39,747 nt of DNA from Candidatus Woesearchaeota archaeon (GTDB lineage Archaea; Nanobdellota; Nanobdellia; Woesearchaeales; B72-G16): contig QMQO01000009.1 in the NCBI GenBank assembly GCA_003650545.1, positions 1 to 39,747 of the forward strand, written 5' to 3'. Under the pieces are notes generated by a model. It saw only the letters and a list, made by a program, of their open reading frames with translations, ran no database searches and had not been told where the DNA came from. Positions 1 through 39,747 of the stretch are shown here, piece by piece. Made by a program: the position numbers and the translations under genes. The first letter of the stretch is position 1; each line of letters opens with the position of its first letter.

Positions 1-1
1 T

Positions 2-3000
2 GGTGACTTATGCGATGGTGATCAATCCTGTTGTGAGAATAAATTAACATCTCCACCCTGTTATTGGGATGGATATTGTCAAGGAGAAATCCAGGGTTGT
101 GGTGATGTTCTAGACGAAAGTCTTTGTGCTCAATTAGCCAACATGGGTGCTCCATGCGGTTGGGATAATGGACAATGTGTGGAATCAGGTGGTGGTCCTC
201 CTGGCGAATTAGTTTGTTTAGGCGGACCTGATAATTGTCCTTTAGTACCTAATCCAGATCAGTCTGATGTTGATACAGATAACGTAGGAGATGTGTGCGA
301 TAATTGTCCAGATATTTATAATCCTAACCAACTTGATTCTGATGGCGGTTATTTATGTGTTTTTGTTGGAATGCCTATGGTTGCAGGAGGATATCCTCAG
401 ACAGGCGAACTCTATTTTGACAACTCAACAGGAATTCCATACTATGTAGCAAGCTCTAATGCGATCCTTTATAATGGAATTGTGTACGAAGATTTCGTGG
501 ACCCTCCATATGAAGGTGCTGTTGGAGTGGATTATATGGGATATGGAATAGAAAATATCAAACAAGCTGTTAAAGGAGAATACACAATTTTGTATGATGA
601 TACAACAGGTTATGATTATGGCATTGATGGAACAACAGATGTAAATCTTGCTTTGATAACAACCTGTATGGGAGAATCTGGTCCTTGTTTGCATTTAACA
701 ATGTACACACCAATGAGCAAACAAGATTTCATGAATGTTTTTGCAGGTATGCCTGTAACTATTGATTTGTGGATTGATGGTATATTCAAATCATCTGCTC
801 CTGGTGAAGATTACACGTGGGATTTTCCAGAAGCATCCGGAGTGGTGTGCGGATCCTTGAGTGCAGAAGAATGTGAAAATTATGTTGAGTGTAAATACAA
901 GTTTATTTCAGATGAATTTGGAGATGCTTGTGACAATTGTCCAAATATCTATAACCCAGCTCCAGCTCCTGGTTATCCACAGCCTGATCAAGACCAGGAT
1001 GGTTTTGGAGATGCTTGTGACAATTGTGTATATATACCAAATCCAGATCAATTAGATCTAGACCAGGATCACCTAGGCGATGTTTGTCAGCCAGATATAC
1101 CAGAGGTTCCATTCACAGAGCCAGTAGATCCTTTCTGTTCAACACAAATACCTCCTGATTTAAATGTAGACACAGATGGAGATGGTATTATTAATTCACA
1201 GGATATTTGTCCTGATGAAGCTGATAATATGTGCTATCTATATAAAGGACAAAAATTAATAACAACCACAAGTTCGCACATATTTGAGACAGGCGATCAA
1301 AATGTTGCAGTTGAAATTCCAGCAGGTAGTTTTTCGAGTGATGTAATAGTTACACTGTTAGAGTCTATTCCAAATGACCAAATAAATTCAATGGTTTTAT
1401 TACGGGGAGCTGAGGTCGATATAAAAGATACTATTTGCAATGAAATAAACTGCGAAAGTGGAATAACACTTAAGATAAGATACAATCCTGTGTTGGATAA
1501 TTTAGGAGGAGTATCTGTTTATGTATATGATGAACCAAGGGATAGATGGCTTCCTTATTCAGGTGTATGTGCTAATGGGGAATGTATAATATCAATAACT
1601 GATTGCCATAAAAAATATGGTATCGCTGTATCATGTACCACTCCAAATATGAACAATAAAATGCCTCTAGGCAACACAGGATATTTTTACACAGATAGAA
1701 TCGATCAGCCAACAATCTGGTGCCCAGGAACATATTACCTGCCAGAAGAGACATCTGTAGTTGTTGATAACTTATTGTGGTGTTCGGGTTCTAAATTAAT
1801 AGGTCACATGAATACACCATCTATTATTATCGGCTATAATGAAACATCTTCTGAACTGATGGTGCATGGATGCGATATTCAGAATGCCGGAACTGGAATA
1901 TTAACATATGAAAATGGAGTAGAGAACCCAAAAATTAAAGTTTTCAACAATGTTTTCAGAGATGTTGATACAGGAATTTATTTAGGCTCCAGTTCGAATG
2001 AAAACAGAATACGTGGAAATTGGTTTGTTAACTATGAGCATAGAGGAACAGATTATACAGACCAAACAAATGCAGGAACATTCCTAGTGCTAGACAGGAG
2101 TAGTAATAATGTCATAGACAGAAACACAGTAAAATTCTTTAATACTTTTATCCAAGCTACTGGTTCGTCAGGGAACAATGTGTTAAAGAATATTTTATTT
2201 TATGGCGACAAAATTTCAGAAGATTTTACAGGATCACAGGCTGTAGCAAACATAATATTTAAGGTGCGCAATGGTTTTGTCGGAGATTCACTGTCATTTT
2301 TAAGCAATAACCTACTGAACATTAAAGAATATTGGTTAATAAGTTCGCTCACAGGAGCAATAAACAACGAAGACAATCCAAATTTCTGGGGCGTGTATAA
2401 ACAACCATTTTATGGACCTTTCTCAGCAGGTATCCATGAATTTGATGCGTATTATATTCCAAAGCAATCTATAAATGATATAGCATACTGTGCAGATTAT
2501 TCAGATAAATATGGTATGTATAGATGTATATCAAATTCGCGCTTTGCAAGTTATGTTGTACACGATATAGATAATGTTGATTACAGGCAATTATATATGT
2601 ACGCAACTGAATCTTATTCATTCACATCAGGGTACCCTATGAGTGCTGTGTACCATGTTGGTCCTACTAATACTTATTTCAGTATACCAGCAGTCTTACA
2701 GATATACACTCGCGATCAAACCAATGCAGGCGACATGCAAATATTGTGGCGTAAAGATGATTATGATACCTGGAGTATTTGGACTGATGGTTTTTGCGAC
2801 AAAGATATTGGATATTGTATAGCTGTAATAAACCAAACAGGTCAATTTATAGTAGTTGATCTAAATCCCCCTTGTGTTGATTATGATGGTGATGGTTATC
2901 TAGGAACACCATCTGGTTGCGGACTAGATTGCAATGATTATGATGCAACAAAATGGCAATTGCTTCCTGGATATACAGATGCGGATGGTGATGGGTATGG

Positions 3001-5164
3001 TGCGGGAAGTTTGTTGCAGATTTGTTCAGGTTATGCTTTGCCAAGTGGGTATTCAGATATAAACGGAGATTGTGATGATGTTGACACAGCAAGTTATCCG
3101 GGTGCGCCTGAATTGTGCGATGGTATAGATCAGGATTGTGATGGGTTGTATGATGAAGATTTCGACCTAGACGGTGATACTTACACAACCTGTGGCACAT
3201 TGACAACTAATGGTGAGAGTGTACAATCTGACTGTAATGATAGCGATGCAACTATATGTCCAGGTTGTCCAGAAATAGTCTGTGATGGTATTGATCAAAA
3301 TTGCAATGCTTATGAAGAAATACGAACATTCAATGACCAGTTATTAGTAAAATCAGAGCATAAGAATAAACAAATAAGCAAGTTCTATGATTGGGATGCT
3401 GTGGCTGAAAAATGGAGACTATTTGAAAAATATGATCCTGATGGCTTAGTGATAAAGAACAATGAAATCGGTTTAGCTGACTTTGATGGTGATGGACAAG
3501 ACGAGCTTGTTGTAAAAGAAAAGAAATGGTGTAAGAATAACTGTGACGATATAGATACATGGTTCTACGAATGGGATGGTGATAGCTGGGAACTATACGA
3601 AAGCTCAACAGACGATGGCTTACCATTGAGAGGCAGGCATGAGGTTGCAGCTTGTGACATACTTGGCAATGACGGTATTCCAGAATTGATTGTCACAAGA
3701 GAAGGTTTCAGAAAAGAAACAAGTTTCTACCATTGGAATGCAGCCACAAAACAATGGGAACTTGTTGATTCATCTTCAGATACAGGAGTGTTCCTGAAAG
3801 GAGGCGATACAGCTTGTGGTGATTATGATAATGATGGAGTGAATGAGCTAATAGTCAAGAAAAAACATAAGAGAGGCTTTAAAATATACACGTGGGACAG
3901 TATTAATAAGATTTGGGTGCTAGAAGCAGATCTTCATAAAGCACCAAACAAACCAGGTGACGATTTAATAACAGGTCATAGTGAAATCGCCATGGGCAAT
4001 GTTCGTGGTGTAGAAACAGTGGTGATTGATCCTGATGATAACCCTGACTCAGATGGTGACGGAATTGGCGATTGTTATGATCTTTGTCCAGATATACAAG
4101 GAAGCATCTACCTTGGTTGTCCAGCAGCAGTCACAACCAGCGCAAATATCTATAACATCTTTGGTAGACACATCAAACATAAAGAAGCAAGAGAAGGTCA
4201 GGAAGTATTTATATTTGACAAGCAATGTGTTGACCAAATACTCGCTTCACAGTTTGGAATCAACTGGGAAAACCTAACAGGCGAGGTGTTCACACACAAA
4301 GAAGACGAACTAAATGCAATCTTAAGCAGTGATTGTGAAGGCTTTGTTTGCTGGACAGATGAAAGTGGCGAGTGCACTGTTGGCGTTGATAATGGCGAAT
4401 ATGTTGTCTTTGGACCATTTTCAAGCACACAATGGGTACCCCACAAAGAGCAGGTATGCTATAAAAAATGCTGTGGTAAAAGGAGAGGCAGACATAAATA
4501 CTGTACAGACTACTGTGGTATTAAATGGACGATAACACCTGAACAGTTTAGCTTTGCAGTCTATAAACCAGTGTTATCACTTACAGACGAATTTGGAGAA
4601 GCTCACTTAGACTTCATCAGATTATGGTGGGGTGATAGATTAATACCTGCTGTATTTGCAGGCACAATTGTAGGTTCAGAGTTAAACATAGTTCCAGCAG
4701 AATACTTAGTAGAGATTCCAGAAACAGAGGTAACTCCTATAGTGGAAGATGCAAATGTGACTGGAGATATAGATTATATCTACCCAATATTGATGGAAGC
4801 AGACGCTCCGTGGGAAGTTGAAGTTGGTGTAGAACCACCAGAAGGTCATAATGTATCAACAGACACAGAGATTTTTGTGGATGAGACAACCGAGGTATTG
4901 ACAATTGGTTTAGAAGAAACAAACAGCACCACTTCACCAACAGGCGCGGTAGTAGGCGTACCATCAAGTGATATAGCTCAGTTTACAGTTAGGGCAAAAC
5001 ACCCTGGTGAAAGAAACTTCAAAAAACAGACAGTCACAATAAAGACCACATTTGAACCAGAAGAAGCTAAAAAAGGTTATTTGGCAACACTAACACTAAC
5101 AATAATTGCAGTTGCAATAGCCGCACTAGCTGGTTTGTTGATCTACAAAAGGTTCAGAAAATAA
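2..5164 (+). CDS. Giant Cys/Asp-rich membrane-anchored surface protein (thrombospondin type-3 Ca-binding repeats, beta-helix, MopE-like Cys motifs, FG-GAP/VCBS-like repeats); 5'-truncated by the window
   Basis: The frame is open from position 2 (GDLCDGDQSCC...) into the listed ATG at 143, so the true start lies upstream of the window. It has TSP3-type repeats (DNCPLVPNPDQSDVDTDNVGDVCD; DNCVYIPNPDQLDLDQDHLGDVC), Asn-rich beta-helix repeats (SSNENRIRGNWF), GAPELCDGIDQDCDG motifs and ADFDGDGQDELVV / GDYDNDGVNELIV repeats. It ends in a TM helix plus basic tail (YKRFRK), followed by an oligo-T tract. Confidence 0.85.
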   Translation, partial: GDLCDGDQSCCENKLTSPPCYWDGYCQGEIQGCGDVLDESLCAQLANMGAPCGWDNGQCVESGGGPPGELVCLGGPDNCPLVPNPDQSDVDTDNVGDVCDNCPDIYNPNQLDSDGGYLCVFVGMPMVAGGYPQTGELYFDNSTGIPYYVASSNAILYNGIVYEDFVDPPYEGAVGVDYMGYGIENIKQAVKGEYTILYDDTTGYDYGIDGTTDVNLALITTCMGESGPCLHLTMYTPMSKQDFMNVFAGMPVTIDLWIDGIFKSSAPGEDYTWDFPEASGVVCGSLSAEECENYVECKYKFISDEFGDACDNCPNIYNPAPAPGYPQPDQDQDGFGDACDNCVYIPNPDQLDLDQDHLGDVCQPDIPEVPFTEPVDPFCSTQIPPDLNVDTDGDGIINSQDICPDEADNMCYLYKGQKLITTTSSHIFETGDQNVAVEIPAGSFSSDVIVTLLESIPNDQINSMVLLRGAEVDIKDTICNEINCESGITLKIRYNPVLDNLGGVSVYVYDEPRDRWLPYSGVCANGECIISITDCHKKYGIAVSCTTPNMNNKMPLGNTGYFYTDRIDQPTIWCPGTYYLPEETSVVVDNLLWCSGSKLIGHMNTPSIIIGYNETSSELMVHGCDIQNAGTGILTYENGVENPKIKVFNNVFRDVDTGIYLGSSSNENRIRGNWFVNYEHRGTDYTDQTNAGTFLVLDRSSNNVIDRNTVKFFNTFIQATGSSGNNVLKNILFYGDKISEDFTGSQAVANIIFKVRNGFVGDSLSFLSNNLLNIKEYWLISSLTGAINNEDNPNFWGVYKQPFYGPFSAGIHEFDAYYIPKQSINDIAYCADYSDKYGMYRCISNSRFASYVVHDIDNVDYRQLYMYATESYSFTSGYPMSAVYHVGPTNTYFSIPAVLQIYTRDQTNAGDMQILWRKDDYDTWSIWTDGFCDKDIGYCIAVINQTGQFIVVDLNPPCVDYDGDGYLGTPSGCGLDCNDYDATKWQLLPGYTDADGDGYGAGSLLQICSGYALPSGYSDINGDCDDVDTASYPGAPELCDGIDQDCDGLYDEDFDLDGDTYTTCGTLTTNGESVQSDCNDSDATICPGCPEIVCDGIDQNCNAYEEIRTFNDQLLVKSEHKNKQISKFYDWDAVAEKWRLFEKYDPDGLVIKNNEIGLADFDGDGQDELVVKEKKWCKNNCDDIDTWFYEWDGDSWELYESSTDDGLPLRGRHEVAACDILGNDGIPELIVTREGFRKETSFYHWNAATKQWELVDSSSDTGVFLKGGDTACGDYDNDGVNELIVKKKHKRGFKIYTWDSINKIWVLEADLHKAPNKPGDDLITGHSEIAMGNVRGVETVVIDPDDNPDSDGDGIGDCYDLCPDIQGSIYLGCPAAVTTSANIYNIFGRHIKHKEAREGQEVFIFDKQCVDQILASQFGINWENLTGEVFTHKEDELNAILSSDCEGFVCWTDESGECTVGVDNGEYVVFGPFSSTQWVPHKEQVCYKKCCGKRRGRHKYCTDYCGIKWTITPEQFSFAVYKPVLSLTDEFGEAHLDFIRLWWGDRLIPAVFAGTIVGSELNIVPAEYLVEIPETEVTPIVEDANVTGDIDYIYPILMEADAPWEVEVGVEPPEGHNVSTDTEIFVDETTEVLTIGLEETNSTTSPTGAVVGVPSSDIAQFTVRAKHPGERNFKKQTVTIKTTFEPEEAKKGYLATLTLTIIAVAIAALAGLLIYKRFRK

Positions 5165-5297
5165 TTTTTTCTTTTTTAAATTCTTTTTTAACTCTTTACA
5201 ACCTTTTGATAACAAAACAACATATTTATTCTAACATACAAATTTTTATAACTCAATTATTAGATATTTTATAAAAGAGCCAAAATAAGATGTTAAG

Positions 5298-6149
5298 ATG
5301 TTCAAAATAGACACTAGAAACGAAAAACTCAAGAGAGTTATACACAATGTTCTCTTAAATAAGAAATTACAAACATACTGGGTTTGCTCTAACATTAATG
5401 CGATAGATAGAATGGGGTTTAATGACCATGGCCAGAAACACATAGAAATAGTTATTAAAAATGCATTGACTATGTTTAATATTCTTAAAAGTCGCGGAGT
5501 CTACTCAAACATAATAAAGCACTACGCAAAAAATCCATTTGTCAAAAACTATGGTTTTAGTCATGATGATTCTGAAGTTATCATTTTTCTAGCAGCTTGT
5601 ACGCATGATATTGGCCACGCTGTTAGTCGCAAGGACCATCATTTTCATAGCACCTATTTAGCATTACCTTTATTAGAGGAAATCCTAGACGATATTTACC
5701 AAGAAGAACAACGTACAATTATTACTTCAGAAATTTTGCATTGCCTCGCTACAAACTATGCCAAAAAGAAACCCTTAACACTGGAAGCAAGCATTTTAAG
5801 GGTAGCAGATGCTCTTGATATGGCTGCTGGCCGCGCAAGGATTGCATTTAAATCAAATGCAGTAATTCCTGGGAAAAAAAAAGGAGAGTTCACAATTATA
5901 ACCACCGACGAAAAACCTGTTATTCATCAAACGTCTTCTTTAGGTATAAAAGAAATCATTATTAAACCTGCCCAAGAAAAACCAATATTAATAGAGATTC
6001 TTGTTGTGGATTCTTCAGCGATTTTCCAGATAGACGAATTGCTAAGGAAAAAAATTCGCGGTACGGGCCTAGAGAAATACATACAATTAATCATAAGAAG
6101 AGTTCCTGGAAAAACACACCAATTCAAAAAGATTAATTTTAAAATTTAG
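5298..6149 (+). CDS. HD-superfamily metal-dependent phosphohydrolase (COG3294-like)
   Basis: Motifs NDHGQKH, HDIGH and ADALD..GRAR are present. The His usually found between HD and the last Asp appears replaced (ILHCLATNY). No GYP motif. Confidence 0.8.
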   Translation: MFKIDTRNEKLKRVIHNVLLNKKLQTYWVCSNINAIDRMGFNDHGQKHIEIVIKNALTMFNILKSRGVYSNIIKHYAKNPFVKNYGFSHDDSEVIIFLAACTHDIGHAVSRKDHHFHSTYLALPLLEEILDDIYQEEQRTIITSEILHCLATNYAKKKPLTLEASILRVADALDMAAGRARIAFKSNAVIPGKKKGEFTIITTDEKPVIHQTSSLGIKEIIIKPAQEKPILIEILVVDSSAIFQIDELLRKKIRGTGLEKYIQLIIRRVPGKTHQFKKINFKI

Positions 6150-6161
6150 AGAGGAATTCAA

Positions 6162-8522
6162 ATGCTTAAGCATGCTGCAGTTATAGGTTTAGATACTTTG
6201 AATATTGATTTGATGCGTTACATACCATCTTTTGATATTTTTAAAGGTTATTCTTCTCTTGAAGTATTAATAGATCCTAAATGTGATAGAATAGTTTTAG
6301 AAACAGAAGAAGACAGAAAACAGTACGAAGAAGCAATAAGAGGATTCCCCATCGTTTCCCAGAGCAATGGGGGTTGCTTGTTTAATGTTCTTTCTGCATT
6401 AAAGAGCTCAATAGGAAAGGAAAATCATCTTATTTTAGCCGGAACCCTTGGTCTTGATGAAAATGGAATGTTAGACGAGTTTGCACGTTCATATTTAAGA
6501 GAAGCGCATGAAGCAGGCATAATTGTGCTTGCCAATAAAGTACCTGTTAGTGCTGGCAAAGGTGGTACTGGTACAATAGAAGTCCTAATTTCAGATAATC
6601 CTATAGATAAACAATTTAAAGAACGCAAATTTGTAGCAAACAGAGGGGTTTCAACAGAAATTGTTTTTGACAAATCTTATTCTTCTTATCTCTACAAATT
6701 CCTAGCAGATCACGAACTCATTCTTCACTATACAATTGACTCAGAAGAAAAATTTCCAATCTATTTCTACAGGTCAGATGAACACAGACTACCTTTGCAC
6801 AAAGCTAACGGTAAGGTTCATCCCAAATATATCAACTTTGATTTTGTCTCAATCGATACAATTACCAGAAAAAGAGATTATCTTGAGGGAACACGAAGGA
6901 TTGCTGTCACAAATGGTTTTGCTTCTGAAAAACACCCCGATGTAGCTCTTAAATTCTTACAAATTGCTAGACAGAATGGCTGTGAAACCTTCTTTAGCTT
7001 TTCTAACCCAGATGTTGTTAGACATATCAATGACCTTTCTAAGAAAACAGGAACTGATTATTTTGAACAAATAATGAAAAACACAATGATCATCTCAAGC
7101 AATAAAAATGAATACGAATCAGTTGCTTCAAAAAACAATTCCAAAACTTTAAAAAACCATCCCCAAGTTTCTGTTTCTTTGTTGGATTCTTTAAGGAACA
7201 CAGAGGTGTTTCCTCCAGCATTATGTGTGTGCACCATGGGAGAAAATGGGCTTGTTCTAGTTACAAAGTCTCCTTTAAAACCAGACTTAGTAGAAGTAGA
7301 AGCAGATAAAATTTCACCAGAACTGTTTGCAGACACAACAGGCGCAGGCGATTTTATTCTTAGTAAACTTGTGAAGTACACCTTGTTAACGAGAAATATC
7401 ACTGATTTGAACCCATTCATGTTAGCTCAATATTTGCGTGAAGCAGGTACAGAGGCGTGTAAGTTTAAGGGGGGGAGTGTGCTATCTGTCGATAAGGAAA
7501 AAATGTTTATGAATCGCGTGATGAAAATCAACGATGAAGTAAGACTCGAATGTAGCAACAGTGATGAAGTTATAGAATGCTTATTAAAGCATTCTAAGGA
7601 TTTTTCAAAAGCAACAATGGGTGTGGTATATGAAGTTAGAGATGATAAGATAATGCCAATAGCTAGTACAGAAGAGATTAAACTGTACAACGATCTCGAC
7701 ATTTCAAAAACAGTGTTCAAAGAATTTCTAGAAGGCAAAGAAAAGATTCAGCTGAACGATGTATCGCAAATACTTTCTGACACTATCGCCTTTGATCACC
7801 ATACAAATGCAAAAGCTATAATTGCTTACCCTGTATTTATCGATGATAAATTAAAATACATTTATGAGCTAACTCATCATACAAAGGGTAAATTTAAATC
7901 AGACGAAGCTTACTTCTTAAGATATATTTGTACTGCTAAATATATCGATGATTCCTTACATCACGATCTTGACGAGAGGACTGGGTTATATAACGATGAA
8001 TATATGCAAAAACGTTTAAGTACAGAAATAGAAAAACTGAAAAGATTTAAAGACAGCGCCACACTGGTAATGGGAGATATTGATTTTTTTAAAAGAGTAA
8101 ATGATAACTATGATCATATAAAAGGAAACGAAGTTTTAAAAGAATTTGGCAAAATCTTTCACATAGCATTAAGAAATACTGATGTTATTGCTCGCTGGGG
8201 AGGTGAAGAATTTCTATTCTGGCTTACAAATACACCTAAAAAAAATGCAGAAATTCCTCTTACCCGGTTACAAGAGTTTATTTTAGCAAATAAATATTTG
8301 TCAGAGTTAAGAAATGACGCAGAAAAAAGAAGATTGCAAATCCCGCTGACAATGACTTTCGGCTATGTTGGATTCCCTGAAGATGTTAATGATATAAATA
8401 TGTCTACAGAAGATCTTATAAAAGACATGATCGAAAAAGCAGATTTGGCCCTTCTATATGGAAAAAGTAAATTAAATCGTAATGTTATCGTTCCTTATGA
8501 TTCTTCATTATCTTCACAGTAA
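6162..8522 (+). CDS. PfkB/ribokinase-family (adenosine/nucleoside kinase-like) domain + GAF-like domain + GGDEF nucleotide cyclase fusion
   Basis: The N-terminal region has PfkB motifs NGGCLFN, GTLGLDE, TGTIEVLI...ERKF, SNKNE, TMGENG and DTTGAGD (7332-7352). A GAF-like middle follows (AIIAYPVFIDDKLKYIYEL). The C-terminus has DERTGLYN, DIDFFKRVND, an RNTD I-site and RWGGEEF (GGEEF at 8199-8213). RBS gagg, 12 bp after the HD gene. Confidence 0.85.
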   Translation: MLKHAAVIGLDTLNIDLMRYIPSFDIFKGYSSLEVLIDPKCDRIVLETEEDRKQYEEAIRGFPIVSQSNGGCLFNVLSALKSSIGKENHLILAGTLGLDENGMLDEFARSYLREAHEAGIIVLANKVPVSAGKGGTGTIEVLISDNPIDKQFKERKFVANRGVSTEIVFDKSYSSYLYKFLADHELILHYTIDSEEKFPIYFYRSDEHRLPLHKANGKVHPKYINFDFVSIDTITRKRDYLEGTRRIAVTNGFASEKHPDVALKFLQIARQNGCETFFSFSNPDVVRHINDLSKKTGTDYFEQIMKNTMIISSNKNEYESVASKNNSKTLKNHPQVSVSLLDSLRNTEVFPPALCVCTMGENGLVLVTKSPLKPDLVEVEADKISPELFADTTGAGDFILSKLVKYTLLTRNITDLNPFMLAQYLREAGTEACKFKGGSVLSVDKEKMFMNRVMKINDEVRLECSNSDEVIECLLKHSKDFSKATMGVVYEVRDDKIMPIASTEEIKLYNDLDISKTVFKEFLEGKEKIQLNDVSQILSDTIAFDHHTNAKAIIAYPVFIDDKLKYIYELTHHTKGKFKSDEAYFLRYICTAKYIDDSLHHDLDERTGLYNDEYMQKRLSTEIEKLKRFKDSATLVMGDIDFFKRVNDNYDHIKGNEVLKEFGKIFHIALRNTDVIARWGGEEFLFWLTNTPKKNAEIPLTRLQEFILANKYLSELRNDAEKRRLQIPLTMTFGYVGFPEDVNDINMSTEDLIKDMIEKADLALLYGKSKLNRNVIVPYDSSLSSQ

Positions 8523-8618
8523 ACTTTATAAACAACCTGCATCATATTAAAGAGGTAATAAAAATCTTAAAGGTTTCAGCTGTTTCAGCTCAAATTTTTA
8601 ATATAAGAAAGACCTGCA

Positions 8619-10172
8619 ATGAAAACAAAAAAAGAACTGGGTGATTTGATTGACCTTAAACTATGGAATAAACTTCAGGCTAGCTTTGCCCAGGCAATAA
8701 AACTCCCTGTGCTCACAATAAATCCAGATGGTGAGATCATCTCAATCAGCCGTGATTTTCCGTTCTTTTGCCAAATGATTGAGAATAACGAAGAAGGCGC
8801 AAGAAAATGTACAGAATGTCGCAAACTAAATTTTGAAAAACTAAAGAAAGATGAAAATCGAATTTTATTTTATTATTGTCATGCAGATTTACTAAATATA
8901 ATGGTTCCAATCACGGTTAAAGGCGAACAAGTAGGTGCTGTTGTTTGTGAGTCTATACTACAAACAAAGAAAAACGTACCGAAGTGCAGAAAGGCGTCAG
9001 AAACTACAAAAATACCAACAGTTGAGTTTATTGATGCTATAAACGAAATGCGTATCCAAAAAAGAGAAGATGTAGAAAATTATGCAAAAGTTTTGTACAT
9101 TCTTTCTAATACTATTCCTGAGCTTGTACACCAAAAAGTGACGTCAGATCAAAAGATAAATGAATTAACAATTCTACATGATATCTCTAAAATGTTAAGT
9201 TCAACTCTAGAAATGGATAAAATGCTTGAAACTACAATGAAATTCATGAAGACTGCAGCAAAAGCAAAAGCATGCAGCACAGTTATAATTGAAGAAAATA
9301 GCAAAAAAAGATTTGAATTTGGAGAAGGCACTAATCAGTACATTAGCTTTGAGCAAGCAACTGTTGAAGAAGTCCAGAAGACAAGAAAACCTGTTGTGAT
9401 TCCTAATATCGAGAGTGAATCAGACAATAATATGTCAATAATATCTATTCCTATGAGTGTGAAAAACAAAGTAATCGGAGCAATAAATATATATGGCGCA
9501 CCTATCGAAAAGATGGGTGAGCACGATCTGAACTTTTTAACTATCATAACAAACCAAACAGCGTTAGCTGTTCAGAACGCCCAGCAATACGAACAAATCA
9601 AAGAACTAGCAATAACTGATAAACTAACATCATTGTATAACAGGCGACATTTTGAAAAACTAGTAGATACAGAGATTGAGCGTAGTAAACGTTATTCACA
9701 TCCGTTATCAATAGCTTTGCTTGACATAGACAACTTTGGTCACTACAACAATACGCATGGTCATCCTCGCGGTGACGAACTACTAGAGAACCTTTCAAAT
9801 ATATTAAAGCAGTGCACGCGCAAGATAGATATTCTTGGCAGATACGGTGGTGAGGAATTTATAATAGTCATGCCCAACACGAACGAGCAAGACGCGATAA
9901 ATGTTACTGAGCGAATAAGAAAAGCTATTGAAGAATTTGATTTTTATGGCCGTGACAAACAACCACTTGGAAAGGTTACAGCTTCAATTGGAGTTGTCAC
10001 TAATTTCAATTTTTCCAAAAAACAAGCTGAGTTAGTAGAAGCTGCTGACAGAGCACTCTACAATGCAAAAAATTCCGGCAGAAATCGGGTTATACATGAA
10101 ATCATTCCTGGTAACGATCCAATGGAACAGAAAAGCTTTGATGACTTTGTATTTAAAGGTGTTAAGGACTAA
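8619..10172 (+). CDS. PocR sensor + GAF + GGDEF diguanylate cyclase
   Basis: PocR Cys pattern (FFCQMI...KCTEC...YYCHADL...VPI), then GAF (ISIPMSVKNKVIGAINI...LAVQNAQ). The cyclase has ITDKLTSLYNRR, LDIDNF, an RKID I-site, RYGGEEF (GGEEF at 9846-9860) and ADRALYNAKNSGRN. Confidence 0.9.
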   Translation: MKTKKELGDLIDLKLWNKLQASFAQAIKLPVLTINPDGEIISISRDFPFFCQMIENNEEGARKCTECRKLNFEKLKKDENRILFYYCHADLLNIMVPITVKGEQVGAVVCESILQTKKNVPKCRKASETTKIPTVEFIDAINEMRIQKREDVENYAKVLYILSNTIPELVHQKVTSDQKINELTILHDISKMLSSTLEMDKMLETTMKFMKTAAKAKACSTVIIEENSKKRFEFGEGTNQYISFEQATVEEVQKTRKPVVIPNIESESDNNMSIISIPMSVKNKVIGAINIYGAPIEKMGEHDLNFLTIITNQTALAVQNAQQYEQIKELAITDKLTSLYNRRHFEKLVDTEIERSKRYSHPLSIALLDIDNFGHYNNTHGHPRGDELLENLSNILKQCTRKIDILGRYGGEEFIIVMPNTNEQDAINVTERIRKAIEEFDFYGRDKQPLGKVTASIGVVTNFNFSKKQAELVEAADRALYNAKNSGRNRVIHEIIPGNDPMEQKSFDDFVFKGVKD

Positions 10173-10227
10173 ACATTGTTAAAGACTAAACATTTATAAA
10201 TCAGGACATTTCTATCGTAACTAAAAG

Positions 10228-10761
10228 ATGGACGAATTAAAAGCTACCCAGAAAATTTCAAGGAAAAATTATGTTAGTTCAAATTCTGCTCTCTCTAAAA
10301 CATTAAAATCTGGGGATCTTGGCTTCAGAAAAACAAAGGCAAAAAATATATTACAGAAAACATTACAAAAAACCCAAGGTTATGACCATAAAAATAAACT
10401 AACCCCTGGTCAGCGTGCTGCAGATGCTGTTGCTAGGTTTGGTGGCAGTTGGACTTTCATAGTGATATTTTTAGGTTTTCTTATTTTGTGGATGATTTTA
10501 AACTCTATTATTCTTGTAAAATATGAAAAATCATTTGACGCCTATCCTTATATTTTACTCAATCTAGTCCTTTCGTGTCTAGCAGCAATCCAGGCCCCTA
10601 TCATCTTGATGAGTCAGAATAGAGCTGCAGAACGAGACAGGATAAAAGCAGATCGTGATTATGCTATAAATAGAAAAGCAGAGCGTGAAAATCAAATAAT
10701 CATGCGTGATCTTGAGCAGATGAAGAAGATGCTTAAAGCAATGGAGCAGAAAAAAATATGA
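10228..10761 (+). CDS. DUF1003 family membrane protein
   Basis: Signature TPGQRAADAVARFGGSWTFI...FDAYPYILLNLVLSCLAAIQAPIILMSQNR, with two TM helices. TATA box tttataaa at 10193-10200. Confidence 0.9.
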   Translation: MDELKATQKISRKNYVSSNSALSKTLKSGDLGFRKTKAKNILQKTLQKTQGYDHKNKLTPGQRAADAVARFGGSWTFIVIFLGFLILWMILNSIILVKYEKSFDAYPYILLNLVLSCLAAIQAPIILMSQNRAAERDRIKADRDYAINRKAERENQIIMRDLEQMKKMLKAMEQKKI

Positions 10762-10763
10762 CT

Positions 10764-11963
10764 TCATTTTTTACTAACAATCTCAATTACATCTCTGTTT
10801 TTCAGCATATGATCTTTACCAATTATCTGTTTAGTTTTTAAGTCAATTGCTTTAATAAATCCATTGCCAATATCAGAATGAACTTTATACGCAAACTCAA
10901 GCGCTGTTATGTTCTCTGGTACTAAAAGACAATCAGGAAGTATATTTCCGTCTTTATCCTCTAATTTGCCATTTGCAACAGGATAGACAGCTATATATTT
11001 TAATAACTCAAAAACAGCTTTATCCAAAACCTGTTGAACACCTGTGCTACCATAGACATCTAATATTTTTTTTTTAATGAAATCCAGTGCAGATTTTTGT
11101 TTTTCATTAAGTTCTTCTTCTTTTAATACTTTAAAATTATTTTCTCCTGGTATGTACTCTATCAAACCATGTTTAGCAGCTTCTCTTAAGGCTAGCTCAG
11201 ATTCAGCAGAACATGCTATCAAGATATAGTCCTTAAATTTCTCTTTTAATTTATCAAAATTTGCCTTTCCAGTGGGCATATCAACTTTGTTACATGCTAT
11301 TATGATTGGTTTTGTCTTTTTTCTTAGCATACTTGCAAAATTTTTTAGTTCTTTTTCGCTCCATTCATGAAGTTTTTTAACTAAATTTAGATTTTCCATG
11401 CATTCTTCAACAAGCTCTTCTGTTATACCGCCTAGGCCAGAAAATTGTTTTGCAATAGCTTTTCCAGTCTGTTGTTGCAATTGAACCACTTGCCTTGAAA
11501 GTTTGTCCCAAACCTTTTTTAGTAAACCAAAGTACCACATGTCAAGTTCGACTTCAAGAAATTTGATATCGTCAGCAGGATCGTAACTTCCTGGTTCTAC
11601 TGGTTCTCCCATCTCGTTTGTGCTTCCTGCAGCATCTACTACATGTATCAACACATCCGCCTGCCTTAGATCGTCAAGGAACTGGTTTCCTCGACCTAAA
11701 CCTTTATGTGCACCTGGGACAAGTCCTGCTACATCTAACATTCTTACAGGAACAAACCTGTTGTGATTTAAACAATAGCCTGTTCTAGGATTACATTTCT
11801 TTCCAAAATCTTTATCTACACATTTCACTTTAACATAAGCTATCCCTTCATTTGGAGAAATTGTTGTAAATGGATAATTTGCAATTTCAGCTTCGGCTAG
11901 GGTTGCTGCTCTAAAAAATGTTGATTTTCCAGTTGATGGTTTTCCTATACAACCTACAAACAT
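10764..11963 (-). CDS. ychF: Obg-family YchF-type translation-associated GTPase/ATPase (archaeal subfamily) with TGS domain
   Basis: G1 GKPSTGKST, G2 NYPFTTI, G3 DVAGLVPGAH..G.GNQFLDDLR, G4 NKVD, and a C-terminal TGS domain (AYKVHSDIG). SD ggtg upstream. Confidence 0.93.
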   Translation of the reverse strand: MFVGCIGKPSTGKSTFFRAATLAEAEIANYPFTTISPNEGIAYVKVKCVDKDFGKKCNPRTGYCLNHNRFVPVRMLDVAGLVPGAHKGLGRGNQFLDDLRQADVLIHVVDAAGSTNEMGEPVEPGSYDPADDIKFLEVELDMWYFGLLKKVWDKLSRQVVQLQQQTGKAIAKQFSGLGGITEELVEECMENLNLVKKLHEWSEKELKNFASMLRKKTKPIIIACNKVDMPTGKANFDKLKEKFKDYILIACSAESELALREAAKHGLIEYIPGENNFKVLKEEELNEKQKSALDFIKKKILDVYGSTGVQQVLDKAVFELLKYIAVYPVANGKLEDKDGNILPDCLLVPENITALEFAYKVHSDIGNGFIKAIDLKTKQIIGKDHMLKNRDVIEIVSKK

Positions 11964-12244
11964 GAGTTACACCACGTTTTACTATTTTTTTCATATATAA
12001 ATATCTTTCCAATTCTGTAGATATCAGACATGTCGTACTTTCTTGCCATTATCAATATATAAAACGACGTCTTTTATTTTGTAAGATAAGTGGCCAAAGT
12101 CTAAGGCTATCCTTTGGCCAAATCACGATAAAAAAATGCAAACATCACAAACATGATCAAGCTGTAAGAGAAATATATTAATAAAAAAATATGTTAATAT
12201 AAAAAAGGTGGTTCAAGAAAGAAGGAAAGAGAAAGGTGATACAA

Positions 12245-12394
12245 ATGAGAAGCATTCCATTAGTGGTTGCTTTACTTTTGTGCATGTTCATTGTACGAGC
12301 AGCCAAGAAACAGCAACCCTATCCAGAAATAAATAGATTGCAACAATATCAAGAGTTTTCATTAAAAGAGTACCCTATAGGTTTACATGAATAG
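12245..12394 (+). CDS. Putative 49-aa small protein with N-terminal hydrophobic helix (not in ORF track)
   Basis: SD aaggtgat lies 4 nt before the ATG. Translation: MRSIPLVVALLLCMFIVRAAKKQQPYPEINRLQQYQEFSLKEYPIGLHE*. Followed by palindrome ccgttttt-a-aaaaacgg (12399-12415). Confidence 0.45.
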   Translation: MRSIPLVVALLLCMFIVRAAKKQQPYPEINRLQQYQEFSLKEYPIGLHE

Positions 12395-12552
12395 TATACC
12401 GTTTTTAAAAAACGGGCATAACATCTTTAACTAATTCTTTTTTTCTTTGCCCGTCAGCTCTCTTTATATTTCTTATATTTCTTGTATTTTCTTGTATTTC
12501 TTTATATTTAAACTTAAAAACCTTTTTAAGCTATATAATTTTCCTTAACATT

Positions 12553-13254
12553 ATGTTAAAAGCAGACTTGCACATTCATACATCAAAAGATCCTGAGGAT
12601 CGTAGATATATACGCTTATCCCCGAAGGAAATAATAACGATTGCAGCAAAAAAAAAATTTGATGTAATTTCCATAACGCATCATTCTCATGTTTACTTTA
12701 ATGAAGAACTAAAGAATTTCGCCAAAAAACAAGGCATTCTACTTATACCAGGCTGTGAACATAGAATCGATGGTAAAGACATCCTCATTTATAATATAAC
12801 AGAAAAAGAACGCCGAAAAATCAAGACATTTAAAGACTTGAATAAAATTAGAAATAAAGCATTGGTAATCGCTCCACATCCATATTACTTTGGAATACAT
12901 AGCCTTGGAAGAGAGCTATGCAAAAATATTAATTTATTTGACGCAATAGAATATAGTCATTTCTACACAAGATGGTTCAATCCAAATAAGAAAGCAATAA
13001 AAATTGCTATAAAACACAACAAACCATTAATAGGCACATCCGACACACATTATTTATTTCAGTTTGGCACAACCTATACCCTTATCGATGCAAAAAAAAA
13101 CATAAAATCTGTTTTTAAAGCCATAAAGGAAAATAAAATTGTTGTTAAATCAAAACCTCTTTCACCACATGTTTTTCTTATATTAATAGCTAGGATGATT
13201 TTCACATTACCTAAGAAGCTATTTCAAATTATTTCATTTAAACATGAGTTTTAA
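12553..13254 (+). CDS. PHP-domain metallophosphoesterase
   Basis: The DLHIHTS, ISITHH, GCE, APHP and GTSDTH motifs match the PHP fold. Confidence 0.9.
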   Translation: MLKADLHIHTSKDPEDRRYIRLSPKEIITIAAKKKFDVISITHHSHVYFNEELKNFAKKQGILLIPGCEHRIDGKDILIYNITEKERRKIKTFKDLNKIRNKALVIAPHPYYFGIHSLGRELCKNINLFDAIEYSHFYTRWFNPNKKAIKIAIKHNKPLIGTSDTHYLFQFGTTYTLIDAKKNIKSVFKAIKENKIVVKSKPLSPHVFLILIARMIFTLPKKLFQIISFKHEF

Positions 13255-13331
13255 GATTTTTCTAAGAGAAAAGCTTATATATAAATAATCCATTTTGTAT
13301 TTAAAAAGAGACGATATTGAGATGATATATT

Positions 13332-13919
13332 ATGCCTATAGAACGTCCAATAATTAATTATGTTTTGAAATACAAAGAGGTGTTTGATCCTTGGGAACTT
13401 TATCTATTCATGAGAGAGTGGGCTATTGAAGAAGGCTGGGTATCTCGTAACGAAACAGAATTTAAGGAAACTTTTTATTTACAAAAGGAAACCAGTGCGG
13501 GCACAGAAATCTGGTATTGGTGGCGCTTCCATAAACCAATAAGTTCATTTTACAGATACGACTACAAAATAGATGCACACATATTATTTCTTAAGCCACA
13601 TGAATTAATAATTGAAGGGAAAAAGCTTAAGACTTTCCACGCTGAAATAGAGTTCACAGTGCGTGGTATACTTGTGATGGACCAAGAAGGTAACTGGGAG
13701 AAACACTGGTTATTGAAACACCTTTTAACACGCTATTTTATTAATCGAATTTACAAGAAGGATATTGAATATCACGGCCTTGTAATTTCTAGAGAAGCCA
13801 AAAAACTACAGGAATTTCTGAAATCATACTTTCAAATGGGCTCATTTGAGCGTGATCGTGAAGAGCGTTATTTTTTCGCAAAGCAATCTGGTCAAGTTCA
13901 GCCAGGCAGGATGAGATAA
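13332..13919 (+). CDS. Hypothetical protein, paralog 1 of a tandem triplet
   Basis: Shares blocks with the next two ORFs (YKEVFDPWELY..M..W; LVMDQEGNWEK; LQEFLKSYFQM). 1-bp gap to the next gene. Confidence 0.8.
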   Translation: MPIERPIINYVLKYKEVFDPWELYLFMREWAIEEGWVSRNETEFKETFYLQKETSAGTEIWYWWRFHKPISSFYRYDYKIDAHILFLKPHELIIEGKKLKTFHAEIEFTVRGILVMDQEGNWEKHWLLKHLLTRYFINRIYKKDIEYHGLVISREAKKLQEFLKSYFQMGSFERDREERYFFAKQSGQVQPGRMR

Positions 13920-13920
13920 A

Positions 13921-14448
13921 ATGCCAAAGTACGAGATGCATAAAAAATACTTATACAAAGCTCCTGGAAGGCAGATAGACAAAATTGAATACTCTGGGAT
14001 TGTAGACTGGGATGGTTTATATGCTTTAATTTCAAACTTTTTTATTTCTAGGAGGTATATTTTCACAGAAACATCAAATAAATTCAAAGCAGACAAAATA
14101 GGCTATCATTATGAGATAGAAATGGAAGCCTGGCGCAAAGTTACAAATTATTTCAAATATTGGCAAAAACTTTATATTAGAATCTGGGAAAAAGAACTTG
14201 TTGAAGTTATTAAAGAAGGTCAGAAAAAAAAAATGTACAGAATGCGTTTTTTTATTGAATTTATGCCTGCATTAGAGACAGACTACCAAAAACGCTTTGA
14301 AAAAAGCGAATTGGGAGAGAAATTTAGAGATTGGATTGAGAAGTACCTACTCAAACGCGAAATTGAATTTAGACACTGGGACAGTCTCTATTATGAAACA
14401 ATTGCATTGCGTAACGAGATAAAAAATTATTTAAACATTCAAGTATAG
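13921..14448 (+). CDS. Hypothetical protein, paralog 2 of a tandem triplet
   Basis: Shared blocks YSGIVDWDGLY, AWRKVTNY, LETDYQKRFEK and IKNYLNI. Confidence 0.8.
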   Translation: MPKYEMHKKYLYKAPGRQIDKIEYSGIVDWDGLYALISNFFISRRYIFTETSNKFKADKIGYHYEIEMEAWRKVTNYFKYWQKLYIRIWEKELVEVIKEGQKKKMYRMRFFIEFMPALETDYQKRFEKSELGEKFRDWIEKYLLKREIEFRHWDSLYYETIALRNEIKNYLNIQV

Positions 14449-14454
14449 TTAAAA

Positions 14455-14970
14455 ATGGCAGAAGAAATGATTGTTGTGGATCATAAAACCTTGGACTACC
14501 AAGGCTTAGTTGATATTCCTGAGTTTTATAAAGTAGTAGATGGTTATTTTAAACGTAGAGGTTACGATAAAAAGGAAGCTTTGACAGCAGAAAATGTTAC
14601 AGAAACAGGAAAATACATGGAAGTTCGGCTAGAACCATGGAAAACACTAACTGATTATGCGCAGAGCAAGTTTGTGATACGCATACAATTCTTTGACACG
14701 AAAGAAGTCGAAATAGAGATTGACAAAGTGAAAAAACGTATTCATCAAGCTCATGTTAAAATAGTAACAGATGCATACCTTGTAACAGACTATGAAGGGA
14801 GATGGGAAGAAAATGCTTTTTCATTTTTCATCCGCACTCTGATGGACCGTTATTTTTTAAGAAGCCTTACCAACAAACAACGTGCAGAGATAGCCGAAGA
14901 CGTTGAGCGCTTTTATCAACTTATTGGTTCATTCTTGAACATACAGAAATATAGAATGTCCACATATTGA
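14455..14970 (+). CDS. Hypothetical protein, paralog 3 of a tandem triplet
   Basis: Shared blocks YQGLVDIPEFY, PWKTLTDY, LVTDYEGRWEE and IGSFLNI. 6-bp gap from paralog 2. Confidence 0.8.
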   Translation: MAEEMIVVDHKTLDYQGLVDIPEFYKVVDGYFKRRGYDKKEALTAENVTETGKYMEVRLEPWKTLTDYAQSKFVIRIQFFDTKEVEIEIDKVKKRIHQAHVKIVTDAYLVTDYEGRWEENAFSFFIRTLMDRYFLRSLTNKQRAEIAEDVERFYQLIGSFLNIQKYRMSTY

Positions 14971-15240
14971 TAACTGATTTCTAACATGTTTAAGTTAAGT
15001 AACTTATGATAAACTGCATATGTTATAACCCAATTAAAATATTAGTTTTGAATATTAATAGTTTAAATATTAACAATTTAAATATTAATATACTAAGGTT
15101 AAGTCGATAGTCTAAAATTATAAAACATTAACATTAGCCACTTCAAAGCATATTAACTATTATTTATTTTTTAGTATTCATTTTTTAGAAAGATATACTA
15201 TGGATTGGACACTTAAGTTGGCAGCACTATTAATAGTAAT

Positions 15241-15249
15241 CTTTATAAA
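15241..15249 (+). promoter_or_regulatory. Archaeal TATA box of the tRNA gene
   Basis: ctttataaa ends about 25 nt upstream of the tRNA 5' G (15275). Confidence 0.6.
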
Positions 15250-15274
15250 CAATTCTTTTTTTTATTTTAGAAAT

Positions 15275-15444
15275 GCCCCCGTAGCATAGTAGCTATTGCG
15301 ACAGTGGAGATATAAATTGCTTTGCAATATAATCTAACGTCGAACCTTGTAGCTACATGATGCGAGTGATGCTTGAAAGCTGTAGGTCGCGGGTGCAATA
15401 TTGCTGCGAGCATTGCTTAGCAATTGCAACTCCCGCCGGGGGCT
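15275..15444 (+). tRNA. tRNA-Thr(UGU) with three introns (30/31: 15305-15344; 37/38: 15352-15377; 59/60: 15400-15430)
   Basis: Acceptor stem GCCCCCG/CGGGGGC with discriminator U. Removing 40+26+31 nt leaves a 73-nt cloverleaf: anticodon arm ACAGC-CTTGTAA-GCTGT, variable loop AGGTC, T arm GCGGG-TGCAATT-CCCGC. BHB central helices CGAC/GTCG (intron 1) and TGCA/TGCA (intron 3) are flanked by 3-nt bulges. Intron 2 has a relaxed BHB. Confidence 0.88.
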
Positions 15445-15607
15445 TATCTATTTATTATCTATTTAAAGAGATAATAACTATGAATAACTTAGATTTCTAG
15501 AACAAAATATTTTAAACCTAGAAAAGAAGTCTCTCTTGATCTGTTTAATAATAAAAATTTGCTAAATTTTTCAAAAGATTAATATATCTCACAGATTCGT
15601 AATCTTT

Positions 15608-16744
15608 ATGGAATTATCAAAAGAAGAACTCTTCAAAATAATAGTAATATTAATCGCTAGCGAGCAGAGAGCAATCACAGTAAGAGAACTCTCCCATGAA
15701 TACCAATCAATAAGGGATATTATCCAAAAAACCAATAAAGAGTTCTCTAACCTTACAAACACAGAATTTTTAGAACAGTTTAATCTAAGATATGAAGACA
15801 CGAATTTTATATACTTACAATCCAAGGTAAGATCTCTATTCGACAAAGTGTTTAGAAGTATTCCCCTAATCGAAAAGGGAATGAAGAAACAACCGTTTTT
15901 TTTAGACGGTAGTGGAAAAGAGATCTGGTGTGATGCGTGGCGAATTAGAAGGTTTAAAGATATAAACACTTTAGAAAAATGTATTAATTTTGGACTAAAT
16001 ATAAGTAATTTAACTAAGAGGAGTAATGCAGAATTTTTCGGTCCGTTAAGAAATGTGAGTACTATTTATCATAAAACAAAAATACTTCTATATCTAAACG
16101 AATCTTCTGGCAAATCGTTAAAGGTTGGTGAATTATGTGATAGGTTCAGCCAGGACGGTATATCTTCTGATTACAGAATCTTATACAGGATTATAAAAAG
16201 CATAAATGGATTTAACGGTGTGATTACTTTAGACGAACTGGTATCTAAGGAAGAAAGAAAAGCTTATAGATGGGTGACACAAAAAACGCTTGATCAGATA
16301 AAACTTATTGGCCCATTAAAAGTACATCCTACTAGGACAAGAAAAGTTGCAGAAATTTTATATAACAGCCATCTGGAAGATTCTACAAGATTGTATAATG
16401 CCCAGGAGCTTACAAAAATGTTTAATCTAAAACAAGCAAAAAATCCCTCTAAGACATATTCGGCTATGATCCTTAGAGAACTAAGAAAACAAGGGTTAGT
16501 TGAAGAGATATCCCAGAGGTTTTATGCGAAAGCGACACTTAATAGTGAAGGATGTTTATTTACTAATAACATTCTACTTCCTTTAAAATCTGCAGTTTAT
16601 GGCTATGAAGAAGGAATTGAATACATTGAGTCATTCCAGCCTTCCAAAGAACAAATAGAACTGTCACTAATAAGATATGCATTGTATAAAAAACAGAGGT
16701 TATTATCTAGAAAAAAAAGGGAGACAACAGTAAAATTAAAATAA
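15608..16744 (+). CDS. Hypothetical basic protein, possibly with repeated winged-helix segments
   Basis: Long ORF with wHTH-like segments (KILLYLNESSGKSLKVGELCDRF; RKVAEILY...YNAQELTKMF...ILRELRKQGLVEE). No catalytic motif recognised. Confidence 0.6.
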   Translation: MELSKEELFKIIVILIASEQRAITVRELSHEYQSIRDIIQKTNKEFSNLTNTEFLEQFNLRYEDTNFIYLQSKVRSLFDKVFRSIPLIEKGMKKQPFFLDGSGKEIWCDAWRIRRFKDINTLEKCINFGLNISNLTKRSNAEFFGPLRNVSTIYHKTKILLYLNESSGKSLKVGELCDRFSQDGISSDYRILYRIIKSINGFNGVITLDELVSKEERKAYRWVTQKTLDQIKLIGPLKVHPTRTRKVAEILYNSHLEDSTRLYNAQELTKMFNLKQAKNPSKTYSAMILRELRKQGLVEEISQRFYAKATLNSEGCLFTNNILLPLKSAVYGYEEGIEYIESFQPSKEQIELSLIRYALYKKQRLLSRKKRETTVKLK

Positions 16745-16770
16745 AAACCTAAGCCGGATTTTTTTCTTAC

Positions 16771-16918
16771 AAAGGGTAGAGTCAGCATAGTCAACCTAGA
16801 TAAGCTATAAGAATGCCATGCTCGCAGTTTCTTTAAAATTGAATGTATCTGAGCTAGTTAGCTCAACAATAAATGAATCTTTCCTGCGGCATTCTCAGTC
16901 AAATTGACACAACCCTTT
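16771..16918. repeat. ~150-bp nested inverted-repeat element (MITE-like or structured RNA) between convergent genes
   Basis: Terminal inverted repeat AAAGGGTAGAGTCA (16771-16784) / TGACACAACCCTTT (16905-16918), 12/14 match. Inner stems agaatgcc/ggcattct, cgcag/ctgcg and tgagcta/tagctca. Confidence 0.45.
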
Positions 16919-16921
16919 TCT

Positions 16922-18109
16922 TCAAATCTGATGCACCACCTTTTTTAAACTCATACTCATAAAGAAAAAAAACAACATCTCTACAGCAAGAATAAAAAAC
17001 ACCCATTTAAATGGTAAAAAAAACAAAAAACCAGCTATAACAATCTTCCCAACTGTTGAAAAAACATCAGAGCATGTACAATAAGGTCCATAATATTTAG
17101 CTTCGTCTTTCTTTCTTATTATCTTAAAAAAATAAGCCTCTGTTGTTGGTTCTAAAAATGCAATAGGAACGCTAGCAAGAACAAATAAACCCATCACCCA
17201 ATAAACATTAGTTAAAAGACCTGCAGCCATTGCAATCAGGGCAATACAACCATAACCTATCATAAAATATTTTTTATATCCAGATTCATCAACTTTTTTA
17301 CCAACATAATATTCTAGAATAACGAGAGGACTAACAATGGCGAAAAGAAAATAACCAACCCATCTATCTCCTAGACCATTTCTAATGATGTACAACGGCA
17401 GATAAATATATAAAACAGCCCAATAGAGATCAACTCCGCCACCAACAACATAAATCTTTAAAAGATTTTTATTTTTAAAGAAAGTCTTGAAGTTTCTCAA
17501 AATATTTTTGTCAACTTCTTCTATTTTTGGCACACGGATGTGAAGTTTCATAAAAATAAACATCGCTGTTGCCATCAAAACAAAAATAGCAGCAAGGACA
17601 AACACAACATTTATGCCAGCTTTCTCAGCTAATGACCCTGCTACCAGCGGCCCTATAAGCCACCCAATATTTGACAGATTGTAAATCAAACTTTCTGTTT
17701 TGCCTATATTTTTGACTGTACTCATGTTTCTAATAATGATGCCTGAACTGTTACGTCGTAAAACACTTCCAATGGTTTGGAATAGAGCTATAGCAATAAA
17801 GATGTAAAAGTTCCTGTTGATTGCAAATAATATGTATGCTATTGCATATATTATCAACGAGAGAAGGTAGGTTCTAGATGGGGAATGCCTTTCAAAGTAT
17901 GGAATCAACACAAAGAAAAGTAAAAATGAAAATGCTGTAAAACAGCCAGACACAATTCCGACAATCGCAGCGCTTTTAACAAAGCTATCAATGTAAAGTG
18001 CCCATATTGTGTCAACATATGCCAAAGCAAATGACAAAATAGTTATAACAATGGCAAGCTCAGTGATCCTGCTGACAATCCTATGCCTTTGCCCAAAATG
18101 TATAACCAT
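16922..18109 (-). CDS. MFS transporter
   Basis: 395 aa with about 12 hydrophobic segments. Motif C-like NIGWLIGPLVAGSLAE and second-half loop GKKVDESGYKK. Confidence 0.88.
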   Translation of the reverse strand: MVIHFGQRHRIVSRITELAIVITILSFALAYVDTIWALYIDSFVKSAAIVGIVSGCFTAFSFLLFFVLIPYFERHSPSRTYLLSLIIYAIAYILFAINRNFYIFIAIALFQTIGSVLRRNSSGIIIRNMSTVKNIGKTESLIYNLSNIGWLIGPLVAGSLAEKAGINVVFVLAAIFVLMATAMFIFMKLHIRVPKIEEVDKNILRNFKTFFKNKNLLKIYVVGGGVDLYWAVLYIYLPLYIIRNGLGDRWVGYFLFAIVSPLVILEYYVGKKVDESGYKKYFMIGYGCIALIAMAAGLLTNVYWVMGLFVLASVPIAFLEPTTEAYFFKIIRKKDEAKYYGPYCTCSDVFSTVGKIVIAGFLFFLPFKWVFFILAVEMLFFFFMSMSLKKVVHQI

Positions 18110-18202
18110 TTTTTCCCTTTTTTTATATTATTACTATCTCTTCCATTTAAATACTTTTCCAGTAAGTTTTATATTACAGAATGAAATTCAACAACATAAA
18201 AA

Positions 18203-18661
18203 ATGGCGATAGAGGACATCTATCTGGAATTGGCAGAGAAACACGAACTTCCAGATTACCATGAGTTCAACAAAGAATTTGAGATTTCTAGCATAGACAC
18301 TGAAGAATTTCTTTTACGCGAGATCAGGAGGAAGATGATGGAGCGCTTTGATTACTATGCTAAGATCTTACAAGAGTTATTCCAGCCAGATCCGCATAGC
18401 AGTTCTATATTCGAGGCAAAAAATTTTACAGACAAAGACCGCGAAAACATTTTCAATCTTTACAGTAAGATCATGGCGATGATGCGTCATTCTGTTGTTG
18501 TCAGTTTAGACAACAGCGATGAGCAGAATGCTAAATTCATTAATAGTTCTTATAAAGAATGGTTAAGGATAAAAGAGAAGGTTCTTCCTATTGCGATGCG
18601 TATCAAGAGTACTTGGGAGAATCACTTTGTTGATAAGATCAAAGCAGAATATTTTGGATGA
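18203..18661 (+). CDS. Hypothetical alpha-helical protein
   Basis: Intact 152-aa ORF with typical codon usage (LAEKHELPDY.EF.KEFEIS...EYFG). No function recognised. Confidence 0.75.
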   Translation: MAIEDIYLELAEKHELPDYHEFNKEFEISSIDTEEFLLREIRRKMMERFDYYAKILQELFQPDPHSSSIFEAKNFTDKDRENIFNLYSKIMAMMRHSVVVSLDNSDEQNAKFINSSYKEWLRIKEKVLPIAMRIKSTWENHFVDKIKAEYFG

Positions 18662-19185
18662 TTTAGAAAAGAGAATTTGAAAAGACTCATTCGGCAGATT
18701 ATTCCTTCTGGTTTCATTCTGGTTTGAAAGATTGTCAGCATAAAAAGATAATAGACTATTTATACAAAAAACAGCCAGACATCCTAATTTAAGATAGAAA
18801 GAATTAAGGTGTGTTTGAGATAACAAAGAAAAAACCAAGAGATGACTCTGATAAGTCAGTACAAAGTGAGAGTACGCTAATGAGAGTACGATAAGATTAA
18901 CAAGGGATATGGTAAACTATAATTCAATTGAGGGCAAAAGGCTTCATAAGATTAGGAAGATTAGATTTTTTATGATGGCAGAATTATAGAAGCAGATGTT
19001 TATCAGAGTGCATTAAAAGGCTTGGTTATTGTCGACATTGAGTTTAGAAGGCAGACGAATTAAAATGCAATCATGCCACTTTTGTCTTATAGACGTTTCT
19101 CAGGAGGATTATAACAGGTGGAATATTTGGAATGCTTTGTGGTAATAGTTGTGAGGATATTGAGTCACTAGGTTTAGAGATATAA
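18658..19185 (+). pseudogene. Degraded CYTH-domain (CyaB/triphosphate tunnel metalloenzyme) gene
   Basis: Ordered fragments across shifting frames: EFEKT (ExExK-like), GLKDCQHKKIID, HPNLR*, FEITKKKP, IEGKRLHKIR, YDGRIIEADVYQSALKGLVIVDIEF, FCLIDVSQED and MLCGNSCEDIE. Multiple stops and frameshifts. The ATG overlaps the upstream stop (ATGA). Confidence 0.75.
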
Positions 19186-19231
19186 GAGATTTCTAAAAAG
19201 AAATCTCTTTCTCTCTTTCAGTTTGTTAATT

Positions 19232-20419
19232 CTATCCATTATCTATTCCCATACCATTATCTATCCCCATATATACAATTTTTCCATTTTTAGATCTTGC
19301 AACATATAATGGGTACTTTATTTCGTGCAATTTTCTGTTTATTTTTAAATTACCAAACACACCTGAATGATTTTGTACAGACTCTAGCATATCTCTTATT
19401 TTCCATCTTGATATTTTGTCATCAAGCGATTCGATAGATCTGGCTATATATTTAACAGCATCATAACCATTAGCAGCATAGTGATTAGATCTGACTCCAT
19501 ATTTTCTTTCATATTTACTGTTAAAATCTCTTGTTTCTTGGCTTAATAACAATTCATCTTTATAGATTATAGGAGCTGTAAAATAAATATTGTTCACATA
19601 ATCTAATTGTTTGAGTGTTGTAGGAAGCGACAATGTTGAAGGACCAAGTATAACACCATCAAAATTTAATTCCTTTATTTGTCTAATTGCATTAAGGATA
19701 TGGCTATTGAATCCAACAACATAAATTGCATCGACATCCTCATTAATTAGTTTTATTATTTGTGTCTTAAAATCTGAATCGCCGATATTAAATTTCTCAC
19801 CAATTACATATTTCGCACCAACCTTACTTTGATTTTTATACAACCAATCCTGAAATGTTTTATAAACAGAATAACCAAAATCATCATTGAGATACAATAC
19901 ACCTAATTTTTCTATGTTGAGTTTTTCTAGCACCTTTATGATGGGCAATACTTCATCAACTGCAGTCGGATAATATCTGAATGTCCATTCATTTTGCGTA
20001 AAAGAAGGGGCACTTACGACTATTCCTAGTAAAGATATTTTTTCTTCTTTTGCTAAGGGTGCTACAGCCATCGAAACTGAACTTAACATTGATACTATTA
20101 CATCTACATCATCCCTGTCTTCTAGTTTATTAAAAGCCTTAACACCATCATTAGCATTGGTCCGACTGTCTTCTATTATCAATTTTAGTTTTGTTCCATG
20201 AACTCCACCTTGAGAATTAATATCGTCAATTGCTAGAAGCATACCATTCTTTACCTGCTCGCCCGGATAAGAAGCTGGCCCTGTCAATGGTAGGATTGCA
20301 CCAATTTTAATAACATTATCGTCATTTAAAGGGGTAGATATTAACATAGCCATTGCTATAATTATAGTTATTAAGATTACAATTACAGATACAAATCGAA
20401 CAAATTTTTTTTCTTTCAT
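19232..20419 (-). CDS. LivK/Leu-Ile-Val-type (periplasmic binding protein type 1) substrate-binding protein, membrane anchored
   Basis: N-terminal TM, then IKIGAILPLTG, INSQGGVHG.KLKLIIEDS, DDFG, DFKTQIIKL and YAANGYDAV. SD gaggt upstream. The C-terminal MGIDNG is duplicated. Confidence 0.9.
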   Translation of the reverse strand: MKEKKFVRFVSVIVILITIIIAMAMLISTPLNDDNVIKIGAILPLTGPASYPGEQVKNGMLLAIDDINSQGGVHGTKLKLIIEDSRTNANDGVKAFNKLEDRDDVDVIVSMLSSVSMAVAPLAKEEKISLLGIVVSAPSFTQNEWTFRYYPTAVDEVLPIIKVLEKLNIEKLGVLYLNDDFGYSVYKTFQDWLYKNQSKVGAKYVIGEKFNIGDSDFKTQIIKLINEDVDAIYVVGFNSHILNAIRQIKELNFDGVILGPSTLSLPTTLKQLDYVNNIYFTAPIIYKDELLLSQETRDFNSKYERKYGVRSNHYAANGYDAVKYIARSIESLDDKISRWKIRDMLESVQNHSGVFGNLKINRKLHEIKYPLYVARSKNGKIVYMGIDNGMGIDNG

Positions 20420-20439
20420 TTTTACAACCTCTCAAATTA

Positions 20440-20503
20440 ACTACTTTCCAAGAACGAAACACAAACAGGTTTTTAATTCTTTTTTACCCTCTTTGGGAGT
20501 AGT
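20440..20503. promoter_or_regulatory. Candidate TrmB operator(s) in the divergent promoter region
   Basis: TACC-N8-GAGTA at 20485-20501 resembles the haloarchaeal TrmB motif TACT-N7-8-GAGTA. A related inverted copy ACTACTTTCCAAGA lies at 20440-20453. Confidence 0.45.
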
Positions 20504-20541
20504 AAAATAGCTTTAAAAAGTTCAGATTTTATACCAGTTCT

Positions 20542-21279
20542 ATGACCAATATAGAGTTACTGGAAGAAGTAGGACTAACCTTACGTGAAATAAAAGTCTA
20601 TACAGCATTGTTAGAGTTGGGATTATCTCCAGTAGGTCCTATTATAAAAAAATCTGGTATACCGAGCTCAAAAATCTATGAAACACTAAACAAGTTAATA
20701 AGAAGAGGGCTTGCTAGTTATATTATAAAACAAAATAAGAAACATTTTTGTGCAAGTGAACCAAGAACTATTTTAGATTTTTTAGAAGAGAAAAAAAAGA
20801 AAATAAAAGAAGAGATTATACCAAAATTAGAACTTTTACAAAAATTTGCTGTTAGGGAAGAGGAAGCTACAGTTTATGAAGGAATTAAAGGTATAAAATC
20901 TATCTATGAGAGGATGGTTAAACTCCTAGAGAAGAATGAAGACATACTAGTTATGGGTGCACCAGCATCTGTTCAAGAGAAGATCGAACTCTATCTTCAA
21001 AACTGGAATAAAAGAAGAATTAAGAAAGGAATCAGGCTTAAAATAATATACCTGCCTGCAGCTAAAAAATATGGTAAAATACGTGAAAAAATGAAGTTCA
21101 CAGAAGTGAGGTACCTTAGTGAAACCATTACAGCACCTGCTTGGATAGATATATTCCAAGACTTTGTTGTAACTTTTGATTTTTCAAGAGAGATCCCAAT
21201 TGCTTTTTTGATCAAAAGCAGAGCTATTTCAAAAAGCTATAGAAATTATTTTGAACTGATATGGAGACAGTGTAAGTAG
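20542..21279 (+). CDS. TrmB-family transcriptional regulator
   Basis: wHTH N-terminus (LEEVGLTLREIKVYTALLELG...IPSSKIYETLNKLIRRGL) and a C-terminal effector domain (VYEGIKGIK...RIKKGI...FELIW). Confidence 0.9.
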   Translation: MTNIELLEEVGLTLREIKVYTALLELGLSPVGPIIKKSGIPSSKIYETLNKLIRRGLASYIIKQNKKHFCASEPRTILDFLEEKKKKIKEEIIPKLELLQKFAVREEEATVYEGIKGIKSIYERMVKLLEKNEDILVMGAPASVQEKIELYLQNWNKRRIKKGIRLKIIYLPAAKKYGKIREKMKFTEVRYLSETITAPAWIDIFQDFVVTFDFSREIPIAFLIKSRAISKSYRNYFELIWRQCK

Positions 21280-21327
21280 TTAAAAAAATTGCAAAATATG
21301 ATACGCTAAATTTACAAATCTACACCA

Positions 21328-21879
21328 TTATAGCTTTTCCATAACCATAATACTTTTCATCATGCTAAACTTAACACCAGGATAAGATTTCTCAATGTTG
21401 TCAAGCATCTTGATAATATCTAACATATACTTATCTCTTTCTTTTTTTGAAAATTTTAGTTTTTTAATCATGCAGTATTTTTCAGCTTCAGCATCAAGTA
21501 CATTTCTCAAAGGAAAAATTTCTTTTTTATTCTTTTTCCAACCCTTGCCCCTAAAAACAGCCCCAAGATAATCACTAACATAATCTTCAAGGGTTGCAGG
21601 AATCACTATTTTATTGTAACTCTTATTAATTCTCTTTAAAACCTTAAAGTTATAGTTTCTCAGTGCATTATCAAGAACATTTTTTAATACTATCGCTCCT
21701 GCGCTGTTATCATCTAACAACATGATTGTGTTTCTGATTTTAACATTATAGTCAACTCTTAATGTTTTTCTTATTCTCTTATCAACAACTTTGAGAAAAC
21801 AACCCTGACAATAGGGATTACTAGAGATGTTAACTGTTGCTTTTCTCTTGCCACATTTTCTGCAGATCATTTTATACAA
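21328..21879 (-). CDS. Degenerate TtuA/NcsA/Ctu2-like (PP-loop superfamily) protein with N-terminal Zn-binding motif
   Basis: CRKC...YCQGCF...KRIRK, then TLED, FPLRNV...E..KY and LDNIEKSYPGVKFS. The PP-loop SGGKDS is replaced by DDNSAG. Confidence 0.6.
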   Translation of the reverse strand: MYKMICRKCGKRKATVNISSNPYCQGCFLKVVDKRIRKTLRVDYNVKIRNTIMLLDDNSAGAIVLKNVLDNALRNYNFKVLKRINKSYNKIVIPATLEDYVSDYLGAVFRGKGWKKNKKEIFPLRNVLDAEAEKYCMIKKLKFSKKERDKYMLDIIKMLDNIEKSYPGVKFSMMKSIMVMEKL

Positions 21880-21950
21880 AATTTAATATTAAAATATTTT
21901 GATAATATTTATAACCAACTCATTTAAATTACTACTAACCAGTGCACACA

Positions 21951-21968
21951 AACCGAAAAATTTATATA
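21951..21968 (+). promoter_or_regulatory. Strong archaeal BRE/TATA promoter with no long ORF downstream
   Basis: aaccgaaaaa-tttatata, about 27 nt upstream of the structured element starting near 21995. Confidence 0.55.
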
Positions 21969-21994
21969 TAACCGTTATTAAACTATTATCTATT

Positions 21995-22096
21995 GAGGGA
22001 AGGTGATATGATACCTATAATACCTTCTCAAATTATATTCCTAATCTATCACCTCTTTTTCCCAAGCAAATGCCTTCGGGCATTTGCCTGGGTTTT
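21995..22096 (+). ncRNA. Candidate ~100-nt structured small RNA (or terminator element)
   Basis: AGGTGATA (22001-22008) pairs with TATCACCT (22047-22054). A 14-bp stem CCCAAGCAAATGCC-TTCG-GGCATTTGCCTGGG (22061-22092) is followed by TTTT. Confidence 0.4.
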
Positions 22097-22209
22097 AAAA
22101 TCACAATTTAGCTTATGCTCTCTGTTTTTGAATATCTAAATACGATTTATTTTCATACATATATTATTTTCATATACATATGTTTTTCTAATTATTTTCA
22201 TATATATGA

Positions 22210-24000
22210 TTATTTTTTCCTTTTAACCAATTTCTTACCTTTAGGTTTATAGATTTTAATAGCAACAACATTGCTTTTGTAATACAGAATCCCTATCATA
22301 AAGCCAATTATTAATCCAGCAATCAAAAATATAATTAATAACATTTTTGAATAGTGTTTGATCTCTTTCAGATCAACCTTCTCTCCAGGCTGTTCTTCTA
22401 AATATAGATCAAGGTTGCTCAATTCAAGAGAATATTCGTAGTACAACAAAGAAGAATATTTATCTGTCATATTCAGACTGTTTCCATACTCATAATAGCT
22501 ATAAGCAAGTATTGGAAAATTTCCTTTTTCAATTTGTTCCAGTAAGCTTCTTTCAACAGCTATTTTTTTTTGACCAAGGTAATTATTAATGCTATCATTA
22601 CTAACAGTGATGATACTCATATAAAAATTACTCTGAGCTTTTGCTCTGCTAGATTGGAATAAACAAAATTCATAATCCCCTATTTTAGAAGCCATTTTTG
22701 CTTCGTCAACTATTTTCTCAGCTTCTCTAAAGACACCAGGAAAGAACAAGTCAATGTACTGTACACGTTGCTCAGCTTCTGCAAGTTTAGTCGTACACGA
22801 ATTTTTCAAAGCAGAACTATCAAGCCTTAACCTTTTTCCAGGATAATCAAAAAAATCAGACCAGAATAGAGCACTCTCAAACCTTTCTATGCTGTATGCA
22901 AAGTTCATTGCAGCTACCTCACTGTTGTTTATGTTGTCTAAGCCTTTTTTTAGATGGTCCTTGGCGTCAGATAAACGCTCTCTCACAATCATCTTTGTCT
23001 GAAGATTGGTTATAGTATCAGTTTCCGCGTTTTTTATTTTTTCTTCCAAGCTAGAAATCAAGTGTTTGATTTTCAACGCTAACTTCATATAACCCTTCTC
23101 ATCTAATTTATTATTCAAAATCTCTAGATATTTCAATTGAACATTTGCACCAAAACAAAAGCTTGCAGCAGAATAAAAATTACCGTCTTTACGAGCTCTA
23201 ATAGACTTGTTAAACATTTCCATTGCACTTTCTTTAAGTTCTGTCTCATTCTCTTCTAGTTGAATCCCAACACTTTTCTCAATCAAATGTTCAGAGATTG
23301 TACAGATTTTATCTGCAATACTTTTCATCAAATTTGCATATTCACTTGTTGCAACAACATATCCACTTTTCTTTTCATACTTTGTGCCAATAAATTCCAA
23401 CATTCCATCATATAGGTTTGAAACCTCAACAACCTCAACACCTTTTTTCTTTCCATAATAAACTAAGTCAATTGTTTTATTTCCTTCTTCATATAATCTT
23501 TCTCCTATAGGGATCAAAACTTTTTTTATTTCGGCTTTAGCTGCTGCATCAATCTTTGCTTTGAGACCACCTACTGGGCCTATTACACCCCCTGAATTAA
23601 TCGTGCCAGTCACAGAAACATCTTGATCAACAGCTAAGCCATCAAGAGTTGCAATTGTTAATAATGTAATTGCGGAACCGGCACTAGGCCCACCAACTAA
23701 CGCAGACTCAGCCCTTATTGTGTAGAAAAAATCCAACTTGCTGCAATCTTTATTTAGGAAGTCACAGGCAATTTCTTTAGCAATTCTAGCAGACATCTGA
23801 GTATCTAGCTTTGTTATAGGATACGTGTCTATAAAGACGCGGCCATTTCCTTCTTCAATCTCAACAGTGAGTTCAGCAACACCACCAATAAATTCACCAT
23901 TTTGTTTTTCAGCAACAGCTAACAACTTCATCTTGTTAGAAACAGCTTGTACACTTAAAACAAGCAATAATAGTATAAGTAACCATGCGATTTTTTTCAT
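22210..24000 (-). CDS. Secreted/membrane-anchored Lon-type (S16) Ser-Lys protease lacking the AAA+ module
   Basis: GGPSAG (catalytic Ser), VTGTINSGGVIGPVGGLKAKIDAA (catalytic Lys), a helical C-terminal region and a C-terminal TM plus basic tail. The start is reassigned to ATG 24000 (signal peptide MKKIAWLLILLLLVLSVQA, TATA at 24023-24030). The 52 extra upstream codons in the ORF track are AT-rich promoter sequence. Confidence 0.88.
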   Translation of the reverse strand: MKKIAWLLILLLLVLSVQAVSNKMKLLAVAEKQNGEFIGGVAELTVEIEEGNGRVFIDTYPITKLDTQMSARIAKEIACDFLNKDCSKLDFFYTIRAESALVGGPSAGSAITLLTIATLDGLAVDQDVSVTGTINSGGVIGPVGGLKAKIDAAAKAEIKKVLIPIGERLYEEGNKTIDLVYYGKKKGVEVVEVSNLYDGMLEFIGTKYEKKSGYVVATSEYANLMKSIADKICTISEHLIEKSVGIQLEENETELKESAMEMFNKSIRARKDGNFYSAASFCFGANVQLKYLEILNNKLDEKGYMKLALKIKHLISSLEEKIKNAETDTITNLQTKMIVRERLSDAKDHLKKGLDNINNSEVAAMNFAYSIERFESALFWSDFFDYPGKRLRLDSSALKNSCTTKLAEAEQRVQYIDLFFPGVFREAEKIVDEAKMASKIGDYEFCLFQSSRAKAQSNFYMSIITVSNDSINNYLGQKKIAVERSLLEQIEKGNFPILAYSYYEYGNSLNMTDKYSSLLYYEYSLELSNLDLYLEEQPGEKVDLKEIKHYSKMLLIIFLIAGLIIGFMIGILYYKSNVVAIKIYKPKGKKLVKRKK

Positions 24001-24188
24001 ACATAAAGATAAAAAAATAATATTTATAAAGATTGTGTATTTAAACCATTTAAAAATTAAAAAATAAAATAACAAAATAAAAAAATTTATATATAATGTT
24101 TGTTTTTTCAGATCTGGGAGAAGTGGGATCAACACATAAAGATAAATTTTAAGCAATATTTTAAGTAATAAAACACCAAAAGGTTAAA

Positions 24189-24323
24189 ATGCCAGCATTA
24201 AAGTACCAGGACGAGGAACAGAACAAGAGAAAGACATATATCTGTCCAGATTGTAATAGTGAGGAAGTTGAAAAACGCAATGGCGAAGTGTATTGTTTAA
24301 GATGTGGTCTAGTGTTGGAATAA
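24189..24323 (+). CDS. 44-aa stand-alone TFIIB-type zinc-ribbon protein (not in ORF track)
   Basis: MPALKYQDEEQNKRKTYICPDCNSEEVEKRNGEVYCLRCGLVLE*. CPxC-x8-GExxCxxCGLV matches the TFB N-terminal ribbon. TATA tttatata at 24086-24093. Confidence 0.75.
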   Translation: MPALKYQDEEQNKRKTYICPDCNSEEVEKRNGEVYCLRCGLVLE

Positions 24324-24506
24324 AATAATCTGTTAATCATTATTTCTTCCTATAAAATATCTTAGCAGCTTACTTAATCCGCCTACTTAATCCACGCGTT
24401 TTAACAATTATCTTTTCTAATATTATAATAAGAATGTTATAATAAGAAGAGACTTAATTTTTGCCTAACAAAACAAACAAAACACAAAAAAAATAGAAAT
24501 AAAAAA

Positions 24507-27500
24507 TCACTCATTTTTCTTGATATTATACTTTTTATGATTCTTGTGTGTACTTTTAAACATTCTCATCAACTCATCATACTTAGACCTCTTTGGTTTT
24601 AACAATAAAACAATGACAGAAATCAACACAATGATAATGCTGATAATAACAATAATCTCCTGTAGGGAGAATGGTAGTCTAATCTCAGCAATCCATTTTT
24701 GCTTGGGTTCAACAATTTTTTCTGATACCAAAACAGCTTTTTCAGCAGGGGCTAGAGCTACAGGTGGTTCTTTTTCAGTCACTTCTGGTTTTTTTTCTAC
24801 ACTTGGTGCTGGAGCTTTGAACCCCTTCACTGTGATTGCAAAATAACTAAATCCAGGGGTTTCAGCTTCGTAATAAATATATTGGCTATCTTCTCTAATC
24901 ACTTTTGTGGGAAGTTCGTTCCAGCTGCCATTATAGCGTGCAAGTGTAACATTGTTAACATTAATACCATTATTTGAAATCCATAATTTGCTAACCTCAA
25001 ACCTAACTTTTGCAACCAAGATATTCTCAGTAGGGATATTTGTACTGATATTGACGTAGGCCCCAACAAAACCTTCTATTTCAGGTACTGTTAATTTGCC
25101 AACCTGTGCAACAGTAAACTTAGCGTCTGTAAAGTCTATGTTAAGTTTTACTTTTAAAGCATCAATACCCAGTACATCAAAGCTGACTGTCTTTTCAGTA
25201 TTAGCTCTAATCGTTGCATAAATCTTGGTAGTTGCATTTACAAAAACACTAGGAATGTAAGTTGCAAAACTCCCTCCTCCACCACTGCTACCACCTCCAC
25301 TGGTTGATGTAATTGTACAGCTTTGGCTTTCTTCAGGTTTATTATTGATAGTGCCACAGTTGTTTACGTCAGTACAAGTTCTGGTTTGGGTCCCACTAGA
25401 ACAAGAACTCCAACTTGTGCAGCTCCAAGACTCGGTGCATTGTTGCTTAACAGCCGAATGTACTAAGCCTGAGACTTTGTATTGTGTATCATTTGTAGAA
25501 AGCGCACAACTATAATCGCCACTTGTACCTGGACAGATTATATAATATTCATTTGTATCATTACACCCATCACTTATCTGTGTTAAACTAGAAACCTCTT
25601 CATCCTTTATACATACACTTGTCTTGTTGGTGTCTATTATATCAACATAAATACTTTTTTTAACACTTTGAGAACTTAAATCCAATCCGCGAACAATAAC
25701 ACTACCAATAGTGCTTGTTGAGTTCTGTACTTTTATACTTATGTCTGCAAGATTCAAGGTTTCATTCTTGCTAAAGTTGAAATCAAATCGTACAATAGGC
25801 TTGCTTGCATTACCTATCATGACAATCCTTGTCCCGTTAAATAGCTTACTAAGATTGGTTTCACCGTCAATAGTAACATTAACCGCTTCTACATTTATAT
25901 CTATATTAGAGGCAATTCCATTTAGTGTATCCTGATTATCGATTATACCATCGTTATCATCATCTGTATCGTTTATGTCTGGTGTTCCATCATCGTCTGT
26001 GTCTCTTACTATTATAAACCTGGTTTGGTTAAAACCAGTCAGTGAGGCGGAATCAATAGACCAGACATCGATTGTGTGAGTTGTATAGTTATATAACGAA
26101 ACAACAGTCGCTATTGAAGAACAATTATTACACAGTGTAGCATTTGCTTCTGTATCTAATCTATATATTGAATCTACAGGTTCGCTAAATGTCACATTCA
26201 GCCAGACGTTTGGAGAGCTTCTTGTTATTGTCGATCCGTTCTGTGGACTATTAATGATCACATCTGGATTAGTAATATCTTGACAGCTTGTTGCATTATC
26301 TATGCAGGTTTCCTGAAGAGAACATGCATCATGTAATACCCAATCACCTTGCAATGCCAATGTTCCATCACAAGCACCAGTACCTGTACCGCAATATTGC
26401 ACAATGCTCTGCTTCCAGAGATCATCCCCTAGGGCTGTTCCGTTTGGACACCCATAGTCTACACCATAACTTGCATTACAAATAGTTGTCCCTGGATCAT
26501 TCACATAGCTGTCACAACTGGCGAAGATAATGCTTCCATTTCCATCACAAGTGTTATTAACGTCATAATAGTTTCTACATATAGTATCAAGATAATCACA
26601 GTCTGTGGTATTTACATATGTTCCAGACGGCATGTTGGTGTAATTGTTACATATTCCATAATTAATTCCGCCAGAGCCATCACAAGTTGTGTTTGTATCG
26701 TGGTAGTCTCTACATATATTATCTAAATAATCGCAATCAGTGGTGTTAATAACATACCCGTTTGGTTTATATAATGCAACGTGGCATCCAGTAGTACTAT
26801 TAAAAATATAGCTAATGCAAGTCACGTTAGCAGGTAGATTAACCAGACTCTCGTTATCGCATTGATCTAATGCATCGCACAGACCGTCACCATCAGTATC
26901 TATGTTTGAAATTGTTGCAATAAAAACATAACTTACATTGTACTCTCCATCTCCCGCGGTTGCTGTTACAGCTGCAGCACCATACCAACATCCGGCTGAG
27001 CTAACATTAATCCTATTTCCGTTTAAGGAGCTTACAACATTCGTTTCGTTATCAGATACATAATAAAGTAAGGTTTTGTTATCTACGTCAGAGAAATAAT
27101 TAGTCAAGTTAGCCGTCATATTATAGCTGTTCTGTTGTACAACTATATTAGGAATAGATGTAATAACAACAGGAGCATCATTCACAGCAGTTACAGTGAC
27201 AGTGAAATCATCTGATGTATTATATTGTCCGTCTCCTGCTGTAACATTTACAACACCAACACCAAAATATTCAGTATTGGGTGTCACATTAATTACATTT
27301 CCTGTTATCAAACCAACAGATATGTTAGGATTAGAGCTTGTCAGATAATAAGTTATTGTGCTATCAGGATCAGAAAAATGATCGTCTAAGTCAACCGTTG
27401 TATTGAACTCATCCTCAACAATCGTCATGTCTGAGAGTGGGACATCCAATGTTGGTGGATCATTAACTGCAAGAGTAAAGGTTCTATTATTTACCCCCCA

Positions 27501-30500
27501 GACATAATCACTTACATTAGTTACTGCTACACATTTTACATTCCACATATAATAATTCTCTGTCAATACAACATGACTGTCCCAGTTATTGGGTGTGTTA
27601 AAGTTGTACACAGTGTTATTTGCCTGCCAGCTTCCTGAGAAATTACCCCACAATGTACAATTAACCGTTCTATTCCCAGAGACATAAACTCTAAAGGTAA
27701 CATTGCTGGCTGTCACATTGCCATAATCTGCTGGCGACACTAGTGAGACATTAAATGGACTCTCAGCAGCTCTATACGCAGTAAAATGCTGTACATCAAA
27801 TATAAGTGTGCTACCATCATAACTTACAATACTGCACTCTGGCGCAGGACAATCTTCGAAGTTACCATCGTCATCTCTGTCAATCTGGATTTTAGCACTT
27901 TCATAGTTTAAACCATAAATCGTGATTCTGGCAGAACTGTTAAAACTAGAATGAAGAGCACTACTATTCACAAACACATAGTTATCAGATATATCTACCT
28001 TGCCATTAAGATCTTCTCGTGATATATTTATATTACCGCTCCAGTTGATTTTTCCCTTGCCAGATCTGTGCAATGTGAAATAAGGAATAGCTTCTACATT
28101 GTCAACAGCTAAAAGGTTAGTTGTGTCACCATCAAACATCGAAGGTAATCTGTTTACAACAGTCACATTAAACTTAGCAGTTATGTTATCATTGTTATAT
28201 TGATTGTTATAGATCGAGAAGAATTCGTATTTACCAAGAGAAGTCGCATTCACACTCCACGTTGTGTTACACTCCTCACCATTGGATAAATTTTCCAGAC
28301 AGCTACTATTCTGTGGATTATTACTTATAGTATAGAACGGTGTTGCCCCAGTCATAGTAGAGATAATCCCTTTCGCATTAATCGCAGCCAATACATCTAC
28401 TCGGGGTATTGTTATGCCTATACTACTATCATATATACTTTTACCATTATACTGTAAGGCATATTCAACTTCTTCTGCGCTTAATATACGATTCTCTCTT
28501 TGTTTATAATACTGCTTTAATAATGCGGCAGCTCCTGCAACATGAGGCGTAGACATGCTAGTACCACTATCAGACCTGAAACCACCGGAATCATGATCAA
28601 CAGATATTATGTTACTTCCAGGAGCAAACACATCTGCTATCAAACCTCTATTAGAGAAACTTGAAATAGCATCTATTTTTGTTGTAGAGCTAACAGAAAG
28701 AGCTTTACTAGCACAACTAGGTACATTAAGTCCGTTTGTATAACCATCATTTCCGGTTGCAATTACTACTGTTAGTCCATTTTCAACAGCACTATTTACA
28801 GCTGCAGTACTTGCCTCACTATCACAATATGAATTGTACCTTGAGTGATCACCAATACTTATGCTTAACACAGAGATATTAAATACACTTGCATTATTAA
28901 TACACCAGTCAATGCCTGCAATTATATCTGAGAAAGTTCCAGAACCACCAGAATTTAGAACTTTTATTGCTACAATCTTAGCTCCGGGTGCAACCCCCTT
29001 GTATGTGCTATCCTCGCTGGCGATTATACCTGCACAATGACTGCCATGACCATTATCATCTATAGGATCAGCATCGTCATTAACATAATCATAACCACCT
29101 AATACCTTAGCACAGTTTCCTGAAAGGAATTGTGCTTGCGTGCAACCACCAAATGCAGGATGGCTATAGTTAATACCTGTATCGATGACGCAAATAGTTT
29201 GGCCAACACCTGTTATATTTTGGCTTGAAATTTGAACAGCCCAAACATCATTCGCATTTATCAACGGTACACTCTCACTGAGCTTTATGCCAACTTGTCT
29301 ATCTAGTTCAATTTTAGCTACATCTAGATTCTTCTTAAGTCTTTCTAGACCGTCTCGATTTATATTTCCCGCAATTGCATTGATTGTTGTATAACTTTTC
29401 TTTATATTTAGCCCTTTAATACTAGATACAGCATCCTGTTGTTTTTTAATCATACTTTTTTTAGCAGCAAGTTTTTCGTCTCTAGAGAGTTGCCTAGGTA
29501 CAGTATTCTCAAGACCGATTATGCTAAGAATGCTGGCAGCTGCTTTCTTGCTATCTAAGATTTTCTTTTCTTGGGATTTAACATAATCCTTGTCATCCTT
29601 TAATTTAATGATCACTCCAACGCTACCATTTCTCTCAATAGCTTCAATAATAGGGTCTTTTATTTCCTTAGACTCTTCAATCTCGTCAAATTTCTTTGGG
29701 TCTAGATATGCATAGATGTTCTCACATTTGCCGCCATCACATCTAACCTTTGTGGTTACATTAAATATTTCATATTTATAGACATTTATGTTATTGTTGG
29801 GACTTACAAGGCTGGGCTGCAGGCTACCGATCTCTTGTACTAATATATCATAAGTTCCATTTTCTGTGCCATAATAATCTGTTGTTTTTACATAATAAAA
29901 ACCAGTGTATGTAGCTCTAAACAAGATTGCGGAAGAAACACCCCCTCTTGAGTCATCATCGTCATTACTCTGCACTAAAGTTTTATTAGAATTATATAAG
30001 TATATCTTAGTGTCAGCTCCACCACCCAAGTTCTGTGTTTTTATAAGGTATTGTAAGCCATTAGTCACATTAAACTTAATTGTATCAACATCTCCTGCAG
30101 GATAAAAGTTGTGGCTATATGCAGTTCCATTAGTTAGCACCCATCTTGCTTGGTAGAAGTAATCATCGTATTCATATACATCAAGGTTTGTCAGAGTCTG
30201 TTCGGTTATAGAAATGTTATATGTCACATTATCATAAGAATTCCCTGTATTTTGTGGGTCTCCAACTTTTAAATAATATGTGTTGTTTTCGTTACTTCCC
30301 CATATAAGCCTAGATGCAGCCGTGCTTTCATTAATATCGTCATTAGCTAGCAAAAAAGTCGTACCATCTACATCATAGAGGGATAGGTATGTGTCAGCTC
30401 CACCAGTTAAATCAAATGTCTGTATAGTATATTTCACCCCTGCTGTTGTGTTAAACTTCATCCAGTCTTCATCTCCCTGTGGATTGAACGTATGCAATTG

Positions 30501-33500
30501 TTTAGTCCCATCTGTAGTAATCCATTGTGCTTGAGTATAGTTATCGTCATCTTCGTAAACATCAACTGCAGCTATCACCTGCACATCATCAGAGTCTTCG
30601 TCAGAACCAACATTACCATTAGAGTCTGCTACTGTTACATTTACATTATTTGTATAATTATTTGAACAAGTTCCATTTACAGTCAGATTAAGCAGAACAA
30701 TGTAAGACTGTCCTGGCAGAAGGTTTCCACTTGTGTACCACTTAAGATTACCATCTGTTGTGTCATTTGCAGCAGGGTTAGATGCATTATATGTTAACTG
30801 GCTAATGTTATAATAATCTGTTATGTTAATAGTTGTTATATTTGTCTGCCCAGTATTGGTTATGTTTATTCTAAACCGAGCAATGCCAGATTGACTTATA
30901 GGACTGTTCAACACAGTTTTCTCAACAGAAATATTGGCTTCATTCAGACTCAGTGTCTGTATCCTTGGCCCAACTCCAGAAAAGTGAGGCAGCTTAATCC
31001 ACGTTATATTTGCGGTTGTGTTAACATAACAATTAGCTGACGAATTAGATCTACTGCAGATTTCGCCTGTGCCGTTAAAATATGCTTGATAATCAGGGAT
31101 ATAGTCTGAATAATCGCTTAACGCAAGAACCTCTGACACACCATCGCCAGCAGAAGCATTCCATAACACATTCCAATCATCATCATACAGGTATTCAAAA
31201 CTAACGATGATTGTGTCTGTTGCAGGATCTACCAATGATGTATTTATTGGTATTCCGACGTAAACATAATCGTAAATTTCAGGAGCAAAACTACCAAATT
31301 TCCATACTTGATCATAACCACCTGCACCATGTGCTCTATCTTCAGCAGCTTGGTTATCCATAAAAGCTGATGGTGGTCCAGAAGATAAAAGATCAGCAGT
31401 AAAAAGCATCATCTCTATTGAAGGACTAGAGCTTATCTTCATATGTACGTGCACTTTACCTGCCATCATCGCCCTTATCGGATCGAAGAAACCAACAAAC
31501 TTCTCTCCTATTCTACAACCACTACTAGGGTAAAGTTTTGTACATGCATCAGTACTTTTGAAGAACTCGACTTCGAGATTTCTCAAGCTTTGGTTCATGC
31601 TGATAGGAGTTCCATTCTCATCAAACTCCATCATATCAAATGATTCTAGAGTTATATTAAATTCATTGTCATTACTCAGATTTATCTTTCTGGAAATAGG
31701 CGCATAGTTATTGCTGAACACAGCGACCCTTGCTTCAGCATTATTAGGAAAGAACATGTTAAAACTGCTATTCTCAACTTCGTCTAGCATCCAGTATACA
31801 ACGTAAGGGATTTCAGGGTATCTTGTCTCAATTTCTATATGGGCATCTTGAACCTGTTCTGTTTGGTTACTCCTCTTGTTCCTTTGCATGATATTTATTT
31901 TTTTAAATTTTGATGTTACATTAAATGTAAACTTCATACCATCAGGATCTCCACCTTCGCCACCTCTACCAAAGATTTTCGATTTTACAGAACCAACAGC
32001 AGGATGAAGCGAGATATTAATCTGTTGATCACCACCACTATATTCGCTTGTGTAATTCATAACACCAACATAATAGTTTGTTGAAGAGCCATTTTTTAAA
32101 AAAGCAGCAAGCAAGCCAGGCATGCCACCAACAGTAGCAACTGTTTCTATTTCATAGTAACCTATGCTTGCATTAAAGGTGTCATTATGCGGACTACCAC
32201 AGATAGCTGAGAGTTCTGCCATACTACAAAGATTTTCGGGCATAGTGGCGTCTATTGGAATCATCTTGCCACTACCAACCCTTGCAAAAGGTACAACATC
32301 TAAAGTAGTGCCGTTTATAACAGAACCATTTAGTAAAACATAACCTGAAACTTTATGGAATGTGAATGATGTATTAACAACAAGTTGATAATAACTGCCA
32401 TTATAATTGCTAATTCCGCTTGTGGTAGATCTCACGGGTGGTCTTTCAAATGGAAAAACCTCAACAATATATTCGCGATCAGCAGGAACAACCACTTGTG
32501 CAACATTGACCATTTGACTTTCATTCATAGCGAAATTCTCTGCAAATGGCATACCTCTGCCAGAATCAGTTACAACATAACTAAATTTAACAGGTCCAGT
32601 TTCATTTACAGCGCTAATATTTATTGTGGTTGCAGGAGAAAGGTATATAGTTGCGTCTTTCAGTCCAAACTGATCGTCTATCATCAACATTCTGTCTACA
32701 GGAGGTAAGTTTGGTGATATCTCACTAGCAGTTGTGTAGCTAGAATCGGTATAACTCTTTGCACTAATCATGTACATATTACCAAATGGGTCTGAGGTAT
32801 TATAATATATATTCTTAACAGTAAACGCTCCTGTTGTAGTGTTAACAGTTGTAGTGTACCAAACACCTCTGTTACTAATTCCTTCCGGTCCAAAGCTTAT
32901 TTTTGTTACAGTTATATTAACATATTCAGGAACACCATTTACTAAACTTTCAACCCTGCCAGAATAATTGAAATAGTTAGGATTGCCCCAGTTACATTCT
33001 GGATAAAAAGTATCACAAACATTTTTGCTTGTCACATTCTCACAATATAGATTGTTGTTTTCACAAAAACCACTACTGTTCCAAAAACAAACACCTGATG
33101 TTTGTCCACAATCTACAGAATTATTAATGACATAACAGCCACCACCTCCAAACACAGGCCCTTCTTGTGTCACAGTATAACATACAGGCCCGACAGATCC
33201 AGGTATTGTCACACCTTCCAATGTTTGACTGTTTGTTTGGTTACCTTCTGTGTCTACCACAGTAACATTAACACGGTTATAGAATGTTCCAGATGCAGAT
33301 CTAACAGTGGTAAGATTAAGCATTATAATAAAACTATTTCCCGGACACAGCGTGGTTGAAATTTTCCATGTTAGATTCCCATCAGTGTCATTGTCAGGAG
33401 AGAGACTGGCGTCATCAAAATTAAATTCAGATATATTATAGTAATCGTTCACTGTTATATTTGTTATATTGGTTATTCCAGTATTTGTAATGTTTATGAT

Positions 33501-34235
33501 GAACACAGAGGTTTGGTTAAGTGCAGTGCTAGAGTTTAAAGCATTCTTATTTACTATTATAGAAAGATTATTTGATGATGGCCCACTTCCACCAATAACA
33601 TAAACATTTTCTGAATAATTGTCAATAGTAAGGTTACCCTGATCATCAATTGCTTCAACAGAAACATTGTTTGTAATATTTCCTTCTGTAGCAATAATAG
33701 TTAGATTTAAAAATATCTGATATGTTTGATTTGGTGCAAGAATTTGTAGGAACCATGTTAGATTACCATCACTATCATTATTAGGATAAGGATCTGAGTT
33801 GTTAAATGTGAACTCAAGCGTATCATAATAATCGTTTATTGTTATATTAGTTAAATTTTCAATGCCATCATTTGTTGCATTGATAACAAATCCTACAATC
33901 TGATTTTGTATTGCAGTTTGATTGCGTGCGAATTTAAGAACAGATATACCTTCAGGAATCCAATAACAAATATTAGATGTAGCAGACTCACAAAAAAACT
34001 GATTAGAAATATTAGAACAATCGCCAAGAATTGATCCAGAACAACCGCTGCCCCATGAACAACCAGACATCTCTCCGCACAACCCTGAATCGGTTATATT
34101 TGGACATTCTAGTCCTGAGCCAGCACAATCTGCAAATACGCCCCCTGCAAACACAAAAGTTACAGCTAACAACACAAAGAAAATGATGGCTAGCTTAATC
34201 CATTCGCCTATCTTCTCGCGCATCCCTTCCCTCAT
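24507..34235 (-). CDS. 3242-aa surface glycoprotein with subtilase (S8) domain, DUF11-like Ig repeats, PPC-like domains, cadherin-like repeats, PGF-pre-PGF domain and C-terminal TM
   Basis: Signal peptide, three DUF11-like repeats (FIINITNTG.TNITNITVNDYY), two PPC-like repeats (YEDDD...ADTYLSLYD...NDD) and an I9-like propeptide. Catalytic triad ICVIDTG (D1685), NGHGSHCAGII (H1730), SGTSMSTPHVAG (S1893). Also VNDAP repeats, ETPGFSYFAIT, a TM and very many NxS/T sequons. Confidence 0.9.
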   Translation of the reverse strand: MREGMREKIGEWIKLAIIFFVLLAVTFVFAGGVFADCAGSGLECPNITDSGLCGEMSGCSWGSGCSGSILGDCSNISNQFFCESATSNICYWIPEGISVLKFARNQTAIQNQIVGFVINATNDGIENLTNITINDYYDTLEFTFNNSDPYPNNDSDGNLTWFLQILAPNQTYQIFLNLTIIATEGNITNNVSVEAIDDQGNLTIDNYSENVYVIGGSGPSSNNLSIIVNKNALNSSTALNQTSVFIINITNTGITNITNITVNDYYNISEFNFDDASLSPDNDTDGNLTWKISTTLCPGNSFIIMLNLTTVRSASGTFYNRVNVTVVDTEGNQTNSQTLEGVTIPGSVGPVCYTVTQEGPVFGGGGCYVINNSVDCGQTSGVCFWNSSGFCENNNLYCENVTSKNVCDTFYPECNWGNPNYFNYSGRVESLVNGVPEYVNITVTKISFGPEGISNRGVWYTTTVNTTTGAFTVKNIYYNTSDPFGNMYMISAKSYTDSSYTTASEISPNLPPVDRMLMIDDQFGLKDATIYLSPATTINISAVNETGPVKFSYVVTDSGRGMPFAENFAMNESQMVNVAQVVVPADREYIVEVFPFERPPVRSTTSGISNYNGSYYQLVVNTSFTFHKVSGYVLLNGSVINGTTLDVVPFARVGSGKMIPIDATMPENLCSMAELSAICGSPHNDTFNASIGYYEIETVATVGGMPGLLAAFLKNGSSTNYYVGVMNYTSEYSGGDQQINISLHPAVGSVKSKIFGRGGEGGDPDGMKFTFNVTSKFKKINIMQRNKRSNQTEQVQDAHIEIETRYPEIPYVVYWMLDEVENSSFNMFFPNNAEARVAVFSNNYAPISRKINLSNDNEFNITLESFDMMEFDENGTPISMNQSLRNLEVEFFKSTDACTKLYPSSGCRIGEKFVGFFDPIRAMMAGKVHVHMKISSSPSIEMMLFTADLLSSGPPSAFMDNQAAEDRAHGAGGYDQVWKFGSFAPEIYDYVYVGIPINTSLVDPATDTIIVSFEYLYDDDWNVLWNASAGDGVSEVLALSDYSDYIPDYQAYFNGTGEICSRSNSSANCYVNTTANITWIKLPHFSGVGPRIQTLSLNEANISVEKTVLNSPISQSGIARFRINITNTGQTNITTINITDYYNISQLTYNASNPAANDTTDGNLKWYTSGNLLPGQSYIVLLNLTVNGTCSNNYTNNVNVTVADSNGNVGSDEDSDDVQVIAAVDVYEDDDNYTQAQWITTDGTKQLHTFNPQGDEDWMKFNTTAGVKYTIQTFDLTGGADTYLSLYDVDGTTFLLANDDINESTAASRLIWGSNENNTYYLKVGDPQNTGNSYDNVTYNISITEQTLTNLDVYEYDDYFYQARWVLTNGTAYSHNFYPAGDVDTIKFNVTNGLQYLIKTQNLGGGADTKIYLYNSNKTLVQSNDDDDSRGGVSSAILFRATYTGFYYVKTTDYYGTENGTYDILVQEIGSLQPSLVSPNNNINVYKYEIFNVTTKVRCDGGKCENIYAYLDPKKFDEIEESKEIKDPIIEAIERNGSVGVIIKLKDDKDYVKSQEKKILDSKKAAASILSIIGLENTVPRQLSRDEKLAAKKSMIKKQQDAVSSIKGLNIKKSYTTINAIAGNINRDGLERLKKNLDVAKIELDRQVGIKLSESVPLINANDVWAVQISSQNITGVGQTICVIDTGINYSHPAFGGCTQAQFLSGNCAKVLGGYDYVNDDADPIDDNGHGSHCAGIIASEDSTYKGVAPGAKIVAIKVLNSGGSGTFSDIIAGIDWCINNASVFNISVLSISIGDHSRYNSYCDSEASTAAVNSAVENGLTVVIATGNDGYTNGLNVPSCASKALSVSSTTKIDAISSFSNRGLIADVFAPGSNIISVDHDSGGFRSDSGTSMSTPHVAGAAALLKQYYKQRENRILSAEEVEYALQYNGKSIYDSSIGITIPRVDVLAAINAKGIISTMTGATPFYTISNNPQNSSCLENLSNGEECNTTWSVNATSLGKYEFFSIYNNQYNNDNITAKFNVTVVNRLPSMFDGDTTNLLAVDNVEAIPYFTLHRSGKGKINWSGNINISREDLNGKVDISDNYVFVNSSALHSSFNSSARITIYGLNYESAKIQIDRDDDGNFEDCPAPECSIVSYDGSTLIFDVQHFTAYRAAESPFNVSLVSPADYGNVTASNVTFRVYVSGNRTVNCTLWGNFSGSWQANNTVYNFNTPNNWDSHVVLTENYYMWNVKCVAVTNVSDYVWGVNNRTFTLAVNDPPTLDVPLSDMTIVEDEFNTTVDLDDHFSDPDSTITYYLTSSNPNISVGLITGNVINVTPNTEYFGVGVVNVTAGDGQYNTSDDFTVTVTAVNDAPVVITSIPNIVVQQNSYNMTANLTNYFSDVDNKTLLYYVSDNETNVVSSLNGNRINVSSAGCWYGAAAVTATAGDGEYNVSYVFIATISNIDTDGDGLCDALDQCDNESLVNLPANVTCISYIFNSTTGCHVALYKPNGYVINTTDCDYLDNICRDYHDTNTTCDGSGGINYGICNNYTNMPSGTYVNTTDCDYLDTICRNYYDVNNTCDGNGSIIFASCDSYVNDPGTTICNASYGVDYGCPNGTALGDDLWKQSIVQYCGTGTGACDGTLALQGDWVLHDACSLQETCIDNATSCQDITNPDVIINSPQNGSTITRSSPNVWLNVTFSEPVDSIYRLDTEANATLCNNCSSIATVVSLYNYTTHTIDVWSIDSASLTGFNQTRFIIVRDTDDDGTPDINDTDDDNDGIIDNQDTLNGIASNIDINVEAVNVTIDGETNLSKLFNGTRIVMIGNASKPIVRFDFNFSKNETLNLADISIKVQNSTSTIGSVIVRGLDLSSQSVKKSIYVDIIDTNKTSVCIKDEEVSSLTQISDGCNDTNEYYIICPGTSGDYSCALSTNDTQYKVSGLVHSAVKQQCTESWSCTSWSSCSSGTQTRTCTDVNNCGTINNKPEESQSCTITSTSGGGSSGGGGSFATYIPSVFVNATTKIYATIRANTEKTVSFDVLGIDALKVKLNIDFTDAKFTVAQVGKLTVPEIEGFVGAYVNISTNIPTENILVAKVRFEVSKLWISNNGINVNNVTLARYNGSWNELPTKVIREDSQYIYYEAETPGFSYFAITVKGFKAPAPSVEKKPEVTEKEPPVALAPAEKAVLVSEKIVEPKQKWIAEIRLPFSLQEIIVIISIIIVLISVIVLLLKPKRSKYDELMRMFKSTHKNHKKYNIKKNE

Positions 34236-34251
34236 GTTAAAGCTCTACCTA

Positions 34252-34377
34252 TTACTTCTTGACTTTTTCTTCTAGGACCTTAATAACATAATCCTTTAGA
34301 CTTATATCTTGCATAGCGCATTTAATCTTCAATTTTTTGTGCAAATCGTCCGGTATAGTGATGTTGATATTTCCCAT
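34252..34377 (-). CDS. 41-aa ribbon-helix-helix (CopG/Arc/ParG-like) DNA-binding protein (not in ORF track)
   Basis: MGNINITIPDDLHKKLKIKCAMQDISLKDYVIKVLEEKVKK*: alternating beta strand, P-D-L helix A, S-L-x-D-Y-V helix B. It stops 16 bp before the giant subtilase ATG. Confidence 0.8.
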   Translation of the reverse strand: MGNINITIPDDLHKKLKIKCAMQDISLKDYVIKVLEEKVKK

Positions 34378-34401
34378 CTTTCTAAGCTAGTATGGCCATT
34401 A

Positions 34402-34472
34402 GTAACTTAGTTTAGTTATAAAACTTATGAAACTTATTTAAGCTTTTATAATAACTTTAGGATGGTAACTTA
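34402..34472. promoter_or_regulatory. Array of AACTT(A) direct repeats upstream of the RHH gene (candidate operator)
   Basis: gtaactta (34402), aaactta (34421), aaactta (34430), ataacttt (34451) and gtaactta (34465). Confidence 0.35.
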
Positions 34473-34662
34473 ATTTTTATTATAAACCTTTTGATTTTGT
34501 GTTTTATTTTTAGTACAAAATCTAAAGCTTTAATTGCTATTATTCATTGACAAATGACAGAATTCAAGCTTAAAGCTCAAAAAACATTTTCAATAACATT
34601 TTCAATAGACGATTGACTTACGCAGAAGGAGATTGTAATAAGTTCTCTATATAAAGACAAAT

Positions 34663-36909
34663 TTATTTTGAACCTTTTTTCTTCTTAAAATCTTCTTTCA
34701 ATGGTCCATTAGTCAACTTCTCGGTATGTCTACATTTTGGAAAGCCGCTACAACCAAGAAATTTACCATAGATACTTGTCCTAACAACAAGGGGTTTACC
34801 ACATTTTGGACATACTTTCTCAACCTTTCCAGTTTCAAGTTCCCTTACCTCTTTAGCAACTTCTTTATCCTCAACTTTTTTACCTGGACATTTTGGGTTA
34901 AAACACACTTCTTGTGGTTTCTTTCCTTTTCTGATAACTTGAATCATTGGAAAACCACAATGCTCACATATTTTTTTCGCAGGTTTCATAAGGCCGACAT
35001 TTGGCAAGTTGTATGTGATATTACATTCAGGATACTTATTACAAGCAATAAAATTGCCAAACTTTCCGCGTCTTAAATGAAGTTCACCCTCGGCACAGTT
35101 AGGACATTTACCAAGTAAGCTTAGTTCATCTCTTGTTTCGACAGTAGCTTTCCATAACTCTTTTCCTATCGCTTTCTCCTTTTTTTTAAAATCCGATAGA
35201 ATATCCTTCAACTTAGTCTTTGCTTCTTCTAAAACTCTTTCAGGCGTTAATTTCCCTTGTCTTATCTTTTCCATCTCTTCTTCAAAATGTCTTGTTAATT
35301 GGACATCAAGTATAGATGGTGAATACTTTTCAAGAATCTCGACGGTCCTTATTCCTAGTTCTGTAGCTTCTATTGATTTACCTGTAATATAACCCCTGTT
35401 AAATAAATTTTCTATGATATCAGACCTTGTTGCCTTTGTCCCTATATTTAGTTTTTCCATTTCCCTTATAATTGAAGCTGGTGTATATCTTTTAGGCGGC
35501 TGAGTCTCTTTATCTAAACGGGAAATCCTCTCGACCCTGACCTCATCTCCTTTTACAACTGCAGGCAGTTCTTCTTCTTTCTTTGGAGCATATCTTCCAT
35601 AAAACTCAAACCACCCAAGTTCGACAGTTGTCATCCCCTTTGCGATGAAGATCTCTTTATTAACATCAATCCTCACAGTCATACTTTCTTTAATCGCAAC
35701 ATCAGCAAATGTCGCCATGAATCTTCTCACAATGAGATCATAGATTTGCATCTCTTTACCAGTTAGTTTTGGTGTAATCCCTGTAGGATATATAGCGGGA
35801 TGAGCAGGGTCAGTCTTTTTACCATTGTTAGGGATAAGAGTCTTTTTTTTCAACAATTCATTACAAAGTTCTTGATAAATGCTCTGTTTTGATAATGCTT
35901 TCAGAATATTTTTGTATCCGATTTCTTTAGGGTATTGCTGACTAGAAGTTCTTGGATATGATATATACCCCGATGTATATAATTCTTGTGCAATCTGTAG
36001 ACTCTTTTTTGGCGCTACACCGAGTGTTCTATAAGCTTCTGTCTGTAAGCTTGTTAGATCAAAAGGGTGGGGTGATACTTGCTTAACTTTTTTTTTCTCA
36101 ACACTTACAACAACACCTGTCTTACAATCTTTTACATTTGCTATTACCTCATCAGTGTCTTCGACATTATCGAATTTGCCCTTCTCATGCATAGCTGTTA
36201 TCTCCCTATCTTTTGCTTCACCTTTTAGCTCAATCTCCCAGTATGGTTCTGGCTTAAAAGTTTTGATTGCTTTTTCCTTATCAACAATAATCTTCAATGC
36301 TGGTCCTTGAACCCTTCCAGAACTAAGAATCTTGAAACCAGCACCTGAATTTTTTATAGCTAATGTCAAAGCTCTACTTAAATTTATACCATAATACCAG
36401 TCAAGCTCATGTCTGGTTACTCCTGCATTTGCCAGTCCCCAATCAAGATGCTTTGCTTTATTCTCATAAGCTTTTATCAAGTCTGGCTTTGTAACAGTAC
36501 TAAACTTCATCCTATTTGCATCATTTTGTTTACAAGCATACTTTATTATGTTTAAGCCTATTACTTCTCCTTCTATGTCATAGTCAGTTGCAATTGTGAA
36601 CTTGTCTGCTTTCTTAGCTAGCTTTTTAATCACAGAAAGATATTTTTTGCTAAATTTCGCTTCCTTGTTGACTTTATAGGTTTCATCCCATTTTACATCA
36701 AATACAGGATAGGTCCACCCTTTCTTGTCTTTTTCAGCAATTGTGTAAAGATGACCAACTGCACACGCAACAATAATGTCTTTACCGTCATGCTTTAAAG
36801 TATAGTAACTAACATTTCCTTCTTTTGTTTGTTGTGGCTTTCCATCAGCTAAAGCATCTGCAATCTTTCCTGCAGTGCTGGGTTTTTCTGTTACAATCAA
36901 CTCAGCCAT
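34663..36909 (-). CDS. topA: DNA topoisomerase I (type IA) with C-terminal C4 zinc ribbons
   Basis: TOPRIM motifs LIVTEKPS, VGHL and ATDYDIEGE, then SSGRVQGP, active-site YISYPRT, AHPAIYPT and IGTKATR. Repeated CPxC...F..C..YP.C ribbons. Confidence 0.96.
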   Translation of the reverse strand: MAELIVTEKPSTAGKIADALADGKPQQTKEGNVSYYTLKHDGKDIIVACAVGHLYTIAEKDKKGWTYPVFDVKWDETYKVNKEAKFSKKYLSVIKKLAKKADKFTIATDYDIEGEVIGLNIIKYACKQNDANRMKFSTVTKPDLIKAYENKAKHLDWGLANAGVTRHELDWYYGINLSRALTLAIKNSGAGFKILSSGRVQGPALKIIVDKEKAIKTFKPEPYWEIELKGEAKDREITAMHEKGKFDNVEDTDEVIANVKDCKTGVVVSVEKKKVKQVSPHPFDLTSLQTEAYRTLGVAPKKSLQIAQELYTSGYISYPRTSSQQYPKEIGYKNILKALSKQSIYQELCNELLKKKTLIPNNGKKTDPAHPAIYPTGITPKLTGKEMQIYDLIVRRFMATFADVAIKESMTVRIDVNKEIFIAKGMTTVELGWFEFYGRYAPKKEEELPAVVKGDEVRVERISRLDKETQPPKRYTPASIIREMEKLNIGTKATRSDIIENLFNRGYITGKSIEATELGIRTVEILEKYSPSILDVQLTRHFEEEMEKIRQGKLTPERVLEEAKTKLKDILSDFKKKEKAIGKELWKATVETRDELSLLGKCPNCAEGELHLRRGKFGNFIACNKYPECNITYNLPNVGLMKPAKKICEHCGFPMIQVIRKGKKPQEVCFNPKCPGKKVEDKEVAKEVRELETGKVEKVCPKCGKPLVVRTSIYGKFLGCSGFPKCRHTEKLTNGPLKEDFKKKKGSK

Positions 36910-36985
36910 ATTTAAAAAAAAACTGACTAAATTTAAAAATCTTTTGCAAAAGTTTAATAAATAGACGAAGTTTTTAACTAAAGTT

Positions 36986-37642
36986 ATGGAACAAATATTC
37001 CCTGGGATTTTTAAAAGAAAAGGGAAACTCTACACAAAAAGTTTATTGCCAGGAAGAACTTATTTTAATGAACAAATCTTTAAAGAGAACAACATTGAAT
37101 TCAGACAATTTTCTCCATATAACTCAAAGTTTGCAGCTGCAATTAAACGTGGTCTAAAACAAACAGGTATAAAAGAAGGAAGCATAGTGTTATATTTAGG
37201 ATCATCACACGGTTATACAGTTTCGTTTTTCTCAGATATAGTTGGAGAAAAAGGTGTCCTTTTTGCAGTTGATGTTGCACCGAGAGTCATGCGCGATCTA
37301 ATCTTTATCGCGGAAGATCGTAAGAATATTGCTCCAATATTGGCGGATGCATCCCATCCAGAAGAATACAAAAAAAGAATTTTACAACCAGATTTCCTTT
37401 ATCAGGATGTTGCGCAGCGTAATCAGATCGAGATTTTCATTAAAAATATCGAACTTCTAAAAAAGAAAAGCTTTGCAATGTTGGCCTTAAAAGCGAAAAG
37501 CATAGACATCTCTAGGAAAACAGAGCAAATATTTGATCAAGCCAAGTCACAATTAAAAAAAGAAAATATAAACATAATACAATCTTTTACATTAGATCCG
37601 TATCAGCGTGATCATATGTTCTTCTTATGTAAAAAGTATTAA
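36986..37642 (+). CDS. flpA: Fibrillarin-like rRNA/tRNA 2'-O-methyltransferase
   Basis: SKFAAAI, VLYLGSSHGYTVS..SDIV, NIAPILADA.HP, QDVAQRNQ, KAKSID and LDPYQRDH. Confidence 0.95.
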   Translation: MEQIFPGIFKRKGKLYTKSLLPGRTYFNEQIFKENNIEFRQFSPYNSKFAAAIKRGLKQTGIKEGSIVLYLGSSHGYTVSFFSDIVGEKGVLFAVDVAPRVMRDLIFIAEDRKNIAPILADASHPEEYKKRILQPDFLYQDVAQRNQIEIFIKNIELLKKKSFAMLALKAKSIDISRKTEQIFDQAKSQLKKENINIIQSFTLDPYQRDHMFFLCKKY

Positions 37643-37712
37643 TAATAATTAAATAACAATAACAACAAAACAATTACACAAACAATATCTTAACTATATC
37701 TATAAAACCTAT

Positions 37713-37770
37713 TAGAGCTATTGTTAGAACTATATATACATACTAGAACTATAACTAGAACTATATATAC
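37713..37770. repeat. Short intergenic direct repeats TAGAACTATA
   Basis: Copies at 37725, 37744 and 37756, plus a degenerate copy at 37713. The 15-mer tagaactatatatac occurs at 37725 and 37756. Confidence 0.6.
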
Positions 37771-37858
37771 TACCCCTTCTCTACAACTCTATAACCGTTA
37801 AATTTATAAATAAATTGGAGTTTAGATATTAAGAGTAAGTATAATAGGGGGTGTAGGT

Positions 37859-38899
37859 ATGTCTGAAGAGAGCAAAGAACAAGAAAAAAAAGCAAAAAGA
37901 AAGAAAATAAGTAAATTGATGATTTGGCAGGTTATTACTATTATTTTTGTAGCGTTATTTGCGGTTGCAATAGCAACAAAAGGATTTACATTTGGCGCTA
38001 CAGGTAAAGTAGCTGGTACAATAACAGCAAAGGAAGCAGCGGATAAAGCAATCAATTTCATAAACGATAACCTTCTGCAAAATCGTGTTACAGCAAATCT
38101 AACAAGTTATGGTGAACTTGATGGCCTTTACCAAATAAACTTTACAATCGCTGGTCAATCCTACGAAGGTTATACAACTCTAGATGGTAACTTGTTTTTT
38201 CCACAAGCTATAGATTTAAATATGGAGATCCCTAAACCTGAACAGCAACAAGAATTAGAATCACAACAAATTGAAAAAAGAGATAAACCTAAAGCACAGG
38301 TATTTGTGATGTCTTTTTGTCCTTATGGTCTACAATTTATAAAAGCCTATGTCCCAGTAATTGAACTGTTGGGAGATAAAGCTGATTTAGAGATAAATTT
38401 TGTTGATTATGCTATGCACGGCAAAAAGGAAATTGACGGGAACAACCATATCTACTGTGTACAACGTGAGTACAGAGACAAACTAGCAGAATATTTAAGA
38501 TGTTTTGTTAAGGAGGGTGATTATGAAGGTTGTATTGGCGAAGTAGGCTTAGACAAGAATAAAATTGATTCATGTATAAATGAAATCGATGAAGAGTTTA
38601 ACATAACAGAACTCTATAACGACAAAAGCACTTGGTCTGGAGGAAGGTTCCCTAAATATCCTATTGACTCAGGTTTAAACGACGAATTCGGTGTTCGTGG
38701 CTCACCGACATTCGTTTTGAATGGAAAGCAGACGAATGTTAATAGGTCTCCTGAAGCAATCAAACAAGCGATTTGTAACGCATTTAACACACCACCACAA
38801 GAATGTGAAACTGAACTAAGCAATTCACCCGCAGCTCCTGGCGTTGGATCGATCGATGCACAAGCTGGATCGGGCTCTGGCGAAGGTAGTTGCGGTTAA
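37859..38899 (+). CDS. Membrane-anchored thioredoxin-fold (DsbA/GILT-like) protein with SxC-PY site
   Basis: N-terminal TM, FVMSFCPYG, MHGKKE, cis-Pro loop GVRGSPTFVLNG and C-terminal GSCG. Confidence 0.8.
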   Translation: MSEESKEQEKKAKRKKISKLMIWQVITIIFVALFAVAIATKGFTFGATGKVAGTITAKEAADKAINFINDNLLQNRVTANLTSYGELDGLYQINFTIAGQSYEGYTTLDGNLFFPQAIDLNMEIPKPEQQQELESQQIEKRDKPKAQVFVMSFCPYGLQFIKAYVPVIELLGDKADLEINFVDYAMHGKKEIDGNNHIYCVQREYRDKLAEYLRCFVKEGDYEGCIGEVGLDKNKIDSCINEIDEEFNITELYNDKSTWSGGRFPKYPIDSGLNDEFGVRGSPTFVLNGKQTNVNRSPEAIKQAICNAFNTPPQECETELSNSPAAPGVGSIDAQAGSGSGEGSCG

Positions 38900-38939
38900 T
38901 AATTATTTTTAACTTTTTATAATTATAAAGGTGGTTTAA

Positions 38940-39530
38940 ATGAAAAAAAGAGTGACAATTGTAATCGCTATTGTTTTTTTGATAATATGCCTTATTCTAT
39001 TGTTAATCAAATTCTGGCCAGAACCTCCTGTCGAGTATACAGATGATCGTTACCCAAACGAAGCACCAGTCATTATTGAGTGCTATTCTGATTTTGAATG
39101 TCCATTTTGCCATAAGGCACTGTCAGTTTTAAGTGCTGTTAAAGAAAAATATGGGGATGAAGTTGAAATCCAGTTCAAGCATTTTATTGTGCATGGTGCT
39201 CAATCACGTTTAGCAGCTCAGGCGAGCGAATGTGCCCGTGATCAAGGAATGTTCGATGAGTATAAGCATGCATTATACGAGCATGGTAGTCCATTCACAA
39301 CAGATGTAATGGAGAATATTGCACAAGACCTAGGCCTTAACAGAGATAAATTTTCAGACTGCCTTGAATCTGGTGAGAAGGATATTGTTGTTAGATATGA
39401 TCAACAGGTTGCAAAGATAAAAGGTATATCTGCAACACCAACATTCATTATTAATAATGATATTAAGCTTGTTGGCTTAAGATCTCAAGCAGATTTTGAG
39501 ATTATTATTGATAGATTATTGACAAAATAG
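38940..39530 (+). CDS. DsbA/BdbD-family thiol-disulfide oxidoreductase
   Basis: N-terminal TM, YSDFECPFC, AAQASECARDQG and GISATPTFIIN. Confidence 0.9.
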   Translation: MKKRVTIVIAIVFLIICLILLLIKFWPEPPVEYTDDRYPNEAPVIIECYSDFECPFCHKALSVLSAVKEKYGDEVEIQFKHFIVHGAQSRLAAQASECARDQGMFDEYKHALYEHGSPFTTDVMENIAQDLGLNRDKFSDCLESGEKDIVVRYDQQVAKIKGISATPTFIINNDIKLVGLRSQADFEIIIDRLLTK

Positions 39531-39589
39531 AATAGCGATAGATGTACAAATTGAAAAAGTATATAAATTAAAAAATTATTTTAGCATCT

Positions 39590-39747
39590 ATGATTGCATG
39601 AAACCTCGCGGTTTTATATTCCCTACAGGAAATATAAAACTTTGAGGTGATACACATGCAATATGTAGGTTTAGACGTACATAAAAAGTTTACGCAAGGT
39701 TGCATCCTTGATAAGGATGGCAACATGATTCTTGAACAAAAGTTCAA
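39590..39747 (+). mobile_element. Left end of an IS110-family element (boundary approximate, truncated by the window)
   Basis: Transposase start at 39656, preceded by hairpin cctc..GTTTTATATTCCCT-ac-AGGAAATATAAAAC..gagg (39604-39647). Confidence 0.65.
39656..39747 (+). CDS. IS110-family DEDD transposase/recombinase, N-terminal fragment
   Basis: SD gaggtga, then MQYVGLDVHKKFTQGCILDKDGNMILEQKF. YVGLDVHK is the first catalytic Asp motif of the IS110 RuvC-like domain. Confidence 0.85.
   Translation, partial: MQYVGLDVHKKFTQGCILDKDGNMILEQKF

Follow-up and report, generated by a model that had tools for sequence, protein, structure and literature searches.

The question raised by this locus is whether four adjacent genes of Candidatus Woesearchaeota archaeon, two of them predicted to encode GGDEF proteins, form a cyclic di-GMP signalling module in an archaeon that acts on the giant surface protein encoded upstream. 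The stretch of DNA analysed, referred to as the window, comprises 39,747 nt (GCA_003650545.1 QMQO01000009.1:1-39747), and the products of its 22 ORFs were scanned for domains. A preliminary description of this DNA had set out from the view that GGDEF signalling is essentially bacterial. That premise is outdated, as the portions of a recent paper drawn on here report GGDEF proteins from archaeal isolates and DPANN MAGs, including the PocR-GAF-GGDEF architecture and heterologous assays (Sidorov et al. 2026, Sept 2026, PMC13725321). The four co-oriented genes that had been described (HD, PfkB-GAF-GGDEF, PocR-GAF-GGDEF and DUF1003) were recovered at their coordinates by ORF calling, all on the + strand, together with the following features:

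2..5164, + strand: giant surface protein gene, 3' part, 1720 aa in the window and open at the 5' end (ORF call; context only)
5268..5275, + strand: TATA-box-like element TTTATAAA, 22 nt 5' of the HD start codon
5298..6149, + strand: HD-domain phosphohydrolase P0001, 283 aa (PF01966 HD, 28 bits)
6150..6155, + strand: AGAGGA, Shine-Dalgarno-like, 6 nt 5' of the P0002 ATG and inside the 12 nt that follow the HD stop codon (read directly)
6162..8522, + strand: P0002, 786 aa, PfkB-like/GAF-like/GGDEF, orphan architecture (Pfam, motifs, homologue searches)
6162..7502, + strand: PfkB/ribokinase-like N-terminal region of P0002, residues 1-447 (Atlas model match, weak profile scores, motif strings)
7962..8492, + strand: GGDEF domain of P0002, residues 601-777 (Pfam, TIGR00254, alignment)
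8525..8532, + strand: TATA-box-like element TTTATAAA, within the 96 nt separating P0002 from P0003
8619..10172, + strand: P0003, 517 aa, with PocR at 8643-9122, GAF at 9210-9578 and GGDEF at 9600-10094 (Pfam, family search)
10193..10200, + strand: TATA-box-like element TTTATAAA, 27 nt 5' of the DUF1003 start codon
10228..10761, + strand: DUF1003 membrane protein P0004, 177 aa (PF06210, 124.4 bits; two hydrophobic segments)

The domain calls for HD, both GGDEF domains, PocR, the GAF domain of P0003 and DUF1003 were upheld above Pfam cut-offs, while those for PfkB and GAF_2 in P0002 fell below theirs, PfkB being helped by a structural match. The TATA box previously placed at 10193-10200 was found there, the other (8524-8532) was off by one base, and the copy ahead of the HD gene is an addition. 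TTTATAAA occurs 9 times in the window against 4.66 expected (6/100 shuffles reach 9), and three of these copies fall one per spacer of the locus (three spacers, 284 nt together). Transcription is probably divided among three units, with a TTTATAAA box ahead of each. The HD gene and P0002 probably share a single mRNA and are translated together from it, an operon that we infer because the 12-nt gap between them carries AGAGGA; coupling is predicted to be confined to this pair among the four genes.

The locus sits in a Woesearchaeales-type (DPANN) archaeal genome. The contig bears matches to topA_arch (761 bits; cut-off 458), fibrillarin (241 bits; cut-off 113) and TrmB, all of them farther downstream than a YchF-related gene (PRK09602, 546 bits; cut-off 387) that directly follows the locus. 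The four genes have a GC of 0.342-0.354 and a GC3 of 0.268-0.299, the YchF, TopA and fibrillarin genes a GC of 0.330-0.361 and a GC3 of 0.217-0.279, and no compositional break along the contig was found in this comparison of GC and GC3. P0002 and P0003 were each present on 2 contigs in the protein searches. The archaeal origin given in the preliminary description is thus borne out by marker genes and matching composition.

P0003 gave Pfam matches to PocR (107.6 bits), GAF (36-40 bits) and GGDEF (159.1 bits; PF00990 cut-off 23.8), every one above cut-off, and scored 174.2 bits against TIGR00254 (cut-off 37.4). A total of 30 full-length relatives were found, all with PocR, GAF and GGDEF (E 1e-207 to 2.5e-82, identity 32-62%, coverage 88-98%); 6 of these have named source organisms (Woesearchaeota 5, Nanoarchaeota 1). 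The next-best matches were bacterial GAF-GGDEF proteins lacking PocR (E 1e-56, coverage about 61%). The GGDEF domains of the family (31/31) formed one clan with an SH-like support of 97 (FastTree, 175 rows), and P0003 is collinear with its relatives over PocR, GAF and GGDEF at full length, its GGDEF domain lying inside the clan. Residues D369, D371, N377, G381, H382, G385, D386, R408 and GGEEF 410-414 were invariant in the alignment of 31 sequences. On these grounds P0003 belongs, as a typical member, to a PocR-GAF-GGDEF family conserved across Woesearchaeota.

One Woesearchaeota protein of this architecture, MBT3408960.1, has been cloned and tested, and increased biofilm in Salmonella in a manner that did not depend on its catalytic motif; a riboswitch assay gave evidence of cyclase activity for 3/7 proteins, MBT3408960.1 not among them, in the results of that paper used here (PMC13725321). 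It has the architecture of P0003 and is collinear with it by eye over the PocR region that the supplement shows; it and other DPANN GGDEF proteins share their lineage label with the named orthologues of P0003 and keep GG(D/E)EF and the signature residues (PMC13725321, as far as printed in those parts). The same parts differ from the present work in describing single genes and in naming no phosphodiesterase or receptor.

No full-length relative of P0002 was found among 1.84 billion representatives in two protein searches. Its GGDEF domain scored 93.3 bits in Pfam (cut-off 23.8) and 100 bits against TIGR00254 (cut-off 37.4), but falls outside the P0003-family clan on a long branch (1.19; FastTree, 175 rows). 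Ahead of this domain, matches to GAF_2 (18.1 bits; cut-off 28.6), PfkB (PF00294, 15.9 bits; cut-off 25.8) and the ribokinase profile TIGR02152 (14.8 bits, E 0.013) were weak, and no PDB sequence match was found for the N-terminal region. An ESM Atlas model of P0002 nevertheless matched an adenosine-kinase/PfkB cluster (TM 0.85 by target and 0.53 by query; 347 residues aligned, query 1-447), and the strings NGG (69), NKNEYE (314, NExE-like) and DTTGAGD (391) are present, which we take to be the PfkB-family motifs GG, NxxE and DTxGAGD, in family order. In an AlphaFold model, residues 1-460 had a pLDDT of 34.4. From the Atlas model, the N-terminus looks like a ribokinase/adenosine-kinase fold, differing from those kinases in its sub-threshold sequence scores and in its fusion to GGDEF; no published work pairing 'GGDEF' and 'PfkB' in title or abstract was found. 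P0002 is a lineage-specific orphan in which a more divergent GGDEF domain follows a putative kinase-like domain and a GAF-like linker.

The claim that both proteins keep the DID, a GGEEF A-site and an RxxD I-site was confirmed (GDIDFF 638, RNTD 671 and GGEEF 680 in P0002; DIDNF 369, RKID 401 and GGEEF 410 in P0003), RxxD standing 5 residues ahead of GGEEF in each. The roles of further residues were assigned on the assumption that PleD N335 and D344 contact guanine and K332 phosphate. Both GGDEF domains deviate at one or more substrate-contact positions in a comparison of 350 domains. P0003 has the canonical guanine-contact pair (N377 and D386) and Gly at the usual Lys position after DxDxF (Lys 306/350, Gly 15/350). 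P0002 has this Lys and keeps the guanine-contact Asn, but has Asn for the usual Asp (Asp 317/350, Asn 24/350) and Asp for the conserved Gly in the 'GH' pair (Gly 341/350, Asp 2/350). Among solved structures, P0003 is closest to active cyclases (6ZXM, 3IGN, WspR and PleD; E 1e-35 to 5e-30), with the Hypr GGDEF structure 6D9M at E 4e-29; the best solved match of P0002 is 6D9M, a Hypr fusion (E 6e-21), against E 7e-18 to 7e-13 for canonical cyclases. Bacterial GAF-GGDEF cyclases (WspR 3BRE/3I5B, PleD 1W25/2WB4, 3IGN, 6ZXM) have the fold, DxD, Asn, GGEEF and upstream RxxD in common with P0002 and P0003, and differ in that the host here is archaeal, that PocR precedes GAF in P0003 (no listed bacterial match has PocR), that P0003 lacks the Lys and that P0002 has its Asn and Asp replacements close to the base pocket.

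In the profile search P0001 matched the generic HD domain alone (cut-off 22). It has 528 homologues at E <= 1e-3 in a family of ~260 aa, with H44, H48, H103, D104, H114, D171 and D174 invariant; named members come from Aenigmarchaeota, Bathyarchaeota and one bacterium, and an Atlas cluster holds 1905 members (63% archaeal, Thermoproteota commonest). P0001 is accordingly placed, by homology, in a broad family of phosphohydrolases, archaeal as well as bacterial, that is named generically. It shares the general HD metal-binding fold with HD-GYP phosphodiesterases, but a GYP string is absent on direct reading of the sequence and neither HD-GYP nor EAL was matched in Pfam. The model (pLDDT 84.6) had 0 PDB matches at E <= 1e-3; its best structural neighbours are Ppx/GppA C-terminal domains (III-IV; TM by query 0.35-0.39), and the HD-GYP protein PA4781 ranks 31st in Foldseek (E 0.15, TM by query 0.34). 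The suggestion that P0001 is the phosphodiesterase finds no backing in a family so widespread in Thermoproteota, Aenigmarchaeota and bacteria, in the missing GYP, or in the structures, which gave no specific phosphodiesterase match. P0004 (DUF1003 cut-off 27.4) has its two hydrophobic segments at residues 67-100 and 103-129 and ends in a charged tail; no solved structural relative of it was found.

Three other explanations were weighed. It is very improbable that faulty assembly or binning placed a bacterial segment in an archaeal contig: GGDEF, PocR, GAF and DUF1003 belong mostly to bacteria and the nearest P0003 matches outside its family are bacterial, but GC and GC3 match those of the flanking archaeal markers, the locus has archaeal genes to either side (a YchF-related one directly downstream, TopA, fibrillarin and TrmB beyond), the named P0003 relatives come exclusively from DPANN archaea and from separate records, P0002 and P0003 each recur on a second contig, and the PocR-GAF-GGDEF domains form a clan apart from the bacterial matches. 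The absence of a chimera signal fits the preliminary description. It is unlikely, though less so, that the GGDEF domains are not cyclic di-GMP synthases in vivo, one or both being scaffolds or RxxD nucleotide receptors instead, or making another product, e.g. a mixed purine cyclic dinucleotide in view of the altered base-contact residue of P0002. The motif-independent phenotype of the family member MBT3408960.1 (PMC13725321 section 2.13), the replacement in P0002 of the Watson-Crick-face Asp by Asn and of the conserved Gly by Asp, its top match to 6D9M and the Gly for Lys in P0003 point that way, as does the finding that in Hypr enzymes the base-reading residue determines whether GTP or ATP is accepted (PMC6456294, in the passages used). 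Like P0002, the Hypr GGDEF protein GacA (6D9M) departs from Asp at that position; its signature, however, is Ser with GGDEF, Ser with GGEEF being inactive ('Goldilocks' passages, PMC6456294). Membership of the Hypr (cGAMP synthase) group was rejected for both proteins on the Ser/Thr plus GGDEF criterion, P0002 having Asn with GGEEF and P0003 the canonical Asp with GGEEF. Asn is moreover a common natural variant (19/24 such domains retain an intact GG[DE]EF), and since the canonical P0003 likewise matches 6D9M strongly, the top rank of that structure for P0002 says little. All catalytic residues are invariant across the 31 members of the P0003 family, which argues for selection on catalysis.

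The remaining explanation, and the one first proposed, is that the four genes are one cyclic di-GMP module of two synthases, an HD phosphodiesterase and a DUF1003 membrane partner or effector, regulating host attachment through the upstream surface protein. We regard this as improbable, and an integrated module is unsupported. The genes are adjacent and co-oriented, co-translation of the HD gene with P0002 is probable, the same box stands in all three spacers, and the upstream product is a giant surface protein with a C-terminal hydrophobic anchor (residues 1691-1719), a MopE-type Cu-binding motif (48 bits) and sub-threshold NosD-like (20.6 bits) and FG-GAP_3 (18.5 bits) matches. Cyclic di-GMP commonly controls adhesion in bacteria, which counts in the same direction. 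So does a 1.7-fold excess of diguanylate cyclase genes in sediment-attached over planktonic ultra-small prokaryote MAGs, as given in the part of the source used (PMC9938205). Against it, the layout is probably that of three transcription units with only the HD gene and P0002 coupled, and P0002, proposed as the second cyclase, has no orthologue in either search; the four-gene set therefore cannot be a conserved arrangement. The HD family is broad, and among the best 120 of its 528 homologues one shares a contig (1,301,350 bp) with a PocR-GAF-GGDEF orthologue, which means the same genome and not adjacency, and none lies on the 31,489-bp contig of P0005, the closest P0003 orthologue; this co-occurrence evidence is weak because 120 of the 528 matches were listed. 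The structural results for the HD model likewise tell against a phosphodiesterase. In a neighbourhood scan that took in at least 80 GAF-GGDEF loci, all bacterial and none of them the 30 P0003 orthologues, 0/80 loci (1.24 Mb) held a homologue of the HD family, DUF1003 or the P0002 N-terminus. As had been stated, no EAL, HD-GYP or PilZ domain was found in the 22 ORF products of the window, which by Rfam also holds no riboswitch. Adjacency is the sole tie between the signalling genes and the surface protein.

The explanation that we favour as a whole, and consider reasonably probable, is that a DPANN genome encodes two cytoplasmic sensors that act independently and have GGDEF as their output domain, P0003 a family member and P0002 an orphan, the HD and DUF1003 genes being, on present evidence, neighbours. 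By their predicted domains, P0002 and P0003 appear to be real archaeal sensor cyclases: when a ligand occupies the N-terminal domains, the GGDEF domains would most likely make cyclic di-GMP, and P0002 would probably be translated from one mRNA with the upstream HD phosphohydrolase. A link of the HD and DUF1003 proteins to signal breakdown, reception or the surface protein would be without support, and there is no sign that either GGDEF gene controls the neighbouring giant surface protein. The locus adds one example of a published type (P0003) and one that is unique (P0002) to the recently described group of archaeal GGDEF proteins.

The four co-oriented genes of the locus were recovered as open reading frames on the plus strand with the domains that the preliminary description had assigned to them, and Pfam and NCBIfam agreed on the two GGDEF domains:

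5298-6149 (+), HD-domain protein gene (P0001, 283 aa); Pfam HD 28 bits (cut-off 22)
6162-8522 (+), P0002 (786 aa); Pfam GGDEF 93.3 bits, GAF_2 and PfkB sub-threshold
8619-10172 (+), P0003 (517 aa); Pfam PocR 107.6 bits, GAF 36-40 bits, GGDEF 159.1 bits
10228-10761 (+), DUF1003 gene (P0004, 177 aa); Pfam DUF1003 124.4 bits

The sub-threshold scores of P0002 were 18.1 bits for GAF_2 (cut-off 28.6) and 15.9 bits for PfkB (cut-off 25.8), and against NCBIfam TIGR00254 (cut-off 37.4) the GGDEF domains scored 100 bits (P0002) and 174 bits (P0003). Both predicted cyclases keep the DID, GGEEF and RxxD motifs previously attributed to them, as GDIDFF at 638, RNTD at 671 and GGEEF at 680 in P0002, and as DIDNF at 369, RKID at 401 and GGEEF at 410 in P0003. 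No hydrophobic segments were found in the HD protein, P0002 or P0003; the DUF1003 protein has two (67-100 and 103-129), gave nothing significant in a PDB sequence search and belongs to a family that is essentially unstudied in the literature, where mentions concern streptococci and fall outside title and abstract. A reading of the locus as a defence system was rejected, as none of nine proteins had a PADLOC match. The window contained no Rfam riboswitch features at gathering score and no tRNAs; a single miRNA match (E 0.66), at chance level, lies elsewhere in the window than the locus.

It is very unlikely that the segment is a chimera or a bacterial contaminant. The flanks carry archaeal genes, namely topA_arch (761 bits, cut-off 458), fibrillarin (241 bits, cut-off 113), the YchF-related GTPase PRK09602 (546 bits, cut-off 387) and a TrmB regulator. 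The GC profile of the window is flat, and the four locus genes (GC 0.342-0.354, GC3 0.268-0.299) match YchF, TopA and fibrillarin (GC 0.330-0.361, GC3 0.217-0.279), in agreement with the archaeal setting and similar base composition described earlier. P0002 and P0003 are each on record on two contigs in the protein collection. Both are real archaeal sensor GGDEF genes.

A protein search with P0003 scored 8000 candidates, of which 3077 matched at E <= 1e-3; the best 120 matches were listed. The first 30 after the self-match (P0005-P0034) have the PocR, GAF and GGDEF domains, cover 88-98% of P0003 at 32-62% identity and carry an organism name in six cases (Candidatus Woesearchaeota in five, Nanoarchaeota in one), and those listed from P0035 on are without PocR, cover approximately 61% of P0003 and are bacterial where named. 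When these 30 were aligned with P0003, residues D369, D371, N377, G381, H382, G385, D386, R408 and GGEEF (P0003 numbering) were invariant, and all 31 family domains formed one clan (support 97) in a FastTree tree of 175 GGDEF domains. The solved proteins nearest to P0003 are active cyclases. At the level of sequence comparison, this shows PocR-GAF-GGDEF to be a conserved Woesearchaeota family with all catalytic residues apparently under constraint. Cysteine recurs at several positions of the family's PocR domains (P0003 approximately 50-110), in FCQ, CxxC-like, YYC and VVC contexts and never invariantly; a metal or redox site is possible.

P0003 is a new member of an already published family. 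GGDEF proteins in archaeal isolates are the subject of PMC13725321 (Mol Microbiol, September 2026), the available text of which also describes 20 GGDEF proteins encoded by MAGs (DPANN and others), among them "a PocR-GAF domain combination". The supplement prints the sequence of MBT3408960.1, from a Woesearchaeota MAG, which lines up collinearly with the PocR region of P0003 when judged by eye. According to the same text, MBT3408960.1 increased biofilm in Salmonella independently of its catalytic motif, and three of seven other proteins showed cyclase activity by riboswitch evidence. Section 3.3 of the paper treats as open questions the archaeal phosphodiesterases and receptors, the number of copies in a genome and the physiological role. 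The paper also notes, as a preliminary finding, that an archaeal chromosome does not carry multiple copies of turnover proteins.

P0002 behaved differently from P0003 in the GGDEF tree, where its domain is not part of the family clan and sits on a long branch; the two domains are 29% identical. Together these results argue that the pair is not a recent tandem duplication, and that explanation was rejected. A word-indexed search with P0002 returned nine matches including itself, the other eight covering at most 23% of the query. When 1.84 billion representatives were searched exhaustively with HMMER, 241,596 matched at E <= 1e-3 (best non-self E 5e-33). The best 150 matches are all confined to residues 419-785, and the top ones are proteins with two GGDEF domains. 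A few alignments begin near residue 462-468, which fits a GAF-kind sensor domain before the GGDEF domain. The N-terminal region is assigned from several sources. Residues 1-447 of the ESM Atlas model of the exact protein (pTM 0.50) match an adenosine-kinase/PfkB cluster (TM 0.85 by target, 0.53 by query), the ribokinase family TIGR02152 matches weakly (E 0.013), and the strings NGG at 69, NKNEYE at 314 and DTTGAGD at 391 are what we take to be the PfkB GG, NxxE and anion-hole/catalytic-Asp motifs. AlphaFold2 without an alignment gave a pLDDT of 34.4 for residues 1-460, and a PDB sequence search with the N-terminus found nothing significant. The ribokinase/adenosine-kinase-like assignment is only moderately secure. 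By the searches described, P0002 is an orphan, a unique fusion of a predicted kinase-like region to a GGDEF domain.

Substrate contacts were compared across 350 GGDEF domains from 278 fetched proteins. P0002 has Asn at a position, the base-reading residue of GGDEF domains, that is Asp in 317 of the 350 and Asn in 24, 19 of which have GG[DE]EF. It also has Asp where 341 domains have Gly and two have Asp; P0003 has Gly at a position occupied by Lys in 306 domains and by Gly in 15. The best solved match of P0002 is the Hypr GGDEF structure 6D9M, which also matches the canonical P0003 well. P0002 was not accepted as a Hypr GGDEF enzyme, since the signature in the consulted part of PMC6456294 is Ser with GGDEF, whereas P0002 combines Asn with GGEEF.

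The HD protein had been put forward as a c-di-GMP phosphodiesterase, a role for which nothing in its family, fold or sequence speaks. At E <= 1e-3 the search gave 528 homologues, with lengths of approximately 260 aa and identities uniformly in the range 39-48%, which where named belong to Aenigmarchaeota, Bathyarchaeota or Krumholzibacteriaceae, or bear a generic phosphohydrolase label. An Atlas cluster has 1905 members, 63% of them archaeal (Thermoproteota commonest), and bacterial sister clusters exist; His and Asp residues are invariant in the family alignment. The AlphaFold model (pLDDT 84.6, pTM 0.85) had no Foldseek match in the PDB at E <= 1e-3. The best matches were Ppx/GppA C-terminal domains (TM by query 0.35-0.39) and generic HD hydrolases, whereas an HD-GYP protein appeared only at rank 31, and the protein sequence has no GYP string. 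An 18-residue insert at residues approximately 189-206 (5862-5915) occurs in none of 34 aligned homologues and is modelled at pLDDT < 50. The public collection lists a shorter version of the protein (P0124; 245 aa, 87% of the reading frame), with a start difference spanning 5298-5411; residues N8, L11, W28, C30, N32 and R38, upstream of that start, are conserved in homologues, which makes the 283-aa frame beginning at 5298 the better model. A nearby PHP-domain protein (12553-13254, plus strand), the other proposed phosphodiesterase, scored weakly in NCBIfam, with 41.8 bits for CehA/McbA metallohydrolase against a cut-off of 80 and 23.6 bits for 3',5'-nucleoside bisphosphate phosphatase against a cut-off of 400, and nothing ties it to cyclic dinucleotides.

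TATA-like boxes had been reported near 8524 and 10193, and TTTATAAA is present at 8525 and 10193. The window has nine copies of this sequence (expectation 4.66), a count reached in 6 of 100 shuffles, and three of the nine copies fall in the three spacers of the locus, at 5268, 8525 and 10193 (22, 86 and 27 nt upstream of the start codon, respectively). Between the HD gene and P0002 lie 12 nt, which contain AGAGGA. We infer three probable transcription units: HD-P0002, P0003 and DUF1003.

The proposal that the four genes form one integrated module found no support in the comparisons made. A genome contig scan with the GGDEF-core patterns of the PocR-GAF-GGDEF family gave at least 80 loci; in the 80 listed (1.24 Mb), all bacterial, there was no homologue of the HD family, DUF1003 or the P0002 N-terminus. 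Neither the word-indexed nor the exhaustive HMMER search found a P0002 orthologue. Among the best 120 of the 528 HD matches, a single contig (1,301,350 bp) is common to an HD homologue (P0126) and a PocR-GAF-GGDEF protein (P0017), which places the two in the same genome only and not side by side. No HD homologue among these 120 lies on the contig that carries the closest P0003 orthologue (31,489 bp) or on family contigs below 10 kb, an absence that is weak evidence because the other 408 matches were not listed.

The further proposal, that the cyclases control host attachment through the giant surface protein upstream, has position as its sole link. The upstream gene itself (1720 aa in the window, 5' end open) has MopE-type Cu-binding motifs, a C-terminal anchor and weak NosD-like and FG-GAP matches, and adhesin-like is a reasonable label for the predicted protein. 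A second giant surface protein, a protease, is encoded at 24507-34235 (minus strand, 3242 aa), with subtilase S8 (154.7 bits), DUF11 repeats, a weak PPC match, an N-terminal hydrophobic segment and a C-terminal anchor. At 37859-39530 (plus strand), a membrane-anchored protein with a weak GILT thiol-reductase match precedes a DsbA-like thioredoxin (85.7 bits), and the two may be extracytoplasmic disulfide-forming genes near the large surface-protein genes. Three adjacent open reading frames at 13332-14970 (plus strand; 195, 175 and 171 aa), without Pfam or PADLOC match, are mutual distant paralogues (22-24% identity, E 9e-11 and 3e-6), and a 648-aa frame at 22210-24156 (minus strand) matches only the Lon protease C-terminal domain (residues 155-217, 47.5 bits), with no AAA+ domain detected.

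A narrower idea, which we regard as a long shot, is that the HD-P0002 pair is a second-messenger switch coupled to nucleoside salvage and peculiar to a host-dependent archaeon. The kinase-type domain, with its catalytic strings, would sense or phosphorylate a scavenged nucleoside or sugar and gate the divergent GGDEF domain of P0002, in which Asn at the base-reading position may broaden purine acceptance, and the co-transcribed HD enzyme would act on the product as the missing archaeal phosphodiesterase.

Archaeal c-di-GMP signalling became a subject only in 2026, and the locus provides an example of a small DPANN genome with two GGDEF genes side by side. The P0002 fusion and the HD hydrolase, predicted to be co-transcribed, are a concrete protein pair that is cheap to test. 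A switch of the kind outlined, if true, would assign a function to an HD family that numbers at least 528 proteins, and its HD enzyme would be the first c-di-GMP turnover enzyme in archaea that is neither EAL nor HD-GYP.

Follow-up and report, generated by a model that had tools for sequence, protein, structure and literature searches.

Is the open reading frame (ORF) that appears to join a metabolic kinase-like domain to a GGDEF cyclase in a Candidatus Woesearchaeota genome a genuine archaeal signalling gene, and what might each of its parts do? The window, i.e. the whole stretch of DNA analyzed, comprises 39,747 nt, and the ORF occupies positions 6162..8522 of its forward strand, on which all features described below are located. 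It has an ATG start and encodes a protein of 786 aa in which PfkB-like, GAF-like and GGDEF regions follow one another in one frame. The single-frame fusion reported in the initial annotation was borne out by the ORF list, since the 786 codons are read without a break. We consider the product most likely to be a native archaeal three-module signalling enzyme, in which a kinase-derived sensor would gate the cyclase (probability about 45%).

The GGDEF domain proposed for the C-terminus (aa 603-786; 7968..8519) was confirmed by both Pfam (E = 1.8e-26; 93.3 bits vs a cut-off of 23.8) and TIGR00254 (E = 1.1e-28; 100 bits vs 37.4). Its fold was predicted by AF2 with pLDDT >90 over most of aa 601-786, and Foldseek aligned the model with 3IGN (TMt 0.89, E = 3.4e-15). 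Motif positions place an RNTD I-site (aa 671-674), five further residues and the GGEEF signature (aa 680-684) at 8172..8213. In the 156 aligned domains the R of the I-site is found in 144, its D in 152 and the GGEEF columns are conserved in 155. Asp639 (metal-binding), Lys644, Asn647 and Arg678 are also the majority residues among the 156 aligned GGDEF domain instances.

The domain alignment revealed a substitution at the base-reading (Watson-Crick face) position, which is Asp in canonical GGDEF domains and Asn656 here (8127..8129). This column, the GD of GHxxGDxxL, contains D in 154 of the 156 domains and E in one, the only N being that of the fusion protein, which thus lacks the guanine-reading Asp of a canonical GTP-specific diguanylate cyclase. 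The loss of this Asp is absent from the initial annotation. Unique residues occupy three near-invariant GGDEF positions in total (L606R, G651D and D656N), and these changes could impair GTP binding. Because Asn replaces the guanine-reading Asp, the product of the cyclase may be something other than c-di-GMP. The role of the equivalent position in reading the Watson-Crick face of guanine is described in the accessible part of PMC6456294. According to the same part of that source, Hypr GGDEF enzymes (GacA) resemble the fusion protein in the natural substitution of the Watson-Crick base-reading Asp; they combine Ser with GGDEF, whereas the fusion protein combines Asn with GGEEF, and Ser combined with GGEEF was inactive (PMC6456294).

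Another GGDEF gene begins 96 nt downstream of the fusion ORF (8619..10172) and had been overlooked earlier. It encodes a canonical diguanylate cyclase-type PocR-GAF-GGDEF protein (Pfam: PocR E = 7.3e-31, GAF E ~ 1e-9, GGDEF E = 1e-46), whose GGDEF domain shares 29% identity with that of the fusion protein and keeps the GD Asp in the alignment. Given such a neighbour, the signal might flow in the reverse direction: the GGDEF domain of the fusion protein would be a receptor of c-di-GMP supplied by the PocR-GAF-GGDEF enzyme, and would in turn control the N-terminal domain as an active kinase of the PfkB type. The proximity of this canonical gene fits such an arrangement, as do Asn656 together with the likewise unique G651D and L606R, the intact RNTD I-site and the complete set of kinase catalytic motifs described below. 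However, degenerate receptor-type GGDEF domains usually lose the metal/phosphate residues and GGEEF, whereas in the fusion protein GGEEF, Asp639, Lys644, Asn647 and Arg678 are canonical, and a sensor placed ahead of GGDEF corresponds to the usual order of input and output domains. We regard the reversed arrangement as unlikely.

The N-terminal region (aa 1-440; 6162..7481) was assigned as a divergent PfkB/ribokinase-like domain on the basis of sub-threshold models, motifs and convergent weak matches. Profile alignments showed the PfkB signature motifs in family order, as originally claimed. The first, N-I-D (aa 14-16; 6201..6209), terminates the first strand and was located by an HMM alignment in which aa 2-93 cover profile positions 2-62; it aligns with the substrate-binding Asn/Asp of ribokinase. 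The PfkB N-terminal signature, GGCLFN (aa 70-75; 6369..6386), falls in the 'GGkgaN' profile columns and corresponds to AGGTIGN of Escherichia coli guanosine kinase (Gsk) in BLASTP. NxxE (N314-E317; 7101..7112), found in the 'pNeeE' columns of the local profile, presumably represents the Mg/phosphate site of PfkB kinases. It is followed by TMGENG (TxGxxG, aa 358-363; 7233..7250; 'slGaeG' profile columns, TAGPIG in Gsk), a putative ATP-binding loop, and by DTTGAGD (aa 391-397; 7332..7352; 'dtvGAGD' columns, NTNGAGD in Gsk), which provides the anion hole and, with Asp397, a putative catalytic base. The retention of all five signature elements in an otherwise orphan sequence argues that the nucleotide/substrate site is under selection. 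A stretch of approximately 60 aa (aa ~175-235; 6684..6866) is unaligned in hhalign to a 10-sequence profile and appears to be an insertion relative to PfkB kinases; its boundaries are uncertain, because HMMER puts the lid hairpin at aa 187-204. All strings quoted in the initial annotation are present in the order given there, including TGTIEVLI (aa 136-143), ERKF (aa 154-157), FSFSNPDVV (aa 278-286) and SNKNE (aa 313-317); the label 'adenosine-kinase-like' attached to particular segments could not be established.

None of the curated PfkB models of Pfam and NCBIfam reached its cut-off on this domain. Three models of the family match one N-terminal region, in register: Pfam PfkB (PF00294) over aa 253-398 (E = 0.002-0.008; 15.9-17.8 bits vs a cut-off of 25.8), TIGR02152 ribokinase (E = 0.0025; 14.9-17.2 bits vs 299.65) and PRK09434 fructokinase (E = 0.054). 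A local profile of 10 PfkB sequences, which is biased because three of the 10 were picked for matching the query, scored 31.5 bits, a value reached by 0 of 2000 shuffles. In an unbiased profile test of the N-terminal half the scores were 7.1-7.7 bits, and these were reached by 2/3000 and 0/3000 shuffles. The profile of seven E. coli PfkB paralogs alone gave 1.1 bits (12 of 2000 shuffles reached this score), and hhalign to it aligned the motif alone, with a probability of 2.4%; with the Gsk columns of the biased profile of 10 sequences the probability was 96.4% over aa 1-405.

Other searches pointed to the same family. PfkB proteins made up 29 of the 30 ESM Atlas feature (protein-language-model) neighbours of the domain, and all six tblastn matches in plasmids were located on PfkB-family genes (five annotated as such, the sixth 78% identical to iolC). 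Its best sequence matches are sugar-type kinases, i.e. IolC (BLASTP, 26% identity over aa 192-408) and aminoimidazole riboside kinase. The AF2 model of aa 1-450, obtained without an alignment, was unusable (pLDDT 35.6). PfkB kinases accounted for 32 of the 36 Foldseek matches listed for this model, with adenosine kinases and Gsk in the top rows, a result which, at TM ≤0.24 and an rmsd of ~20 Å, was taken only as a sequence-like signal. Screening of aa 1-450 with phmmer against PDB sequences yielded no PfkB chain, tblastn of the same residues against phages no match, and tblastn of aa 1-193 against plasmids a single irrelevant match (E = 8). Judged from the in-register model matches and the shuffle tests, the similarity of the domain to PfkB/ribokinase proteins is more than chance. 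Its putative substrate may be a sugar, as the sequence matches indicate, or a nucleoside, as indicated by the unreliable model.

The nucleoside option leads to a second alternative, namely that the protein is bifunctional without allostery. An active guanosine or nucleoside kinase and a cyclase would be joined, in 'Rosetta-stone' fashion, through a shared guanine-nucleotide pool, and the role of the GAF-like region would be that of a spacer or a dimerisation module. This proposal draws on the intact kinase motifs, on the top Foldseek rows, which are adenosine kinases and E. coli Gsk, on two weak collinear BLASTP segments shared with Gsk (aa 5-77, E = 0.42; aa 386-404, E = 0.046), and on the large distance that separates GG from the first strand, which is Gsk-like rather than ribokinase-like. 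On the other side, the best sequence matches are of the sugar type and the Foldseek rows come from the pLDDT 35.6 model with TM ≤0.24. Moreover, a nucleoside kinase makes an NMP, which has to be phosphorylated twice more to become the NTP used by the cyclase, so there is no direct channelling between the two activities. Like the receptor arrangement, such a bifunctional enzyme seems improbable.

A more far-reaching version combines new control with new specificity. An active domain of the nucleoside-kinase type would read salvaged nucleosides and ATP and gate the GGDEF domain, whose Asp-to-Asn change would switch it from GTP to another purine NTP or to a mixture, and the resulting messenger would differ from c-di-GMP. 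We consider this combination quite improbable. Nothing that demonstrates reduced biosynthesis or symbiosis, the setting in which nucleoside salvage had been placed by the initial annotation, was found in the 39,747-nt window.

A fusion artefact, produced by mis-assembly or by a join in gene calling, or else a decaying lineage-specific relic with a non-functional N-terminus, would also account for some of the observations. The protein is represented by one sequence (a singleton, identical on two contigs, from a single genome), its N-terminal part found no relative in 1.84 billion representatives or in GTDB species genomes and was not folded by AF2, and the substitutions in its GGDEF domain are unusual. 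Against this, the 786 codons are uninterrupted, and GC, GC3 and codon usage of the three parts of the ORF are uniform and within the range of the other genes of the window, matching the surrounding archaeal housekeeping genes. The ORF starts exactly at the first strand of the PfkB domain, with GAGAGG 7 nt 5′ of the ATG, and its kinase motifs are all intact, which would be unlikely under decay. All conserved proteins of the window are singletons at 90% identity too, so the isolation of the fusion protein points to an unsampled lineage. Archaeal markers are present in the window (topA_arch, 761 bits; fibrillarin; an archaeal-type YchF-related GTPase). The fusion ORF is real and most likely native to the archaeal genome, and we judge artefact or decay to be very improbable. 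Least probable of all is that the N-terminal 440 aa are unrelated to PfkB and match its motifs by chance: the curated models all fall below cut-off, phmmer against the PDB gave no PfkB chain and the profile of E. coli paralogs alone scores close to noise, but independent weak searches converge on one family, motif order and spacing are as in that family, and the observed profile scores are rarely or never reached by shuffles.

The gene immediately upstream of the fusion ORF (5298..6149) ends 12 nt before it and encodes an HD-domain phosphohydrolase (Pfam HD, E = 3e-6), the best PDB match of which is YedJ (E = 0.012). Assignment of this protein as an HD-GYP phosphodiesterase was rejected, as it matches the generic HD model only and no HD-GYP model.

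In the gated three-module enzyme that we favour, a further region lies between kinase-like domain and cyclase. This region (aa 466-590; 7557..7931) was initially described as GAF-like. The family signal behind this description was recovered (Pfam GAF_2, E = 1.5e-4), but the score of 18.1-22.5 bits lies below the Pfam cut-off of 28.6 and no curated GAF model reached its threshold. All ESM Atlas neighbours of the region, whether found by features (scores 0.89) or by structure (TM 0.25-0.48), belong to GAF+GGDEF clusters. AF2, run on aa 451-786 with 34 relatives, gave low confidence over the GAF-like part (pLDDT 34-60) and predicted a helix leading into GGDEF (aa ~581-602; 7902..7967; residues 131-152 of the construct, pLDDT ~46-60). 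A helix in this position is found in regulated cyclases as well.

In the gated enzyme, the kinase-derived domain would bind ATP and a hydroxyl-bearing small molecule, such as a nucleoside or a sugar, and might either turn this ligand over or only sense it. Closure of the lid or rearrangement of the dimer would then be relayed first by the GAF-like domain and next by the helix, so that two GGDEF domains would be brought into, or kept from, a catalytic dimer. By such allosteric coupling, metabolite and energy status would set the cyclic-dinucleotide output. Of this scheme, the analyses show which motifs are present and in what order the domains follow one another, as well as the fold of the GGDEF domain and the archaeal surroundings of the gene.

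Relatives of the N-terminal domain and of the whole architecture were sought in several databases. Exhaustive phmmer with the N-terminal domain against 1.84 billion representatives found only the fusion protein itself, as did a word-indexed search covering 432-1376 aa and 247-788 aa (E ≤10). The single locus returned as an N-terminal relative by a scan of GTDB species genomes was a spurious match of a short peptide pattern in a helicase. Among the highest-ranking GGDEF relatives, those of comparable length (P0006-P0013) were considered as possible sharers of the N-terminus and turned out to be tandem GGDEF-GGDEF proteins. PF00294 was detected in 0 of 120 GGDEF relatives among the matches listed, no PfkB+GGDEF cluster was seen in the ESM Atlas, and literature searches yielded no such architecture. 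These results agree with the original view that it does not correspond to a described one. Both GGDEF and PfkB are known families, and no counterpart of the combination of PfkB-like, GAF-like and GGDEF regions was found in the relatives, clusters and literature searched.

The fusion protein nevertheless shares features with several known systems. Like sensor-GAF-GGDEF diguanylate cyclases, it has a GAF-like domain, a helix and a C-terminal GGDEF domain with GGEEF and an RxxD I-site; unlike them, it carries an extra PfkB-like N-terminus of 440 aa and has Asn in place of the guanine-reading Asp. With kinases of the PfkB/ribokinase family it shares N-x-D, GG..N, NxxE, TxGxxG and DTxGAGD in this order, and with Gsk the long first-strand-to-GG spacing. 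It differs from the family in that the domain is ~100 aa longer than in typical members, with the ~60 aa insertion, is fused to signalling domains, scores below every curated family cut-off and is without a detectable homolog. PfkB-type domains are also found in other multi-domain proteins, e.g. E. coli YeiI (362 aa, annotated as a putative sugar kinase), which carries an N-terminal HTH, and HldE, a bifunctional PfkB-domain protein. In these cases the partner domains are different, and a GGDEF partner of PfkB was not found in the databases searched.

GAF-GGDEF and PocR-GAF-GGDEF proteins of DPANN archaea and other archaeal MAGs are described in the accessible part of a 2026 report (Sidorov et al. 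2026, PMC13725321), which had not been taken into account previously. The fusion protein resembles the archaeal GGDEF proteins presented there in its archaeal context and in the PocR-GAF-GGDEF gene adjoining its ORF. The terms 'PfkB' and 'ribokinase' are absent from the main text and one supplement file of this report. According to this source, archaeal GGDEF proteins were first shown to be functional in 2026, in bacterial hosts only, and c-di-GMP itself has not been detected in archaea (PMC13725321).

The value of the present finding is limited, as only one genome is known to encode the protein. Within the GGDEF family, the Asn at the base-reading position may provide a simple handle on the nucleotide specificity of the fold. 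GGDEF cyclases are defined by the module in front of them and, if our reading is true, a metabolic-kinase fold serving as GGDEF input would constitute a new route from metabolite and energy status to second-messenger output.

A single open reading frame at positions 6162..8522 of the forward strand encodes a predicted protein of 786 aa, in which a PfkB-like domain (PfkB being a family of ribokinase-type small-molecule kinases), a GAF-like region and a GGDEF domain are combined. The ORF starts with ATG and is unbroken, and its motifs occur in order, which bears out the initial annotation of a one-frame fusion of these domains. The sequence GAGAGG lies 7 nt upstream of the start codon. The ORF is separated by 12 nt from the stop codon of an HD-domain phosphohydrolase gene (5298-6149, +), and given this short gap the two are probably co-transcribed. 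The HD protein matched the generic HD model alone, with no match to the HD-GYP model, and its best counterpart among PDB sequences was YedJ (E=0.012). A PocR-GAF-GGDEF gene (8619..10172, +) lies 96 nt downstream and is followed by a DUF1003 gene. Its GGDEF domain (E=1e-46) retains the canonical Asp of the GD pair and shares 29% identity with that of the target, so the downstream gene is not a recent duplicate.

The contig is archaeal, since the target is surrounded by genes encoding an archaeal-type topoisomerase I (TIGR01057, 761 bits; cut-off 458), a fibrillarin-like 2'-O-methyltransferase (241 bits; cut-off 113), a YchF-related GTPase (PRK09602, 546 bits; cut-off 387) and a TrmB-type regulator. 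GC content, GC3 and codon usage of all three parts of the ORF fall inside the range of the housekeeping genes of the window, and the domain junctions show no compositional seam. The ORF looks native to the genome; the alternative, that it is an artefact or a gene in decay, has to be set against its intact frame and even composition. In a look-up of 90%-identity clusters covering approximately 15 billion sequences the target protein was a singleton, and the topoisomerase I, fibrillarin, YchF-like GTPase, TrmB, DsbA-like, PHP and DUF1003 proteins of the window were likewise each the sole member of their cluster; this lineage is thus practically unsampled. The 39.7 kb yielded neither a tRNA nor an Rfam family.

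Two giant predicted proteins look like large surface proteins, judging from their domains. The first (2-5164, +; at least 1720 aa, open at the 5' end of the window) contains metal-binding repeats of the MopE type along with a weakly NosD-like stretch and, at the C-terminus, a hydrophobic segment; the second (24507-34235, -; 3242 aa) combines a subtilase domain (S8) with DUF11 repeats and a PPC domain. A 648-aa ORF (22210-24156, -) has a match to the Lon C-terminal proteolytic domain only (aa 155-217, E=2e-12), with no AAA+ module detected. ORFs of 152-378 aa at 13332-14970 (+; three small ORFs side by side), 15608-16744 (+) and 18203-18661 (+), and further ones at 21328-21879 (-) and 37859-38899 (+), had no Pfam match at E<=0.001.

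The GGDEF assignment of the target C-terminus is unambiguous (Pfam E=1.8e-26; TIGR00254 E=1.1e-28). When aa 451-786 were modelled with AF2 from an alignment with 34 relatives, pLDDT was >90 across most of the GGDEF part, and Foldseek matched the model to the solved cyclase 3IGN (TMt 0.89, E=3.4e-15) as well as to PleD, WspR, DgcR and SiaD. Residues D639, K644, N647 and R678, the GGEEF motif and the RxxD I-site are canonical. Comparison of 156 aligned domain instances, taken from relatives of the C-terminal half and the neighbouring gene, revealed three substitutions confined to the target: G651D at the near-invariant Gly of 'GH' (8112-8114), L606R at the Leu of 'DxLTGL' (7977-7979), and Asn656 in the base-reading column, which holds Asp in 154 instances and Glu in one other. 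The nine-residue distance from N647 to N656 equals that described in a paper on Hypr GGDEF enzymes between Asn339, facing the sugar, and residue 348, facing the Watson-Crick edge (PMC6456294). According to that paper, canonical enzymes carry Asp and cGAMP-making enzymes carry Ser as residue 348, and the combination of this Ser with GGEEF was reported inactive (PMC6456294). Asn656 could loosen the purine preference of the domain, redirect it, or else weaken substrate binding.

The region preceding the GGDEF domain (aa ~466-590) scored below the cut-off of Pfam GAF_2 (22.5 bits; cut-off 28.6; E=1.5e-4). All neighbours of the complete protein in ESM Atlas, whether ranked by features or through the structure model of the Atlas itself, were GAF+GGDEF clusters, at modest scores (features 0.89, TM 0.25-0.48). 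The GAF-like identity is graded as probable because AF2 was not confident there (pLDDT 34-60). A predicted helix (aa ~581-602) leads into the GGDEF domain.

The N-terminal 440 aa are a sequence orphan. Exhaustive phmmer against 1.84 billion representatives revealed no relative at E<=0.001 other than the target itself, two word-indexed searches returned only the self-match, and phmmer against PDB sequences yielded no PfkB chain. The sole locus from a GTDB genome scan was a helicase and was discarded as spurious. Nevertheless, the weak signals all converge on the PfkB family. Pfam PfkB (model positions 138-260) aligned with aa 253-398 at E=0.0022, in register with ribokinase TIGR02152 (E=0.0025-0.013) and fructokinase PRK09434 (E=0.054); no curated model reached its cut-off. 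Searching 7.3 Gb of plasmids with tblastn gave six matches (E=0.2 to 9), of which five lay on genes annotated as members of the PfkB family (two iolC, three aminoimidazole riboside kinase) and the sixth, in a record without annotation, was 78% identical to the matched IolC; these represent two independent gene families. Phaeobacter IolC shared 26% identity with aa 192-408 in a single pairwise BLASTP comparison (E=4e-8), and of the 30 neighbours by features that ESM Atlas gave for aa 1-450, 29 were PfkB clusters (score 0.95). The AF2 model of this N-terminal part was poor (pLDDT 35.6). Foldseek listed 36 rows for it, of which 32 were PfkB-family by name, with adenosine kinases and the guanosine kinase of E. 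coli on top, three were unrelated and one was ambiguous. At TM<=0.24 and an rmsd of about 20 A, these rows reflect similarity of residues and local 3Di states rather than confirming the fold.

A profile of seven E. coli PfkB paralogs gave 1.1 bits, equalled by 12 of 2000 shuffles, and hhalign aligned it with the DTTGAGD stretch only (probability 2.4%). A ten-sequence profile reached 31.5 bits (0/2000 shuffles) and a 96.4% hhalign probability (aa 1-405 against residues 30-366 of Gsk, the E. coli inosine/guanosine kinase), scores that are biased for the C-terminal half because three members were chosen for matching the target. Since the selecting matches spanned aa 192-408 or 345-437, nearly all in that half, the N-terminal half was tested separately: aa 1-190 gave 7.1 bits (2/3000 shuffles as high) and aa 1-231, about 40 residues of which lie inside the match region, 7.7 bits (0/3000). 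The kinase-fold assignment is thus probable, short of proven; of the initial PfkB identification, the direction of every weak signal stands, while a curated match is lacking. An N-terminus without any PfkB kinship, an unlikely alternative, would accord with the sub-threshold scores of the curated models and not with this convergence.

In the profile and hhalign alignments the family signatures are complete and in order: N14-I-D16 closing the first strand, G70-G71 followed by N75 (the PfkB N-terminal signature), N314-x-x-E317 (NxxE), T358-x-G-x-x-G363 (TxGxxG) and D391-T-T-G-A-G-D397 with the putative catalytic base. We take their functional roles to be those of the ribokinase literature. A long spacer separates the first strand from GG, as in Gsk and unlike in typical members, relative to which there is also an insertion of ~60 aa (aa ~175-235). 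The lid hairpin is placed at aa 134-165 or aa 187-210, differing between HMMER and hhalign.

Archaeal GGDEF proteins from DPANN and other MAGs, as described in 2026, are linked to GAF, REC, PAS, 7TM or PocR-GAF modules, the last being the type of the downstream gene (8619-10172); they act as cyclases in bacterial hosts, and c-di-GMP is undetected in Archaea (PMC13725321). The words 'PfkB' and 'ribokinase' are absent from the main text and one supplement file of that study (PMC13725321). PF00294 occurred in none of the 120 best relatives (of 233) of the target C-terminal half, a count based on precomputed domains that divergent PfkB+GGDEF cases would escape, as the target's own annotation lacks PF00294. 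The top relatives of similar length were rejected as sharers of the fusion, being tandem GGDEF proteins. The ESM Atlas search, covering clusters of at least 50 members, returned no PfkB+GGDEF cluster, and the literature searches brought up no such fusion, one candidate paper naming both domains in unrelated contexts. Within this coverage the architecture, initially flagged as unfamiliar, appears undescribed.

We infer the function of the protein as follows. All catalytic motifs are kept though the sequence has otherwise diverged past detection, which suggests that the kinase-like site is in use, for turnover or for binding alone. Less likely readings are a reversed flow, in which the GGDEF domain, its RxxD retained, would serve as an I-site receptor governing an active N-terminal kinase, and a simple bifunctional fusion of kinase and cyclase. 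Regulated cyclases act as dimers and customarily run from sensor through GAF-like region and helix to GGDEF, from input to output. Because the target shares this order, we favour, by analogy, a ligand-gated cyclase with a kinase-derived sensor. The kinase-derived domain would bind a small hydroxylated ligand along with ATP, and a conformational change within the domain would gate productive pairing of the GGDEF domains.
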